The translations under genes were made by a program, and so were the position numbers. Below are positions 1-48,092 of a stretch of 48,092 nt of DNA, piece by piece. Each line of letters begins with the position of its first letter. Position 1 is the first letter of the stretch. The notes beneath the pieces were generated by a model that saw nothing but the letters and a program-made list of their open reading frames with translations, ran no database searches and was not told the DNA's origin. Origin of the DNA: a virus; IMG/VR virus record IMGVR_UViG_3300050500_000285. One strand, written 5' to 3'.

Positions 1-127
1 ACTTCCGGCGCACGGGCGGGGGCGCGGAGAACCTGGTCGGGCTGACCAGCGGCCGGCTTTGCAAATTGCAGCTGGGCGTCGGCGATGACCTCGGGGTGCC
101 CATCACGGCGGCCGTGACGACGGGGTT
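1..127. repeat. Terminal direct repeat, copy 1 (identical to 47966..48092)
   Basis: Base-by-base comparison shows that nt 1..127 equal nt 47966..48092 exactly. The repeat lies inside an open reading frame. Confidence 0.97.
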
Positions 128-425
128 TCAGGACCGCGGCACGCTGGCCCGCAAAAAGACGTGGCGCGTCAGGGTATGCCTGCGGCGGGGAACGGGCTCG
201 AGCTCGGGCACGACGGCCGGGCTGCTGCAGTACAGAGACGACCTTGGCCCCTGGAGTGACGGCCTCCCGATAGGGGTAGGGTCCCCAGGGGATTCCAATC
301 CCGTGGTGGAGCTTTCCGGGGTAGGATGGCCCTATCGAAAGCGGCAGTGGCGCTTTGAGTTCAGCCACTCTGCCGACTTTGCGCTGGCGAGCGTGGTTGA
401 GGATTTTGAGGTCTGCGGGACCTGA
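1..425 (+). CDS. 3' part of the wrap-around tail/nozzle-like protein (same gene as 46951..48092)
   Basis: It has the same frame as 46951.. across the terminal overlap, with the stop at 423..425. The internal ATG at 66 in the ORF track is not the real start. Confidence 0.6.
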   Translation, partial: FRRTGGGAENLVGLTSGRLCKLQLGVGDDLGVPITAAVTTGFQDRGTLARKKTWRVRVCLRRGTGSSSGTTAGLLQYRDDLGPWSDGLPIGVGSPGDSNPVVELSGVGWPYRKRQWRFEFSHSADFALASVVEDFEVCGT

Positions 426-435
426 GGAGCGGAGT

Positions 436-876
436 ATGGCGCTGGGAAGCATCATCACCGGGACCATGGCGAATCGCCGGGCCAAGGACGCGCAGAAGGT
501 GGCCGACCGGGCGGCGAAGGACCTGACGCGGCGGATGGACGTCTCGCAGCAGGACATGACCGCCTACCGCCCCGAGGCGGCAGAGGCGCGCATGCGCGCG
601 CTGCGCGCTCGCCTCGGCGTCATGCAGCCGCTCAGCAACATGACGGGCGAGGTCACCGGGAGACCCCAGGCCGAGCTGGCGCCGCTCGGCACGTCGCCGC
701 TGGCGATGCAGCCGCTCCCCTCGCAGCTGAGCACGCTCGGGGCGAATGGGAAGCCGGACGAAACCAAACTGCGGGCGAACGGCATCGACCCCAAGGACCC
801 GAACGCCCAGGCCCTGCTCGAGCAGAAGCTACGCGGCTACGGGTACAACGTGCCGCCGCGTGGAGGGGTGAAGTAG
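436..876 (+). CDS. Hypothetical virion-module protein (146 aa)
   Basis: ATG at 436 is preceded by GAGGAGCGGAG. The track start at 355 overlaps the previous gene and has no RBS. It sits between the nozzle-like gene and the large internal-protein genes. Confidence 0.6.
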   Translation: MALGSIITGTMANRRAKDAQKVADRAAKDLTRRMDVSQQDMTAYRPEAAEARMRALRARLGVMQPLSNMTGEVTGRPQAELAPLGTSPLAMQPLPSQLSTLGANGKPDETKLRANGIDPKDPNAQALLEQKLRGYGYNVPPRGGVK

Positions 877-879
877 GCC

Positions 880-3057
880 ATGGCCGTTACGTCGGTCACC
901 TCTGCTCCCGGCTGGAGCGCGGCAGTGAAAAAGCCGCCGACCGCCAAGGTGTCGTCGGTCACGTCCGCCCCTGGCTGGAGCGCGGCGGCCGGCTCAGTTC
1001 CGGCGGCGGCAGCTCCGGCTCCGCCGTCTTCGTACGTGGGCCCGACCACCTCGACGCCTGCGGCCAGTGCTGCGCCGCGCACGTACCCTTCGAGCTACCA
1101 GGTCACGCCCGGCTACGACATGAGCATCCCCGGCGCGTCTGAGTACGCCTACGGTGCGGTCGCGCCCGCGCTGCAGACGCCGGGCTACGCCGAGGCGTAC
1201 GCCAACCTTCCTGCGTACCAGGCCGCGCAGCAGAGCACGGCGTCGAACCAGCTGTTGAGCTCGTACGGCGCCGGGGTCGCGCAGCCTACGTCGTTCGAGA
1301 ACTGGGCCAACACCACGGCCGCGCCCTCGGGCGGCCTGTACGGCGTGATCGCCGCGAACCAGGGCCAGGTCACCGGCACGAGCGACCTGATGAACTACGC
1401 GCGCAGCGCGGAGCCTGAGACGGGCAACATCCAGCGTGCGATGGCGCAGCAAGGTGCGCTCGTGTCTGGGCCGAGCCAGCTCACCAACTACGCGGCTTCC
1501 GGGCCCGGCATCGGCGCCGCTGCGGGCGCCCTCGGTAACTCCTACGCCGCGGTGACAGACCCCACGCGCATCGGCCAGTACATGCAAGACCCGTCTGCGT
1601 ACCGCCGCGCGGGCAACGAGGGGGAGGCATCCGCCACGGCGGCGAGCACCCAGAACCTGGTCGACGACAACACGCTTGCACGCTACGCGGCGGATCCCAA
1701 CGCGCAGTACCGCAAGGCCACCGGGAACACCGCCGCCGAGCGCGAGATGGCCGCTGCCGGCGAGGCCATGGCCAGCGGCGTCGACAGGACCACTGCGTCT
1801 GGTACCTACTGGGACGAGCTGCAGCGTGACCCTACGGCGCTTCCTGACGCCAACCTGGATGCGTATTACGATCGGCAGCGGCAGAAGGCGCAGCAGGACA
1901 TCGACAAGATGATGGCGGCCCGGGGGCTGTTCGGCAGCTCCGCGAGCTCCGACGCCTCGCGCGAGATGATGCTGGACCTGGCCGGGCAGCAGGTGAAGGC
2001 CGAGTCCGACTACTCGCTTGCCTCTGCGCTGGCGCGCAACGACATCAAGAGGGGCGCCGCGACCGGGGCGGATGAGGCCGGCATTTCGCGGTACGTCTCG
2101 CGCAACGACGCCGCTCGCGGTGTGGATGCCGCGGCGCTTGGGCTGGGCCGGCTCGGGCTCGACGCGCGCTCGCAGAACGATGAAAACACGCTGAAGCGTT
2201 ACATCGCCCAGAACGACGTGGCCCAGGGCATCGACGCTGGCGCTCGCGACCTGTACCTGGGCCGTGGCGACCTGGCCAATCGCTCGGACCTCACCGATGC
2301 CACGCGGTTCTCTGCGTACAACGACGCTGCGCGCGGCGTGGATGCGCTCACGACCGACGCGTACTCCGCGCAGGCTGGCGCGATGGCGGACGCCGGGGCG
2401 CTTGACATCGGCCGCTACAACGCCTCCGTCAACGCCGGCAACATGGCCGACCAGACCGGCGTTGACGTGTACAACTCGCGCGCCAACGCGCTGAACAACG
2501 CCGGCCAGCTCGACGTGAGCCGGTTCAACGCCAACACCGGCGCCACCGGCCAGGCGGACCGGACGTCGCTCGACAGGTACGTCGCTCAGTCGGACACGCT
2601 GAACAACGCTGCCAACACCGGCATCGACCGCTATCGCGCGCTCACTGAGGGCGCCACGGCGGCCGACAACGCGTCGCGCTCGCTATACACCGCGGGCGCC
2701 GACGTGGCGCGTGGCGCCGACCAGTCGCTTACCAGCCGGTACGGTACGCTTCTCGATAGCGCTGGCCAGGCAGACCTGTCGCGCACTGGGCGCACGCAGA
2801 TCGCCAACGACTCGCAGTACAACTACACGTCCATGCTCGATTCGATTTTGAACAGCGGCTACGGCGATCTCATCGGCTCGGATGAGGAGCTGATGAGCCT
2901 TATTACGCAGCTCGGGCTTGGCAGCGGCGCGACCAACCTCCAGGGCGCGCTGAACTACCAGGGCGGCGTGGGCGCGCAGGGAGCGCAGATTCAGCAGATT
3001 GGCGCGCAGGCCGACGCTGCGAACCGGCAGATTTTGACCGGCCTGGCCAGGGGGTAG
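880..3057 (+). CDS. Repeat-rich internal virion/ejection-type protein (725 aa)
   Basis: It starts at ATG 880, 3 nt after the preceding stop. The composition is low-complexity Ala/Gly/Ser/Gln/Asn-rich. It has an N-terminal duplicated peptide and many degenerate RY..ND.A.G.DA repeats. It is the first of three large genes after the tail genes and no tail-tube genes are present. A tape-measure role cannot be excluded. Confidence 0.55.
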   Translation: MAVTSVTSAPGWSAAVKKPPTAKVSSVTSAPGWSAAAGSVPAAAAPAPPSSYVGPTTSTPAASAAPRTYPSSYQVTPGYDMSIPGASEYAYGAVAPALQTPGYAEAYANLPAYQAAQQSTASNQLLSSYGAGVAQPTSFENWANTTAAPSGGLYGVIAANQGQVTGTSDLMNYARSAEPETGNIQRAMAQQGALVSGPSQLTNYAASGPGIGAAAGALGNSYAAVTDPTRIGQYMQDPSAYRRAGNEGEASATAASTQNLVDDNTLARYAADPNAQYRKATGNTAAEREMAAAGEAMASGVDRTTASGTYWDELQRDPTALPDANLDAYYDRQRQKAQQDIDKMMAARGLFGSSASSDASREMMLDLAGQQVKAESDYSLASALARNDIKRGAATGADEAGISRYVSRNDAARGVDAAALGLGRLGLDARSQNDENTLKRYIAQNDVAQGIDAGARDLYLGRGDLANRSDLTDATRFSAYNDAARGVDALTTDAYSAQAGAMADAGALDIGRYNASVNAGNMADQTGVDVYNSRANALNNAGQLDVSRFNANTGATGQADRTSLDRYVAQSDTLNNAANTGIDRYRALTEGATAADNASRSLYTAGADVARGADQSLTSRYGTLLDSAGQADLSRTGRTQIANDSQYNYTSMLDSILNSGYGDLIGSDEELMSLITQLGLGSGATNLQGALNYQGGVGAQGAQIQQIGAQADAANRQILTGLARG

Positions 3058-3060
3058 CGC

Positions 3061-4641
3061 ATGCAAATGTTCGACCCGAGCAAGTACGTTCCCGACCTGA
3101 GCGGCATGGCGCTGCAGGGCAACGAACTCATGCTCAAGTCGGCGATGGGCAACACGCAGAACATGAGCCGCGACTTCGCGGCCATGAACGAGCTCGCCGC
3201 CCAGAAGCGTCGCGACAAGCTGCAGCTGCAGGCGGCGATGGCGCAGCTGGCGGAGCGGCAGGCGACGCGGCAGTCGCTCGAGCGGCGGTTCGGCCAGCGT
3301 ATGGGAATGCAGCAGCAGAAGATGACGCAGGACCAGGGCAACGTCCTGTACGAGCGCGACCAGAAGCAGCGCGCCACCGACGCCGACCTGGTGGCCGGCC
3401 TGGTGGGTCCTGCCAGCTCCGGCAACCTGAACGCGCTCGAGGCGGCACGGGCGCAGGCGATCGCGCGCGACCCGTCGCTGTCGGTACAGCTGCCCGGAGA
3501 ATCCAGGGCCAGCGAGCCAACCGGACCCGGGGAAATGCAGTTCTCCGTCGACGAGGCGTATCCGGAGGACGTGAACAAGCTGCGTGTGATGCGCGGCGAT
3601 CGTCCCGTGTACACGTCGCCCGAGGCGAACGTTATGCGCGGTCGCGAGGCCGCGGTGGCCGACCTGCTTGGCCCGAACTCGGGCCCGTGGTCGGCGCGCG
3701 CCGTGGAAGCTGCTGGTGCCGGCGTGACCGGGGAAAAGGCCGCCGAAATCGCCCGCAACGCCTACGAGAAGGAGGAAGGACGCGACACGGCCGAGCGCGT
3801 GGCCGGCGCGCGAATGGGGCAGCAGCGCGAGCTGGCCGGCAAGCAGCTCGAGCGGGAAGAGCCGTACAAGCTCCACGACCGCGTCGAGAAAATGGCAGCC
3901 GCGTACATGCCGGAGGTGCGCAAGATCGACGAGTCAGACCGCGCGTTCGGGCTGGCGGAGCGCCAGCTTGGCGAGGACGCGAACGCGTTCATGCAGAACA
4001 AGGCGATGGCCGGCATTTTGAAGGCGTACACCGGCGCGGCAGCGACCGACGCGGAGCGCAGGCAGGACGCGCAAGCGGCCGGCAAGTGGAACTACTACGA
4101 CAAGCTCATCGGCACGTGGGTGGACGGCGGAGAGCTGCCACCCGACTTCCGGCAACAGGTGGTGTCGATGGTGCAGGACGCGCGCCACGAAAGCGCGCGC
4201 CAGCGCCACGAGCTCGGCATTCGCGCGCGCGACCACGTCTACGCATCGACCAGCTTGCCCATCGGCTCGGCGCGCGAACTCGCCGACTACGGCAACCAGG
4301 CGTATGCGGCCGTGGTTGGACGCGGGCTTTCGGCCGACCAGCTCGACGTGGAGGCCAAGCGCATCGAGGGCGACTTCTCGAAGCGCCGCGGCGGACGCGG
4401 TTCGCCCGTCACCGGCGGAGTGCCCAGCGAGGGGCTTTCTCCGGACGCATTCATTCCGCCGAACGACATGGGGTCAATGGGCGGGTTCGCGGGCGGTTCC
4501 GGCACGCGCGACGCTCTGCCGGTGACGGGCGATGGACGCAGGCCGCCCCCGATTCCCGCGCAGCCGCAGGCGGCGCCCAGCAAGGACGACGAGCTGGACG
4601 ACATCCTGAAGCAGCTGGAGGACGAGTATGCCAAGCCCTGA
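3061..4641 (+). CDS. Internal virion/ejection-type protein (526 aa)
   Basis: ATG at 3061 lies 3 nt after the stop. The protein is charged and predicted helical, with a Pro-rich C-terminal region. The call rests on position in the gene order. Confidence 0.5.
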   Translation: MQMFDPSKYVPDLSGMALQGNELMLKSAMGNTQNMSRDFAAMNELAAQKRRDKLQLQAAMAQLAERQATRQSLERRFGQRMGMQQQKMTQDQGNVLYERDQKQRATDADLVAGLVGPASSGNLNALEAARAQAIARDPSLSVQLPGESRASEPTGPGEMQFSVDEAYPEDVNKLRVMRGDRPVYTSPEANVMRGREAAVADLLGPNSGPWSARAVEAAGAGVTGEKAAEIARNAYEKEEGRDTAERVAGARMGQQRELAGKQLEREEPYKLHDRVEKMAAAYMPEVRKIDESDRAFGLAERQLGEDANAFMQNKAMAGILKAYTGAAATDAERRQDAQAAGKWNYYDKLIGTWVDGGELPPDFRQQVVSMVQDARHESARQRHELGIRARDHVYASTSLPIGSARELADYGNQAYAAVVGRGLSADQLDVEAKRIEGDFSKRRGGRGSPVTGGVPSEGLSPDAFIPPNDMGSMGGFAGGSGTRDALPVTGDGRRPPPIPAQPQAAPSKDDELDDILKQLEDEYAKP

Positions 4642-6580
4642 GCTCCGCGCGCGCGCTCAGGCGCTGCTCAACGACCCGGGCGTCTCCGAGGAGGCGAAGG
4701 GGCGCGCTCGAGCGCGCCTGGCCGAGCTCGGACTGGATGATGTGGCCGCTCCCCCCGCGGGTGGCCGGATTCGTGACGACTTGCTGCGCATCGAGCCGGG
4801 CGACGCGGGCCCTGCTGGCGACATCCGCGTGGACATCGGCGAGGCCAAGATTCGTGACGACGCTGCGCCCCCTGCAGGCGGGCCTGGCGGTACGGTGGGC
4901 GGCGGCAGCCCCTACGATGACCTGGCGCCCGGCGCGCCGCCTGGGCGCCCCGCTACGGGCATGCCGAGCGAGGAGGCGCCGAGTCCTGGCTCTTCTCGAG
5001 CGGACGACGTCCTGGGCTACCTGCGCTCGGGGCTGCACGGTCTCGACCGCTCGGTGGCCTTCGGCGCCGGAACGGCGCTGGGCGAGATGGTGGACCCTGG
5101 CACCCGAGCGCGCGGCGAGGCCGCGGCGGCGCGCTACCCGGTGGGTGAAATCATCGGCATGGTCGGCGGAGCTCTCGCCCCCACGGGCCTGGCCTCCCGC
5201 GCCGCGCAGCTCGCCGGCAAGGGCGCTGAGGGCGTCATCAAGGGGGCCGGCACGCTGGCCAAGATTGGACGCGGGGCGTTGGCCGGCGCAGGCGGCGCAG
5301 CAATGCAGGACGTCGGCGAGGATGTGGTGGCCGGTCGCCCCGTCGAAGGCGCCGGGCGTGCGGCGCTGGTGGGCGGAGCGCTGGGCGGCGGAGTGAGCGC
5401 GATTCGCTCCGGGGCCACCGGCATTCGCAACATGGTCCGCGACCCGATGGAGCAGCGCGGGCGTGACATCGCGTCTGCCGAGGCAATCGGAGGCGGCACG
5501 CACTGGCTCAAGGGCATGACGAAGGGCCCGGCCTACGAGGCCGCGGAGGAGTCCGCGCGCAAGGCCACCGATGCCGGCGAGGTCATCAGCCCGGCGGGCG
5601 TCGCGCAGGCGCGCGCGGTGCCGGAGCTCGGCAAGGCCGTACAGGGCGACATCAACACGCGCCTGGGGGCCATCGGCGCGGAAAACGCGCAGGTTGGCGA
5701 CGAAATGGTCTCACTGCAGCCCTTGATCGACAAGGGCCTGTCTCGCATGCGTGGGATGATGCGCGACCAGAAAGCGCTTCCGGGAATGAGCGTGCGCGGG
5801 CTGGCGAAGTCGGTGCGCGAGTCCGCCAAAAGCATCGACGTCGTGGACATCACCGACGAGGCCGTGGAGCGCGCCAGCCCGGAGAACCTGCTGATGGCAG
5901 ACGAGGCCGCCGCGATGGGGCTGATCCCCAAGGGCGGCGACATGACCAACAAGGCCGTAATCATCACGCCGCGCTGGACCAACCCTCGTGAGCTCGAGGA
6001 CATCCGGCGCGCGTTCGACAACGCCGGCCGCGTGTCGCCGACCAACATTCGGGCGGCCGGCGAGGTCGCCAACTCGCGCGAGATGGCGGGGGCGGCGCGG
6101 GAGGCGCGCGCGCAGCTGGGGCCAGAGGCCGGCGCGCGCGCGGCGCGGCACGAGCAGTCGCTGGGCGAGATGGAGAACGTCATCAACGCCTCGGGCCTGC
6201 CGCAGGGGACGCGCAAGGTGGATCTTCGCGACCTCGGCACCAAGCGGCAGCTCGCGGGCGCCGTGGGCGCTTACCGCACGGGCGCGAACGAGGGCGCTGG
6301 CGTGGATAAGGTGCTCAACGACCTTGCCGGGCAGGGGCCGCTTCGCCCCGCGCTGGATGAAGCCGCGGGCGTGGCTGCCATCCAGCGTTTGCGCAAGGAA
6401 GGTGCGGTGCCACTGAGCCCGAGCGGCGTCGGCAACTACGGGTTCAAGGATGCCGCCGCGCTTCGCGCGGACGACGTTATGCGGTATCTAGACAACGCGG
6501 TCGGCGCTACGGCCCGACCGGTCGGGCGCGGGCTGATTCCGGCGGCCGGGTCCGCGGCGGCAACCAGGAGACAGCGATGA
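4628..6580 (+). CDS. Internal virion/ejection-type protein (650 aa) with a Gly/Ala-rich hydrophobic central region
   Basis: GGAGG lies 6 nt upstream of ATG 4628, and the gene overlaps the previous one by 14 nt. The central segment GEIIGMVGGALAPTGL...GGALGGGVSAI looks membrane-active. Confidence 0.5.
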   Translation: MPSPELRARAQALLNDPGVSEEAKGRARARLAELGLDDVAAPPAGGRIRDDLLRIEPGDAGPAGDIRVDIGEAKIRDDAAPPAGGPGGTVGGGSPYDDLAPGAPPGRPATGMPSEEAPSPGSSRADDVLGYLRSGLHGLDRSVAFGAGTALGEMVDPGTRARGEAAAARYPVGEIIGMVGGALAPTGLASRAAQLAGKGAEGVIKGAGTLAKIGRGALAGAGGAAMQDVGEDVVAGRPVEGAGRAALVGGALGGGVSAIRSGATGIRNMVRDPMEQRGRDIASAEAIGGGTHWLKGMTKGPAYEAAEESARKATDAGEVISPAGVAQARAVPELGKAVQGDINTRLGAIGAENAQVGDEMVSLQPLIDKGLSRMRGMMRDQKALPGMSVRGLAKSVRESAKSIDVVDITDEAVERASPENLLMADEAAAMGLIPKGGDMTNKAVIITPRWTNPRELEDIRRAFDNAGRVSPTNIRAAGEVANSREMAGAAREARAQLGPEAGARAARHEQSLGEMENVINASGLPQGTRKVDLRDLGTKRQLAGAVGAYRTGANEGAGVDKVLNDLAGQGPLRPALDEAAGVAAIQRLRKEGAVPLSPSGVGNYGFKDAAALRADDVMRYLDNAVGATARPVGRGLIPAAGSAAATRRQR

Positions 6581-6942
6581 CGATGCCAAACACGATCCTA
6601 AAGTACACGGGCGCGACGCCCGGCACCGACAGTAACGCGTACATCCTGTTTTCGACGGTCGACGCGGGGTGCCCGAAGCAGTGGGCCGCGGGGTGGGGGA
6701 AGAACGCCTATCACTACGACATCAAGCACTCACAGTCGCTCACGGTGCGCGGCTACCACAGCAAGGACCGGGGCGTGACCTGGATTCAGTTCTACTCGAC
6801 CGGCGTGCTGACGGCGCCAACGCTCACGAGCAACGACGTGGTGCTCATCGAGGGTTTCGAGGATTTCAAGTTCGACGTGCTCAACGCCGGCTCGGCCCAG
6901 GGCACGTTCGCGGTCAACCAGGATCTCTGCGAGTTCCCGTGA
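6577..6942 (+). CDS. Hypothetical small beta-rich virion protein (121 aa)
   Basis: ATGA start/stop overlap with the upstream gene, and an AGGAGA RBS. Confidence 0.65.
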   Translation: MTMPNTILKYTGATPGTDSNAYILFSTVDAGCPKQWAAGWGKNAYHYDIKHSQSLTVRGYHSKDRGVTWIQFYSTGVLTAPTLTSNDVVLIEGFEDFKFDVLNAGSAQGTFAVNQDLCEFP

Positions 6943-7739
6943 CGCATCGTTTTTCGCGCAGAGCTGGCAGGCGTACTGACGACGGCGCGGACCCGAACCT
7001 CGTCGCTGTTCTGGCCATTCTCGCCGCTCAGCCGCTGTCTGCGTGGTTCGACACTGAATACACAGACGGTGTCACGATAGAGAGCGACGCCGGCACCGAC
7101 CGGATGACAGAGATCGAGTCTCGCCCGATTTCCGGCCAGCTGCAGTATTCGGTGCCACCAGTAGCGCTGTCGGTAGCTCCAGCGCTGGACGTCACCGCCA
7201 ACAACAAGCGCGTACTGTCGTTCACGGGCGGCCGGTACATGGGAGGCCTGTGCTCACTGGCAGCGTCGTTCGCGGGCGTGGCGACGTTCACGGCCGTGTC
7301 GCTGGGAAGCAGGTCTGTGGGCGGCTCGGCGATCATTCGCTGGTCGTTCGGCGACAGCTCGGGCGTAGACAACCGGGTGACCGAGCTGTCCAGCTCGGGA
7401 AACCTGGACAACCGGAACCGCGCCGTGGCAGCGGGAAACACCAGCAACCTTGGCGCTGCTCTGGCCAACGGAGACGTGCGCGTATTCAGCACCACCTACA
7501 ACGCGACATCGTACAGCACCTGGATGGACGGTGTCTTGTCGATCAACGCTGCGGCCAACACACGCTCTCCGACTGCGCTGGATGAGCTGTGGTTCGGCGC
7601 GCAACGCGCGGCGGGCGTAATCACCTCGTTTTGGCGCGGGATGGGCGGCCCGATTGCGATTTGTTCCGGAGTGCTCGGCACTACCGACCGGCAGGCTCTG
7701 GAGTCTTCTTTCGGCGCTTACTACGGGCATCCGCTATGA
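6939..7739 (+). CDS. LamG/concanavalin-A-like lectin-fold tail accessory protein (266 aa)
   Basis: GTGA overlap start at 6939. The track start at 6669 lies inside the previous gene. The sequence pattern is typical of LamG jelly-roll domains (...FTAVSLG...IIRWSFGDSS...VFSTTYNATSYSTWMDG...DELWFGA...). Confidence 0.5.
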   Translation: MTHRFSRRAGRRTDDGADPNLVAVLAILAAQPLSAWFDTEYTDGVTIESDAGTDRMTEIESRPISGQLQYSVPPVALSVAPALDVTANNKRVLSFTGGRYMGGLCSLAASFAGVATFTAVSLGSRSVGGSAIIRWSFGDSSGVDNRVTELSSSGNLDNRNRAVAAGNTSNLGAALANGDVRVFSTTYNATSYSTWMDGVLSINAAANTRSPTALDELWFGAQRAAGVITSFWRGMGGPIAICSGVLGTTDRQALESSFGAYYGHPL

Positions 7740-8029
7740 CAAAGTATCGAATCGTGACCGCAGCAGCCGCTCCCGGACTGATGACAGCGCTCGACACCTT
7801 GGCCAGGTCCGAGCGAATACGCGCCGGGCTCATCGGGTCACGGATAGGCCTGCGATCGCCGTCAACGTGGAACGGGACGGGCGCCATTCCGCCAGGATGG
7901 ACGCTGCCCTACGCGGCGATATTCGAGGCCGGCGGCGGGCGCGTGGCGCTGGTCGGAACGGAGGCCTTCGCCTCCGGCAAAGGGCAGTTCACGGGAGCCG
8001 TTGACGAGCTGCCCGCAGATTGGAGCTGA
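7736..8029 (+). CDS. Hypothetical protein (97 aa)
   Basis: ATGA overlap start at 7736. The earlier track start at 7589 overlaps the previous gene. Confidence 0.6.
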   Translation: MTKYRIVTAAAAPGLMTALDTLARSERIRAGLIGSRIGLRSPSTWNGTGAIPPGWTLPYAAIFEAGGGRVALVGTEAFASGKGQFTGAVDELPADWS

Positions 8030-8508
8030 TGATGAGACGCTGTTTGTTGCTTCTGGTTCTGTTCTCCATGGCGTGCACGGCCGACCCAGCGCCGGATGGA
8101 CCCGTGATCACACGCTCGTGCAAGCGCTCGTTCTCGACCACGTTAGACGCGTGGCGCGCGAAGCTGGGTGACGTGCCGGAAGACTGCGAGCTCCTGGACC
8201 AGACCGTAGACCTGCAGGTGACCGACATCTCTCACACGCCATGCACCGAGCCGGTGGGCGTCAACGAGGTGCGCCGCGAGTGCACGCAGCCAGGCGTCAT
8301 CTATCTCAACCAGGAACTGGACGACTTCGAGCTCGTGGAGGCGGCCATCCACGGCTGGGTCCATGAGATTGCTGATTGCGCTGACGGTGCCCTGGACACG
8401 GACCACCTACGATCCGAGCTGTGGGAGATATACGGCGTCCCCGGGGGTGGCGCCGGCAGCGTCGAGGTTGACGCGCTTGCGCGGGCGGAATACGGAGAGT
8501 GCTTATGA
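8029..8508 (+). CDS. Putative secreted lipoprotein, Cys-rich (159 aa)
   Basis: The N-terminus is MMRRCLLLLVLFSMAC: a basic n-region, a hydrophobic core and a lipobox-like SMAC. The start overlaps the previous stop as TGATG, with GGAG just upstream. Confidence 0.55.
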   Translation: MMRRCLLLLVLFSMACTADPAPDGPVITRSCKRSFSTTLDAWRAKLGDVPEDCELLDQTVDLQVTDISHTPCTEPVGVNEVRRECTQPGVIYLNQELDDFELVEAAIHGWVHEIADCADGALDTDHLRSELWEIYGVPGGGAGSVEVDALARAEYGECL

Positions 8509-8855
8509 AGTGGTTTGAAGGCATTACGGTCCGCAGCGTCCTGTTCGGCATTGGCGCTATCGGCGCGGCGGCCGAGGCGCTGAACATCGCACAGCGCGAC
8601 AACATCCAGATTACGCCCGCGCATGTCATCTCGCTCGTGTGCACGGCCCTCGTTGCATACGCGATGAAGTGGCCGACCGACGTCACCAAGGCAGAGTCTC
8701 AGAGGCGCGAGGCGCGCGCGCGTCGCGAGAGCATCATGCCGCCTCCCGGCGACGACCCGGCGCGCCAGATCATCGACGGCCTGGGGATCGATCATCCTGG
8801 TGTTAGGCCGGCGACCGACGAGCAGCGGGAGCGTAAGCTTCGGGGGCCCTCATGA
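8505..8855 (+). CDS. Two-TM membrane protein, holin-like (116 aa)
   Basis: ATGA overlap with a GGAGAG RBS. There are two hydrophobic segments (VRSVLFGIGAIGAAAEALNI and VISLVCTALVAYAMKW) followed by a highly charged C-terminal tail, which is a class II holin-like layout. Confidence 0.4.
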   Translation: MKWFEGITVRSVLFGIGAIGAAAEALNIAQRDNIQITPAHVISLVCTALVAYAMKWPTDVTKAESQRREARARRESIMPPPGDDPARQIIDGLGIDHPGVRPATDEQRERKLRGPS

Positions 8856-9106
8856 ACCGCGACGACTTCAAGCAGCACGCCCGCGCCGCGATCGTGAGCC
8901 AGGCACCATCGCTCGCGGCTGGCGTCGTCGAAAAGCTGGTCGAATCGCCTGCCGCGCAGCGCTGGTTCGACAGCATCGAGCGCAAGCGCCCCCGCGGCAT
9001 CGTCGCAATCGTCCGCCGACTGCGCGGCAAGCAGCGCGGACTCACCGAAGAGCAAAGCGCCGAGCTAGAAAGGCTTGTCGCGAAGACGATTGAGAAGTAC
9101 CGGTAA
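8852..9106 (+). CDS. Hypothetical protein (84 aa)
   Basis: ATGA overlap start. The frame has high third-position GC. Confidence 0.6.
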   Translation: MNRDDFKQHARAAIVSQAPSLAAGVVEKLVESPAAQRWFDSIERKRPRGIVAIVRRLRGKQRGLTEEQSAELERLVAKTIEKYR

Positions 9107-9123
9107 CAACGAAGGAGCGAGCC

Positions 9124-9369
9124 ATGTCAGTACGAGCAAAGTTCAAGGTCGACAGCATCGAACGCGTGAAGTGGAGCGACGGCAGGGAGGTGCAGACGGT
9201 GAAGCTGTCTGCCGTCTACCAGGGCAGCGGCCCCGAGAGCGAGAACTCCAGGTTTTGGGCCGCTACGCCGGGCGGAAGCATCCAGTTGACGTGCGTCAAG
9301 CCCGAGGCCGTCGCTCAGTTCGAGCTCGGCTCGGAGATGTACGTCGACTTCACGCCCGCCCCGAAGTGA
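9124..9369 (+). CDS. Hypothetical small beta-rich protein (81 aa)
   Basis: GAAGGAG RBS upstream of ATG 9124. It resembles a recurrent small phage protein family (KF.V.S...EN..F...TPGG...Y.DF) whose function I do not know. Confidence 0.65.
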   Translation: MSVRAKFKVDSIERVKWSDGREVQTVKLSAVYQGSGPESENSRFWAATPGGSIQLTCVKPEAVAQFELGSEMYVDFTPAPK

Positions 9370-9405
9370 ACTATTAGGCCCCGGCGCGGTTTTTAGGAGG
9401 CAACG

Positions 9406-9903
9406 ATGAGCGAAGAACAGAGAGAAGCGAAGCTCGGGGCCATCGCTGCCGGGGAGTTGGCCGGCGAGGAGGCCGCCAAGCGCGTGCTGCGAAACAGCGG
9501 CATCGACGCCGTTGCACGCACCCTTGGCCACAGCGGGATTGGCACGTGCGGGCCCGCGCTGGCCAAGCTCTTTCACGAGCGCTGGGGAGACCAGGGCGAT
9601 GACAACTGGCAGGGCCTGGCGATGGCCGGGCCGCACAAGGACGTCCACCCGTACCACGTGCGAGCCTACGACGAGGCCTTCGCGCGCGGCGCGCGGCGCT
9701 TCTGCGAACAGGCCGTGCGCGGCTTCCTGGACGCCCACCTGGGACTGTCGGCGGAGGGGCCGAACGGCGGCACCATCGCCGACATGGAACGAGCGCTGGA
9801 GGTGCGCAGGCGCAAGTCGGCGATGGGCGAGCGACCGCTTCTGATCTGGGCCTACGAAGCAGGGCACGCGGCGTACAGAAAGTCGGTGGGTCATGGCGAA
9901 TAA
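9406..9903 (+). CDS. Hypothetical protein (165 aa)
   Basis: TAGGAGG RBS 5 nt upstream of ATG 9406. Confidence 0.65.
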   Translation: MSEEQREAKLGAIAAGELAGEEAAKRVLRNSGIDAVARTLGHSGIGTCGPALAKLFHERWGDQGDDNWQGLAMAGPHKDVHPYHVRAYDEAFARGARRFCEQAVRGFLDAHLGLSAEGPNGGTIADMERALEVRRRKSAMGERPLLIWAYEAGHAAYRKSVGHGE

Positions 9904-10306
9904 GGTTTACCCGTCTTGGACGCTCGCCACCGTCAAGGCCGACAAAGACTGGGACACCGCGGACTACCGCGCGTTTCTCGTCTCGAGCGGCTACACCTAC
10001 AACGCGGCCCACGACTTCCTGAATGACATCACCAACATCATCTCTGACGTGGTCGCGCTCGCGAGCGAGACGGTGGCCGCGTTCACGGGCGGCGCCAACC
10101 TGGACGCCGCCGACCTGAGCATCACGAACGTGACCGGCACCGGCGCTGCGATCGTCATCTACGACCACGCGGGCGGCGCAGACAGCGCGCGGGCACTGTG
10201 CGCCTTCATCGACACGGCCAGCGCTGGGCTGCCCACGGGCGCGCTCACCGCCGGCACGGTCACTGTCACCTGGCACGCCAACGGCATCATCACGGTCACG
10301 TCGTAA
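9893..10306 (+). CDS. Hypothetical tail-module protein (137 aa)
   Basis: The start overlaps the previous gene by 11 nt. The sequence is beta-rich. Confidence 0.6.
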   Translation: MANKVYPSWTLATVKADKDWDTADYRAFLVSSGYTYNAAHDFLNDITNIISDVVALASETVAAFTGGANLDAADLSITNVTGTGAAIVIYDHAGGADSARALCAFIDTASAGLPTGALTAGTVTVTWHANGIITVTS

Positions 10307-10309
10307 GCC

Positions 10310-10819
10310 ATGGCCACCGTATCGGTACTATTCGAGCGCCCATCGGATCAGTTCGAGCCGATCGGTACCGCGTTCCCGCAGAGCGTCCGCTTCTCTGGCA
10401 CCAACTTTCCGGTGGAGGGGGCGGCGTTTGATGCCGCTACGGACGAGGCGTGCTGCGCCAAGTTCAAGGCGAAGTCCTACGGCTCCGGCAACATCACGGC
10501 CATCCTGACGTGGTACGCAGACAGCGCGAGCAGCGGCGTGGTGAGGTGGGGAGCCGCCATCGCTGCCATCACGCCAGAGAGCGACACGCAGGACGTCGAA
10601 ACCAAGGCGTTCGCCACCGAGAACACGGTAGACGACACGCACCTTGGAACCACGGGACAGCGTCTCCACAACGCAACCATCACCATCAGCAACCTCGACA
10701 GCATCGCTGTTGACGACATCGTGTTTCTGCGCATCCGGCGCGTAGGAAGCCACGCCAACGACACCATGACCGGCGACGCGATCCTCGTCGCCGTCGAGCT
10801 GCAGTACAGCGATTCATAA
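10310..10819 (+). CDS. Hypothetical beta-sandwich-like tail-module protein (169 aa)
   Basis: ATG lies 3 nt after the preceding stop. A TAATG overlap links it to the next gene. Confidence 0.6.
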   Translation: MATVSVLFERPSDQFEPIGTAFPQSVRFSGTNFPVEGAAFDAATDEACCAKFKAKSYGSGNITAILTWYADSASSGVVRWGAAIAAITPESDTQDVETKAFATENTVDDTHLGTTGQRLHNATITISNLDSIAVDDIVFLRIRRVGSHANDTMTGDAILVAVELQYSDS

Positions 10820-12027
10820 TGGCCGTTCAGCCAAACACCAACGGGTACCTGGGAAGGTCGACAAACCTACCCGCCAACGGGACCAGTGGCACTGGCTGGA
10901 CGGTTGCGTTCTGGATGCGCCTGACGAACACGCCCGCGTCCAGCCAGGTCGTGTTCAACCTCGACAACGGCTCTGGCGCGTTCGTGCAGCTCAACTTCGC
11001 CAGCTCGGCCGCGCTGCGGCTCGAGACAGAGCTTGGCGTCCAGACCACGGTGGCGACGCTCACCGTGGGCACCTGGTATTTCCTGGCGATCCGCAACCTG
11101 AGCCTGACCACGGTGCAGGTGGCGAATCGCTCGGACAGTGCGTTTGGCCTGGGAACGAGCGCCGTTTGCACGGTCCTGAACGGCACGTGGGCCAACATGC
11201 ACCTGCTCAGCAACGCTGGCTCGGCCATCGCGGCAGACGTGCAGATCGCCTTCGCCAAGCTGTACTCGGGCGCCGGCGCGCAGCTGTCGGTTGCCCAGAT
11301 GTGGGAGGTTTCGGCCCGGCAGCTTCCGAAGCTGCCTACCGCAACGCTCGACAGCTACATGCCGCTGTTGGGCGCCTCCGGCGCCGACGAGGGCGGGCAG
11401 GCCCGCGACTGGACGGTCACCGGCACGCTGGCGGCAGTGGCCGAGCAACCGCGCATCAGCCGCGGCGGCTCGGGCGCTCGCTACGTGACCCCGGCGGGCG
11501 CCAGCATGGTCACGATGAGCGGCCCCCTGGCGGTCGCAGCTTCCATCCAGTCCCCAGCATCACTATCGATACAGCCAGTGACGATGGGCGGCGCCATCGC
11601 GCTCGCTGCTGCGGCGCTGCAGCCGGCCATCACCTACCCGGTCACGCTGGGCGGGGCCGTGGCGGTCGCTGCCGCCATCCAGGCGCCCGCGGCTGCGTCG
11701 ATTCAGCCCGTGAGCATGGGCGGCCCCCTGGCGGTCGCTGCGGACGTCCAGACACCCCTTGTTGGAGCTTTTGTGGCGCCGTCCGTGGTCTCGGCGCTGG
11801 AGACGCCACAGCAGCCCGCGGCTGCGTCGATTCAGCCCGTCACGCTCGCGGCAGCCCTGCAGCTGGCGCTGACCGTGCAGCAGCCCGCGCTGACCATTCC
11901 GGTCATCCAGGTCTCTGGACCGGCGCCCATCGTGCTGGGGATTCCGCAGCCGGCCGCGGACGACCCTTACCCGCACGACTTCGCACGGCGCACCCGCAGG
12001 GATTCTCGCCGTGCGAAGATGAGTTGA
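10819..12027 (+). CDS. LamG-like N-terminal domain protein with a C-terminal Ala/Gly/Pro/Gln repeat region (402 aa); fibre or receptor-binding candidate
   Basis: The N-terminal ~170 aa fit a LamG-type pattern (GWTVAFWMRL...GTWYFLAI...). Residues ~230-360 carry five ~22-aa repeats (..MGG.LAVAA.IQ.PAAASIQPV..). Confidence 0.5.
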   Translation: MAVQPNTNGYLGRSTNLPANGTSGTGWTVAFWMRLTNTPASSQVVFNLDNGSGAFVQLNFASSAALRLETELGVQTTVATLTVGTWYFLAIRNLSLTTVQVANRSDSAFGLGTSAVCTVLNGTWANMHLLSNAGSAIAADVQIAFAKLYSGAGAQLSVAQMWEVSARQLPKLPTATLDSYMPLLGASGADEGGQARDWTVTGTLAAVAEQPRISRGGSGARYVTPAGASMVTMSGPLAVAASIQSPASLSIQPVTMGGAIALAAAALQPAITYPVTLGGAVAVAAAIQAPAAASIQPVSMGGPLAVAADVQTPLVGAFVAPSVVSALETPQQPAAASIQPVTLAAALQLALTVQQPALTIPVIQVSGPAPIVLGIPQPAADDPYPHDFARRTRRDSRRAKMS

Positions 12028-12045
12028 CCCGGGAGGATATTTGCA

Positions 12046-12264
12046 GTGGACAAGCCCGACACAGCGCTGCGGCCGACGCAGCCAACGGACCCAGCGGAAA
12101 GGCTGCAGTGGATGCTCGGACGCCAGACCGACGCGCTGCTGAGCCTGCCTCCCGTCATCGAGCGCCTCACGGAGGTCGTGGAACAGCTCTGCCGTCGCGT
12201 CGCATCGCTCGACGCGAACGTCGCTGACCTTGAATCCAAGGTGGCGCGGCTGGCCCGTGCATGA
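12046..12264 (+). CDS. Hypothetical coiled-coil protein (72 aa)
   Basis: GTG start with GGAGG ~9 nt upstream. An ATGA overlap links it to the next gene. Confidence 0.55.
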   Translation: MDKPDTALRPTQPTDPAERLQWMLGRQTDALLSLPPVIERLTEVVEQLCRRVASLDANVADLESKVARLARA

Positions 12265-12752
12265 ACGTTGCCGACGACGGAGCGGCTGTCGGCGCAACCA
12301 TCCTGGGCGTGCTGTCTTCGCTGGGAACCATCATCGTGTACGTCGCCAAGATGTTGCGCGAGCGCGAGCGGTCCAAGCGCATGTCGTCCGTGCCACCCAC
12401 GGAGCTCGAGCCGCCGCCTCCGGCGCACGACTTGTCCGTGCTGGCGCGCCTGCAGCGTGCAGACCAGGACGATTCCCTGGTTACCGCGCTGCTCCGGGTA
12501 CAGGGTGAGCTGGTGGACACGCAACGCAAGCTCGAGGTGCTGCGCAACGAGAACAACAAGCTCGCGCTCAGGGTGCACGAGCTTGAACACGACAACGCGC
12601 GCAAGGATGTTCAGCTACGGGCAGAGCGGCTAGCGAACAGGACGCTGCGCGAACAGCTGGCGCACGTCGAGCAAGAGTTGGCCACGAAGGCTGGCGAGCT
12701 CGAGCTGGCCCACGCCGACCTCAGACGGGCGCTGCTCGTGCGAGATCGCTAG
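12261..12752 (+). CDS. N-terminal TM anchor plus long coiled-coil protein (163 aa), i-spanin-like topology
   Basis: The hydrophobic segment AAVGATILGVLSSLGTIIVYVA is followed by RERERSKR and ~110 aa with heptad-like Leu/Glu/Arg content. It is the last gene of the rightward block. Confidence 0.4.
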   Translation: MNVADDGAAVGATILGVLSSLGTIIVYVAKMLRERERSKRMSSVPPTELEPPPPAHDLSVLARLQRADQDDSLVTALLRVQGELVDTQRKLEVLRNENNKLALRVHELEHDNARKDVQLRAERLANRTLREQLAHVEQELATKAGELELAHADLRRALLVRDR

Positions 12753-12994
12753 CGGCCCATAAGGCGCGCCAGCTCTTCGTAGCTCGCCGGCTTTAGCTTC
12801 GGGAGTTGCCCGCGCAGCCTGCGCTCGCACTCGTACTGCTCACGCAGCGGGCGGTATACGTCGCGCAGCCAGTCGACCAGCACCCAGCCAGGACCAGGTA
12901 CGTGCAGCGTGCGCGCGATACCGGCGACCTGGGCAAGACCGTCTGTGCGCGGTGCGTGTCTCAGGCGAGCGACCTCGACGCCGTACCGCTTCAT
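12749..12994 (-). CDS. Hypothetical protein (81 aa), last gene of the leftward block
   Basis: ATGA coupling to the upstream gene. Its stop shares the tetranucleotide CTAG (12749..12752) with the converging rightward gene. Confidence 0.6.
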   Translation of the reverse strand: MKRYGVEVARLRHAPRTDGLAQVAGIARTLHVPGPGWVLVDWLRDVYRPLREQYECERRLRGQLPKLKPASYEELARLMGR

Positions 12995-13197
12995 CGCCGC
13001 ATCCCAACCAGTTCATCGGCCGTGGCTTGCTCCAGCTCGGAGATGCGCCGAGCTCGCACAAGCTCGCCAACGAATGCGACCAGGTCCTCGGTCGGCACCC
13101 ACATGCGTTTCGCTCCAGAGTGCAGCTCGACGCTGCCAGAGCAGTCGCTGTTGTAGAAGAACTTCGTACCATGTGGACCCGTGATGGAATGGCTCAT
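12991..13197 (-). CDS. Hypothetical protein (68 aa)
   Basis: ATG at 13197 with a GGAG RBS, 1 nt after the upstream stop. The longer track ORF (to 13395) overlaps the upstream gene in another frame. Confidence 0.55.
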   Translation of the reverse strand: MSHSITGPHGTKFFYNSDCSGSVELHSGAKRMWVPTEDLVAFVGELVRARRISELEQATADELVGMRR

Positions 13198-13198
13198 G

Positions 13199-13498
13199 TC
13201 ACTTGCTCCTGCGAATGACCGCGTTGTGAGGTTGTGTTGCCCTGATAAGGTCGCGGACCGACCTCCCCATCGACTCCTGCCAGAGCCGCCTGCGCGCCTT
13301 GCTCCAGCCGCGGAACCTGCCGGAATGGTCGGTGAACTCACGGTGGCACTGCGTGCACAGCGGAAACGTGTCGAAGTCGCTCGAGCGCTGGCCAACGCCG
13401 CGCCCGTAGGTGACGTGGTTAGCCTCGCTCGGCGGCGCCATGCCGCACGCGGCGCAGTGCAGTCCGCGCACGCGGCGCTTGTACTCGTCGGCTGTCAC
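13199..13498 (-). CDS. HNH-type zinc-finger nuclease-like protein (Ref/DUF968-like), 99 aa
   Basis: It shows the CAAC...NH...G.G.RSSD....PLC..CH...H pattern. The GTG at 13498 forms a GTGA overlap with the upstream small ORF. The track start at 13519 is an alternative. Confidence 0.5.
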   Translation of the reverse strand: MTADEYKRRVRGLHCAACGMAPPSEANHVTYGRGVGQRSSDFDTFPLCTQCHREFTDHSGRFRGWSKARRRLWQESMGRSVRDLIRATQPHNAVIRRSK

Positions 13499-13680
13499 CC
13501 TCCCGGCCCCCACCCCCACTCACCAGTGCGATCGTAGTATTCCCGGGCGCGGCGGTCGGACTCCTTCTGCTCACATTTGTCTTTTGCGGAATCCGCACGC
13601 CCGCGGCCGTTCCACGGCTCGCTACGTTTGCCACCGGCACGTGCCGCCCCAGACCAGCCAATCATTGCCTTCCCAGCCAT
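13495..13680 (-). CDS. Hypothetical small protein (61 aa)
   Basis: It is coupled at both ends: TAATG with the helicase stop and GTGA with the next gene. Third-position GC is lower than in neighbouring genes, so this call is weaker. Confidence 0.4.
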   Translation of the reverse strand: MAGKAMIGWSGAARAGGKRSEPWNGRGRADSAKDKCEQKESDRRAREYYDRTGEWGWGPGG

Positions 13681-15428
13681 TACACGCCTCCTACCAGGTA
13701 ATGCGCCACGCGCTCGCCGACGATGCGCTGGCGGCGACCAAACTCGCACTCACGGCCGATGTAGTCCATGGCCCTGGTGGCCGCTGCGAATGTCGTGTCA
13801 GGCGGCACCGGGTACCACTTGCTGATTGCCGCTAGCTGCTTGAGCGTGGCCAGGCCCGCCTTGCGGCGCTTCTGCAGCGAGGACAGCATGCGGCTCGCGG
13901 AGCGGAAATCCATCGCGCGCACGTCGGCCTCGGCGATGCCCTTGTGGAGCAGTATCTCCGCCTGGTTCGGCGTGATGGGGCGCGAGCCGAACCGAATCGA
14001 GATCGCGTCGTCACGGCTCATTCCAAGCGCCTGGAACGGGTCGAAGCGTTGCACGCGCGCGTTCACCTTGAGCTGCGCTGCGCGCAGTTGCTCGGCCTGG
14101 CGCTTGAGAGCCGCGCGCGCGTCCTTGAGCGCCTGATGCAGGTCGGAGTCGCCCGGCTTCTTCTTTAGGCGCTTCTTCGCCTCGGCAACCTCAGCGTCAG
14201 TAAAGTCCTCGCCGAGCACGTCGATAGGCGTGCACAGCGTGTGCTTCCCAGCGTTGCCAACGAAGTCCAGGATACGCATGCGCGGCTTGGCCGACGCGGC
14301 GATGGCGGACCGGCGAGCCGCCGAGTTCTCGTGCCCGTGCAGGTGGTCTACGAGTCCGGGCAGCACACGCGTGCCACGGCCGGCTCGCTGGGCGTACCGA
14401 GCGCGGCTGTCGGTCGGGGCGGCCATGCCCACGATGGACGTGAGCGGGGCGTCAAACCCCTCGGTCGCGATGTCGCAGTTGAACAGGAACTGGTACTTGC
14501 CAGTCTTGTACCCTGACACGAGCTGCCGCCGCAGGTCCTTGTCGGTCTCGCCGTCGATGGCGATCGCCTTGCCTGGCGCCAGCATGTTCATGCGATCGGA
14601 CATCGCATGCGCGCTGCGAACGCCTGGCGTAAAGATGATCGCCTGCTCGTTGCCGCACATTTCGTAGGCCTTTTGCACGATGCCCTCGACGGCTTTGAGC
14701 ATGGCTTCGTCGAGAGCGTTGTCGTCGGTGAGGCGCTCCACGCCGCTCAGGTCGATCTCCTGAATCACCACCTCCTCGCCCTCGACGGGCACGAGGTAGC
14801 CGATGTCGATGCCGTCAAGGATGCCCATCTTGTAGGCGCAGTCCTCGAACACGGTGCCCAGCTTCACATCGTCCGCGCGGTCCGGCGTGGCCGTTACGCC
14901 GAGCACCTTGGCGGTAGCGAAGTAGTCCATCACCTTTCGGTAGCTTGGGGCCGTGGCGCGGTGCGCTTCGTCGATGATGATGAGCGAGAACCGTTCGGCG
15001 CGGAAGTCGACGTAGCGCCGGCTCATCGTCTGCACGCTGGTCACCACAACGCGCTCGTCGGCGCAGTTCTCGGCGGCTTTCTCGACGCCCACGCGCTCGC
15101 CTGTGGCGCGCTCAAGCTCGGCCTTGGCCTGCAAAATCAGCTCGTCGCGATGGGCGACCACCAAGACCGTGCCGTTCCACGTGCGGGCCAGCTCGCAGAA
15201 TATGAACGTCTTGCCCATGCCGGTGGGAAGCTCCACGAACAGGCTTCGCAGCGGCTCGCGCTCCTCCCCGCCTGCAAACCCGCTGCGAATCGCTTCCAAG
15301 CATTCGAGCTGATAGAAGCGCGTCTGCTTGGACGCCTGCCTCGGCTTCGTCAGCACAACCTCGGGCGGCCCCAGCACTTCGAGCAAGGCATGCTCTTGCG
15401 CGTCCCAGAATGCGAGCTGGCTGGTCAT
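13680..15428 (-). CDS. Superfamily 2 DEAH-box DNA helicase (582 aa)
   Basis: Motif I is ELPTGMGKT, motif II IIIDEAH, motif III GVTATP and motif VI QRAGRGTR. The start at 15428 is set by an ATGA overlap; the track start at 15656 overlaps the upstream gene. Confidence 0.85.
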   Translation of the reverse strand: MTSQLAFWDAQEHALLEVLGPPEVVLTKPRQASKQTRFYQLECLEAIRSGFAGGEEREPLRSLFVELPTGMGKTFIFCELARTWNGTVLVVAHRDELILQAKAELERATGERVGVEKAAENCADERVVVTSVQTMSRRYVDFRAERFSLIIIDEAHRATAPSYRKVMDYFATAKVLGVTATPDRADDVKLGTVFEDCAYKMGILDGIDIGYLVPVEGEEVVIQEIDLSGVERLTDDNALDEAMLKAVEGIVQKAYEMCGNEQAIIFTPGVRSAHAMSDRMNMLAPGKAIAIDGETDKDLRRQLVSGYKTGKYQFLFNCDIATEGFDAPLTSIVGMAAPTDSRARYAQRAGRGTRVLPGLVDHLHGHENSAARRSAIAASAKPRMRILDFVGNAGKHTLCTPIDVLGEDFTDAEVAEAKKRLKKKPGDSDLHQALKDARAALKRQAEQLRAAQLKVNARVQRFDPFQALGMSRDDAISIRFGSRPITPNQAEILLHKGIAEADVRAMDFRSASRMLSSLQKRRKAGLATLKQLAAISKWYPVPPDTTFAAATRAMDYIGRECEFGRRQRIVGERVAHYLVGGV

Positions 15429-15604
15429 AGCTTCACCAACGATCCATCGCACAGACGATGCAGGAACGGCAGCCCCATCCACCCGATGATCGATTCTTCG
15501 AATGGGTGGCGCCAATACTTCAGGCCGCATCTGTCGCAAATGCAGTTGCCATCTGCGCGACGCATGCGCTCCTGGACGTGTCCATCGTAGAACGGGTAGG
15601 TCAT
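15425..15604 (-). CDS. Small Cys/His-containing protein (59 aa)
   Basis: ATGA overlaps at both ends. It contains the segment CICDRCGLKYWRH. Confidence 0.55.
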   Translation of the reverse strand: MTYPFYDGHVQERMRRADGNCICDRCGLKYWRHPFEESIIGWMGLPFLHRLCDGSLVKL

Positions 15605-16323
15605 GACTCCTCCAGCGCGGCAACGGGACCGCTTGGCAGCGCCGGGCCGCTTGCAACGCCCACGGTGCGGCCGGCCTCGACTCCGCTCAAGAACGCCGTG
15701 GAGTTGCCGATGGACGGCTTCCTGGCCGCGCCCAGCGTCTTGGCCGTCATCGCCGCGGCCACGCGCTCCGCATCCCGGTCGATGCGAGCGAGCGAGCATC
15801 CAGAGCCGGCAGCACTGGCCATGGCCGCCTTGGCCGCTGCCACGACGCGACGGCCGATCTCGTACGATGCGCCAAGGCGGAAGCTGTTCAGCCACGCCGC
15901 TTCGCTGCGACCGGCGTTTCTCTCCACGACGCACAGACGGCCTATTTCACGCTCGAGATAGGCGAGCAGGTAGCGCGTTGCCTGCACAGACGATACCGGG
16001 CCGATGATGCGCGACGTTGCGCGGCACTGCCGTCCGTCCGTGCCGCGCCACACCTGATTGTAGCAGTCGCAGCCGTTGGCCTCGGCTACGGCGCTGGCAA
16101 GGCACGCGCGCCACGTGACCATCCTGGCCCCAAACACCTGCAGGTCTTCGTCCAGCAGTGGCTCGTCAACCTCGCCGGCTTGCTCCGCGAGCTCCGCCTG
16201 GTCGATGCGGTGCTTGGACATTAGCTCCTGCGCCTTGGCGGCAGCAGCCGAAGCTTCGTGCACGTTGCTGGACTCGGAGAGCGCCAGCAGTCGACGAATG
16301 CGTTCGCGAATGTTTTGGCTCAC
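15601..16323 (-). CDS. DUF2786-domain protein (240 aa)
   Basis: The N-terminus IRERIRRLLALSESSNVHEASAAAAKAQELMSKHRI matches the DUF2786 signature as I remember it. The GTGA-coupled start has GGAGG 6 nt upstream. Confidence 0.6.
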   Translation of the reverse strand: MSQNIRERIRRLLALSESSNVHEASAAAAKAQELMSKHRIDQAELAEQAGEVDEPLLDEDLQVFGARMVTWRACLASAVAEANGCDCYNQVWRGTDGRQCRATSRIIGPVSSVQATRYLLAYLEREIGRLCVVERNAGRSEAAWLNSFRLGASYEIGRRVVAAAKAAMASAAGSGCSLARIDRDAERVAAAMTAKTLGAARKPSIGNSTAFLSGVEAGRTVGVASGPALPSGPVAALEES

Positions 16324-17627
16324 CACAGACCTCCATCGTCCTCATCGAGCACGAGAGCGCCGGCCGGACCTACTGCGCGCGCCTCCTCCATTGGCCAGCC
16401 TTTAGCCGCCCGGTCTGCGAGCTCGCTTCGCAGCTCCTCGCTGGTGACCTCTGCCGTACTAGTCCCGGCCGACCCCCGCTCGCTCGCGCTCTCCGGAACC
16501 CACCCCATGACCGCCATCGTCTGAACGTCTGGCACGTAGTCCTCGACGGCGCTCTTGGCAGCGGCATCGACTGCCGCAACGTTGTGCATCAGATCCGGCA
16601 GATCGAACGGGGCCACGGCGGCCTCCGAGTAGATGTCGGCGGGGCTCACCGTCACAACCTGGCCGCAGTCCATCGCGGCGCTGGCTGCCATGAGCTCGCG
16701 CGGCACCAGGCTCATGGCCTTCTCGCTGAGCCAGCCGCGCCCGTGGCATGCCGTGCACCGCTCACGCAGCAGCGGCTCGTTCTTGCACCAAGCGCACACG
16801 CACGCCGGCCTCGCGTTCATGAGCTTGACGGCCGCCTCTTTGATGGCCTGGTACGTCGACGCCACGTCGACGCCCGGCACTGCGATGTCCAGCAGCGGGG
16901 AGAGCGACGACATCGCTGTACGTATCGAGTTGGCGGCCGACGTCATAGAGCGCCGCAGGTCGCGAACGGGGGCCAGCCACGCCTCTGGCTGCGGTCGTCC
17001 CCAGCACTGGATGTCCACCTTGTCCTTGGCCCTGCGGGCCCGGTTGGCCGCTTTCTTGACGGCGTGCTCGCTGCGGCCGGTCTCGGCTGCCACGGCCTTG
17101 ACGGCCGCCTTCTGAGTGCCCGCCTGCGCCTGGACGGCCTCCACGCGTTCCAGGGTGGCGAGCTGGGCCGCGCCCATGCCTGGCACCACGGCGGCCACCA
17201 CGCACACCGAGCTCGCTGCCGGCTCCGGAAGCCTCAGCAGCGACTCTTCGTATCCGGGCGCCGGGTCTGTCCACGGCGCCGGCGTCACCTCCGTGCGATC
17301 GACGACGCGAGCAACCTCGCCAAGCGCGTAGCGCGTCTCGCCGTCTGGCGACAACTCGGTGGACGGCTCGTCGTCGAAGGAGCCATCATGCACCAGCTCC
17401 ACCCTCAGCTCATCGATGTCGAGCAGGCAGTGCGCGGCGATGATGTCCTCGCCAGCGATAACCTCCATGTCGGAGGCGCGAACGATGGGCAGGGTGGCTG
17501 ACCCGCCGTTGATTGCCACGCGCTCAGCGAGCGCCCGCACGCGTGGCTCGTTCATGAGCTCCTGGAAGTCGGGGCCGCAGACCAGCGCGACAATGCTCAC
17601 GACCTCCGTGCTGCGGCCCGTAGTCAT
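16320..17627 (-). CDS. ParB/Srx-like N-terminal domain protein with a DnaJ-type CxxCxGxG-like zinc motif (435 aa)
   Basis: The N-terminal segment LPIVRASDMEVIAGEDIIAAHCLL resembles the ParB-like nuclease fold, but the usual G.HR motif is not intact. An internal segment reads CVCAWCKNEPLLRERCTACHGRGW. Confidence 0.4.
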   Translation of the reverse strand: MTTGRSTEVVSIVALVCGPDFQELMNEPRVRALAERVAINGGSATLPIVRASDMEVIAGEDIIAAHCLLDIDELRVELVHDGSFDDEPSTELSPDGETRYALGEVARVVDRTEVTPAPWTDPAPGYEESLLRLPEPAASSVCVVAAVVPGMGAAQLATLERVEAVQAQAGTQKAAVKAVAAETGRSEHAVKKAANRARRAKDKVDIQCWGRPQPEAWLAPVRDLRRSMTSAANSIRTAMSSLSPLLDIAVPGVDVASTYQAIKEAAVKLMNARPACVCAWCKNEPLLRERCTACHGRGWLSEKAMSLVPRELMAASAAMDCGQVVTVSPADIYSEAAVAPFDLPDLMHNVAAVDAAAKSAVEDYVPDVQTMAVMGWVPESASERGSAGTSTAEVTSEELRSELADRAAKGWPMEEARAVGPAGALVLDEDDGGLW

Positions 17628-17815
17628 GGCTGCACCCGAGCGATCACAAACGTCGTCTGGGCAGAGGATATGTGCTGGTTGGCGGCCTCGACCGCGGCCT
17701 CGTACAGGCTCGCGATGTCGATTTGGTTCTCGTCCAGCATGCGTCGCATGCTGTCAACGACGGCGTGGTAGCGCGGGTCGTGCAGGTATCGCTCCTGGGA
17801 GCGTGACATTGTCAT
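17624..17815 (-). CDS. Hypothetical protein (63 aa)
   Basis: Four-nt overlaps with both neighbouring genes. Confidence 0.55.
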   Translation of the reverse strand: MTMSRSQERYLHDPRYHAVVDSMRRMLDENQIDIASLYEAAVEAANQHISSAQTTFVIARVQP

Positions 17816-18717
17816 GACTGCGGGCCCTCGGCAGCGCGGTTCTGCTTGGCTGCCACGGCACGCGCGAACAGCAGCGCGTGAAGCGGCTTGTAGTCGTTCA
17901 CGTTGACCACATGGCCAGCGGGCTTGTTGGCCTGCTGTGTGTAGCCGGCGATCTCCTGTGCCACAGCGTCCTTGACCGCGTCCGCGGCGTCAGGCGCCAG
18001 GCCGTGAATCTCGCGCACAAGCTTGGTGAGCTCAGCCTTCTCGGTCTGGTTGAGGCGCCGCGGTCCTTCATCCGGGGTGGACGCCTGCGACGGTGCAGAT
18101 CGCGATGAGTCGCTCGCGCGCCCGTTCGATGTCTGGGGCCGTGAGTAGGTGGCTGATGATGCTTGCCCAGAGCTCTGCCCGGTCGATGCTTTTGGGTCGG
18201 ACTGCTCACGGCGTGGCGCGGTGTCCGCGCCGACCGCGGCGCCGTTGTCGTCCGCGTCGTCGTCAGCGGCCACGTTCAGGATTGCACTCTGAGCGTACCG
18301 CCGGATGTACGTGATGAATCCACCCATGTCCTTGATGTCCCGGTAAGCCGGGATGTACATGATTGTCTCCATGCGCGCGCCATCGGCGTGGCAGAGCATC
18401 GTGCGCACGATATCACCTCCGCACGGGGGCTGCGTCACTGTAAGACCGTGCCTCGTGAGCGCGGGACGCGTGGCCTCGATGATTTTGTCTAGCGGCGCAT
18501 ACCAGAAGTCGTACGCGGGCGGCTTGTAGCCGTCCTGGCGCGCCTTGGGGTACACGGTCACCTTGGCGGTTTTCTTGAGCTCGCCAAACTCGCCCTGCGC
18601 GTTCGCCAGTGCAAGGAACATCTTTGTCACCTGCTCGTCCGTTCCCACGAGCTTGAAGGTATGCTGCTCTGGCAGCGCTGGCGCCGCGATCGTCTCGTTT
18701 TCCTGTTCCACTGTCAC
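17812..18717 (-). CDS. ERF-family single-strand annealing protein (~300 aa)
   Basis: The core YAPLDKIIEATRPALTRHGLTVTQ...GGFITYIRRYAQSAILNV is typical of ERF recombinases, and the C-terminus is Ser/Gly/Gln-rich. The GTG start (18717 or 18711) follows GGAGG. The upstream part of the track ORF is an Arg-rich shadow. Confidence 0.7.
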   Translation of the reverse strand: MTVEQENETIAAPALPEQHTFKLVGTDEQVTKMFLALANAQGEFGELKKTAKVTVYPKARQDGYKPPAYDFWYAPLDKIIEATRPALTRHGLTVTQPPCGGDIVRTMLCHADGARMETIMYIPAYRDIKDMGGFITYIRRYAQSAILNVAADDDADDNGAAVGADTAPRREQSDPKASTGQSSGQASSATYSRPQTSNGRASDSSRSAPSQASTPDEGPRRLNQTEKAELTKLVREIHGLAPDAADAVKDAVAQEIAGYTQQANKPAGHVVNVNDYKPLHALLFARAVAAKQNRAAEGPQS

Positions 18718-18902
18718 CCTCCAAAGCCCGACTGTTGCCGGGCGAAATCGTATGCCATGTCGGCGTGCTCGTATTCGCCGATGAGAGCGCCTGCCTTGTA
18801 CACGCGCAGAAGGCCGGACTTGTGTATGTGAATCGTCACGCGCCCGCGCTTTCCGCGCATGCCTACCGCGGTGACGACGGGGCCCTCTACATCCGGTGTC
18901 AT
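18714..18902 (-). CDS. Hypothetical protein (62 aa)
   Basis: The ATG at 18902 forms an ATGA overlap with the nuclease gene stop. Confidence 0.55.
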   Translation of the reverse strand: MTPDVEGPVVTAVGMRGKRGRVTIHIHKSGLLRVYKAGALIGEYEHADMAYDFARQQSGFGG

Positions 18903-19885
18903 GCTCTCTTCTTTCCGGTCCAGCGAACCTGCTCGTAGTCCGCGCCCGTGCGCATGTACTGCCGCACCAGCTCGGGGTGGTCCTGTTCGAGACGCTTCGC
19001 GTCGAGCGATACCCTGCCGCGCGTCTGGACGGCCCGGTACACGGACTCGCCGTCGACGATTTGGCCATGCTTCGCGACGTGCGACTTGATGAGCTCGCGC
19101 GCCTTTTTGGCCGTCTCTTCGGCACGTTCGGTCAACGTGAGCAGCTCCAATGCGGCGCCGTTGTCGAGCTCGCCAGAGAAGTACTTGGCGAGCGCGGTCG
19201 GCGCGCTCGCTGGGTCCATTAGGTAGGACGGGCACATGCTGCGCCCGTAGCATTCGCGGCAGTGGCGACCCCGCGAGTAGTCCCCGGAAACGTGCAGGGC
19301 CGCCGACACGATTCGGGCGCGTATGGACTCCACCTCTGGCGTGTCGAGCGACAGCAGCGGGCCGACCTCCCAAAGGCCTTCCGTGGCAGCCCAGATTGCG
19401 GTCTGGTACGCCTCGACCGAGATGCCGCGAGCGGCGAGCAGCCCGCAGATTGCCGTGGCGTAGCCGTGTAGCTGCAGAGATCCTGCGCTGCTCGTCCACT
19501 GAGAGCGCTTGATGTCCATCACCACTACGCGCTCTCCCACGACCCAGAATGCGTCGAGCGTTCCGCTGGTGATGGCGCTGGGGTCGGAGTGGGGAACGAA
19601 GCACAGGTCTGCGTCCAGTCCCAACGGCAGCTCCTTTTGTGCGTGCGCGTAGTCGAGCGGTTCGCACCACGGCAGGCGCAGCGGCGTAGGCGCTTGCATG
19701 GCGTCAAGCTCCTCTTGTTCCTTGGCGTCGAGCCGCGCGTACTGCTCTCGCCAGCGCTCGTCACCAGCGCAGCGGGCGTGGAAGCAGGTGCTAACTGCCG
19801 CGGCGCGCGAGGCGCCAAGCTGGCCCAGGACGGGCCCTTGGGCGCAGTATTGCGCGATTGGCAGCGATGACATTCGGTGTCCCAT
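18899..19885 (-). CDS. PD-(D/E)XK Cas4/RecB-family exonuclease with an Fe-S cysteine motif (328 aa)
   Basis: It carries the MDIKRSQ (D-x-K) nuclease motif and a C-terminal HCRECYGRSMCP (C-x2-C-x5-C) plus an N-terminal Cys. It sits next to ERF. GGAGA lies 6 nt upstream of the ATG. Confidence 0.65.
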   Translation of the reverse strand: MGHRMSSLPIAQYCAQGPVLGQLGASRAAAVSTCFHARCAGDERWREQYARLDAKEQEELDAMQAPTPLRLPWCEPLDYAHAQKELPLGLDADLCFVPHSDPSAITSGTLDAFWVVGERVVVMDIKRSQWTSSAGSLQLHGYATAICGLLAARGISVEAYQTAIWAATEGLWEVGPLLSLDTPEVESIRARIVSAALHVSGDYSRGRHCRECYGRSMCPSYLMDPASAPTALAKYFSGELDNGAALELLTLTERAEETAKKARELIKSHVAKHGQIVDGESVYRAVQTRGRVSLDAKRLEQDHPELVRQYMRTGADYEQVRWTGKKRA

Positions 19886-19918
19886 GTTCGGTCTCCTACC
19901 ACGGATGCGTTTGGGATG

Positions 19919-20125
19919 CTAGATGATTTTCCACGCGGAAAGCGTGCTAAGGATGTGGTCGGACGCTCCCGGAAAGCAGGCGCGCGCAACGGCATCCACC
20001 TCCCACACCAGGTGCTTGCGTGGAACGAGCGCGCGACGCCGGACTGCCCACATCGCGAGCGCATCCTGTGTTGGCGCGTACTCGAGCGCTGCGCACCACG
20101 CTCGAAACCGCTCTTGGGGGCTCAT
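19919..20125 (-). CDS. Hypothetical protein (68 aa)
   Basis: ATGA coupling to the upstream gene. Confidence 0.5.
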   Translation of the reverse strand: MSPQERFRAWCAALEYAPTQDALAMWAVRRRALVPRKHLVWEVDAVARACFPGASDHILSTLSAWKII

Positions 20126-20661
20126 GTCGCCCCTGCGAGCTTGAGCGCTCGCACGCCGGTCGCGAAAGTGAGCAAGCGAGACCAGCGCTCGTGAGCCTCA
20201 TCCGCCTCGTACGTCGCGAGGCCGATCGCTGACAGTAGCGAGCCGCTGTTGCGCCGCACGGCTTCGGCGTCGAGTGTCATCAGGTGCCGCACGCGGGCCT
20301 CGGTCCACGCTTCGGCTGCGTCGCGTTCGCGCTCGGCAACTTCGAGTGCGAGGCCTAGCAGGTCTCCGTGCGCACGCGCCTCGCGCACGCGGTCGATCAT
20401 CCACCGATTGGCTTGCTTGCGCACGTTGGCGCCAGGCCCCTTTTGGCCGAAGTGCTTTTTACCGCGCCAGGGTCCGCCGCTCGCGTGGCTGTCCGCTTCG
20501 ATGTAATGCTCGGTGCGATCGAACTGGAAAAGCTCCTGCGCGTCGAGGCCTGCCGCAAACACGTGCCGGGCTTGGCCGTCCGCGTAGACGGCAACCTCGA
20601 TGTCGGTGTGAAGGCGGCCGTCGCTGCCAACCCACAGAAACGTGATGAACTCGGTTTTCAT
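20122..20661 (-). CDS. Hypothetical protein (179 aa)
   Basis: ATG at 20661 with GGAGC 4 nt upstream. The track start at 20694 has no RBS. Confidence 0.6.
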   Translation of the reverse strand: MKTEFITFLWVGSDGRLHTDIEVAVYADGQARHVFAAGLDAQELFQFDRTEHYIEADSHASGGPWRGKKHFGQKGPGANVRKQANRWMIDRVREARAHGDLLGLALEVAERERDAAEAWTEARVRHLMTLDAEAVRRNSGSLLSAIGLATYEADEAHERWSRLLTFATGVRALKLAGAT

Positions 20662-20686
20662 GTCTGCTCCAATCGTTGGCACCATG

Positions 20687-20719
20687 GGACACACGAGACA
20701 GGGGGTCGCTCGTGTGTCC
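20687..20719 (-). promoter_or_regulatory. Intergenic stem-loop with an 11-bp perfect stem (GGACACACGAG / CTCGTGTGTCC, 11-nt loop)
   Basis: The inverted repeat was read directly from the sequence. It lies ~26 nt upstream of the 20661 start and is not followed by a U-tract. Confidence 0.5.
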
Positions 20720-20812
20720 GAGCTGTCTACGATAGTTAGGCATTACCCTACGAACGCATGTTGACCTCCGTTCTCCAGACGCGACGCGCCCCATCAGCGA
20801 GGCACGACAACC

Positions 20813-21661
20813 CTACGCGGCGCGGAGCTCGCGCATACGCTCGGCCAGCACCCACAGCCCGCGGTTCAGGGCCACGTTGCCATCGATGCCGTTCACGGCG
20901 CGCGTGACACCGCGGCGCTTGCGCTCGGTCGTGCGCAATCCGCCGCGCACCAGGTTCTCCTGCACGCGCTGGAACGTGGTCCACAGGCTGTCTCCGCGGT
21001 CTTCGTAGCGCCGGGGCTCCAGCACCTGCGTCACGTTGACGGGCGGCTGCTCTTCGGTGCCGAAGCGCATGGCAATCGCTGCCTCACCAAACACGCGCTG
21101 CTCGCCGTCTGTGAGCTGCAGCCCCTGAAACGACTCACGCAGCGAGTCCACCTTTCCGAAGCTTTGCAGCACGTGGTAGGCGCCTTCGACCACCTCGTCT
21201 AGCACCTTGCCGCTGTGCTTTACCTTGACCGTGACTGCGCTGGTGTGGGGCACCAACATGCCGTTCGCACACACGAAGCGGTACACGCCCGCACTCATCT
21301 CGTACGCGCTCGTGCCGTCGTGGCTGTTGACGAGCACCACTTCGTTGACGGTCTCACCCACGGTCGCTTGGCCGGGGCGAATCATGTGGTCTGGGTGGCG
21401 CAGCTTGAGCATGTGCTTGGTGTACTCGGTCTTACCCGGCAGCCTGCACTTTGCCTGGCACGCGAAGTACGGCTGAAAGCCCTCGCGCATCAGGCCGCGC
21501 AGCACGTCGGCGGTTGGGATGTACGCGTAGCGCGCGCTGCGGCTCTCGTGCGCGGAGGGCGCGAACACGCTCGGGACGAGCTGCATAAGCTCGGTCTCAG
21601 CGATCGGCGCGTTGCGGTAGTGGGTGACAGAGTTGCGGGCGAAGCGGGTGGACAGTTGCAT
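20813..21661 (-). CDS. DUF932 (phage/plasmid-like protein) family protein (282 aa)
   Basis: The hallmark segment is LVNSHDGTSAYEMSAGVYRFVCANGM. ATG at 21661 has GGAGC 8 nt upstream. Confidence 0.7.
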   Translation of the reverse strand: MQLSTRFARNSVTHYRNAPIAETELMQLVPSVFAPSAHESRSARYAYIPTADVLRGLMREGFQPYFACQAKCRLPGKTEYTKHMLKLRHPDHMIRPGQATVGETVNEVVLVNSHDGTSAYEMSAGVYRFVCANGMLVPHTSAVTVKVKHSGKVLDEVVEGAYHVLQSFGKVDSLRESFQGLQLTDGEQRVFGEAAIAMRFGTEEQPPVNVTQVLEPRRYEDRGDSLWTTFQRVQENLVRGGLRTTERKRRGVTRAVNGIDGNVALNRGLWVLAERMRELRAA

Positions 21662-21741
21662 GACGATTGCTCCATTGGTGTGCGTGAAAGTCGACACCCT
21701 ACAGCGCGCGAGCGTACTCGCGTCCTGTCGGCTGGTGACTT

Positions 21742-22290
21742 TCAGACGCTGCTGGCCCATGCCAGCACGGCTGCGATGGACTCGAAGCTGGTCACGGTCC
21801 ATTCACATGACGCGATGTAACCTGACTCGGTGTAGGTGAGATCTGTCTCGGCGCGCTCATGCACTTCGCTGTCTTCGGGGTGGCGGCCCAACTCCTCGCT
21901 TAGTTCCTTGATTGCGTCGTCGTAGTCCGGCTCAGTGAACATGCCGGGAGCCACCTCAAGAAGCACGGCCGCTGCGTCTTCTAGCGCGTCATCGATAGTG
22001 CCGAACGCGAGCACATGCGCGTCTGCGTAGGCGCCGAAGTGGAACACGTGGACGCGCTTGGTGGCGCGCCAGAAGCCATCGCCAGCAACGTGCACCTTGC
22101 GCGGTCCGCTGGACAGACCAGCGTGCGGGTGCAGCTCCTGCACGAGAGCCAGCTCGGTCTCCAGCATGGCCAGGTCGAGTGAGTCAGCGTCCCAGTCCGC
22201 GGTGAGGCCTTTGCCAATGTCTTGCGTCCCGAAGCACAGGGCCAAGCCACGGATGAGCGTGCGCACTTCGCGTGTCATTGGTGTGTACAT
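21742..22290 (-). CDS. Acidic hypothetical protein (182 aa)
   Basis: The start context is GTGATG coupling. The sequence has a clear Asp/Glu excess (TEPDYDDAIKELSEELGRHPEDSEVHERAETD). Confidence 0.6.
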   Translation of the reverse strand: MYTPMTREVRTLIRGLALCFGTQDIGKGLTADWDADSLDLAMLETELALVQELHPHAGLSSGPRKVHVAGDGFWRATKRVHVFHFGAYADAHVLAFGTIDDALEDAAAVLLEVAPGMFTEPDYDDAIKELSEELGRHPEDSEVHERAETDLTYTESGYIASCEWTVTSFESIAAVLAWASSV

Positions 22291-22508
22291 CACCCGCCTG
22301 CCTTTCGAATGAGAGCGTCCAAGTCGTGGGTGGCTTCGACCGCGTCGCGTGCGAGCGCGAACAAGAGGCGCTGCGCCTCCCTGAGCTCATCGCACATGTC
22401 GGATGTGTGAAGCGCGCCGTTCCGCTGGCGCTTGAGCGTGTCGGCCAGGTCGGCCATGTCCTGGTGTAGGCTGCTCGCGAGCTCGCGCAGCGTGTATGCG
22501 CTGGCCAT
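22290..22508 (-). CDS. Hypothetical helical protein (72 aa)
   Basis: GTGATG coupling at both ends. Confidence 0.55.
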   Translation of the reverse strand: MASAYTLRELASSLHQDMADLADTLKRQRNGALHTSDMCDELREAQRLLFALARDAVEATHDLDALIRKAGG

Positions 22509-22705
22509 CACACCACCCCAGCAAGCGCGGCGCGCTCAGGCAGGCGCACCAGGCGGAAGAAGCTCAGCTGCGCCGCATCGCGGCACACGGCAACGTGGTC
22601 CATGGCCCGTGCGTAGGCGCGGTAGTCGATGCGGTCGGCCAAGTAGTCGGCCTCGGCTTGGCCAGCGGCGTCAACGGCTTCCAGTAGCTTCTCTCGTGCG
22701 CTCAT
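22508..22705 (-). CDS. Hypothetical protein (65 aa)
   Basis: The ATG at 22705 forms an ATGA overlap. The longer track ORF (to 22981) extends into the non-coding gap as a Pro/Arg-rich shadow. Confidence 0.55.
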   Translation of the reverse strand: MSAREKLLEAVDAAGQAEADYLADRIDYRAYARAMDHVAVCRDAAQLSFFRLVRLPERAALAGVV

Positions 22706-22881
22706 GACTTGCTCCCCTCGGTGTAGGCCGTCACAAGCGCAGACTGCACCGCGTCCAGGTCGGCCCCTGACAGGCACACTGACGCGCGCTCCAACTGGCT
22801 CTCCAGGTTCGCCAGCGTCCGATTCGCGGCGAGGTTCGCTGCGAGGCGTCGGGCCAGCTTCTGCGCTTGCTTGGACATCAT
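22702..22881 (-). CDS. Hypothetical helical protein (59 aa), first gene after the large non-coding gap
   Basis: The start is ATG ATG at 22881/22878, with GTG 22890 as an alternative. Confidence 0.55.
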   Translation of the reverse strand: MMSKQAQKLARRLAANLAANRTLANLESQLERASVCLSGADLDAVQSALVTAYTEGSKS

Positions 22882-22890
22882 GCCAGGCAC

Positions 22891-23725
22891 CTACTGCAGG
22901 GAGGATGCCATCAGCATCCAGAGCAGAAAGCCCAATGGTGTCGTGAGCGCCCAGCGCAGGCGTGACAGGAAAGGCTGACATCTATGTCATGGGTGGCAAG
23001 CACAGTGGCCGGTGGCAGGGGACAGTCCCCACGGGGCGAGCCCAGGCCGCCGCTGCCTCCCGCGCGTCAGTCCGAGCCCCCCGACAGCACAGAAGAGACA
23101 CGAAGTGGCTCTCTGGCCTCTCTGAGCTCAGAGAGTCATGGTCTCTCGTGCATACGCGCGCGCGCATCGTACGCGCGCGCGTATGCGCAGGGCGCCGCTC
23201 GCGCCGCGGCGCCCCACTGCACGCGGGCCCAACGCGCGTACGCGCGTCCAGGCGCCTCGCTGCGGGCCGCCTGCCGCCACGACGCCGCCCTTGCCCGCCT
23301 CCCCTCCCTCTCGGGCCTCTCCGCTGCCTCTGGGCCTGCCCCGGGAGGCGGGCCCCACCCCCCAGAGCCCACTCTCTCAACTCCCGGGGCACCCCCTCTC
23401 GGACCCCTCAATGAGCACTGCTCTCCCCCTCCGGCGGAGACATGTCCCCCACCCTGCAGTCATGACGCAGCGTGTTGCATGTTTACATGCTGTACTGCGT
23501 CATCGTCCACGCAGTGAGCGCCGCTTGAGATCGCAGCATCCTAGGACGCTGCTCGCGTCCGCTCCCCTCCTCGCCTCCGACATGGGACGCGCGCGCCCGC
23601 ACGCACGCACGTGTTATAAGCAATCACCCCCCATTCCAGGGGGAGCCAGGGGGGCTGTGACCGGGGCCGCCCCACCCCCCCCATTTTTTGAAAACACAGT
23701 AGAGACATGTCTCTGCCGCGTCGTG
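22891..23725. other. 835-bp gene-free segment, palindrome-dense, with a C-rich plus strand at 23281..23460
   Basis: All six-frame ORFs here are Arg/Pro/Ala-rich shadows. At least seven palindromes or inverted repeats were read directly; they are listed in the finding for this region. Confidence 0.7.
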
Positions 23726-24100
23726 TCAAATCGTTGATTTCGCAACCATGCAGACCAGGCCGCGGGCCTGACCGCGCCGTAAGCAGTCCCACGTGCCGCG
23801 ACTCTCGCTGTCCGGAAAGGCCAGCAACCAGTCGTCGGGCGGGTCGGCGAAGTTGACCATCCTCTGGTTGCGGTCGTGGAAGCGCTGCGGCGAGGGGGCG
23901 GCGCTGTTGACGCAGACCTTCAGCGTGTTGCAGCCGAGCTGCACGAAGAACTCGAACGCGCGCTTGTCGACGCTGTCTTCGGTGTCGTCGTTGTCGCCAA
24001 CGATGGCCAGGGATGGGTGGCCGAATCGGTCAACCCACCGGAGAAGCCATGGGCGCAGGGATGGGTGGCCGCGGCGCGATCCGGTGACCACCAGCTTCAT
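23726..24100 (-). CDS. SLOG-superfamily DUF2493-like protein (124 aa)
   Basis: It shows MKLVVTGSR... LAIVGDN...VDKRAFEFFVQLGC ... RFHDRNQRMV ... WLLAFP...SRGTWDCLRRGQARGL, which is collinear with the DUF2493 pattern as I remember it. The Gly-rich nucleotide-binding loop is degenerate. Confidence 0.55.
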   Translation of the reverse strand: MKLVVTGSRRGHPSLRPWLLRWVDRFGHPSLAIVGDNDDTEDSVDKRAFEFFVQLGCNTLKVCVNSAAPSPQRFHDRNQRMVNFADPPDDWLLAFPDSESRGTWDCLRRGQARGLVCMVAKSTI

Positions 24101-24495
24101 GGCTTCGTGTGCAGCCCGCGCTCGACGTCGATGAGCAGGGCGTGTAGCCGGCTCTCAGCGGCGGGACCTCGGGCGTAGGCCAGGATGTCGGAACGCTCGA
24201 GCCGCCGGCCGCGCTGCTCGGCGCCTTCGATGCATGCCTGCTTCAGGGCCACCTCGTCGCGCTCGGCCGCGAGCTCAGCTCGCAGCGCGTCGTGGCGAGC
24301 AAGAAGGTCAGCGCATCCAGCGTGCCTATTCACCAGCTCGACGAAGCGTCCCGCCAGCTGCCACAACTCGCCGGCACTGACGTTGCCGATGAGCCTCGCG
24401 GTCGGTTCCCAGGACGCCGCGCACGCACCAACGTCGGTCGCGATGCGCAGCAACTCCTCGTCACTCGCCATCGCCATCACTTGCGGTTTTTCCAC
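24097..24495 (-). CDS. Hypothetical protein (132 aa)
   Basis: GTG start with GGAGGA ~4 nt upstream. An ATGA overlap links it to the next gene. Confidence 0.6.
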   Translation of the reverse strand: MEKPQVMAMASDEELLRIATDVGACAASWEPTARLIGNVSAGELWQLAGRFVELVNRHAGCADLLARHDALRAELAAERDEVALKQACIEGAEQRGRRLERSDILAYARGPAAESRLHALLIDVERGLHTKP

Positions 24496-24504
24496 GGTTC
24501 CTCC

Positions 24505-24738
24505 TCAGCGCTTGCGCGCGGCCTTGTGCTTGACGCCGAACGTGCAATGCGCGTGCACGGTCAGCTTGGGGTTGTTCTTTGCGTCGAGCGTGATGCTCGC
24601 CGCGTGCACGTACTCGTTCTCGGACTTTCGCCAGGCTGGTAGGTGGCACTTCGGGCACGCCACGGCCACGGGCCACTTGCCGCCGATGACCTGGCCCACG
24701 CGCTTGGGCTCCACGCGGATTTCAACTGGCTCAGTCAT
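24505..24738 (-). CDS. Small Zn-binding-like protein (77 aa)
   Basis: It contains a CPKC...HAHC pattern. The start overlaps the upstream gene by 8 nt. Confidence 0.55.
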   Translation of the reverse strand: MTEPVEIRVEPKRVGQVIGGKWPVAVACPKCHLPAWRKSENEYVHAASITLDAKNNPKLTVHAHCTFGVKHKAARKR

Positions 24739-24976
24739 CGTCCTCGTCGTCCTCGTCGTCCGGCACCGGGCGACCGGAGCGAATCCCACCTATCACGGCG
24801 CGCAGGTCGGTCTCGCTGCGCGAGCGGTAGTACTGGGCCCAGGCCTCGCAGCGATCTCGCTCTTCCTGCACCGCCTCGCCGCGCGCCTTCTCCAGCACCG
24901 CCACGCGCAGCTTGAGCGCATCGTTTTCGGCACGCAGGCGGTCGCGCTCGGCGTACAGCTCCTCCCACGTGCTCAT
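24731..24976 (-). CDS. Coiled-coil protein with a poly-acidic C-terminus (81 aa)
   Basis: The sequence includes LYAERDRLRAENDALKLRVAVLEKA and ends ...PDDEDDEDDD. It has an ATGA overlap. Confidence 0.6.
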   Translation of the reverse strand: MSTWEELYAERDRLRAENDALKLRVAVLEKARGEAVQEERDRCEAWAQYYRSRSETDLRAVIGGIRSGRPVPDDEDDEDDD

Positions 24977-25473
24977 CGCACCAGCTCCAGCGCTGCCATG
25001 AGCCCGGTCCAGGCCACCTCATCGGCGTCACCGGCCTCGTAGCGCACCAAGAGCGTGCACTCGCCGGAGGTGACGGTGTTGGCGCTGCCTGGGCACACGT
25101 CGACCGTCGAGCAGCCCGATGGCGGGCCGTGGCCGACCCACAGCGCATACTCTCCGAGCTCCAGGTTGATGTCGCCCGCTGCCTTGCCCCACGCGTAAGC
25201 GTCGGCCGCGGACATCTCGTTGCACAGATGCACGTACAGCGGAGGACCCTCGATGCGCTCGTGCTCCTCTGCGCAGCCGCAGAGGAGCACCGCGAACAGT
25301 ATAGCGAGCTGCCGGAAGCGCTCGGCCCTGCCTTGCAGGTGAGCCTTGAGCATCGTCACGTGCGGCTGGCAATCATCCGCCGCCTCCTGGAACGCCTCGG
25401 CCGACTTTAGCAGCACGTCGCGCAGGTCCGCGCGGTCCAGGGCGCTCAGCTCAACAGTTTTCTTGTCGCTCAT
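24973..25473 (-). CDS. Hypothetical protein (166 aa) containing an internal lipoprotein-type signal (RFRQLAILFAVLLCGC)
   Basis: ATG at 25473. An in-frame Met (MLKAHLQGRAERFRQLAILFAVLLCGC) could initiate a lipoprotein form. Confidence 0.5.
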   Translation of the reverse strand: MSDKKTVELSALDRADLRDVLLKSAEAFQEAADDCQPHVTMLKAHLQGRAERFRQLAILFAVLLCGCAEEHERIEGPPLYVHLCNEMSAADAYAWGKAAGDINLELGEYALWVGHGPPSGCSTVDVCPGSANTVTSGECTLLVRYEAGDADEVAWTGLMAALELVR

Positions 25474-25643
25474 CGCATCAACCTCCCAGTTCGAATCTCG
25501 CGCTCCGCCTCGACCAGCCGCGCCGCCTCCAGGTAGCCGTTGCATGGTGCGCAGGACAAACCGAACCGCATTTCCCAGTCGGAATCGTCGAGGTCGACCG
25601 GAATGCTTCGCTCGAAGTGGGCTCGCGTCAGTTTTCGTCTCAT
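25470..25643 (-). CDS. Hypothetical protein (57 aa)
   Basis: ATGA overlaps at both ends. Confidence 0.5.
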   Translation of the reverse strand: MRRKLTRAHFERSIPVDLDDSDWEMRFGLSCAPCNGYLEAARLVEAEREIRTGRLMR

Positions 25644-25882
25644 AACCCACCTCCCGGGCCGACCAGCGACCACTCCAAATCCCTCAAACCAGGCCTGCGC
25701 TCGAGCATGCCTTCTCGGATACGCTCCACGTCCTCACGTGTCTCGGAACCGCCCCAGACCTCCCATGGGCCGCCTGGGCGCCGAAGGCAAATCACCCAGT
25801 GACGCTCGCGCCCGCGGCCCTTCGCCACGTAGCTCTGCCGAAGGGCGCTGCACGCACGCTCGTCCTCAGAAGCGTCGCTCAT
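25640..25882 (-). CDS. Hypothetical protein (80 aa)
   Basis: The ATG at 25882 shares one base with the stop of the TM micro-ORF (TGATG). Confidence 0.55.
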   Translation of the reverse strand: MSDASEDERACSALRQSYVAKGRGRERHWVICLRRPGGPWEVWGGSETREDVERIREGMLERRPGLRDLEWSLVGPGGGL

Positions 25883-25998
25883 CAACGCCTCCCAAGCCAA
25901 AGCGCAATGCCGAGAAGGCACAGCGCCACCACCAGGCAGCCGAGAATCAGGACCAGCAGCACCGCCAGCGTGATTGCGCCCCATGCCACCCTGGTCAC
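25882..25998 (-). CDS. 38-aa single-pass membrane micro-protein (VTRVAWGAITLAVLLVLILGCLVVALCLLGIALWLGRR)
   Basis: This ORF is not in the ORF track. It starts at a GTGA-coupled GTG. Third-position G/C is about 30 of 38 codons, whereas the overlapping track frame (MGRNHAGG...) is T-rich at third positions. It has a clean hydrophobic helix with a basic end. Confidence 0.5.
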   Translation of the reverse strand: MTRVAWGAITLAVLLVLILGCLVVALCLLGIALWLGRR

Positions 25999-26141
25999 CG
26001 CGGCCTCGCGCGCACCTGCCGAAGCGCAGCGCGCTGGAAAAAGTTGCGACCAGTGCGGCGCTTGCTGCCGTAGCGAAGCGTCCTGCGCCCAGTCTCGAAC
26101 TGCCTAATGGTGCGCTGAATCCACCGCGTAACGCTCGCCAT
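25995..26141 (-). CDS. 48-aa arginine-rich micro-protein
   Basis: This ORF is not in the ORF track. ATG at 26141 lies 3 nt after the RHH stop, with GGAGGG 8 nt upstream. Third-position G/C is about 37 of 48 codons. Confidence 0.5.
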   Translation of the reverse strand: MASVTRWIQRTIRQFETGRRTLRYGSKRRTGRNFFQRAALRQVRARPR

Positions 26142-26144
26142 GGC

Positions 26145-26324
26145 TCAGCCCTCCGCCGCAGTGCGCTTCTCGCGATCCTTGCGCAGCGCCTCGAGCCGGT
26201 TGAACGCGTACATCACGAGCTCGTCGGTCGCCTCGCTCAGCGACAGCGAGCGCTCTTTCGCGCGCGTAGCCACCACACGATGAGCCTCGGGTCCAATCCT
26301 CACCACTCGTCGATCCGTTGCCAT
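26145..26324 (-). CDS. Ribbon-helix-helix (Arc/MetJ/CopG-like) DNA-binding protein (59 aa)
   Basis: The sequence MATDRRVVRIGPEAHRVVATRAKERSLSLSEATDELVMYAFNRLE fits a strand-helix-helix layout. GGAGG lies 5 nt upstream of the ATG. Confidence 0.55.
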   Translation of the reverse strand: MATDRRVVRIGPEAHRVVATRAKERSLSLSEATDELVMYAFNRLEALRKDREKRTAAEG

Positions 26325-26344
26325 GTGCACCTCCAGATCGTTAC

Positions 26345-27481
26345 CTACCGCGTCGCGCCACTGGATGCAAATAGAATCCTCGCCGCGATGCCTGGCTGGT
26401 CGAACGACAGTGGGTACCCGACGGTGTGCTTTGCCGCCTGAATGCAGGCGAGCGTCGTATTGAGCCCGGCGTTGGTCACCACGACGTCGGCGCGCGCGAT
26501 CAGCGCGTAATGCGGCGCCCAGGGCACCACCAGCACGTCTTTGGCCCCGTAGCCATCCTCGCCGAACAGCTTCAAGCGCACGGCCGCGTACAGCTCGCGA
26601 ACGCTCACCAAAGCCCCATCGGCGAGGCCGTTGCCACCGGTCGAGACGACCACCTGCGCGCCGGTCTTGGCCGCCGCCTGGACGGCGTTGCAAATCGTGC
26701 TCACGGCCGCCTGGTCGTGCGCAATCGTGCCCATGCACACGTACACCAGCCCCCGCTCGGGCTCGAGCCAGAACCACGGAAACGGGACTTCTTCCTGGTC
26801 GCGCGTCACCCACGCTCCCGTGGCCAGGAACGGCGCCTCCCACGCGCGCGGGAAGTCGAGCCAGAAAGGCTGCTGAGCGACCTGCGCGCGGCCCACGTAC
26901 ACGCTGTTGCCATCGGCGTCGTGCAGCGGGATTCCGTGCGCCTCGCGGTAGCGCTCGAGATCGCTCCACACGTGTCGGAAGACCCACGCGAAGTAGTTCC
27001 AGCCAAGGCGGTCGCGCAGCTTCCCGGCCCAGCCGCTCGCCGGCTGCCAGGCAAAGATGGGCGGCGGAATGGCCGGGTCGTAGGACATCGACAACGCCGC
27101 GCAAAACGTCGCGTACGGCATCCCCCGCCGCGCGGCCACGAGGCAGGCGCCCTGCAGCGTCTCGTCGATCACGAGCGCATCCAGCTCGAGCTCGCCGCAC
27201 AGAAGGTCCAGGGCACCTCCAAGGAGCTGCGCGTTCGCCGCGCGCAGATACGTCGCCAGCGCTCGCAGCGCGGCCAGGCCGGACTCTTTCCCGAGCTCGG
27301 CGCGCCCCGGCGCCTCGGTCGCATAAAGCGCATGGCCGACCCAGAGCTTAGATGCGCGCTCATGCCCCGGCGGACGCGTCACGAGTATCGCCTGGTGTCC
27401 GAGATGGCCGAGCTCGCGCGCCAGCTCGATGGCTGGGTTCATGTGCCCCATCAGCTCTGGAACGACGACTCCGATTCTCAC
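26345..27481 (-). CDS. GT1-family (GT-B fold, MGT/UDP-glycosyltransferase-like) glycosyltransferase (378 aa)
   Basis: The N-terminus RIGVVVPELMGHMNPAIELARELGHLGHQAILVT shows the G-H-x-N-P motif. The C-terminal donor-binding region is VVVTNAGLNTTLACIQAAKHTVGYPLSFDQPGIAARI. The start at 27481 is set by a GTGA overlap. Confidence 0.75.
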   Translation of the reverse strand: MRIGVVVPELMGHMNPAIELARELGHLGHQAILVTRPPGHERASKLWVGHALYATEAPGRAELGKESGLAALRALATYLRAANAQLLGGALDLLCGELELDALVIDETLQGACLVAARRGMPYATFCAALSMSYDPAIPPPIFAWQPASGWAGKLRDRLGWNYFAWVFRHVWSDLERYREAHGIPLHDADGNSVYVGRAQVAQQPFWLDFPRAWEAPFLATGAWVTRDQEEVPFPWFWLEPERGLVYVCMGTIAHDQAAVSTICNAVQAAAKTGAQVVVSTGGNGLADGALVSVRELYAAVRLKLFGEDGYGAKDVLVVPWAPHYALIARADVVVTNAGLNTTLACIQAAKHTVGYPLSFDQPGIAARILFASSGATR

Positions 27482-27879
27482 GGCCGCACCGTGCCTTTCG
27501 GCCACCACACAAGCTCCCAGGTGGACTTGTCGAGGTCAGCATCCCAGCCGGCCTCACGAACGGCGCTCAGCACGTGCCTACGCGCAATAGACCATGCCTC
27601 CGCTCTTTCCGACGCTGACGGGAGCTCTTCGTGTACCTCGCGCGCGTCGTCTTCTTGCTGGGTAAGACTGGAGACTGATTGGCTGTACCTCTCGTTGAGC
27701 CGCGGTCGAAACTCGCGAGCAAGACACATCCCGCTATCGCCCAGAACCATCTTGCTGGCGATGGCGGACCGGATGCGCGCCTCGAACTCGATGGCCTTTA
27801 TGCTGATGCGCGTCTCCCTGGCTGCCCACAGCTGAGCTGGAGACGGGAGGCGATCGAATCCGCGCCCGTCGACGCTCAT
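27478..27879 (-). CDS. Hypothetical protein (133 aa)
   Basis: ATG at 27879 with a 4-nt overlap to the upstream gene. The longer track ORF is an Arg/Gly-rich shadow. Confidence 0.55.
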   Translation of the reverse strand: MSVDGRGFDRLPSPAQLWAARETRISIKAIEFEARIRSAIASKMVLGDSGMCLAREFRPRLNERYSQSVSSLTQQEDDAREVHEELPSASERAEAWSIARRHVLSAVREAGWDADLDKSTWELVWWPKGTVRP

Positions 27880-28196
27880 GGCCGCACCAGACCCATCACG
27901 ACCCCGAGCGCCTTGTGCGTGCAGCGCGCGCAGGCGATGCAGTCTCCCAGCAACACGCACGCCCACGTGCGCTTGCCGCACTCCGTGCAGCGCCGCGCCT
28001 CGACGAGCGTTTTGTCGCCCGTGAGCAACGCCACGTCCTCCGCCGTCGCGTTCGGGCCTACCAGGCACAACTGGTCGTACACGTCCTTTGCGCTCGTGCC
28101 GTCCTGGCGCACCGCCCAGCCTTGCGGCCCCTCGTGTCTGGCACGCCAGGCCTCCGCCGAGGCCAGTACCTGCGCGCTCTCGCTGAGGTCTTTCAT
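27876..28196 (-). CDS. Cys-rich Zn-binding-like protein (106 aa)
   Basis: The C-terminal segment reads CTECGKRTWACVLLGDCIACARCTH. It has a 4-nt overlap. Confidence 0.55.
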   Translation of the reverse strand: MKDLSESAQVLASAEAWRARHEGPQGWAVRQDGTSAKDVYDQLCLVGPNATAEDVALLTGDKTLVEARRCTECGKRTWACVLLGDCIACARCTHKALGVVMGLVRP

Positions 28197-28444
28197 TGCG
28201 CCGCCTCGCCTTCCCGGGCCCGCTTCGCGGCCATCGCCGCAGTGATGGAGCCGCGCGCCGTCATGAACTTTTCTCGCACGCTCGCGTAGGCTTTCTCGTG
28301 CTTTAGTGGCACAATCGCGGCGCGCTGCGAGAACGTTTCGAGCCTGGCCATCACGTACAACAGCGCGTCGACCTCCTGCTCGTTGAGGCTCATGCTGGCC
28401 CGCGACGGCGCCATGCCAGTGCCGTTCACCCTTCGCTTGCTCAT
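28193..28444 (-). CDS. Hypothetical protein (83 aa)
   Basis: Four-nt overlaps at both ends. Confidence 0.55.
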   Translation of the reverse strand: MSKRRVNGTGMAPSRASMSLNEQEVDALLYVMARLETFSQRAAIVPLKHEKAYASVREKFMTARGSITAAMAAKRAREGEAAQ

Positions 28445-28935
28445 TTGCCTTCTCCGAGAATCGCAAGAGCCGCGTCGTCGGCGCCGGCCTTTACCGCCAA
28501 CACCGCGCACCGAATCGTTTCGCGCAGGCGGGCCGCCTCGAGCGCTCCGGGGTGGCGAACGTGCGCCTTGATGGCGATGATGTCGTCCTCGGTGAACGGC
28601 GCCTTGGTTTCGAGCAGAACGCGCACGAGCTCGTCCAGGCGCGACACGGCCCGAGCCACGCCCTCCACTTCATGGCTCATGCGCGCCAGCGCGTTCGCAA
28701 GCATGGCCGTGTCCACCTGCGCTGTGTCCAGCACACCGCCGGCGTGCTGCAGGAACATCGCACGCTTGAGCTCGAGCTCCTTCTGCATGGCCTCGCCGCC
28801 ATCGCAAAGCGCGCGCTGGCGTTCGATCTCCTTGAGCACCGCCTGGTCGTGGTCGTCGCGCGGCGGGTTGAAGGCCACGCTGCTTCTTGGCCGGATAACA
28901 TCCGCGGCCGTGCCGATCTTTTCTTGCTCGTCCAT
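28441..28935 (-). CDS. Hypothetical helical protein (164 aa)
   Basis: ATG at 28935 is preceded by GGAGGGA. Confidence 0.6.
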   Translation of the reverse strand: MDEQEKIGTAADVIRPRSSVAFNPPRDDHDQAVLKEIERQRALCDGGEAMQKELELKRAMFLQHAGGVLDTAQVDTAMLANALARMSHEVEGVARAVSRLDELVRVLLETKAPFTEDDIIAIKAHVRHPGALEAARLRETIRCAVLAVKAGADDAALAILGEGK

Positions 28936-28936
28936 C

Positions 28937-29353
28937 TCATCCCTCCAGCACTTCCAGGTGTTCATTCCTGGAAGCAAAACCAAGGCGCTCGGCCATCTTG
29001 CGCAGGCCCACGCCACCACGGCGCCGGTCCACCACCATCACGGGGCGCACGCCGCCCGCGGTCACGACGGCGTACTCTTTTCCTACCAACATCAGAGCTT
29101 CAACCGCGGCGTGCGCGAGCGATGGCGGTGCCGAGTGGCTTGTGACAAGCCACTCGAACATCAGCAGCGGCCAGTGCTCGATGACGCCGACGCTAGCGAC
29201 GTAAGCGTGCCCGTGCCGAATCGAGAGCGCCGCGACGCTTGGATGTGGCTCACGCGGAATGAGCACGCCACGGCACTCGGCCGCGTATTTGGCGTATTCC
29301 CAATACGGAACACCGTCGACAATCAGGAAATCGCCCCGCAGAATCGGCTTCAT
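28937..29353 (-). CDS. Hypothetical protein (138 aa), weak GNAT-like motif
   Basis: ATG at 29353 has GGAG 8 nt upstream. The segment VVDRRRGGVGLRKMAERLGF resembles GNAT motif A (R-x-x-G-x-G). It is the first gene after a 190-nt gap. Confidence 0.3.
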   Translation of the reverse strand: MKPILRGDFLIVDGVPYWEYAKYAAECRGVLIPREPHPSVAALSIRHGHAYVASVGVIEHWPLLMFEWLVTSHSAPPSLAHAAVEALMLVGKEYAVVTAGGVRPVMVVDRRRGGVGLRKMAERLGFASRNEHLEVLEG

Positions 29354-29543
29354 GGCAGAACTCCGCAACGGCGAGCACCGCAACGACTACAGGCTGCGGC
29401 CAGGGCCAGGCTTTCACAGCTTCCGCGCAGTGCGCGAGCGACTAGCTGAGTCATCGAAAACACGGGTCACCTCGATCGCGCTCAGAAGGTTGTGCGCCCA
29501 GCTTGGCATCGAGCTCTACCCGCTGGTTCGAAAGGAGTGGTAC

Positions 29544-29666
29544 ATGACCAAGGTCTACAAGCGACAGCTGCGCTGGCTCACCGACGAAGAAGTCGGGCGC
29601 ATCATGGAGCTATTTCACAAGCAGCTACAGGACAAGCGCGATCGCTACGTCAAGCACGCGCTCTAG
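29544..29666 (+). CDS. 40-aa basic protein (MTKVYKRQLRWLTDEEVGRIMELFHKQLQDKRDRYVKHAL), the lone rightward gene inside the leftward block
   Basis: AAAGGAG lies 6 nt upstream of ATG 29544. Third-position G/C is about 33 of 40 codons. Its stop shares CTAG (29663..29666) with the converging gene. Confidence 0.5.
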   Translation: MTKVYKRQLRWLTDEEVGRIMELFHKQLQDKRDRYVKHAL

Positions 29667-29929
29667 CCGCCATCATCGTCCCACCCGCCGCGCCCATGGT
29701 TCCCCTGCCCGCCTCGGCCCTGCTGCCCACCGCCGGCCTGGCGCTGGTCTCGCGGAAGCTCGACGTTGATGTAATGCGAACCGCCGGTCAGCGCGACGCC
29801 AGGCGGCAGGTCGATGTTGCCGCGCGTGCCGTCGAACCACAGCGAGCCAATGCCGTTGACGTACCGCTTGGTGCCGCCCTTGTCCGTGTAGCAGATCGAG
29901 ATCTCGTAACGCTGCCTGCTCATGATCAT
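29663..29929 (-). CDS. Small protein with a Gly/Arg/Gln-rich acidic-ended tail (88 aa)
   Basis: ATGA overlap start. The C-terminus reads QAGGGQQGRGGQGNHGRGGWDDDGG. Confidence 0.55.
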   Translation of the reverse strand: MIMSRQRYEISICYTDKGGTKRYVNGIGSLWFDGTRGNIDLPPGVALTGGSHYINVELPRDQRQAGGGQQGRGGQGNHGRGGWDDDGG

Positions 29930-30195
29930 CCCGCCTCAGCGCAGGGAGTGCCGTCGCCCAAGGTCGGCTCCCGCCACGCGTCCATCTTATCTGCGCAAGA
30001 GCGAGCTTCGGCGGCCTTCTCAGGCCGGCCGCCGGCCGCCTCGTAGTCATCGGCCCATTTTCGGACCGCGGCCGGCGCGTGCTTGTCGCGCGCGCAAAGC
30101 ACGAACAGCGGCTCTCCATCGTCTGATTTGTTGATGCAGCTATTGGGATTGCTCAGTTCTTCTCTTTTCAACACGCTCTCACCATCCTTCCACAT
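29926..30195 (-). CDS. Hypothetical protein (89 aa)
   Basis: It overlaps the upstream gene by 17 nt. Confidence 0.5.
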   Translation of the reverse strand: MWKDGESVLKREELSNPNSCINKSDDGEPLFVLCARDKHAPAAVRKWADDYEAAGGRPEKAAEARSCADKMDAWREPTLGDGTPCAEAG

Positions 30196-30406
30196 CCGGC
30201 GGTTTCGGGTCCGGCCAAAGCTTGCGCTCAGCCAGTCCTAGCGCAGCCCGGCACTCGCGCGAGCACGTCATGAACGGCGTGCCACCGATGCGGCGGGCAA
30301 GCGTCATCTCCGGCGGTGTCAAGTGCACGTCCCACGCAAAATCGAGCTGGCCCGGCGGCGCCATCACGCCGCACTTGACGCAAAACCTGTCCGCCTGCTC
30401 AACCAC
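30179..30406 (-). CDS. Zn-ribbon-like protein (75 aa), first gene of the leftward block
   Basis: It contains CVKCG...CSREC. The start is GTG and the RBS is weak. Confidence 0.5.
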   Translation of the reverse strand: MVEQADRFCVKCGVMAPPGQLDFAWDVHLTPPEMTLARRIGGTPFMTCSRECRAALGLAERKLWPDPKPPDVEGW

Positions 30407-30480
30407 GCCCAGAAGCTAGACTGGATTCTAATCGGATGCAAGCGCTTGACTGGCTATTTGGATTCTATTATCGTCCAGGC
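30407..30480. promoter_or_regulatory. Divergent early/late control region, AT-richer than its surroundings
   Basis: It holds a TGGATTCTA direct repeat (30422..30430 and 30459..30467; the reverse complement contains TAGAAT). TTGACT at 30446..30451 is followed after 17 nt by TATCGT at 30469..30474. It lies between the two divergent gene blocks. Confidence 0.45.
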
Positions 30481-30648
30481 ATGCGTGAACCGGAGCGAGC
30501 CACGAAGAACCTGAGCGGCGTAAAGTGCACGCCGACCACGAAGGCGTCGATGATGCGGCTCTGGCGCAAGGAAGCGGCGCCGCAGGAGTCGTTCGGTGCC
30601 TGGGCGCGCCGCAAGCTGCTCACGCCGCAAGCCGCGGTGCAGCCATGA
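30481..30648 (+). CDS. Small basic protein (55 aa), possible RHH-like regulator
   Basis: The ATG at 30481 lies ~7 nt after the -10-like hexamer, so the transcript may be leaderless. The track start at 30436 is an alternative. The sequence LSGVKCTPTTKASMMRLWRKEA..SFGAWARRKLL fits a strand-helix-helix layout. Confidence 0.4.
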   Translation: MREPERATKNLSGVKCTPTTKASMMRLWRKEAAPQESFGAWARRKLLTPQAAVQP

Positions 30649-30932
30649 GAACCGTGACCGTCGAGCTGAGCGAAATCTTGTCGCTGGTATCGTGCGCCGA
30701 CGACTACGGGTTCGTGAACGACGTTCTCTTCGACGCGCTGGCCGAGTTCGCCGGCTACACGCTCTCCGACGAAGAGATTTCGGAGTTCGCCGGCAGCTTT
30801 CTGGAGCCCAAGCAGATCGAGGCCGGATACGGCCAAGAGGACGCCGACATGGCGGTCGAGCGCCTGGAAGAGTGGCGCCGCCGTTACTTCGACTCGGTTC
30901 GCGCGAGAGACTTCAGGGAGCGTCACCAGTGA
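30645..30932 (+). CDS. Acidic hypothetical protein (95 aa)
   Basis: ATGA overlap start. Confidence 0.55.
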   Translation: MRTVTVELSEILSLVSCADDYGFVNDVLFDALAEFAGYTLSDEEISEFAGSFLEPKQIEAGYGQEDADMAVERLEEWRRRYFDSVRARDFRERHQ

Positions 30933-31132
30933 AGTGCGACCGGCGCTGGTGGAACGATGGGCGTCTCGAGCGCGAGATTGGCGCGTTCGCGCGCGTCGAG
31001 CTGCTCGAGCCGCTTGGGTTTGACGGTGAGCCGTTCACGCAGCTCCACTGGTGGGAGCCGGAGGTTCGCTGGTACGTTTCGCCCTCGTTCCTGAAGACGG
31101 TTCCGACGATGTACATGGTGAAGGCGTGCTGA
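30929..31132 (+). CDS. Trp-rich hypothetical protein (67 aa)
   Basis: GTGA overlap start. Confidence 0.5.
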   Translation: MKCDRRWWNDGRLEREIGAFARVELLEPLGFDGEPFTQLHWWEPEVRWYVSPSFLKTVPTMYMVKAC

Positions 31133-31647
31133 CCGCTGACCAGCTCGTTCCAGGCGTAACCTGGGGGCCGCCTTGGCTCCTGTGGGGCCTCGGAGAGATG
31201 GCGGTGTTCGAGGCGCCCGGCGACAAGGACCACCCGCGCATCGTCTGGTACCACTCGCACACGGCGGCCGGTGCGGCGCCAGATTCGGTGGCCTGGTGTT
31301 CGTCGCTCGTGAACGCCGGGATGCAGTCCTGCGGGTACCCAGGCACACGCAACAAGGCGGCCTCGAGCTGGCTGCGCTACGGCGTTCCTTACAAGCTGTG
31401 CCTTGGAGGCATCCTGGTGTTCGGCAAGTCGGACCCGGACTCCAAGGGAACCGGTCACACCGGATGGTGCGCCGGCTGGTCGAGCGAGTGGGTGCTATGC
31501 CTGGGCGGAAACCAGCAGAACCGTGTTAGCGTCGCGCGCAGGCCAATCTCCGCTCTGCTCGACGTGCGCATGCCGCCTGCCTACCTCGCCGAGTTCGGCG
31601 ATCCAGCGTCGAAAGGAGTTCGGCCGGGCACCCCGCTTCGTACGTAG
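31126..31647 (+). CDS. Endolysin, NlpC/P60-CHAP-like (TIGR02594-type) peptidoglycan hydrolase (173 aa)
   Basis: The sequence reads PWLLWGLGEMAVFEAPGDKDHPRIVWYHS...VAWCSSLVNAGMQ...AASSWLRYG...GGILVFGK...GTGHTGWCAG...LGGNQQNRVSV, with catalytic-type Cys (WCSS) and His (GHTGW). Confidence 0.7.
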   Translation: MLTADQLVPGVTWGPPWLLWGLGEMAVFEAPGDKDHPRIVWYHSHTAAGAAPDSVAWCSSLVNAGMQSCGYPGTRNKAASSWLRYGVPYKLCLGGILVFGKSDPDSKGTGHTGWCAGWSSEWVLCLGGNQQNRVSVARRPISALLDVRMPPAYLAEFGDPASKGVRPGTPLRT

Positions 31648-31695
31648 ACCACCTGAAGACGGGGTGGGGTGCCTTGGTTGGCAAGAGGAGCAAGC

Positions 31696-32091
31696 ATGAC
31701 GAGAATCATCAGGGACCACCAGGTCAACGAGTGCAATGAGGCCATCACGATCAGCGCGGATGAGCCCGACGCGAAGTACGGCAATGCGAGTCACTGCTAC
31801 GTTCTTTCGATCACCCGCCGCTTTCCGGACACGGAGCAGGGCGAGCCGTCGTCGGAGACGTGGGGAATCCAGTTCCAGCGCGGTCCCATCAAGGAGGTTG
31901 GAGTCAACGGCCTCACGAACGAGGCGCTGCTCGCGGTGCTCATCGACCGGATGCGCGGGTTCCAGTCCGGCCCGTTCTCGTGCCAGGAAAACGCCATCGT
32001 GTTGACGCACCTTCAGGATGCCCAGCACTGGCTGTTGCATCGCACGCGGGAGCGCATGAAGCGAGGGGTGGAGGGTACGAACAAGGTCTAG
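31696..32091 (+). CDS. Conserved-looking small phage protein of unknown function (131 aa)
   Basis: GAGGAG lies 6 nt upstream of ATG 31696. The C-terminal part (FQRGPIKEVGVNGLTNEALLAVLIDRMRGFQSGPFSCQENAIVLTHLQDAQHWLLHRTRERMKRGVEGT) resembles a recurrent phage family that I cannot name. Confidence 0.65.
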   Translation: MTRIIRDHQVNECNEAITISADEPDAKYGNASHCYVLSITRRFPDTEQGEPSSETWGIQFQRGPIKEVGVNGLTNEALLAVLIDRMRGFQSGPFSCQENAIVLTHLQDAQHWLLHRTRERMKRGVEGTNKV

Positions 32092-32410
32092 GCGTGGCGC
32101 GCGCTGACTCGCGCTCAGAGTCCGGCCCGTGACCCAGCAGCACAGACTATAAGCGTGAGGGCTGGGCACCGGAAACGACAGCCGGTAGTGGGGTGGGAAT
32201 CCCCCGGATAACGCGGTCGTGACAGCCGGGAGAGACCGGCACTGAGGGAGGACGGGCCGTCCCAAACAGGTCCTGGGGTGGCACGCGACCGGATTCGCGG
32301 CTGGTAGAACGACGGCCAAACACTGCCCAAACCACCCGTGGGGTGCCTAAAAGCAGAAGTCGTGACAGCTCGGAGAGACGGCAATCTGACCTTATAAAAC
32401 AAGTGCCGCT
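32092..32410 (+). ncRNA. Candidate structured non-coding RNA or long structured 3'UTR with two homologous modules
   Basis: No credible ORF exists on either strand. The core GTCGTGACAGC..GGAGAGAC.GGCA is duplicated at 32216..32241 and 32359..32383 (23 of 26 positions identical). GTGGGGTG motifs lie at 32188 and 32338. There are several GC hairpins, and an intrinsic terminator follows immediately. Confidence 0.4.
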
Positions 32411-32440
32411 GGCAGACCGGTTGAATAGTCTGCCGCTTTT
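32411..32440 (+). terminator. Rho-independent terminator candidate
   Basis: GGCAGAC (32411..32417) pairs with GTCTGCC (32428..32434) around a 10-nt loop, followed by GCTTTTC. Confidence 0.5.
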
Positions 32441-32467
32441 CGCGCGCGAGCGCATGGATGGTGCTAG

Positions 32468-32731
32468 ATGGCCAAATACAGGAAAAAGCCGGTCGTGATC
32501 GAAGCGGTTCAGTACACTGGCGAAAACACTGGAGAACTGCTTGGGTTCGCGCCCGACCACGTTCGCGTTATCTTCAACAACGACGATCCGTGTGGCATCG
32601 ACGTCAGAACGCCCAACGGGGTGGTCGGCGTGAATGTCGGCGACTGGATCATGCGAGGCACAACCCCGGGCGACTACTACCCGTGTCCAGCCGAGACGTT
32701 CGCAGAGACATACGAGCGCGTCTCGGAGTGA
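32468..32731 (+). CDS. Small conserved phage protein (87 aa)
   Basis: The sequence MAKYRKKPVVIEAVQYTG...GDWIMRG..PGDYYPCPAETFAETYERV recalls the N4 gp49 / Sf6 gp66-type small protein family. That is from memory and is not verified. Confidence 0.6.
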   Translation: MAKYRKKPVVIEAVQYTGENTGELLGFAPDHVRVIFNNDDPCGIDVRTPNGVVGVNVGDWIMRGTTPGDYYPCPAETFAETYERVSE

Positions 32732-32763
32732 TTTTGCGCGAGAGCGCAGGAATGAGGAGCGAG

Positions 32764-32970
32764 ATGGCCAAAGCGAAGATCGATATCGACGTCAACGTGA
32801 GAGGGCAGTTCACCAGCGCAAGCCGCATCGTGCGCGAGCTGTCGAAGTACAGCGAGTCACAGCGCAAGCGCATTATGGAGGTCGTGGCGGAGGCGAACTA
32901 CGACATGCCGAAGCCTGCGGCGGCATCGGAGCCTGAGCTGCCGATGTCCGAGCCGGATGCCCTTGGGTGA
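32764..32970 (+). CDS. Hypothetical protein (68 aa)
   Basis: GAGGAG lies 5 nt upstream of ATG 32764, with ATG 32752 as an alternative. Confidence 0.55.
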   Translation: MAKAKIDIDVNVRGQFTSASRIVRELSKYSESQRKRIMEVVAEANYDMPKPAAASEPELPMSEPDALG

Positions 32971-33341
32971 ATCTAACCGTCTCCATCGACGGCCTGCGCA
33001 CCCGTAATCAGCTCAACACGCGTCGTCACTGGCGCGTGGACCAGGCTGAACGCGCAGCCGTCAGGGAGGCCGTTGGATACGCGCTCTTGGGCGCCAACTG
33101 GAGAGCGCTGGCTAAGCCTAGCGAGACCGCGCCGTGGTCGGTGACGCTCACCAGGCTTGGGCCGCGCGAGATGGACGACGACGGCGTGGTGAGCGCTCTC
33201 AAGAGCGTTCGAGACGCTTTCGCCGCCTTCGTTGGCGTTGATGACCGCCTGAGGCGCGTCGTCCGCTACCACTACGGGCAGGAGTTCCCGAAGCCATTCG
33301 GCGTTCGAATCGACGTTGTGCTACAATCGCCCGATCCCTAG
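32967..33341 (+). CDS. RusA-like Holliday-junction resolvase candidate (124 aa)
   Basis: GTGA overlap start. It shows the pattern ...NQLNTRRHWR...REMDDDGVVSALKSVRDAFAAFVGVDDRL, an acidic D-D-D...K...D...DD arrangement like RusA. Confidence 0.5.
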   Translation: MNLTVSIDGLRTRNQLNTRRHWRVDQAERAAVREAVGYALLGANWRALAKPSETAPWSVTLTRLGPREMDDDGVVSALKSVRDAFAAFVGVDDRLRRVVRYHYGQEFPKPFGVRIDVVLQSPDP

Positions 33342-33385
33342 CCAGCGGCGCGCTCCGTGCTTATCGCTGGCACAGGAGCACGACC

Positions 33386-33568
33386 ATGGGCACGCACCAC
33401 ACGACCACACTGCGAGGCCTCGACGCGCTGCAAATCGCGCTGCGCGACCCGGCTACGCCCATCTTCCGGACGCGCTTCGGCAAGCTCGAGCGCATCGAAC
33501 TGCACGACGCAGCCGCCCTGGCAGCCAGGGAGCGCCACAGCGAATTGCTGGTCGAGCTGCCTGCATAG
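33386..33568 (+). CDS. Hypothetical protein (60 aa)
   Basis: An ATG-initiated ORF with a GC-rich third position. It is the last gene before the AT-richer island. Confidence 0.45.
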   Translation: MGTHHTTTLRGLDALQIALRDPATPIFRTRFGKLERIELHDAAALAARERHSELLVELPA

Positions 33569-33653
33569 CCTGTTTTGGACCGATCGCCAAACCACCATCA
33601 AATCAACTCAAGTAGTTGATATTGCATGGTTTTGTGCGATCGGCTCGGCGTGG

Positions 33654-33671
33654 TGCGTAAACCTTTACGCA
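33654..33671. promoter_or_regulatory. Palindromic site 1: TGCGTAAA-CC-TTTACGCA
   Basis: Read directly from the sequence. It is identical to the core of site 2. Confidence 0.7.
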
Positions 33672-33685
33672 GCCAATGTTGGCTA

Positions 33686-33704
33686 ATATCAGGTTACCTG
33701 ATAT
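33686..33704. promoter_or_regulatory. 19-bp palindrome ATATCAGGT-T-ACCTGATAT
   Basis: Read directly from the sequence. It lies between sites 1 and 2, and TACCTGA recurs at 33706..33712. Confidence 0.6.
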
Positions 33705-33748
33705 CTACCTGACACCGTGAAATATCCTGGCAATCCACCTCACAAATA

Positions 33749-33770
33749 GGTGCGTAAACCTTTACGCACC
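33749..33770. promoter_or_regulatory. Palindromic site 2: GGTGCGTAAA-CC-TTTACGCACC (10-bp arms)
   Basis: Read directly from the sequence. Confidence 0.7.
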
Positions 33771-33795
33771 ACCTCCTGCTACACGGTGTTTTTGG

Positions 33796-33813
33796 TGCGT
33801 AAAAACTTATGCA
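33796..33813. promoter_or_regulatory. Palindromic site 3 (degenerate): TGCGTAAA-AA-CTTATGCA, abutting TTGACA
   Basis: Read directly from the sequence. The left arm is identical to sites 1 and 2, and the right arm matches at 6 of 8 positions. TTGACA follows at 33814..33819. Confidence 0.55.
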
Positions 33814-34017
33814 TTGACACGCCTATTTTCAGTGTGGCTGTCTCGCGCGCGTCGTCTCGGTTGTAGCCGGATGCCGCGCCAAGCAGGTCTAGCCGGCCGT
33901 GCAGTCCAGTGCGTCTCTGGGGTTGAGCAGCCTTCGGGCGGTGCAGGAAGCGGCTGGGGACGGCGGTGTGTCGAACGGGCGTCCTGAGCGGATGCTATTG
34001 CAGCCAGGCGGTCGGCG

Positions 34018-34626
34018 GTGCACGATGGCGCTGTGACCGAGGCGATTCTAGACGCGTGGGACGAGCCAGCGGACGCGAAGACGACGAGCTGCGCGTACTG
34101 CGGCGGAGAGCACCGATCGCAGAACTGTCCAGGGCGCTACGAAGCCAAGAACCATCCGCATCACCAGCTGCTCCATGCGCCGGTCGAAGTCATCGAGGCC
34201 CCGCAAGCGCACTGCGCGACCGTTTCACGTGAAACAGTCAGCCAGGCGCTGGCCGCTCGGATTGGCGAGTCGCAGGAGGACAAGCTCGCGGCGCTCGAGG
34301 ACAAGATTTACTCGAGCAATCTGCGCATAGTGGACGACATGACCTATTGGGCGGACATCGACCCGGCCATCGAAGAGCCGCCCGAGGCGTGGGTGCGCGA
34401 GCTCGGCGCCGAGGACGCGCACAGGCGGCTCAGGGTGGCTCGCGCAAGCATGATGTCGCTCAAGGATGCGCCCATCGGCATCAGCGCTGCCAAGAGCATC
34501 GTGAGCAGCCTGGCGAAGGCGCGTGCGGTGCGCGACGCCGGGCGGAGCGGGATGCAGCTCAATGTGCTGGCGGTGTTCCCGACTCAGGTGCAGGTGTACG
34601 AGGAGCTGGTGGTGCGCGATGAGTGA
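34018..34626 (+). CDS. Hypothetical protein with a CCHC zinc-knuckle-like motif (202 aa); weak small-terminase candidate by position
   Basis: GTG start, with a second GTG at 34033 as an alternative. It contains CAYCGGEHRSQNC (C-x2-C-x3-H-x4-C). It is the first gene after the palindrome island and lies two genes upstream of terL. Confidence 0.5.
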   Translation: MHDGAVTEAILDAWDEPADAKTTSCAYCGGEHRSQNCPGRYEAKNHPHHQLLHAPVEVIEAPQAHCATVSRETVSQALAARIGESQEDKLAALEDKIYSSNLRIVDDMTYWADIDPAIEEPPEAWVRELGAEDAHRRLRVARASMMSLKDAPIGISAAKSIVSSLAKARAVRDAGRSGMQLNVLAVFPTQVQVYEELVVRDE

Positions 34627-35047
34627 GAACGGCGACCGGCGCGAGCTCCCCGCCAACTACGACCCGCCTCCGGAGCAGCGCGAGCTGGTGCGTAGCGCGC
34701 GCACGGGAGAGCTCGGGTGGTTGGTGCGGCGCAGCGGCTCGTCCATGGTGAAGCTCGACCGGCCGAACCAGGACATCGAGATTCGTTACGTGGCCGGCGA
34801 CTGGCTGCCAGAGGTGCCTCAGCGCCCGCTTGCGCGCCAGCAGCTCGCCCGCGTGGCCTTCGAGGCGGACCGCGAGCTGTGCCGCTCCCTGGGCGCCTAC
34901 GCGCACGGGATGCGCACCTGGCAGCGCATGGACGAGCACCAGCGCAAGGTCTGGGCGGAGAAGGGCCCCGACTCGCCGCCGGCCAGGGTGACGCTCTACA
35001 AGGCCATCATGAGCGGGCTCGAGCCGTACACCAGGAACGTGCCGTGA
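34619..35047 (+). CDS. Hypothetical protein (142 aa)
   Basis: The ATG at 34619 overlaps the upstream gene by 8 nt. Confidence 0.6.
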   Translation: MSENGDRRELPANYDPPPEQRELVRSARTGELGWLVRRSGSSMVKLDRPNQDIEIRYVAGDWLPEVPQRPLARQQLARVAFEADRELCRSLGAYAHGMRTWQRMDEHQRKVWAEKGPDSPPARVTLYKAIMSGLEPYTRNVP

Positions 35048-35475
35048 CCATCACCCGGCGCGTCTCCAAGCGTCCCATCGAGCAAGAGCGCCTGTTGCAG
35101 GCGGTCAACAAGGAAATCGTACCGGCCGTCATCGAGCTGATCGAAGAGGCGAACGAGGCGGACGTCGACGTGGCCGCGCTGGACGTACGAGTTGAAGCGC
35201 TCGAGGTGATTGGCGTGGCGCATGAGGCGCGCATCGACACGCTCGAAGAGCCGCCGTTCGAGGCCGACTTCGGCGACGGCGTGGCCACCACGTTCGACTT
35301 CGCGCACAACTTCAACACATACGCGGTGCGCGCGGTGATTTGGGACAACGCGACGCGCACGGTGCAAGCGCTGGCCACGGAGTCGATGCTGACCCTGAAC
35401 ACGTACCGCGTGGTCCTGGGAGCTCCGCCCGCCGCGAGCGCGCTCCACGTCGCCATTGGTAGGCTGCGCGGGTGA
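35044..35475 (+). CDS. Hypothetical protein (143 aa): N-terminal coiled coil plus a beta-rich C-terminal domain
   Basis: GTGA overlaps at both ends. The C-terminal part FEADFGDGVATTFDFAHNFNTYAVRAVIWDNATRTVQ looks Ig-like or fibre-like rather than like a small terminase. Confidence 0.55.
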   Translation: MTITRRVSKRPIEQERLLQAVNKEIVPAVIELIEEANEADVDVAALDVRVEALEVIGVAHEARIDTLEEPPFEADFGDGVATTFDFAHNFNTYAVRAVIWDNATRTVQALATESMLTLNTYRVVLGAPPAASALHVAIGRLRG

Positions 35476-37025
35476 GCGCGCCAGGCAACATCTACGGCGT
35501 CGAGAACGACCTGCAGGAGGCGGCGAGCTACATCTACAAGCCGAGCAAGTGGCAAACCGAGTACCACACGTGCCCGGCGGATTTTCTGCTCGGCGCAGGC
35601 GCCGCCGGAGTTGGCAAGACCCTGTGCCTCATCATGGATCCGATGAAGCAGGTAATCGTAGAGCACCAGCGTTGCAGCGACCGCGCGCATCCGTACCCGA
35701 TTCGCTGGGGCCGCAGTACCGGCTGGGCGCTTCACCTGCGTCGCGAGCTGCAGCAACTGCAGCAGACCATCGACACCACGCAGCGCATTTATCCGGAGAT
35801 AGATCGCAAAGCCGATTTCTCTGTGAAGTCGAACACGTGGACGTTTGCTAGCGGATACAAGATTCAGTTTGGCCACTGCAAGGACAGCAACGACCACGAG
35901 CAATACCTGTCAAGCGCGTACACGCACCTGGGCCCGGATGAGCTGACCCAGTTTGAAAAGAAGCAGATAGACGGCCTGCGCTCGCGCGTGCGATCGACAG
36001 ACCCTGTTCTGCGACCGATGCGCTGCACGCGCTCGATGAGCAACCCTGGCAAGTCGCCAGGCGCAGACCCGGACTGGGTGCGCAAGATGTTCATCGACCC
36101 GCATCCGGCTGGCCGCAAGATGCTCGTGCGCATGGGCACGCGCCGCGACGGCACGCGCTTCCGGCGCACGCATATGTACCTGCCAGGCAGGCTGAGCGAC
36201 AACCCAAACCGGGAGTACGCGTCCGACTACGAGGCGAGCCTGCTCGACCTGCCAGAGCATATCATTCGCGCCTACCTAGACGGCGATTGGTACTACCAAG
36301 TTGGCGCGTTCTTCGGCAGCGTGTGGGACTCGCGCATCCACGTGGTGCGTCCGTTCCGCATCCCGAGCCACTGGCGCGTGTTCCGCTCGTGCGACTGGGG
36401 CTTTCGGATGCCCGGCTGCATCCACTGGTGGGCCATCGACGACGACGGCGGCCTCATCGCGTTCGAGGAGCTCAAGTTCAAGGAGTTGACCGATGAGCAG
36501 GTGGCGCAACGGGTGAAGAGCATTGAGATTCGGCACGGGCTATGGGACAAGCGAGCTAACAAGAGCATGATTTCGGGCCCGGCAGACACCCAGCTTTGGG
36601 AGCAGCGCGGCGACAGCGCCAAGCGCAAGGTCGACGTATTCCAGGAGAACGGCATCATCTGGCACCAGGCCGACAAGTCGCCGGGAAGCCGCGCGCACCA
36701 CGCGCAGCGCATGACGAAGCTGCTCAAGAGCCACCAGGGCGGGACGCGGCTCCCCGGGCTGATGTTCATGTCGAACTGCGTCTACGCGACCACGACCATT
36801 CCCCAGCTGCTGGTTGACCCGGACAAGCCGGAGGAGTGGCTGAAGAGCGACGACGACCACGCCGCCGACTCCGTGGCGTATGCCACGGCCTGGGCATCCA
36901 CCGGCAATGCTGGCGACGTGGCGCGCGGAGACAGGGCCGCCGCCGATGAGCTGGACAAGGTTTTTGACGAGCCGAAGAGTTCGGGCGTGACGTCCGGCAA
37001 GGGCGCTTACGGGATCTACGTATAG
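35472..37025 (+). CDS. terL: Terminase large subunit (517 aa)
   Basis: It has a Walker A motif (GAGAAGVGKT), the right size, and sits directly upstream of the portal gene. The C-terminal half fits a nuclease domain (acidic residues, DDHAADS). Confidence 0.8.
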   Translation: MSAPGNIYGVENDLQEAASYIYKPSKWQTEYHTCPADFLLGAGAAGVGKTLCLIMDPMKQVIVEHQRCSDRAHPYPIRWGRSTGWALHLRRELQQLQQTIDTTQRIYPEIDRKADFSVKSNTWTFASGYKIQFGHCKDSNDHEQYLSSAYTHLGPDELTQFEKKQIDGLRSRVRSTDPVLRPMRCTRSMSNPGKSPGADPDWVRKMFIDPHPAGRKMLVRMGTRRDGTRFRRTHMYLPGRLSDNPNREYASDYEASLLDLPEHIIRAYLDGDWYYQVGAFFGSVWDSRIHVVRPFRIPSHWRVFRSCDWGFRMPGCIHWWAIDDDGGLIAFEELKFKELTDEQVAQRVKSIEIRHGLWDKRANKSMISGPADTQLWEQRGDSAKRKVDVFQENGIIWHQADKSPGSRAHHAQRMTKLLKSHQGGTRLPGLMFMSNCVYATTTIPQLLVDPDKPEEWLKSDDDHAADSVAYATAWASTGNAGDVARGDRAAADELDKVFDEPKSSGVTSGKGAYGIYV

Positions 37026-37033
37026 GGGTGGCT

Positions 37034-39277
37034 ATGGCGAAGATTGACATCGAGGTAGAGCCGCCCGAGGAGGAGCTCGTACCGGTCGAGGACGAAGAGC
37101 AGGAGGACGATGCGGACGAAGAGCAGGAGGACGATGCGGACGCAGCGCAAAAGCGCGTCACATACGACCTCAACGCGCCGAACATGGTTCCGCAAATGAT
37201 GCGCACGAAGGCCGGCCAGGAGGCTGTGCGCAAGATCGGCACCAGCGTCTACGACGAGGTCAACGACGCTTGGAACGCGTCCGAGAAGTACCGCAAGAAC
37301 GCTCGCGACCAGTGGCGAATGTTCGCCGGTGACCTGCCCGAGAAGAAAGCGCCGTTCAAGGACTGCGCGAACATGCACGTGCCGCAGGTGCTCGAGGATG
37401 TATCGCGGCTCTACATGCGCATGTACGTGGAGGTTGTTGGAGACGGCGGCGACTTCTTCTCGGTGCTGCCGGTGGGCCCCGACGACAAAGACGTGGCCGA
37501 GCTGCTCACGCGCCACGGAAACCACCAGCTGCGCACCGAGCTCATCGACCTTCCGGCGCAGCTCGAGCGGGCCGCCCTGTTCTTCATCATCCCCGGCGAC
37601 GTCACGTCGCACTCGTACTACGACGCCCATCGGCGGCTGAACCGGCACGAGATTCTGACGCCGGACGACGTCATCGTGCCGTACATGTACACGACGACGA
37701 CGCCCGACTACTCCGATTGTCCATGGGTCGCGAAGTGGTTGCGCCTGTACCGATATGAGCTGCAACGCTACCGCGGCAACTGGCACGAAGTCGATACGGT
37801 GCTGGCGAAGAAGCCGTCGTTCGATGAGGACGAAATCACGCATCCGATGGCGGAGGCGCAGAAGAAGCTCGACGGCGACGAGCCGGGGCCGGACCAGAGG
37901 GCGCCGCACAAGTTCGTGCATTACGAGGGCTGGATTGAGCTGCCGGACCAGCCAAACGAGATGTACTGCAAGGTCATCATCGAGTGGCAGACGAAGAAAG
38001 TGATGTCGCTGACGCTGCACATGGAGGACGACTGGAAGGACCGGGCGCGCTTCGACAAGCAGTCGCGCGAACTCGAGGCATACCGCGCCGGCATGGCGGC
38101 GTTTCAGCAGGCGCTCACGCTGCCGCAGCCGATGGCGGACCCCATGACGGGCATGGCGATGCCTACCACGCCACCGCCGGAGCCTCCCCCGCCGCCTTCG
38201 TGGGCGGACGACCCCGTCTCGCTCATGGACGAGTCTTTCGACGTCGAGCCGACCAGGCAGGTTCCGATTCACATGTTCGGGCACGGCAAGGGCATCGAGC
38301 CGCCAGCGGGGCCGCGCGGGATGGGAACCGGCCGCGTACTCACCGACCTGAACCTGGCATCGAACGTGATGGTGAATCAGTTCGTAGACCAGGGCACGGT
38401 GGCCAACTCCTGGGGAGGCCTGTACGCGGGCGGCTCGACGCAGGCGAAGGACATCAAGGTTCAGCCCGGCATGTTCACGTGCGTGCCCGGCATCCGCCCC
38501 GGCGAGCTCAAGGATGCGTTCTTGGAGATGCGTCCGTCGCAGGCCAACCCGCAGCTGTTCGACATGGTGCGATTCACGCGCGAGCTGAGCTCGGCTGCGG
38601 CGAGTGCTCCCGGCATTCTGTCCGGCGAGTCCGGGAAGAGCGGCGAGACGTACCGCGGATTTCAGGGCCGGCTGGAGCAGGCTACCAAGCAGGCCAGCTT
38701 CATCACGGGCAAGTACGCGAAGCTCGTGGAGCGCATCATCGTCAACAACGGCAGGCTCAACGCGAAGTTCCTGCCGGAGGATGAGATCGCGCTCGTGAAC
38801 AACCACAAGCTCGGCACCTCCCAGGAGATTCGCATCGGCAGGCGCCTGTACGAGCGCGACTACCGCGTGTACATGAAGACCGACCTGCGGTTCGCCTCGC
38901 AAGCGGCGCGCATCCAGGAGGCGGACCAGCTGTTCGCGATGGTGACGACGCCGAACCCGACCATCCCGCCGAACCCGGCGCTGGTCCAGGCGGCGTTCAA
39001 GGAGGTGTTCATCTCGCGCGGCAAGGACGAGCTGGTTCCGCTGCTGGGTCCGCCCATCCCGCCCCCGCCGACCGGCCTCAACATCCCGCAGGCGCCCCCG
39101 CCGATGGTGGACCCGGCGACGGGCCTGCCGATGCCACAGCCGCCCCCTGGAGCGCCCGTGGCCGGCGGGGCTCCGCCACAGCCACAGCCGGCCCAGCAGC
39201 CGCAACCAGCTCGTCCCCCTGCGCCACCCACCAACGGCACTTCCAGCGGCACGCCGTCGCCAGGGCCGGGGGTGTAG
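37034..39277 (+). CDS. Portal protein (747 aa) with an acidic repeat at the N-terminus and a Pro-rich C-terminal tail
   Basis: It lies immediately downstream of terL and has a suitable size. ATG at 37034, with the track GTG at 37028 as an alternative. The long antisense ORF 37016..39685 is an Arg-rich shadow. Confidence 0.7.
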   Translation: MAKIDIEVEPPEEELVPVEDEEQEDDADEEQEDDADAAQKRVTYDLNAPNMVPQMMRTKAGQEAVRKIGTSVYDEVNDAWNASEKYRKNARDQWRMFAGDLPEKKAPFKDCANMHVPQVLEDVSRLYMRMYVEVVGDGGDFFSVLPVGPDDKDVAELLTRHGNHQLRTELIDLPAQLERAALFFIIPGDVTSHSYYDAHRRLNRHEILTPDDVIVPYMYTTTTPDYSDCPWVAKWLRLYRYELQRYRGNWHEVDTVLAKKPSFDEDEITHPMAEAQKKLDGDEPGPDQRAPHKFVHYEGWIELPDQPNEMYCKVIIEWQTKKVMSLTLHMEDDWKDRARFDKQSRELEAYRAGMAAFQQALTLPQPMADPMTGMAMPTTPPPEPPPPPSWADDPVSLMDESFDVEPTRQVPIHMFGHGKGIEPPAGPRGMGTGRVLTDLNLASNVMVNQFVDQGTVANSWGGLYAGGSTQAKDIKVQPGMFTCVPGIRPGELKDAFLEMRPSQANPQLFDMVRFTRELSSAAASAPGILSGESGKSGETYRGFQGRLEQATKQASFITGKYAKLVERIIVNNGRLNAKFLPEDEIALVNNHKLGTSQEIRIGRRLYERDYRVYMKTDLRFASQAARIQEADQLFAMVTTPNPTIPPNPALVQAAFKEVFISRGKDELVPLLGPPIPPPPTGLNIPQAPPPMVDPATGLPMPQPPPGAPVAGGAPPQPQPAQQPQPARPPAPPTNGTSSGTPSPGPGV
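37091..37138 (+). repeat. Perfect 24-bp tandem duplication (GACGAAGAGCAGGAGGACGATGCG x2) inside the portal gene
   Basis: Read directly from the sequence. It encodes DEEQEDDA twice. Confidence 0.9.
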
Positions 39278-39280
39278 GCC

Positions 39281-39493
39281 ATGTCCGATGGCGACGAGAT
39301 TGCCAGGGCCGAGATGGCGGAGTGGTTGGCGATGCGCCCGGCCGCGGAGATGCGCGAAGACCTGCGCACAGCCGTCTCGGTCGCGAATGGCTCGCTCGAG
39401 GTTGCGTGCGAGCGAACGACAGACCCGATCGTGCGCGGCGCGTACGAGAATCTTCGAGTTTTGAGAGAGATGTTGCGGCGACTCAGCGAGTAG
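39281..39493 (+). CDS. Hypothetical protein (70 aa)
   Basis: ATG lies 3 nt after the portal stop. Confidence 0.6.
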   Translation: MSDGDEIARAEMAEWLAMRPAAEMREDLRTAVSVANGSLEVACERTTDPIVRGAYENLRVLREMLRRLSE

Positions 39494-39514
39494 CCGGTCG
39501 AAGGGAGCAAGAGA

Positions 39515-40048
39515 ATGGGTGATCGCATACCGCCGCTGTTGCGGCAACGAATCGAGTTGTTGAAGGGTACCAAGTTCGAAATGCCGCCGGAGACGTTCGA
39601 GCGCGCGACGAAATGCCAAGCCGTGTTCGATCGCGTGCTCGTGTGGCAGTGGCCGGAGCCGTGGTACGGCGGAGACAAGTTCCACGGCACCGACATCGAC
39701 AAGTCAGAGTCGACCAAGGCCCGTCAGGCCTACGACACACCGCGAGGCATCATCGTGTCCGCCGGTCTGAACGCGCTCGACGTGCTGCGCTCGCAGGGCA
39801 TGGACGTGGGTCACGTCGTGCACTTCTGCGTCAACAGCCTGTATCGCAGGCCGCTCGACGACCACGACAGCAAGCACCTAGCGCTCTTGCGCGTCGGCGA
39901 CATCGTGGACTCGGAGGACCTGGCCGACGCCATCGATAACAACCTGTGCAGGGTTGATGTGTTCGACACGATGAGCGGTCAGGAGCACCGCATCGTGGGC
40001 CCGAGCGGCGCTCCGTGGTCGCCCAAGCTTCCGTGGATGGAGAGTTGA
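39515..40048 (+). CDS. GroES/Cpn10-like protein (177 aa)
   Basis: It is collinear with the GroES pattern: FDRVLVWQ ... PRGIIVSAG ... MDVGHVVHF ... LALLRVGDIV. It carries N-terminal and loop insertions and sits in the head-morphogenesis module. Confidence 0.45.
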   Translation: MGDRIPPLLRQRIELLKGTKFEMPPETFERATKCQAVFDRVLVWQWPEPWYGGDKFHGTDIDKSESTKARQAYDTPRGIIVSAGLNALDVLRSQGMDVGHVVHFCVNSLYRRPLDDHDSKHLALLRVGDIVDSEDLADAIDNNLCRVDVFDTMSGQEHRIVGPSGAPWSPKLPWMES

Positions 40049-40050
40049 CC

Positions 40051-41031
40051 ATGGCCGCACCAAGCGATGTTGATTCGTCCGCGGCGAACGACCGCGACAA
40101 ACAGAAGCTGCTCGACGCTGCCAGGGAAGCGGAGGGTGGCGAAAGGGTTGAGCGCGAGCCGGAGCCCGACATCGAGGTCGAAGGCGAAGGCGAGCGACCG
40201 CCTGCCGAAGAGCCTGGTGACGACGGCGAGCCCGGCGACGAGCCGCGCGTGGAGGAGCCGAGGCAGCCGCGCGAGGAGCGCAGGACCAATCGCTATGCGG
40301 AGGCCCAGCGCGCGTTCGAAGAGGAGCGCGCGCGGCGCATGGCGCTCGAGGCGCAGCTAGCAGCGACGCGTCAGCCGCCCACCCCACAGCGATCCGTGCA
40401 GGAGCTGGAAGAGGAGGCGAGAGAGCTGTATCGGCGCGACATTCAGGCCGTGCAGCAGGCACGCATGGACCTGCAGCAGGTCGTGAGGGCGAACAAGGAC
40501 AACTACACGCCCGAAGTCGAACAGCGCGTGATGAACGAAGATGCCAACCTGCGCATTCTCGAGGCAGACGCGCAAGAGCGATACCTTGAGCGGCGCAGGG
40601 CGGCCAACCGACCGCCACCGGGACCAGCTCCGAACCCGGCCATCCAGGTGGTCATGGGACGCTACCAGGACGTCGTCAAAGACCCGCTTGGCCTGCGCTA
40701 CGCGGACACCTACTACATGGAGAAAAAGCGCGAGGGGAAGCCGCACGACGAGGTGGAGCTGGTCGAAGAGTCGATGCGGTTCGGGCGCGCCAAGCTGCGA
40801 GGCGAAGCCTTCTCACCAGCCACCCGCGAGCGCCCCAAGCCGACCAAAGAGCAGAAGGCCAAGTACACCGGCACGGGCTCGAACGGAGCCGCGGCGCCGC
40901 CGTCGCCAAACGGCCGCATGACTATCACAGTCGAGGAAAACAAGGTCGCGCAGAAGCTTTACGCGCACATTCCCGAGCCAGCCGAGCGGCGGAGGATGTA
41001 TTACAAGAACGTCAAAATGAAGCGCGCGTAG
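40051..41031 (+). CDS. Scaffolding protein candidate (326 aa)
   Basis: The protein is highly charged (Glu/Arg/Gln/Asp/Lys-rich) and predicted coiled-coil. It lies between the portal and capsid genes. GGAGAG lies 8 nt upstream of the ATG. Confidence 0.55.
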   Translation: MAAPSDVDSSAANDRDKQKLLDAAREAEGGERVEREPEPDIEVEGEGERPPAEEPGDDGEPGDEPRVEEPRQPREERRTNRYAEAQRAFEEERARRMALEAQLAATRQPPTPQRSVQELEEEARELYRRDIQAVQQARMDLQQVVRANKDNYTPEVEQRVMNEDANLRILEADAQERYLERRRAANRPPPGPAPNPAIQVVMGRYQDVVKDPLGLRYADTYYMEKKREGKPHDEVELVEESMRFGRAKLRGEAFSPATRERPKPTKEQKAKYTGTGSNGAAAPPSPNGRMTITVEENKVAQKLYAHIPEPAERRRMYYKNVKMKRA

Positions 41032-41082
41032 CCTCCCGCTTGACACCTGCCCGGCCGTGGAGCTACCGTTTGCGAATCGGCG

Positions 41083-41104
41083 GCCCCGCCCAGCCAGGCG
41101 GGGC
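41083..41104 (+). terminator. GC-rich hairpin after the scaffold gene (GCCCCGCC / GGCGGGGC, 6-nt loop), weak U-tract
   Basis: Read directly from the sequence. It is followed by TCGTCTGATTC, so it may be an attenuator or stabiliser rather than a full terminator. Confidence 0.3.
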
Positions 41105-41194
41105 TCGTCTGATTCAGCGGGCGGTGCCACGGCCGTTTCGTTGCGGAGCAAGGTGGGGACCCAGACCGGTCTGCAAGGCGGTCTGGGAGAGCCC

Positions 41195-41725
41195 ATGGTT
41201 TTGCCGCAGCAGAGAAACGCCGAAAGCGCGCCCCGCAAGGACCCGGAGTTCCGCCACATCGCTGGCGTGCGGGTTGACGAAACTCGGATTCTGAACAAGG
41301 ACCCGCGCCGGCACTACCGGCTCATCGACGACGGCTCGGATCAGCGGTCCATTTTCTGCCCGTCGATGTACGAGCAGGTCGGGTTCCGCGTCGAGCAGTG
41401 GCCGACGTTTGAGGGGCTGAAGGGAGACGCGCTGACGCGCGCCCGCTCCCAGGCGCTGCAGTTCGCCGGACGCCCGTTCGGGATCCCAGGCGAAAAGATG
41501 ATGCTGCGCGGACACGTGCTGATGAGCGTCGACGTCGAGGCTCTGCGGGAGATGGACCGCGAGTCCCAGAAGTACTCCGACGAGCTCGCCGATGCGATCG
41601 ACCCGTCGAAGGCACTGGCGCGCATGCGCGCCGAATCCGACCCAGGCAGGTCGAAGCTGGCTCTGGACATGGCTGGCGACAGGGACATGGCTGGCGCGGA
41701 GCGATTCGACAACGTGGACGGCTAG
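41195..41725 (+). CDS. Hypothetical head-module protein (176 aa)
   Basis: ATG at 41195 is preceded by GGGAGAG. The track start at 41057 lies in the hairpin region. Confidence 0.55.
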   Translation: MVLPQQRNAESAPRKDPEFRHIAGVRVDETRILNKDPRRHYRLIDDGSDQRSIFCPSMYEQVGFRVEQWPTFEGLKGDALTRARSQALQFAGRPFGIPGEKMMLRGHVLMSVDVEALREMDRESQKYSDELADAIDPSKALARMRAESDPGRSKLALDMAGDRDMAGAERFDNVDG

Positions 41726-41751
41726 CGGCGCTGGCCGTGGAGGGATAGGCG

Positions 41752-42384
41752 ATGGCTGACAATCTGGTGCGGTACGGGTTCCGACCCTTCAAGGGTCAAT
41801 ACTCGAGCGAAGAGAAGCTCGAGGAGTGGCCGGTGGCGAGTGCCTACCAGGCGTCCCCCGGCGCGGTCAACGTGCCGCTGCGTGTCGGCGACGCCGTCAT
41901 CCGCGTGAGCGACGGCACCGTCGCCATCGCCGTCGCTGGCAGCGCCGGCAAGGTGTACGGCGTGATCGAGGGAATCGTGCAGGTGTACGACGCCGCGGTC
42001 GGCGCCCCGGTCAAGGCCAAGACGGTTCCCGGCGGCACCACGTGGACGGGCCTGGTGAACCAGACCAAGGTGCTCGTGCGCCCTGTCAAGGGCGTCATCT
42101 TCGAGGTCGACGCGGACGACGCGACGACGGCCACGACCGAGGCGGCCTACCAGGCGTACCGCGGCGAGAACGCGGACATCAGCTACTCGACGGTGCTGAA
42201 CGTCGGAGCGTTCCCAAAGCTCGACATCAGCACGCACGCCACCACCAACACTCTCCAGCTGAACATCGTGGGCATTTCGCCCACGGGTGACAACCGCGAC
42301 TTTGCCGGCGCCAACGTGAAGTTGCTCGTCCAGTTCAACCTGGTCGACGACAACCACGGCCTGCCGCAGACGACGGGAGTGTAA
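41752..42384 (+). CDS. Head decoration/cement-like protein candidate (210 aa)
   Basis: It lies directly upstream of the major capsid gene. The beta-rich segment GDAVIRVSDGTVAIAVAGSAGKVYGVIEG recalls DUF2190-type decoration proteins. Confidence 0.4.
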   Translation: MADNLVRYGFRPFKGQYSSEEKLEEWPVASAYQASPGAVNVPLRVGDAVIRVSDGTVAIAVAGSAGKVYGVIEGIVQVYDAAVGAPVKAKTVPGGTTWTGLVNQTKVLVRPVKGVIFEVDADDATTATTEAAYQAYRGENADISYSTVLNVGAFPKLDISTHATTNTLQLNIVGISPTGDNRDFAGANVKLLVQFNLVDDNHGLPQTTGV

Positions 42385-42388
42385 GCAC

Positions 42389-43294
42389 ATGGCACTGACA
42401 ACTTCCGAGATCTTCCGCCTGCTCAAGCCCACGCTGCGTGAGGTGCTGACCGACAAAACGGACAACATCCAGCGCAACGTCGCGTTCACGAAGTTCATGA
42501 ACGTGAAGGACATCGACGACGCCTACGTCGATGACACCGAGATCGCTGGCCCCGGCCTCGTGGCGCGCAAGCCAGAGGGCACGGAAATCGCGCTCGGCCA
42601 GGTCAAGGCGGGCTTCCAGAAGCGCTACACCCCGGAGACCTTCGCGCTCAAGCTGACGGTCACGAAGGAAGCGCAGGAGGACAACAAGTACACGGAGGCC
42701 GTCCCGTTCGCGCGCTTCATGAAGAAGAGCATGTGGACCACGGCCGACGTGGAGTCCGCGCTCGTCTTGGCGCGCGCCGAGAACACCGCCTACCCGGGCG
42801 GCGACGCCGTTCCGCTCGCGAGCGCGAGCCACACGCTGCCGCACGGCGGCACGTTCAGCAACACGATGGCGACCCCGATGTCGCCCAGCAACGCGGCGCT
42901 CGCCATCGCGCGCGCCGCGCTGACCCGCATGCCGGACCTGAACGGCATCATCTCGCCGCTCATGGCCAAGAAGGTCGTGTTTCCGGTGGCGCAGGAGTCG
43001 CTGTGGGACGTGCTGCTGGGCTCGGCGAAGTCGCCAGAGGCAGGCCAGTTCAACGCGCTTAACATCGCGTACAAGATGAACCTGGAGCCCGTCCGCGTGC
43101 ACCACTGGGTGAACACGGACACCAACTGGGCGCTCATCTCCGACGCCGACAACGGGCTCAACTTCATGTGGCGCATTCGTCCCCAGGAGCGCACCTGGAT
43201 GGACAACGACAACGACATCGTCAAGTTTGCTATCCGCGCTCGGTTCACCACGGGCTGGACCAACGCGCGCGGAATCTTCTTCGTGGGCGTGTAA
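42389..43294 (+). CDS. Major capsid protein, HK97-fold type (301 aa)
   Basis: The call rests on its size, its position after the scaffold and decoration-like genes, and sequence character (..FALKLTVTKEAQEDNKY.., ..NWALISDADNGLNFMWRIRPQ..FAIRARFTTGW). Confidence 0.7.
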   Translation: MALTTSEIFRLLKPTLREVLTDKTDNIQRNVAFTKFMNVKDIDDAYVDDTEIAGPGLVARKPEGTEIALGQVKAGFQKRYTPETFALKLTVTKEAQEDNKYTEAVPFARFMKKSMWTTADVESALVLARAENTAYPGGDAVPLASASHTLPHGGTFSNTMATPMSPSNAALAIARAALTRMPDLNGIISPLMAKKVVFPVAQESLWDVLLGSAKSPEAGQFNALNIAYKMNLEPVRVHHWVNTDTNWALISDADNGLNFMWRIRPQERTWMDNDNDIVKFAIRARFTTGWTNARGIFFVGV

Positions 43295-43303
43295 GGAGCT
43301 GCC

Positions 43304-44254
43304 ATGACGCTACCGATCGGAAACGTTCCGCAGATCCCTTTCCAGCTCGCATCCGGCGGGCTGCGCACGGAGCTCGGCACCTTCACGCCGCCAGGCGGAA
43401 GGGTGGTCGCCTACGTGCATCACGCCGGCCAATCGCGGCTGACGGACATCACGGCGGCCACGACCGTGCCGAACGTGTGCAAGACGCTGAACGAGGCATT
43501 GCGCCAGTGCCAGTCGGGCTGGGGTGATACGGTGCTCGTGCTTCCCGGCCATGCCGAGGACATCTCGGCCGCCGACCAGATGAGCGGCCTGGTGGCGGGC
43601 ACGCGTATCATCGGCCTGGGCAACGGCAACAACCGCCCCACGTTCACGTGGACGGCTGCGGCTGCCACGTTCTTGCTCGACGTCGCGAACGTGCGCATCG
43701 AGAACTGCATTCTGAACATGGACCCCGGCGCCGGAACGGTGAACGTCGCCGCGCCCATCACGGTCTCTGCGGCAGGCTGCCAGATCGTGAACTGCAAGGT
43801 CCGAATGGGGACCGACGCGAACAGCAAGGTCACCATCGGCATCACTACCACTGCCGCCGGTGACGACCTCGCGATCGTCAACTGCGACATCTACGGCGCA
43901 TCGGCGTCGGCCATTACGACCGGCATTCGCTGCGTCGGAGCTGACCGGCTACGACTCGTCGGCACCATCGTGAACGTTGGGACATCCGCGGATGCTGTGG
44001 GGGCGGTTCAGTTCCTCACCACCGCGTCGCTGGACATCCTGATTTCCAACTGCGCATTCAACAACAGCAGGGCAACATCCACGGCCGCGCTTACCGGCAT
44101 GGCCGGAATCACTGGGCTCGTCGAGGAGGCGAGCCTGGCGATTGGCGGCGCGACCGGGGCGGGCACTGGGTTCACGACTCGCGGGGCGGTCAACATCGGC
44201 AGGAACGTGGTGCAGAGCACGGACGACGGCTCCGCCGCCGTCGCGCTGAGCTAA
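43304..44254 (+). CDS. Right-handed parallel beta-helix repeat protein (316 aa)
   Basis: It has the CKTLNEALRQCQSGWGDTVLVLPGHAED entry motif, followed by repeated I.NC.I/V.N turns (IENCILNM, IVNCKVRM, IVNCDIYG, ISNCAFNN). Confidence 0.6.
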   Translation: MTLPIGNVPQIPFQLASGGLRTELGTFTPPGGRVVAYVHHAGQSRLTDITAATTVPNVCKTLNEALRQCQSGWGDTVLVLPGHAEDISAADQMSGLVAGTRIIGLGNGNNRPTFTWTAAAATFLLDVANVRIENCILNMDPGAGTVNVAAPITVSAAGCQIVNCKVRMGTDANSKVTIGITTTAAGDDLAIVNCDIYGASASAITTGIRCVGADRLRLVGTIVNVGTSADAVGAVQFLTTASLDILISNCAFNNSRATSTAALTGMAGITGLVEEASLAIGGATGAGTGFTTRGAVNIGRNVVQSTDDGSAAVALS

Positions 44255-44292
44255 GGCTTCCGCCTCCTCCGGCGCGCCGTTTTGGGCGCTTG

Positions 44293-44320
44293 CTCCCCCG
44301 GGGCGGAGGCGCCGGGGGAG
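44293..44320 (+). other. 9-bp GC hairpin (CTCCCCCGG / CCGGGGGAG, 10-nt loop) after the beta-helix gene
   Basis: Read directly from the sequence. There is no U-tract on either strand. Confidence 0.4.
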
Positions 44321-44341
44321 CGTGGTTCAGGAGGGGAGAGC

Positions 44342-44587
44342 ATGGAACGCACCATCGGTCACAAGTGGACGGCATCGCTCTGCGGCGCCGGGCTTTGTGA
44401 CGACTGCGGCGTGCGCTTCCCACTCGACCAGCTGCGCCGCAACGCTGACGGCTTCCTGAACTGTCGCGACTGCAGCGTAGGCCGCACGCGTACGGAGCTC
44501 GACGAAGAGCGAGCGGAGGCGGCGTACGACGTCGACCAGCGCGAGCTCGACGAAGAGCAGGCGCGTTTTGACCTAGGAGTCGACTAG
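44342..44587 (+). CDS. Four-Cys zinc-ribbon protein with an acidic C-terminus (81 aa)
   Basis: GGAGGGGAG RBS. It contains LCDDCG...NCRDC. Confidence 0.55.
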   Translation: MERTIGHKWTASLCGAGLCDDCGVRFPLDQLRRNADGFLNCRDCSVGRTRTELDEERAEAAYDVDQRELDEEQARFDLGVD

Positions 44588-45291
44588 TGACAATCGCCGC
44601 AACAAGAACGCGTGAGCTCGACATCAACGCGATCGTGAAGCGCGCGATGCAGCTCGCCGGGCTGATGGAGCCAGGCGCGTCTGTCACCGACCCGCTGTTC
44701 GGTCCGCGGCGAGAGATGTCCATGGATTTCCTGGACACGATTTGCAAGAGCATTCAGAACGAGGCCGTCATCGACCGCCACGTGGTGCGCGCCACGGCTC
44801 CGGTGACTGCGACTGTGGCCACGGTCACGCTGAACACCAGCACAATGATGCTGCTCGGCATGGTGATGTTCGCCCCGACCGGCATCGCTTACGAGACGCC
44901 AATCAAGGTGCTGAGCATCGACGAGTACCAAACCATCGGCGACAAGACGGTCACCGGCACGCCCAGCACGGGCTACTTCGCGCGCCAGCCGACGCCCACG
45001 CTCACGCTGTGGCCGGTTCCGGACGCTGACGGCACGGCTACGTACGAGTACCACACGCTCGTTGCCGACGTGTCGCTTGCGACAGACACGCTGGACTTTG
45101 AGCGCCACTGGGAGCAGTTCTTCATTTGGGAGCTCGCCCACCAGCTGTTGTTTGCGTCCGGCGTGGCCCTGGACCGCTGCTCGTACGCCAACAAGCGCTC
45201 GCAGGAAAAGCTCGAGACTGCCAAGTCGTACTCGCGCAGTCATCAACCGCTGCGCTTCAGAGTTTTCCACCCGACCGGCTGGAGGAAATAG
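44587..45291 (+). CDS. Head-to-tail adaptor candidate (234 aa)
   Basis: The GTG start overlaps the previous stop (TAGTG). It lies between the capsid and tailspike genes and is of a size typical for podovirus adaptors. Confidence 0.4.
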   Translation: MTIAATRTRELDINAIVKRAMQLAGLMEPGASVTDPLFGPRREMSMDFLDTICKSIQNEAVIDRHVVRATAPVTATVATVTLNTSTMMLLGMVMFAPTGIAYETPIKVLSIDEYQTIGDKTVTGTPSTGYFARQPTPTLTLWPVPDADGTATYEYHTLVADVSLATDTLDFERHWEQFFIWELAHQLLFASGVALDRCSYANKRSQEKLETAKSYSRSHQPLRFRVFHPTGWRK

Positions 45292-45293
45292 CC

Positions 45294-46946
45294 GTGCACC
45301 TACTCGCCCCCCTTGCTGCTGGGATGGCCGGAGCCGCTGGCGGCACGGTCGACGTGTACGCACGCGGCACGACCACGCCCCTCACGCTCTACACCGACTT
45401 CGAAGGCACGGTTACGACGGGGAACCCGGTGACGCTCGACGCCAACGGTCGCGCGAAGGTTTACGTGGACCAGTACGCCCGGTGCCTGGTCAAGACACCT
45501 GGCGGCGCGACAGTCATCGACTTCGTGGACGGCAAGGACGCGAACGCGGTCGAGCTGCGTAGCGCGAGCATCATCGGCAACGCATACGTGGGCGGCGCGG
45601 CGGCGGCCGGAAATCCGATCTCTGTTGAGGCCGCGTTCAACAAGCTTGTTACCAGCTTCGGCTCCACCGACTTCAACGTGCTTCTGGCGGGGGTGAGCGT
45701 CACGGCACAGGCCGCGATCGGAGCGCTTTGGCGCGCTCGCGTGTTCGACGTGAAGCAGTACGGCGCGCTCGGCGATGGAGCCACCAACGACCTGGCTGCC
45801 ATCAACGCGGCGGCGGCGGCGGCGAACACGGCTGGCGGCGGCATCGTGTTCTTCCCGCCGGGCACGTACCAGATTACGGCCGGGCTCACGCTCTACGCGA
45901 CGGTCGAGTATGTTGGCGTAGGGCCAACGCTGTCCATCATCCGGGCGGCCACAGACTTTGTCGTTTTCACGGGCTCAACGATGCCGCTGGCAGTCAGGAA
46001 GCTGGGGCTCGGCAAGTCTGGCTCGATGACCACGTGGGTGTCGGTAACCGGGTCTGCCTCGACTCGTTTTGAGGATTGCGCGTTCGCGAATACTAGCGTT
46101 TCGACGGCCAGCGCTGGTTTGCACCAGACGAGCACCGGTGTTGTGCGATACGTGCGCTGCACAATGGGCGCAGACTGCGCGTCGTCGACGCGTTTTCTCG
46201 GCGTGTACGGCAACGGCGAGATGGTGCTAGAGGATTGCTCCGTTTCGTTCATCGGAGCACAGGGCTATCAGGGAATAGTGTCTGGCTCCAACCCAGGTTA
46301 TGCGCGACTAACGCTGGTGAGAACCAAGTTCGACATGCAAACCGGCAGTGGATCCGGCGCTATCGCGGCTGAAGGTATCTGGGTGAACGACTACGCGGTG
46401 CTGCGCATGCACCAGTGCAGAAGCATCCCGGACGACAACTCCTCGTCACAGCAGAGCATCATCTACATGGTGAGCTCTACGGAGGCATACGTCTTCGAGG
46501 ACGGCAACGACTTCTCTGCGCACTATTCGCAGATACTGACCACATCCACGCACGGCCCATACCGCGGCACTGCGGCTGCAGCCGTGGCCCAGGCGCGGCG
46601 TGGCACGCGCGAGCTGGCGTCGTTGGATGCGCTGAACATGAATGGTTCGCCCATTGTGGCTCAGATTTTCCAGGCGAAGACGTCTGTCATTCGCACCACG
46701 GCTGGCGCTGGCACGCGGGTCATCAATGCGGACGAAGGAGGGGCGAGCGGAGAGCACGCAATCCTGGTCGTGCACAACGACACCGGCTCGTCCATCACGT
46801 ACCAGTGGGGGAGCTCCATGGCGTCGTCTGGAACCACCTTTGCGGTGGCCGCAAACAGCGTGCGCACATTCGGTCTGGTGTTTGTGACCGAACGTGACAA
46901 GTGGTTCTGCGTAAGCGACGTGGCCGGCGCCGAGACTGCGGAGTAA
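45294..46946 (+). CDS. Tailspike with a pectate-lyase-superfamily beta-helix domain (550 aa)
   Basis: GGAGG lies ~9 nt upstream of GTG 45294. It carries the signature VFDVKQYGALGDGATNDLAAINAAAAAANTAGGGIVFFPPGTYQIT. The track start at 45126 overlaps the adaptor gene. Confidence 0.7.
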   Translation: MHLLAPLAAGMAGAAGGTVDVYARGTTTPLTLYTDFEGTVTTGNPVTLDANGRAKVYVDQYARCLVKTPGGATVIDFVDGKDANAVELRSASIIGNAYVGGAAAAGNPISVEAAFNKLVTSFGSTDFNVLLAGVSVTAQAAIGALWRARVFDVKQYGALGDGATNDLAAINAAAAAANTAGGGIVFFPPGTYQITAGLTLYATVEYVGVGPTLSIIRAATDFVVFTGSTMPLAVRKLGLGKSGSMTTWVSVTGSASTRFEDCAFANTSVSTASAGLHQTSTGVVRYVRCTMGADCASSTRFLGVYGNGEMVLEDCSVSFIGAQGYQGIVSGSNPGYARLTLVRTKFDMQTGSGSGAIAAEGIWVNDYAVLRMHQCRSIPDDNSSSQQSIIYMVSSTEAYVFEDGNDFSAHYSQILTTSTHGPYRGTAAAAVAQARRGTRELASLDALNMNGSPIVAQIFQAKTSVIRTTAGAGTRVINADEGGASGEHAILVVHNDTGSSITYQWGSSMASSGTTFAVAANSVRTFGLVFVTERDKWFCVSDVAGAETAE

Positions 46947-46950
46947 CACA

Positions 46951-48092
46951 GTGCCGTCCGAGCCGATCGACTTCACGCCGAACCAGGCCCAGGGCTTCGA
47001 CGAGCTCGGCGGCGCCATGCCACAGGCGCTCAACGTGACCGTGGATGGCGTGGGAGTGGTCCGGCGTCGCCCTGGCATCCAGGCGTATGCGAGCGCGCCG
47101 GCCGGTGTCATCGACGCGAACGGGCTCACGTCGGTATACGAGTCGACCAACGGCATGCTGTTCGTGACCGGCGGCGGCCTGCTGCGCAACGTGTACCAGA
47201 TCGTAGCCGGAACGGCGTACAATCGCAGCTCTGGCACGAATCAGCAGTTGACCGGCACGGAGCGGCCCGTGGTCGCAGAAACCGACGCGATGATTGTGTA
47301 CGCGGACGGCGGCGTGCCGGTGCGCGTGCTGCTGTCGTCTCCCAATGCGCAGCTGCTAGGCGGTAGCCCGCCTTCCGGCTCTCACGTCGCGGCGATGAAT
47401 GCGCGCATCTTGCTGAACGATGGCGCCAACCCGTCGCACGTGCGCGCCTCCGGCGTGCAGCTCGGCACGTTGGACATCACGGGGCACGAGACATGGACCA
47501 TTCCGCCGGGCGGCCTGATTCAGGCGGAGGCGAGGCCTGACGCGGTGGTGGCGCTGACCGAGAATGCGGGCGAGCTCTACGTGTTCGGCTCGAGGAGCCT
47601 GCAGGCGTTCTTGCCGGACGAAGCCAGCATCTTTGCGCCGGTCGTGACGCTCGACACCGGGGCGTCTGCGCGAGCGAGCATCATCAAGCAAAGCCAGCTG
47701 CAGGTGATGGCGTGGCTCGACCAAGAGCGCCGCTTCGTGCTGGGCGACGCGCGCGGCGTGCGGGCGCTCTCTCAGCCCATCCAGCGCGAGCTGCACGAGA
47801 CCGGCGTCGTGAGCGACTGCTACGGCTACCGTGTCTCGCTGGGACACCTGGACGCGTTCGTGTGGACGCTGCCCACGGACGGGCGGACCTGGGTGTACGC
47901 AGGCGGCTGGTCGCAGTGGTGCCAGCACGTCAGCGGGGCGGTGACGGCTTTCCCCGTCCTGAGCCACTTCCGGCGCACGGGCGGGGGCGCGGAGAACCTG
48001 GTCGGGCTGACCAGCGGCCGGCTTTGCAAATTGCAGCTGGGCGTCGGCGATGACCTCGGGGTGCCCATCACGGCGGCCGTGACGACGGGGTT
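46951..48092 (+). CDS. Tail/nozzle-like virion structural protein, 5' part. The frame runs off the window end and continues at 128..425 (~479 aa joined).
   Basis: GTG at 46951 lies 4 nt after the tailspike stop. The frame stays open to nt 48092 and is in phase with ORF 66..425 through the overlap (48031 corresponds to 66). It follows the adaptor and tailspike genes. It contains short strand-like segments (LFVTGGG, IVYADGG, LYVFGSRS). The function is inferred from position only. Confidence 0.6.
   Translation, partial: MPSEPIDFTPNQAQGFDELGGAMPQALNVTVDGVGVVRRRPGIQAYASAPAGVIDANGLTSVYESTNGMLFVTGGGLLRNVYQIVAGTAYNRSSGTNQQLTGTERPVVAETDAMIVYADGGVPVRVLLSSPNAQLLGGSPPSGSHVAAMNARILLNDGANPSHVRASGVQLGTLDITGHETWTIPPGGLIQAEARPDAVVALTENAGELYVFGSRSLQAFLPDEASIFAPVVTLDTGASARASIIKQSQLQVMAWLDQERRFVLGDARGVRALSQPIQRELHETGVVSDCYGYRVSLGHLDAFVWTLPTDGRTWVYAGGWSQWCQHVSGAVTAFPVLSHFRRTGGGAENLVGLTSGRLCKLQLGVGDDLGVPITAAVTTG
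47966..48092. repeat. Terminal direct repeat, copy 2 (identical to 1..127)
   Basis: Exact 127/127 match to the window start. It implies a closed or permuted genome of 47,965 bp. Confidence 0.97.

Follow-up and report, generated by a model that had tools for sequence, protein, structure and literature searches.

A conserved, protein-free and hairpin-dense module at the head of the recombination operon in a lineage of uncultured phages

Results

A protein-free segment upstream of the recombination operon

The window, i.e. the whole 48,092-nt stretch of viral DNA analysed here (IMG/VR record IMGVR_UViG_3300050500_000285), contains between two leftward genes an 835-bp segment (22891-23725) that is the largest gap in a crude GC3-based gene call, in agreement with an earlier note, made from the letters alone, that had described it as the largest non-coding stretch of the genome. 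The operon downstream of it comprises small genes, a DUF932 gene and the genes for a RecE-like exonuclease, an ERF annealing protein, an SF2 helicase and an HNH protein. When the ORFs of the 12.7-35.5 kb region were scanned against Pfam and PHROG, the helicase, ERF, exonuclease and HNH proteins turned up, and no initiator (a weak negative, most of the proteins being orphans); the earlier remark that no polymerase, primase or initiator is recognisable stands, but a helicase and an exonuclease/ERF pair are encoded immediately downstream. The 124-aa gene on the right flank is a mobile passenger, since its relatives occur in unrelated phages that lack the non-coding segment. Three other neighbouring proteins had no match in IMG/VR, a 386-aa protein found only an unrelated 28% match in GTDB, and PDB sequence searches with the 435-, 328- and 124-aa proteins returned no match. 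Two identical contigs (48082 and 48106 bp) start at different positions, corresponding to ~29951 and ~24393 of the window, and thus there are no fixed hairpin ends, as expected of a circular or permuted genome. A telomere, cos or att site was rejected on the basis of these differing starts, the lack of protelomerase and integrase domains among the scanned proteins and the remote position of the only tRNA prediction.

The related phages were recovered by way of the "shadow ORF" of the segment, a 199-aa ORF on the plus strand (23138-23737) that is called by a public gene caller, and then by way of the flanking 65-aa gene. This yielded seven lineages, all from metagenomes, hence eight including the window. 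In four of them (L008, 74.8% identity; L009; L011; L017, 72%) BLASTN and MAFFT revealed homology to a whole module of ~22887-23745 at 72-75% identity, which we refer to as Type I and which at its right end includes the final seven codons of the 124-aa gene. The remaining three lineages (Type II) carry a different sequence with the same architecture, adjoining a divergent gene for a protein with an N-terminal ribbon-helix-helix (RHH). The segment itself contains no genuine ORF, as the earlier note had held: the three-phase GC periodicity of both flanks collapses at ~22950-23700, substitutions relative to one relative are even over the three codon phases (65/70/71), and the length of 60 out of 67 alignment gaps is not divisible by three. 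The protein homology check proposed in that note returned only the same DNA in relatives with the reading frame not kept; identity is lower in amino acids (50%) than in nucleotides (75%), the frame is maintained only within a 28-residue stretch, and an 11-nt deletion in L011 relative to the other lineages leads to a stop after 14 codons of this stretch.

Searches for known elements were negative. Rfam (Rfam 15) gave no match across the whole window at gathering score and, at E <= 10 on 22600-24000, only four chance-level matches to eukaryotic families far under their thresholds. BLAST of the segment against annotated phages (near and distant) and plasmids (distant) returned no match, and exact and degenerate DNA patterns of blocks C, D and E were unmatched in IMG/VR, JGI metagenomes and GTDB genomes. 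By contrast with the genome mean of 3.3 short-loop inverted repeats (arm >=6, loop <=8) per 835 bp, the segment harbours 14, the highest count among 473 windows of the 48-kb genome, and is therefore palindrome-dense, as had been claimed. All of the palindromic elements listed in the earlier note are indeed where it had placed them, with one arm length revised: the alternating-CG hairpin has 15-bp arms (23150-23186) around its 7-nt spacer, not 14-bp arms. The features of the module are the following:

22887-23745: whole Type I module; homology starts at 22886/22887 and ends at ~23745
22887-22990, minus strand: block A, promoter-proximal, adjoins the leftward operon at its first gene
22895-22910, minus strand: TGGCATCCTCCCTGCA, TGGC-N8-TGC with the spacing of a sigma-54 -24/-12 pair, then TAGG and the start codon
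22903-22919: hairpin GGATGC-loop-GCATCC, arms kept, loop catca, cagta or cactg
22976-22989: palindrome TGACAT-NN-ATGTCA, then GCCTTTCCTGTCAC on the minus strand
23018-23030: box 1, degenerate in the window (GGGGACAGTCCCC), GAGACATGTCCCC in L008 and L011
23045-23125: block B, ~80 nt, essentially identical in the window, L008 and L009
23087-23117, plus strand: hairpin B, three-tier stem with purine mismatches and a cGAAg tip
23118-23135: perfect 18-bp palindrome CTCTCTGAGCTCAGAGAG, specific to the lineage of the window
23150-23186: alternating-CG hairpin with 15-bp arms, arms conserved, loops all different
23190-23214: hairpin GGGCGCCGC-7-GCGGCGCCC, a different stem at the same position in each lineage examined
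23232-23247: perfect 16-bp palindrome ACGCGCGTACGCGCGT, core CGCGTACGCG(CG) in all Type I
23281-23460, minus strand: tract that is C-rich on the plus and G-rich on the minus strand, indel-rich and poorly conserved in sequence, conserved in skew
23436-23449: box 2, GGAGACATGTCCCC, core invariant in all Type I
23462-23545: block D
23462-23515: nested hairpin ATGACGCAG..GCATGT-TT-ACATGC..CTGCGTCAT (23462-23503), plus a mutually exclusive hairpin
23533-23552: hairpin GCAGCATCCTA / TAGGA(C/T)GCTGC, GCAGCATCCTAGGACGCTGC in the window with one mismatched pair
23597-23715: block E
23627-23643: hairpin CCCCC-ATTCCA-GGGGG, invariant in Type I
23649-23689, plus strand: G/C-rich hairpin followed by ATTTTTT, intrinsic-terminator-like
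23701-23714: box 3, AGAGACATGTCTCT, GGGACATGTCCC in relatives

Stem-loops are conserved by compensatory change

What is conserved among the lineages is a set of stem-loops with compensatory changes, the GGAC(A/G)TGTCC boxes, block B, the strand skew, an A/T run and the TGGC-N8-TGC element. Conservation in blocks B, D and E exceeds that of the adjoining coding DNA; the central 250 nt are poorly conserved and carry many indels. Across five sequences, 24 base pairs are changed on both sides, compared to 10.4 +/- 2.4 in shuffled controls (0 of 500 reaching the observed value) and 5-8 in slid controls. As stems are kept while their loops vary in sequence and in length (7 to 33 nt in one case, 0 to 9-11 nt in another), selection appears to act on single-strand structure rather than on duplex sites alone. 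The expectation that the palindromes would recur in relatives was thus borne out for many hairpins and boxes, but not for the 18-bp palindrome, which is perfect and in place in the window, with its right half missing in L008, L009 and L011 and partial in L017.

The individual hairpins follow this pattern to different extents. The loops of the alternating-CG hairpin read catcgta, tgccct, atcata and atgccctc, and L011 carries a 33-nt loop insertion together with a compensatory C-G to T-A change. The stem at 23190-23214 is GCCCCG/CGGGGC in L008 and CGGCGC/GCGCCG in L009, and the L008 counterpart of the 16-bp palindrome is the 14-bp CGCGCGTACGCGCG. In the nested hairpin region, 17 pairs are near-invariant across five lineages, and the same DNA can form a mutually exclusive hairpin, ACTGCGT-loop-ACGCAGT, with a loop of 8 to 10 nt. 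The element at 23533-23552 is a perfect 20-bp palindrome in L009, bears loop inserts of 9 nt in L008 and 11 nt in L017, and is replaced by a different palindrome in L011.

The identity of block B is 0.97-1.00 in 30-column bins, exceeding the conservation of the coding flanks, and hairpin B takes the same dot-bracket shape, or nearly so, in six different sequences, Type II included, with three to four compensatory pairs. (A covariance model of this hairpin was dropped, MAFFT having aligned the six hairpins inconsistently with their structure.) The tip, CACGAAGTG at 23099-23107 in the window, is (C/A/T)CGAAG(G/T/A), with cGAAg capping the hairpin in seven of the eight lineages and the exact form CCGAAGG in L011, L017 and L019. 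Hairpin B hence falls under the definition of a DNA mini-hairpin given in a review (PMC13037366), namely a stem capped by GNA or GNNA and closed by C-G, of the GCGAAGC or CCGAAGG type; CCGAAGG is the mini-hairpin of RSF1010 ssiA, and related tips occur at the G4 origin and the N4 hairpin promoters (PMC13037366). About ten cGAAg mini-hairpins are found elsewhere in the window by chance.

A palindromic box is repeated in both module types

Each module, whether Type I or Type II, contains three to four copies of a palindromic box, GGAC(A/G)TGTCC, which is concentrated in the module in every lineage and keeps its offsets within Type I. The copies are dispersed, at spacings of ~265 and 415 bp. The earlier note had spotted that the core of box 3 recurs, and GAGACATGTC is found again at 23437-23446, within box 2; the only exact copies of the word GACATGTC in 48 kb are those of boxes 2 and 3. 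In relatives the symmetry of box 3 is maintained by a paired A-T to G-C change. No box-binding regulator was identified in the window, and a search for direct repeats revealed only two-copy, chance-like pairs and no iteron array.

Strand composition is likewise conserved. On the plus strand, 23281-23460 holds 92 C, 41 G and 14 runs of C3+, where the earlier note had counted at least ten such runs, and this is the most negative 180-nt GC skew of the window (rank 1 of 2396). The G-rich skew of the sense strand is kept in all relatives without sequence conservation, and L017 has a tandem duplication within the tract. Of the G-quadruplex potential that had been proposed, the conserved skew holds up but canonical G-quadruplex motifs are not conserved. 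A leftward transcript of 23281-23460 would be a G-rich RNA opposite a C-rich template, as in an R-loop origin. The cumulative GC skew tracks gene orientation and shows no switch at the module.

Candidate transcription signals

Block A is the only part of the module that shares BLAST similarity with Type II lineages. Its TGGC-N8-TGC element was compared with the sigma-54 consensus (GG-N10-GC core at -24/-12, TGGCAC-N5-TTGC): TGGC, TGC and TAGG are invariant in the six aligned lineages with variable bases in between (TGGCATCCTTGCTGCG in L009), and the core conforms in seven to all eight lineages. A strict sigma-54-type pattern has its sole match in the window here; looser matches are common in this GC-rich genome. 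In the window, L011 and L015 the predicted start would fall ~3 nt upstream of the ATG, with the loss of the AGGTG ribosome-binding site, and no Sigma54_activat domain was present among the scanned proteins. The TGACAT-CT-ATGTCA palindrome of this block is present as described earlier and kept in six of the eight lineages, but it is replaced in L011 and disrupted in L009, its right arm having been lost at a homing-endonuclease insertion.

Strict and relaxed sigma-70 promoter scans of both strands uncovered nothing conserved in the module; a weak candidate consists of AAAAAT as -10 and a 19-nt spacer to GACA. At 30446-30489, good early promoters of the sigma-70 type are arranged back to back. 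Of the six lineages folded, two (the window and L008) form a good terminator-like structure at 23649-23689, and the remaining four a non-canonical one. All eight lineages retain its T-run, although that of L008 is interrupted (ATATTTTCT); on the minus strand it reads CAAAAAAT, a possible -10 element. On the minus strand, one weak terminator-like match (23646-23626) coincides with the CCCCC-ATTCCA-GGGGG hairpin and is absent in Type II. A plus-strand small RNA extending from TGTTATAAG to the T-run was considered and found no support, the candidate -10 being lost in L011 and L017. Folding of either strand is better than that of shuffled sequences (z = -6.5 for plus, -4.9 for minus), and G-U pairs outnumber A-C mismatches ~5:1 in structures from either strand, such that this ratio is uninformative for strand assignment; one 15-bp hairpin of Type II can form on the minus strand only by way of three G-U pairs. 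DnaA boxes with <=1 mismatch are absent from the window, and exact ones from every lineage. AT content peaks at 0.92 over 12 nt and 0.57 over 40 nt, and the conserved A/T run exceeds the genome's 99th percentile for 40-nt AT content.

The module keeps its position at the head of the operon

Seven of the eight lineages, six of them as shown by gene calls, have the module directly upstream of an operon that starts with or contains the 65-aa gene, and this position holds whatever genes adjoin its other side. The exception is L009, where an inserted HNH gene parts block A and the operon from blocks B-E. Both flanks are mosaic, with genes that come and go. The three Type II lineages carry the divergent RHH gene on the opposite flank, which requires that the module itself contain a promoter for the leftward operon; an RHH gene divergent from the module is the classic layout of a repressor and its operator. 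No homologue of the Type II RHH protein was found in Type I. An origin of the Type II layout by inversion was rejected, the right-flank genes of Type II having no homologues in the window.

Discussion

The 835-bp gap is a real protein-free module, the core of a putative cis-acting control module of ~860 bp (22887-23745) that probably gates the recombination genes or starts replication and for which no known family matches. The earlier note had left the choice between an origin, a hub of regulator sites and a long non-coding RNA; the premise common to these, a selected functional non-coding element, is backed by a unit conserved in four lineages, an architecture conserved in three, compensatory changes in hairpins and a repeated box. 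Among these, the genomic context favours a role in transcription control or as a leader slightly over an origin, because the module always heads the recombination operon and Type II lies beside a divergent RHH gene. Because this uncultured, high-GC phage lineage encodes almost exclusively orphan proteins, a conserved cis-element offers a rare handle on its regulation or replication, and with ~860 bp, mapped hairpins, a repeated 10-12-bp box and two natural variants, with and without the RHH gene, the module is a testable object.

We tentatively prefer, at a probability of roughly 40%, a promoter/operator region combined with a long, structured, G-rich leader that heads the recombination/replication operon. 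We infer that the module is transcribed leftward: transcription would start at its right end or arrive from the upstream early genes, and only after ~700-800 nt of untranslated, G-rich and hairpin-dense leader would it reach the operon. A dimeric regulator common to all lineages may bind the three to four GGAC(A/G)TGTCC palindromes and so decide whether transcription starts or passes. The stem-loops could act in the nascent RNA, in termination/antitermination, processing or stability; the bias of G over C and the dense structure may shield the long untranslated RNA from Rho, and the TGGC-N8-TGC/TAGG element by the first gene would serve as a proximal promoter or translation-start signal. If the module is a leader or a regulatory RNA, it would represent a new large structured phage RNA.

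Control regions of phage early operons (lambda PL-nutL-tL1 before exo/bet, HK022 put RNA, P22 immI) likewise lie between early and recombination genes and possess operator-type palindromes and hairpins in an untranslated stretch that transcription must cross. In the leftward operon of lambda the recombination genes lie beyond a terminator, and the layout of the present genome, with early promoters at 30446-30489, recalls it. Type II, with its divergent RHH gene, also resembles P22 immI with the RHH repressors Arc and Mnt and the sar RNA. However, the module is three to five times longer than these regions, contains no recognised sigma-70 promoter, boxA/boxB or put-like sequence, is accompanied by no N-like or Q-like protein and has no similarity to any annotated phage.

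Several observations count against a leader. No sigma-70-like promoter is conserved inside the module on either strand, the promoter candidates are weak, and a sigma-54-like start would remove the Shine-Dalgarno sequence. The mismatches of hairpin B and its cGAAg tip are on the plus strand, antisense to the operon, and better-than-shuffled folding and the ~5:1 ratio are found for both strands alike. A length of 700-800 bp far exceeds what an operator region needs, the window offers no identified regulator for the boxes, and the minus-strand terminator-like site is weak.

The main rival, a replication origin, we regard as possible but less probable. The boxes would bind an initiator and the hairpins would be single-strand initiation or primosome signals or cruciforms, short A/T tracts would unwind, and the leftward G-rich transcript may form a ColE1-like R-loop primer. 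The module is the sole large non-coding, repeat- and structure-rich region and heads the helicase/recombination module; its box is repeated three to four times and kept in Types I and II despite divergence of the other sequence, its hairpins are selected for structure, and an endonuclease insertion and a tandem duplication have been tolerated, as would be expected of separable cis elements. The lack of an ordinary promoter and the A/T run point the same way, and the most extreme, conserved G/C skew of the genome fits a stable RNA:DNA hybrid. Yet no initiator, primase or polymerase was recognised, the A/T tracts measure just 12-20 bp, and the cumulative GC skew does not switch here. In contrast to iteron-type theta origins (lambda ori, plasmid oriV), the module has dispersed palindromes in place of tandem direct iterons, and neither DnaA boxes (none with <=1 mismatch in the window) nor an adjacent initiator gene.

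The closest models for an origin agree with the module only in part. The ColE1-type origin (RNA II/RNA I, R-loop, downstream primosome assembly site) is also a non-coding unit of several hundred nt with a highly structured, G-rich RNA on a C-rich template, and the module may possess a short antisense element with a terminator-like hairpin at its end; but no pair of promoters was identified, conservation of the G-rich tract is limited to its composition, and the carrier is a 48-kb dsDNA phage with its own helicase. RSF1010 ssiA, the complementary-strand origins of G4, St-1 and alpha3 and the N4 hairpin promoters (PMC13037366) share with hairpin B the cGAAg-capped stem, which here is conserved by covariation, and the tip equals the ssiA mini-hairpin in three lineages; no RepB'-type primase or N4-type polymerase is encoded, however, the motif is short with chance copies elsewhere, and while a leftward R-loop would displace the minus strand, it is the plus strand that bears the mini-hairpin features. 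The target palindromes of N15 telRL-type protelomerases have a TACGCGCGTA core. Alternating-CG palindromes are found in the module as well (the L008 palindrome, the 15-bp CG arms), but no protelomerase gene was found and the CG arms are split by variable loops. If the module is an origin, it would show how replication starts in a phage without a recognisable initiator.

A stand-alone structured RNA gene of several hundred nt, of an undescribed family and perhaps replacing in Type I the RHH cassette of Type II, is in our view unlikely. It would account for covarying stems beside near-invariant blocks that are more conserved than the neighbouring genes, for the T-run conserved after a G/C-rich structure on the plus strand, for the purine mismatches and GAA loop of hairpin B on this strand and for the lack in Type I of an RHH homologue. 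Against it stand the lack of a promoter on either strand, with the TGTTATAAG candidate -10 missing in two lineages, a terminator-like fold that is non-canonical in four of six, a C-rich plus-strand RNA that would be a good Rho substrate, the indel-rich, poorly conserved central 250 nt and the negative Rfam searches, with nothing credible even at E <= 10. The GOLLD and ROOL RNAs (Rfam) are similar in size class, phage carrier and the presence of many stems beside conserved blocks, but the module has no Rfam match and no neighbouring tRNA cluster; unlike in these RNAs, palindromic DNA boxes and perfect symmetry of stems at the DNA level suggest that it also functions as DNA. A more speculative and still less probable variant holds that Types I and II are alternative control cassettes at one locus, where Type II would employ the RHH repressor and Type I the RNA or R-loop of blocks B-E as regulator or primer of the recombination/helicase operon, docking at the cGAAg hairpin and the GGACATGTCC boxes. 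Such an arrangement would mean that a tailed dsDNA phage uses RNA as the basis of an immunity or priming cassette.

Non-functional DNA, i.e. the remnant of a gene or a scar left by recombination at a mosaic junction, with palindromes arising from high GC and alternating-CG slippage, is very improbable: the mosaic flanks, the HNH gene inserted in L009, the poorly conserved and duplication-prone central part and the lineage-specific nature of some palindromes would fit, but blocks B, D and E surpass adjacent coding DNA in conservation, compensatory changes are in excess, Type II keeps the architecture without alignable sequence, and the inverted-repeat density is the highest in the genome. A missed protein-coding gene such as the 199-aa ORF would fit the long ORFs that are open in several frames on both strands and the database "homologues" of this ORF, but it can practically be dismissed, because these "homologues" are the same DNA translated, with even substitutions, frame-breaking gaps and no GC3 periodicity. 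Gene callers thus report a false 199-aa protein in the segment, which proved useful as a probe, as it found the homologous non-coding DNA in protein databases.

The segment is non-coding and the most palindrome-dense stretch of the genome

Inspection of the segment at 22891-23725, which an earlier note had described as a gene-free, palindrome-dense and strand-skewed gap, located each of the reported palindromes where it had been placed, except that the arms of the alternating CG hairpin are 15 bp rather than 14 bp long. The segment holds 14 short-loop inverted repeats, where an 835-bp stretch of the genome has 3.3 on average, and ranks first among 473 windows; the proposed strand skew at 23281-23460 is borne out by a GC skew of -0.38, the most negative of any 180-nt stretch (rank 1 of 2396). 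The predicted folding of either strand is far more stable than that of dinucleotide shuffles (z = -6.5 and -4.9), as expected from the palindromes.

Several lines of evidence demonstrate that the segment is indeed non-coding. First, the phase-specific GC pattern of the flanks vanishes from ~22950 to 23700. Second, substitutions relative to one relative number 65, 70 and 71 in the three codon phases. Third, 60 of 67 gap runs in a five-way alignment are not a multiple of three. Long ORFs, several of them overlapping, are open on both strands, as is usual in GC-rich DNA, where stop codons are scarce. Public annotation called a 199-aa ORF at 23138-23737 (+), which we rejected as a real gene on the basis that its amino-acid identity (50%) is below the nucleotide identity (75%) and that its frame is held across a single 28-codon stretch only, corresponding to the nested hairpin.

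Related phages carry the module in two types

Direct DNA searches with the segment recovered no relatives, and probing with the 124-aa gene of the right flank [23726-24100 (-)] led to unrelated phages lacking the segment. By contrast with these probes, the false 199-aa protein retrieved the metagenome phage lineage L008, because gene callers repeat the same error in relatives; a profile search thereafter yielded L009, and the conserved 65-aa gene (22508-22705) yielded L011-L014, L015, L016, L017 and L019. The window, L008, L009, L011 and L017 constitute Type I, with homology that starts at 22886/22887 and ends at ~23745 (72-75% identity); the entire conserved non-coding unit (the module, 22887-23745) is common to L008 and L017, and most of it is found in L009 and L011. 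Type II comprises L015, L016 and L019, which are mutually homologous and whose far-side gene is divergent, encoding a product with an N-terminal ribbon-helix-helix (RHH) domain; this product has no homologue in the window or at Type I loci. In L015 and L016 (reverse complements, positions 5376 and 5454) an extra GGAC(A/G)TGTCC box lies ~200 bp outside the module, within the RHH gene.

Elements of the module (plus-strand coordinates)
22887-22990: block A, the sole part common to Type II and the window by BLAST
23018-23030: box 1, of the GGAC(A/G)TGTCC type but degenerate in the window
23045-23125: block B, essentially identical across three lineages
23087-23117: hairpin B
23186-23430: central tract, indel-rich and only 50-63% identical
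23432-23545: block D, more conserved than the coding flanks, as is block B
23436-23449: box 2
23597-23715: block E, likewise more conserved than the coding flanks
23701-23714: box 3

The flanks are mosaic: a 59-aa gene is missing in L008 and L009, and additional small genes separate the module from the 65-aa gene in L011 and L017. In L009 a 144-aa HNH homing endonuclease with an HTH domain [361-795 (-)] is inserted between block A and the remaining module, exactly at the TGACAT..ATGTCA palindrome, whose right arm is destroyed. The non-coding stretch of L008 is ~450 bp longer (1955-2411); this extension has two copies of a 57-bp direct repeat (2098-2153, 2312-2368) and additional palindromes, among them one at 2175-2210 (11-bp arms). 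At the right end, 23715-23745 overlaps the last seven codons (AKSTI-stop) of the 124-aa gene, is conserved even in relatives with a different or no upstream gene, and includes a match to the IHF consensus (AATCAACGATTTG, minus strand 23739-23727) that is also present in L009.

Stems and skew are maintained while sequences diverge

Comparison of the palindromes across relatives revealed that many stems are kept; the perfect 18-bp palindrome is not among them, being missing in L008, L009 and L011 and partial in L017.

Inverted repeats compared across lineages
GGATGC/GCATCC: stem kept, loop changes
CG hairpin: 15-bp arms kept, four different loops; L011 has a 33-nt insertion and a C-G to T-A double change
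Hairpin after the CG arms: stem differs in each of window, L008 and L009
ACTGCG/CGCAGT: stem kept, loop changes
GCAGCATCCTA/TAGGATGCTGC: stem kept, loops of 0, 9 or 11 nt

Both sides are changed in 24 of 128 local pairs (five sequences), compared to 10.4 ± 2.4 in shuffles (0 of 500 reaching the observed value) and 5-8 in slid controls, an excess that is supportive of structure but not proof, since the alignment used for counting had also supplied the structure. The three-tier shape of hairpin B is unchanged, or nearly so, across six different sequences, all Type II members included. Read on the plus strand, the hairpin has a cGAAg tip in all except L016 and A/G mismatches in most, and it looks purposeful on that strand. 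On the other hand, the consensus fold energy is -214 kcal/mol for the minus versus -173 kcal/mol for the plus strand, and one Type II hairpin depends on three G-U pairs when read on the minus strand. Structures derived from either strand give equal ratios of G-U pairs to A-C mismatches.

The C-over-G skew of the central tract is held in all eight lineages. The G-quadruplex potential once ascribed to this region is not conserved in the form of canonical motifs: the window has one, which is without counterpart at the equivalent position of the relatives. In L017 (reverse complement of 2316-3217) the C-rich tract carries a ~45-bp tandem duplication, CGCTACAG(G/C)GGGCGCCAGCAGCCCGCACGGCCCCT..., inside the skewed region, showing that the tract grows by slippage.

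A repeated box predicts a dimeric DNA-binding protein

Every lineage has three to four copies of GGAC(A/G)TGTCC in its module and few elsewhere, with offsets conserved in Type I (about 150-175, 560 and 805-825). The segment contains both copies of the exact word GACATGTC present in the 48 kb, and box 3 exhibits a symmetric double substitution (AGAGACATGTCTCT to GGGACATGTCCC). Such a pattern is the signature of a predicted dimeric DNA-binding protein. Since the box is kept in both types, the putative binder would be either a host factor or a phage protein that is itself conserved; the phage proteins scanned yielded no candidate.

Candidate promoters and terminators

No conserved sigma-70-like promoter was found in the module on either strand, and a candidate -10 (TGTTATAAG) is altered in L009, L011 and L017. 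At the right end a G/C-rich structure precedes ATTTTTT, a T-run that all eight lineages keep, with an interruption in L008; among the six lineages folded, only the window and L008 have a canonical terminator fold in front of it. On the minus strand the T-run reads CAAAAAAT, and its AAAAAT, which in all Type I lineages is 19 nt away from the box 3 GACA, could serve as a -10 element. Beside the first downstream gene, TGGC-N8-TGC, with the spacing of a sigma-54 core, is present in all lineages with variable intervening bases (TAGG is next in the six aligned), but in three lineages the start predicted from it would lie 3 nt ahead of the ATG. Sigma-54-like matches are abundant in this GC-rich genome, and no enhancer-binding protein was found among the proteins scanned. 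Because the other flank of Type II is transcribed away from the module, a leftward promoter that our scans did not locate must, judging from this gene arrangement, lie inside the Type II module.

A possible control module or replication origin

The module is clearly real and selected, and it matches none of the families tested (Rfam, iteron origins, telomere sites, coding genes). Its constant place heading the recombination/helicase operon, the operator-like boxes and, in Type II, the divergent RHH gene suggest that it controls transcription and includes a long structured leader. On the basis of established Rho biology, a sense transcript rich in G and dense in hairpins would be protected from Rho; this would account for a skew that is kept where the sequence itself is not.

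A replication origin, as the earlier note had proposed, ranks close behind. The segment is the sole large structured non-coding region next to the helicase module, its boxes could be initiator sites, and in three lineages the cGAAg tip of hairpin B matches CCGAAGG exactly, a type of DNA mini-hairpin described at RSF1010 ssiA, G4-type origins and N4 hairpin promoters (PMC13037366). However, such mini-hairpins occur about ten times by chance in the window, and neither DnaA boxes nor a long A/T tract, an iteron array or an initiator were found. In mode of working, the module is closest to a phage early-operon control region or to a transcription-activated origin.

Genomic surroundings

The window is a 48-kb tailed-phage genome (66% GC) with almost no similarity to annotated phages. 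Its 20001-27000 interval is identical in two ENA metagenome contigs (48082 and 48106 bp), whose start positions differ along the genome, a pattern that a circular or permuted genome would produce. The segment is located within a leftward gene block (12.7-30.4 kb), and downstream of it lie small ORFs and genes for a DUF932 protein, a RecE-like exonuclease, an ERF annealing protein, a DUF2786 protein, an SF2 helicase and an HNH protein. The following promoter pair is probably the main early one:

30446-30489: back-to-back sigma-70-like promoters (rightward, TTGACT-17-TATCGT; leftward, TTCACG-16-TAGAAT) in the gap that separates the leftward from the rightward gene block

The nearest ERF relatives (~40% identity) belong to Pseudomonas, Stenotrophomonas and Xanthomonas phages. 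In combination with the type of promoter, this affiliation suggests that the host is a proteobacterium.

Other long inverted repeats are found at 25261-25290, 29132-29156 and 33749-33770 (arms of 13, 12 and 10 bp), the last being terminator-like on the minus strand. ARAGORN predicted a tRNA-Ala (GGC) at 939-1013 (+), inside the start of a 725-aa ORF (880-3057); either it is a false positive or the ORF begins further downstream. A 386-aa protein [26345-27505 (-)], without a Pfam match, resembles by eye a GT-B/GT1-type glycosyltransferase with an N-terminal GVVVPELMGHMNP motif, is 67% identical in L009 and has a sole GTDB match (28%, a Solirubrobacteraceae MAG); its target for modification may be DNA or a surface structure. 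Finally, a 140-aa protein [31669-32091 (+)] shows a weak match to the Acb2/Tad1 hairpin domain (E = 5e-4), also on record for its L009 homologue (9762-10127), and may act as an anti-CBASS or anti-Thoeris sponge.

Follow-up and report, generated by a model that had tools for sequence, protein, structure and literature searches.

A short structured RNA motif shared by phages of distant hosts may dock host gene-expression machinery at operon junctions

We analyzed a 48,092-nt stretch of viral DNA (IMG/VR record IMGVR_UViG_3300050500_000285; hereafter, the window), in which a gap of 376 nt (32092-32467) separates the stop codon of a 131-amino acid (aa) gene, at 32089-32091, from the ATG of an 87-aa gene at 32468. 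The large terminase gene (35472-37025) lies 3′ of the 87-aa gene, and the sole tRNA of the window, as recognized by ARAGORN or the Rfam tRNA model, is at 939-1013. The gap had been described as noncoding in a reading made from the sequence alone (the sequence-only reading), and this description holds: no credible open reading frame (ORF) is present, and the ORFs that overlap the gap (95, 137, and 274 aa on the minus strand and 51 aa on the plus strand) have no Pfam or PHROG match at E ≤ 0.1. The order of elements in the gap is a −10-like box, two copies of an RNA motif, and a weak terminator, after which the late genes follow. Coordinates are collected in Table 1.

Table 1. Features of the gap at 32092-32467 and the genes that flank it.
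Feature	Positions	Strand	Remarks
Upstream 131-aa gene	31696-32091	+	phrog_2428; sub-threshold match to Acb2/Tad1 hairpin domain; neighbor outside the motif
Imperfect local hairpin	32129-32169	+	GUGACCCAGC / GCUGGG-CAC; fold −18.2 kcal/mol, z = −1.5
Module 1	32171-32245	+	Covariance-model match; P1 and P2 recovered by single-sequence fold
Module 1, 5′ flank	G72-A73-A74	+
Module 1, P1	32175-32179 / 32216-32220	+	ACGAC / GUCGU
Module 1, variable P1 loop	32180-32215	+	Contains its own GGGG/CCCC hairpin
Module 1, junction	32221-32224	+	GACA
Module 1, P2	32225-32229 / 32236-32240	+	GCCGG / CCGGC; loop GAGAGA, 32230-32235
Module 1, 3′ A	32241	+
Intermodule spacer	32246-32304	+	GGACG/CGTCC, 32250-32262; CGCGA/TCGCG, 32284-32299; z = +1.2, no better than shuffles
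Module 2	32305-32387	+	Covariance-model match; fold recovers P1 and bulged P2
Module 2, 5′ GA	32307-32308	+
Module 2, P1	32309-32313 / 32359-32363	+	ACGAC / GUCGU
Module 2, P1 loop	32314-32358	+	Begins with GGCCAAAC; holds CACCC-GUG-GGGUG hairpin
Module 2, junction	32364-32367	+	GACA
Module 2, P2 pairs	G68-C82, C69-G81, C71-G80, G72-C79	+	U32370 bulged
Module 2, P2 loop	32373-32378	+	GAGAGA; 3′ A at 32383
Terminator-like hairpin	32411-32440	+	Stem GGCAGAC/GTCTGCC, 32411-32434, then GC-UUUU, 32435-32440
Downstream 87-aa gene	32468-32731	+	phrog_419; first gene past the gap

The cores of the two modules, GTCGTGACAGCCGGGAGAGACCGGCA (32216-32241) and GTCGTGACAGCTCGGAGAGAC-GGCA (32359-32383), share 23 of 26 positions when aligned with a single gap. 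They stand 143 nt apart, and the sequence between them is unrelated. The core pattern GTCGTGACAGCNNGGAGAGAC, which specifies 19 bases, occurs twice in the window compared to 0.01 times in shuffled sequences, with none of 100 shuffles reaching two. When the 48 kb were searched with a covariance model built from other phages only, exactly two modules were found, module 1 with 51.6 bits (E = 4e-12) and module 2 with 38.4 bits (E = 1e-8), while the third-ranked match scored 10 bits. The internal duplication that had been noticed by eye is thus borne out as a pair of homologous modules. Taken alone, the P2 hairpin of module 1 folds with z = −4.4, and the GGCCAAAC sequence at the start of the P1 loop of module 2 is found in other phages too.

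Overall, the motif was detected in at least ~160 distinct viral and metagenomic places, with nearly identical unpaired bases and covarying stems. Its consensus, G-R-[ACGNN...N'N'CGU]-GACA-[GCNNG-GARAGA-CN'N'GC]-A, consists of a stem, P1, with a loop of very variable length, a GACA junction, a 5-bp G+C-rich stem, P2, closed by a GARAGA loop (GAGAGA in 143 copies and GAAAGA in 17), and a 3′ A. The base of P1 is formed by A-U, C-G, and G-C pairs and probably continues into tandem G·A pairs, in which the GA at the 5′ side meets the GA within GACA. Immediately 5′ of the P2 hairpin stands (C)G-U-G-A-C-A, preceded by either P1 or GAAC. P1 is optional; a ~27-nt version that lacks it, GAAC-UGACA-hairpin, is common in cultured phages. 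Conserved modules span 46 to 83 nt. The 3′ edge of the motif is sharp, the hairpin and the A being followed by C/U-rich, G-poor bases (A 78%, C 48%, then U up to 49% compared to 18% in the background).

The pattern used to collect metagenome places left two P2 pairs free. Among the matches listed, both of these pairs were complementary in 117 of 119 metagenome places (the mean for shuffled partners was 48), and the pairs comprised 230 Watson-Crick and 6 G·U combinations, no A·C, and 2 mismatches. The occurrence of G·U but not of A·C indicates that the structure forms on the sense strand. In an alignment of 109 members, 99.2% of cells were paired and 7 of 10 pairs changed on both sides; none of 500 shuffles reached the observed values, and slid registers all collapsed. 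The two inner P1 pairs covary as well (ACGAC/GUCGU, ACGCC/GGCGU, ACGUC/GACGU, and ACGCG/CGCGU). The comparison of collected relatives, which had been proposed together with the original observation, therefore revealed strong covariation of the stems. Close relatives of the source phage provide no local covariation because the gap sequence is identical among them. The motif is a self-contained sense-strand structured RNA element.

The ~330-nt segment had been taken for a single structured RNA. This applies to the two plus-strand modules but not to the segment as one conserved unit. Taken together, the 376 nt fold with an energy no better than that of shuffled sequences (z = 0.06 on the plus strand and −0.01 on the minus strand), and the region could therefore not be flagged by thermodynamics alone. 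The hairpins at 32225-32240, 32250-32262, 32284-32299, and 32333-32345 are located where they had been placed, as are the repeats GTGGGGTG (32188 and 32338) and TGGGGTG (32274 and 31665). As for their being conserved parts, the last three hairpins, the hairpin at 32129-32169, and the TGGGGTG repeats are lineage-specific spacer or P1-loop inserts. No counterpart of the spacer was found in other motif loci, and TGGGGTG is not enriched across the window (8 observed compared to 5 expected; four plus-strand copies fall within 680 nt). The pairing arm GTGACCCAGC exists, at 32129-32138 rather than 32130-32139. The hairpin at 32129-32169, which is not conserved in the motif family, encloses a −10-like TATAAG (32148-32153) ~18 nt 5′ of module 1, a possible promoter.

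The proposed terminator cap is present as a hairpin followed by GC-UUUU; with 7 to 8 bp, a 10-nt loop, only four U residues, and a fold of −13.4 kcal/mol (z = −0.8), it is a weak intrinsic-terminator-like element, 28 nt before the next start codon, that falls below the threshold of a consensus terminator scan. Such a cap is not a general feature of the family. Intrinsic terminators within 250 to 300 nt downstream of the motif were not enriched in a strict scan (7 of 124 compared to 6 of 124 in the control), and a loose scan, too noisy to be trusted, gave 23 of 116 compared to 31 of 116.

Cultured carriers infect Escherichia, Klebsiella, Cronobacter, Pseudomonas, Stenotrophomonas, Ralstonia, Acinetobacter, and cyanobacteria; they represent at least eight host genera and widely differing types of phage, including lambdoid, T1-like, N4-like, and P2-like phages and cyanophages. 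The motif also occurs in genome records of Planctomycetota, Acidobacteriota, Alphaproteobacteria, and Gammaproteobacteria, and prophage-like regions of the first two contain the same unpaired letters. A scan of 185,579 species genomes located it in 7 places. We found no phage protein near the motif that is shared by carriers across loci and no protein family present in three or more of four complete carrier genomes, with the reservation that small divergent proteins could escape phmmer. Nor is the motif linked to its neighbors in the window. At 49 loci containing relatives of the 131-aa gene, no significant match was obtained (the best had 14.9 bits and E = 0.07 and was on the strand opposite to the gene), and at 80 loci containing relatives of the 87-aa gene, there was no match at all. 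The motif is thus independent of both flanking gene families. These searches dispose of a gene-specific leader or 3′ untranslated region (3′UTR), including the elaborate 3′UTR of the 131-aa gene that had been entertained earlier.

The sequence-only reading could not assign the segment to any RNA family, and we arrived at the same result. Rfam 15 had no match in the window at the gathering score, and at E ≤ 10 only a chance P11 match (12 bits, E = 3.8) outside the motif appeared; twenty motif-bearing loci and locus L455 yielded tRNAs only. The motif falls outside every Rfam 15 family. A literature search for the core sequence matched only unrelated primer sequences, and the loose pattern GAACGAC N8-30 GTCGTGAC returned almost only chance matches. 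The IMG/VR structured-RNA survey has 10,006 unnamed candidates, and the motif may or may not be one of them.

Motif copies are found at long noncoding operon junctions, beside or inside tRNA arrays, or 10 to 40 nt before start codons. Copies at operon junctions lie beside cro/cI-like genes or ahead of terS and late genes. The mEp390 copy is located 3′ of a cI-like repressor gene; an intrinsic terminator and the early-left operon come ~150 nt further on. In BUCT708 and P7641, the motif follows the first gene beside a divergent control region (cro-like in BUCT708) in a 685- to 700-nt gap; Medea1 is organized likewise and has a strong terminator 225 nt downstream of the motif, and in MinM2 the motif is in the leader past a divergent promoter region. 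Copies in CS01, GP4, L022, and L023 stand at the head of the terS/terL block, in L023 with a terminator between the motif and terS. Acinetobacter phage Alexa has two copies 3′ of the integrase gene at a convergent junction, together with a terminator, and no codirectional gene follows. Tandem arrays of two or three copies 130 to 250 nt apart are common (the window, Alexa, MinM2, BUCT708, and loci L282, L263, L246, and L329, with three copies each in L265 and L275).

All 39 tRNAs within 400 nt of the motif are on the motif strand. A tRNA lies within 150 nt of 21 of the 159 copies, and eight copies end 3 to 5 nt before a tRNA 5′ end. In L321, the motif fills one tRNA-sized slot (tRNA, 4 nt, motif, 4 nt, tRNA) amid an array of 22 or more tRNAs rather than at its head. 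In the related contigs L213, L214, and L231, tRNA genes were apparently inserted exactly at the 3′ edge of the motif. The Pokken copy is in an untranslated run, like the tRNA-array copies, a setting comparable to that of rrn boxA, and in phage-plasmid-like replicons, the motif is inside a cluster of noncoding RNAs with tRNAs. A Shine-Dalgarno (SD)–like sequence and an ORF start follow within 40 nt in 50 of 124 copies, with a peak at 20 to 30 nt, compared to 8 of 67 in the control. Genes downstream of the motif encode TerS, primase/helicase, Dam methylases, WhiB, HNH proteins, and tRNAs, as well as head-tail adaptor-like and tail-chaperone-like proteins (weak PHROG matches); upstream of the latter two, capsid or tail genes are presumably located, given the usual gene order.

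These data indicate that, where operons meet, the motif probably serves to dock some conserved component of the gene-expression machinery of the host. The partner is most likely a conserved host component, because the unpaired bases are almost invariant across phyla and no shared phage protein is detectable, and the placement of the motif between operons and within long untranslated runs suggests action in cis during transcription. The reading that we favor, with a probability of about one in three, is that the motif is a nascent-RNA signal that binds the host transcription machinery and works like nut or put antitermination sites. The nascent motif RNA would bind elongating RNA polymerase, either by direct contact in the manner of HK022 put or by way of Nus-type factors in the manner of nut and rrn boxA/boxB, and the polymerase bound in this way would become resistant to termination. 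In the window, transcription would proceed from the −10-like box through the two motif copies and the weak terminator to the genes leading to terminase. The contexts compared here favor a cis-acting operon-junction element at least as strongly as a riboregulator, decoy, or protein-binding RNA, the plausible options raised from the sequence. The earlier observation is confirmed, and its interpretation is partly supported.

The autonomy of the motif, its breadth, its sense-strand covariation, its junction contexts, and its boxB-like P2 count for antitermination. Lambda boxB is GCCCU-GAAAA-AGGGC, which P2 resembles. As in lambda nut and the boxB/boxA/boxC leader of rrn operons, a short conserved single-stranded box stands beside a G+C-rich hairpin that has 5 bp and a loop of purines; some copies also correspond in position, lying past cro-like or cI-side promoters, ahead of terminators, or in untranslated units of the tRNA/rRNA type, and the proposed action as nascent RNA would be a further parallel. 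Placement of the nut/put type, past an early promoter and ahead of terminators, is seen in mEp390, BUCT708, P7641, Medea1, MinM2, L023, and the window. However, the motif has no boxA consensus (CGCUCUUUA-like) upstream of the hairpin. Its all-purine loop is the hexaloop GARAGA on a covarying 5-bp stem, compared to the pentaloop GAAAA or GAAGA of nut boxB, its single-stranded box UGACA abuts the hairpin, and it has the additional optional P1. Its sequence is constant across phyla, whereas N/boxB pairs are lineage specific, and no N-like protein common to the carriers was found, although small divergent proteins could escape phmmer. Also counting against antitermination are the tandem arrays of two to three copies, which nut/put sites are not known to form; the lack of terminator enrichment downstream across the family; the convergent junction in Alexa, a counterexample; the midarray position in L321; and the ~40% of copies located 10 to 40 nt before a start codon, which a translational or mRNA-end role fits equally well.

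The motif model had no match at E ≤ 1 in HK022 positions 24000 to 32000, where the immunity region, and with it the put sites, should lie. RNA-only processive antiterminators include put, EAR of Bacillus eps, and canT of Tn916 (PMC9378689, PMC11658703). The motif is like them in being RNA-only, with no dedicated phage protein, and is like put in having two stem-loops and, in some carriers, early-leader placement; a conserved target, RNA polymerase, could explain conservation across phyla (PMC9378689, PMC11658703). In contrast to put, which is ~70 nt long and has long irregular stems and a triplex (PMC9378689), minimal forms of the motif are 27 to 50 nt. An RNA of this size with the same unpaired letters across such phages must read something common to all the hosts. 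If the partner is the elongation complex, the motif would amount to an antitermination or insulation signal that is portable, needs no protein, and operates across phyla, would help explain early/late crossing in phages without an N- or Q-like factor and transcription of long untranslated tRNA arrays, and would provide a compact part for synthetic biology. The mEp390 copy makes the motif directly testable in E. coli, and the motif model helps annotators deal with a recurrent “empty” gap in phage genomes.

With slightly lower probability, the motif could be a trans-acting small RNA module, a decoy or sponge, whose excised or terminated transcript would titrate a host protein that is conserved, for example a regulator that binds RNA, an RNase, or a defense nuclease, with more copies giving a higher dose. 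Such an RNA would be cut from tRNA arrays or leaders or ended at a terminator and would need only transcription. Independence from neighboring genes, the frequency of tandem arrays, the tRNA-sized slot in L321, the clusters in phage-plasmid-like replicons, and the Alexa pair with its terminator at a convergent junction agree with this possibility. RNase P cleavage at tRNA 5′ ends would set the 3′ end of the motif RNA for eight copies, the mEp390 copy follows a repressor gene and would thus be made in lysogens, and the copies in the window follow a candidate anti-defense gene (Acb2/Tad1-like). However, ~40% of copies abut a ribosome-binding site and start codon, and a pure dose model does not predict the recurrent placement at early/late and cro/cI junctions. 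The loop is also unlike known sponge targets: CsrA targets have a central GGA in the loop, which is absent here. The motif resembles the CsrB/RsmZ sponges in that hairpins with a fixed purine loop are repeated in a noncoding transcript that can end in a terminator; unlike in these sponges, the loop has no ANGGA, the copies are 130 to 250 nt apart rather than packed, and many are single leader copies. Like T4 species 1/2 RNAs, GOLLD, and ROOL, the motif occurs in or beside phage tRNA arrays, co-oriented and with tRNA-like spacing, and would be released by tRNA processing; it is much smaller than GOLLD and ROOL and has no Rfam match to either, and in contrast to tRNA-cluster RNAs, most copies are away from tRNAs. 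If the partner is a host RNA-binding or defense protein, the motif would represent a new class of phage decoy RNA.

We consider it unlikely that the motif is a cis-acting punctuation mark, a site of processing or a protective terminus. In this case, a conserved host RNase would cut alongside the motif, and the stable hairpin would then shield either the mRNA that follows, at its 5′ end, or the preceding mRNA, at its 3′ end, setting segmental stability. This would account for the sharp 3′ boundary followed by C/U-rich, G-poor bases, the excess of SD-like sequences and starts within 40 nt, the copies ahead of adaptor-like and tail-chaperone-like genes or 3 to 5 nt before tRNA 5′ ends, and the sense-strand wobble pairs. 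The invariance of the loop and UGACA across phyla would be left unexplained unless one conserved RNase reads both, and we know of no such RNase. Tandem copies and the tRNA-array slot would have no obvious use, and on structural grounds, RNase III would need longer stems than these and the arrangement is unlike a tRNA acceptor/T arm.

A ligand-binding or catalytic RNA, i.e., a small aptamer (including a sponge for a free nucleotide signal) or a self-cleaving ribozyme, appears improbable. The minimal 46-nt unit does have ~25 near-invariant positions, many of them unpaired purines, and the motif is conserved across phyla without a common protein, is phage restricted and often tandem, and adjoins the Acb2/Tad1-like gene in the window. 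Yet a ligand pocket or catalytic site could hardly be accommodated in the ~27-nt P1-less version, the sequence of the P1 loop is not conserved and no pseudoknot partner was seen by eye, there is no Rfam ribozyme or riboswitch match, and no riboswitch-type gene association was observed; a riboswitch proper is rejected since the downstream genes belong to many functional classes. We give equally little credence to the idea that the motif is a protein-free anti-defense RNA, which as a minimal aptamer or pseudo-substrate would sequester some immune component that is conserved, either a nucleotide second messenger or a tRNA/RNA-targeting defense nuclease, as an RNA counterpart of Acb2/Tad1 sponges. 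Many copies would come from tandem arrays, tRNA arrays, and leaders, and those in the window directly follow the Acb2/Tad1-like gene.

The poorest prospects are those of a DNA-level or selfish repeat (REP/MITE-like, a hotspot of recombination, or a hairpin that single-stranded DNA forms on one strand only): near-identical copies are sporadic among unrelated phages, intergenic, and sometimes clustered, and tRNA genes were apparently inserted at the motif edge in three contigs, but the G·U pairs without A·C indicate folding of the transcribed strand rather than of duplex DNA or the other strand, nearby tRNAs are all co-oriented, no transposase or other common protein was found, and covarying stems with fixed loops are the reverse of the pattern of REP elements.

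Several other candidates were rejected. A promoter (σ70, ECF, σ54, or T7/SP6-like) is not compatible with the variable distance between GAACG and CGUGACA (<10 to >100 nt), the covariation of both stems, and the lack of a conserved −10 element; none of the ten largest ORFs of the window was identified as encoding a phage RNA polymerase. Hammerhead, HDV-like (theta), and other ribozymes were discarded by reasoning, as their core motifs and topology do not fit and Rfam was negative. In a tRNA mimic or RNase P minihelix, strand continuity would be reversed, and an ACC tail is present in only some copies; motif copies were never called tRNA by ARAGORN or the Rfam tRNA model. The UGA of UGACA is out of frame and beyond the upstream ORF stops, which excludes a SECIS or read-through element. 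Resemblances to 23S H93, 16S h44, the sarcin-ricin loop, and the csp cold box involve letters in covarying, nonconserved positions. A type III antitoxin array (ToxI-like) does not fit cores so far apart with unrelated sequence between them, and the 87-aa phrog_419 gene, whose product has no known function, is not linked to the motif elsewhere. The motif is never the array repeat in the 7 places from species genomes, which argues against a CRISPR-repeat mimic; in one of these places, it is a spacer between type I-E–like repeats.

The gap is laid out as the sequence-only reading described it: the next credible start after the 131-aa gene is the ATG of the 87-aa gene, and the 376 nt between them hold no credible open reading frame, the overlapping ORFs being without Pfam or PHROG relatives. 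The two cores match at 23 of 26 positions, and the core GTCGTGACAGCNNGGAGAGAC (19 specified bases) occurs twice in the window compared to 0.01 times in shuffles. The local hairpins lie where they had been placed, except that GTGACCCAGC was off by one nucleotide. The terminator-like stem-loop is also at its given position but is weaker than implied (a 10-nt loop, four U only, −13.4 kcal/mol), and a consensus terminator scan of the window did not detect it. The proposed structured RNA holds for the two modules, each of which folds as a single sequence into P1 (an optional 5′ stem with a variable loop) and P2 (a 5-bp G+C stem with a GARAGA loop), but not for the segment as a whole, whose folding energy on both strands is no better than that of shuffled sequence.

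Coordinates of features in the window and in other motif-carrying loci
Feature	Sequence	Coordinates	Remark
tRNA-Ala(GGC)	window	939–1013	
725-aa ORF	window	880–3057	
Helicase, ERF and DUF932 genes	window	13.7–21.8 kb	leftward
Switch to rightward genes	window	~30.4 kb	
131-aa gene	window	31696–32091	stop at 32091
Gap	window	32092–32467	
GTGACCCAGC	window	32129–32138	
−10-like TATAAG	window	32148–32153	
Module 1	window	32171–32245	51.6 bits
Core 1	window	32216–32241	
Module 2	window	32305–32387	38.4 bits
Core 2	window	32359–32383	
87-aa gene	window	32468–32731	ATG at 32468
TGGGGTG	window	31665, 32189, 32274, 32339	+ strand
GTGGGGTGCCT	window	31664, 32338	exact
Low-G+C stretch	window	33400–34000	next ORF at 34018
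Large terminase	window	35472	
Weak second copy	mEp390 (L447)	27658–27728	15 bits
gp36	mEp390 (L447)	27501–27743	doubtful, 80 aa
Second leader element	L359; L450; L452	2525–2700; ~1480–1650; ~1370–1450	mEp390, BUCT708, P7641 leaders
BUCT708 gap	L450	1114–1995	882 nt
tRNA, anticodon UUA	L455/L456	2774–2857	
CRISPR spacer	L089	~2850–2881	32 nt

A scan of IMG/VR with the core matched 36 contigs, compared to ~0.4 chance matches expected for 19 specified bases in ~60 Gb (our own estimate rather than a tool output). In these contigs, the P2 stem around GAGAGA is compensated (CCGG/CCGG, CCCG/CGGG, CCTG/CAGG, CTGG/CCAG, CCAG/CTGG, and CTCG/CGAG), and GUCGU has a possible pairing partner in an upstream GAACGAC, the insert between the two differing widely in length. 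A covariance model built from 13 IMG/VR contig sequences, none from the window, gave exactly two matches on the 48 kb, modules 1 and 2, both on the + strand; everything else scored 10 bits or less. A metagenome scan with a pattern in which two stem pairs were free to vary found at least 119 distinct places. Both free pairs are complementary in 117 of the 119 places listed (shuffled mean, 48), with 230 Watson-Crick pairs, 6 G·U, 0 A·C, and 2 mismatches among them; since G·U is present and A·C absent, the structure is on the transcribed strand. The inner two P1 pairs covary as well (ACGAC/GUCGU, ACGCC/GGCGU, ACGUC/GACGU, and ACGCG/CGCGU), and P1 of this type is found in 118 of 159 copies. In an alignment of 109 members to the model, pairing held in 99.2% of cells and 7 of 10 pairs varied on both sides; none of 500 shuffles reached these values, and every slid register collapsed. 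Because this alignment was fitted to the model, we gave more weight to the pattern-free pair counts.

The consensus is G-R-[A-C-G-N-N ... N'-N'-C-G-U]-G-A-C-A-[G-C-N-N-G G-A-R-A-G-A C-N'-N'-G-C]-A. We infer that P1 can be prolonged by tandem sheared G·A pairs between the 5′ GA and the GA of GACA. Of the P2 loops, 143 read GAGAGA and 17 GAAAGA; the P1 loop is unconserved and spans <10 to >100 nt. Both window copies carry an additional hairpin inside the P1 loop, which explains the GTGGGGTG and CACCC-GUG-GGGUG features noticed by eye. P1-less forms (GAAC-UGACA-hairpin) occur in mEp390, Alexa, Pokken, and one further locus (L024).

The motif is carried by phages of Escherichia (lambdoid mEp390, Hendrixvirinae), Klebsiella (P7641), Cronobacter (T1-like CS01, SG01, and ESP2949-1), Pseudomonas (Medea1 and Cruim01), Stenotrophomonas (BUCT708/709 and N4-like Pokken), Ralstonia (GP4), Acinetobacter (Alexa, P2-like from gene content), and cyanobacteria (MinM2, Pag-Yong1, Pra-JY27, and Mwe-JY26), and by two phage-plasmid-like replicons (L455 and L456). 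Genome records with the motif include the Planctomycetota Engelhardtia mirabilis and a Phycisphaerales MAG, an Acidobacteria MAG, Pseudoxanthomonas, and Gluconacetobacter. It is rare in cellular DNA, where 596 Gb yielded 7 places, one or more of them probably by chance. Apart from one marginal match (E = 0.07), 535 kb of unrelated viral sequence (129 loci) lacks it. In an Alteromonadaceae MAG (CBDIHK010000022.1), type I-E-like CRISPR repeats (GTATTCCCCGCACCAGCGGGGCTAAACC) enclose the motif core GTCGTGACAGCCGGGAGAGACCGGCGCAAAACA as a spacer; immunity to this conserved phage sequence has therefore been acquired by a host.

Several copies occupy long non-coding operon junctions. The mEp390 copy lies 3′ of the cI-like repressor gene, ~150 nt ahead of an intrinsic terminator and the early-left operon; the second, weak copy falls within the hypothetical gp36, and the ~780 nt from the repressor gene to gp35 may be non-coding. 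In BUCT708 and P7641, copies lie past the first gene (cro-like in BUCT708) at a divergent control region, in gaps of 685 to 700 nt; Medea1 shares this layout and has a strong terminator 225 nt 3′. The MinM2 copy is in a leader following a divergent promoter region, the CS01 copy separates an early small-gene run from the terS/terL/structural run, and the GP4 copy has an HNH gene 24 nt 3′ and terS farther downstream. Copies in two other loci (L022 and L023) are immediately 5′ of terS. The window is of this type: rightward genes take over from leftward ones, in the order three genes, gap, small genes, and large terminase. Terminators are not enriched downstream of motif copies.

The mEp390, BUCT708, and P7641 leaders also contain a second conserved element with complementary arms (AUGRAAGCGCAYUCC ... 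GGAGUGCGCUYCCAGUUGU), followed in mEp390 and BUCT708 by CUGUGUGUAGUCUUGGC and an intrinsic terminator; in mEp390 it has no Rfam match. The BUCT708 gap holds ~7 repeats of GGAAAGAC(C), two of which read GGAAAGACCAAUG and look like a ribosome-binding site plus start codon, so the motif loop resembles that phage's own ribosome-binding sites.

Other copies adjoin tRNAs and start codons. A same-strand tRNA lies within 150 nt of 21 of 159 copies, and all 39 tRNAs within 400 nt are co-oriented. Eight copies end 3 to 5 nt ahead of a tRNA, and in an array of at least 22 tRNAs (L321) the motif takes one slot. An SD-like sequence with an ORF start is found within 40 nt of 50 of 124 copies (control, 8 of 67). 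Tandem copies spaced 130 to 250 nt apart occur in many loci. In Alexa, the motif follows the integrase gene, where transcription units converge. In three closely related IMG/VR contigs (L213, L214, and L231), differing tRNA genes are inserted precisely at the motif 3′ edge, after GGGCACC; from these sequences, the edge coincides with a putative hotspot of tRNA gain and loss. In the phage-plasmid-like replicons, the tRNA with anticodon UUA (ochre-suppressor type by ARAGORN) is 245 nt downstream of the motif, inside a 1.3- to 1.7-kb non-coding RNA cluster with a short 61-nt tRNA-like gene.

Loci with relatives of the 131-aa gene (49) or of the 87-aa gene (80) gave no significant motif match. Proteins encoded up to 5 kb from the motif form clusters among near-identical phages only, no window protein except a helicase was found in other motif loci, no protein family is common to three or more of four complete carrier genomes, and genes downstream of the motif are diverse. 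Therefore, the element is neither a gene-specific leader nor, as the sequence-only reading had allowed, a 3′UTR of the 131-aa gene. These comparisons revealed no phage-encoded partner. Together with the near-invariance of the unpaired bases, the lack of a common phage protein argues that the RNA either has a conserved partner in the host or is self-sufficient.

We tentatively favor, at a probability of about one in three, a cis-acting co-transcriptional signal to the elongation complex, analogous to nut, put, and rrn-boxA elements. This reading is suggested by the positions at junctions, where copies follow cro/cI-like genes, precede late genes, or fall in untranslated tRNA runs, by the boxB-like hairpin, and by the precedent of antiterminators made of RNA alone (PMC9378689, PMC11658703). 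In the window, its parts would be, in order, the −10-like TATAAG, two motif copies, the weak terminator, and the late genes. Membership in the nut or put families was rejected: the motif lacks boxA, its loop has six bases whereas that of nut boxB has five, no N-like protein is shared among its carriers, and the covariance model finds no match in the HK022 immunity region, where put should lie. The main rival, a processed decoy RNA acting in trans and dose-dependently, is better than a cis signal at explaining the arrays, the Alexa copies, and the slot among tRNAs, and we consider it possible though doubtful. A processing or stability role would account for the short distances from copies to start codons and tRNAs but is unlikely. 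We rank ligand-binding, ribozyme, and DNA-level readings lower still.

No RNA family could be assigned by eye, and Rfam 15 likewise gave no match; a string search of the accessible literature for the core sequence found no occurrence. The motif may already be among the unnamed candidates of an IMG/VR structured-RNA survey (PMC10690425). It is filed here as a new family of a kind that has precedents: a phage RNA that is structured, lies at operon junctions, and probably has host machinery as its binding partner.

The upstream 131-aa gene belongs to phrog_2428 and has a sub-threshold Pfam match to the Acb2/Tad1 hairpin domain (E = 4.5e-4, 20.8 bits; cut-off 27), also assigned by the precomputed annotation in the collection; its product is a candidate anti-CBASS/anti-Thoeris sponge. 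Four of the eight TGGGGTG copies in the window fall within 680 nt; this repeat is outside the conserved motif family, and it may be what remains of a duplication or a protein site specific to the lineage. The tRNA-Ala(GGC) gene lies within the mechanically listed 725-aa ORF, so the ORF probably starts elsewhere, unless the tRNA marks an attachment region or genome end. A promoter or a packaging site could lie in the low-G+C stretch (0.55 to 0.57 versus ~0.64 elsewhere), which directly precedes an ORF and precedes the large terminase by ~1.5 kb.
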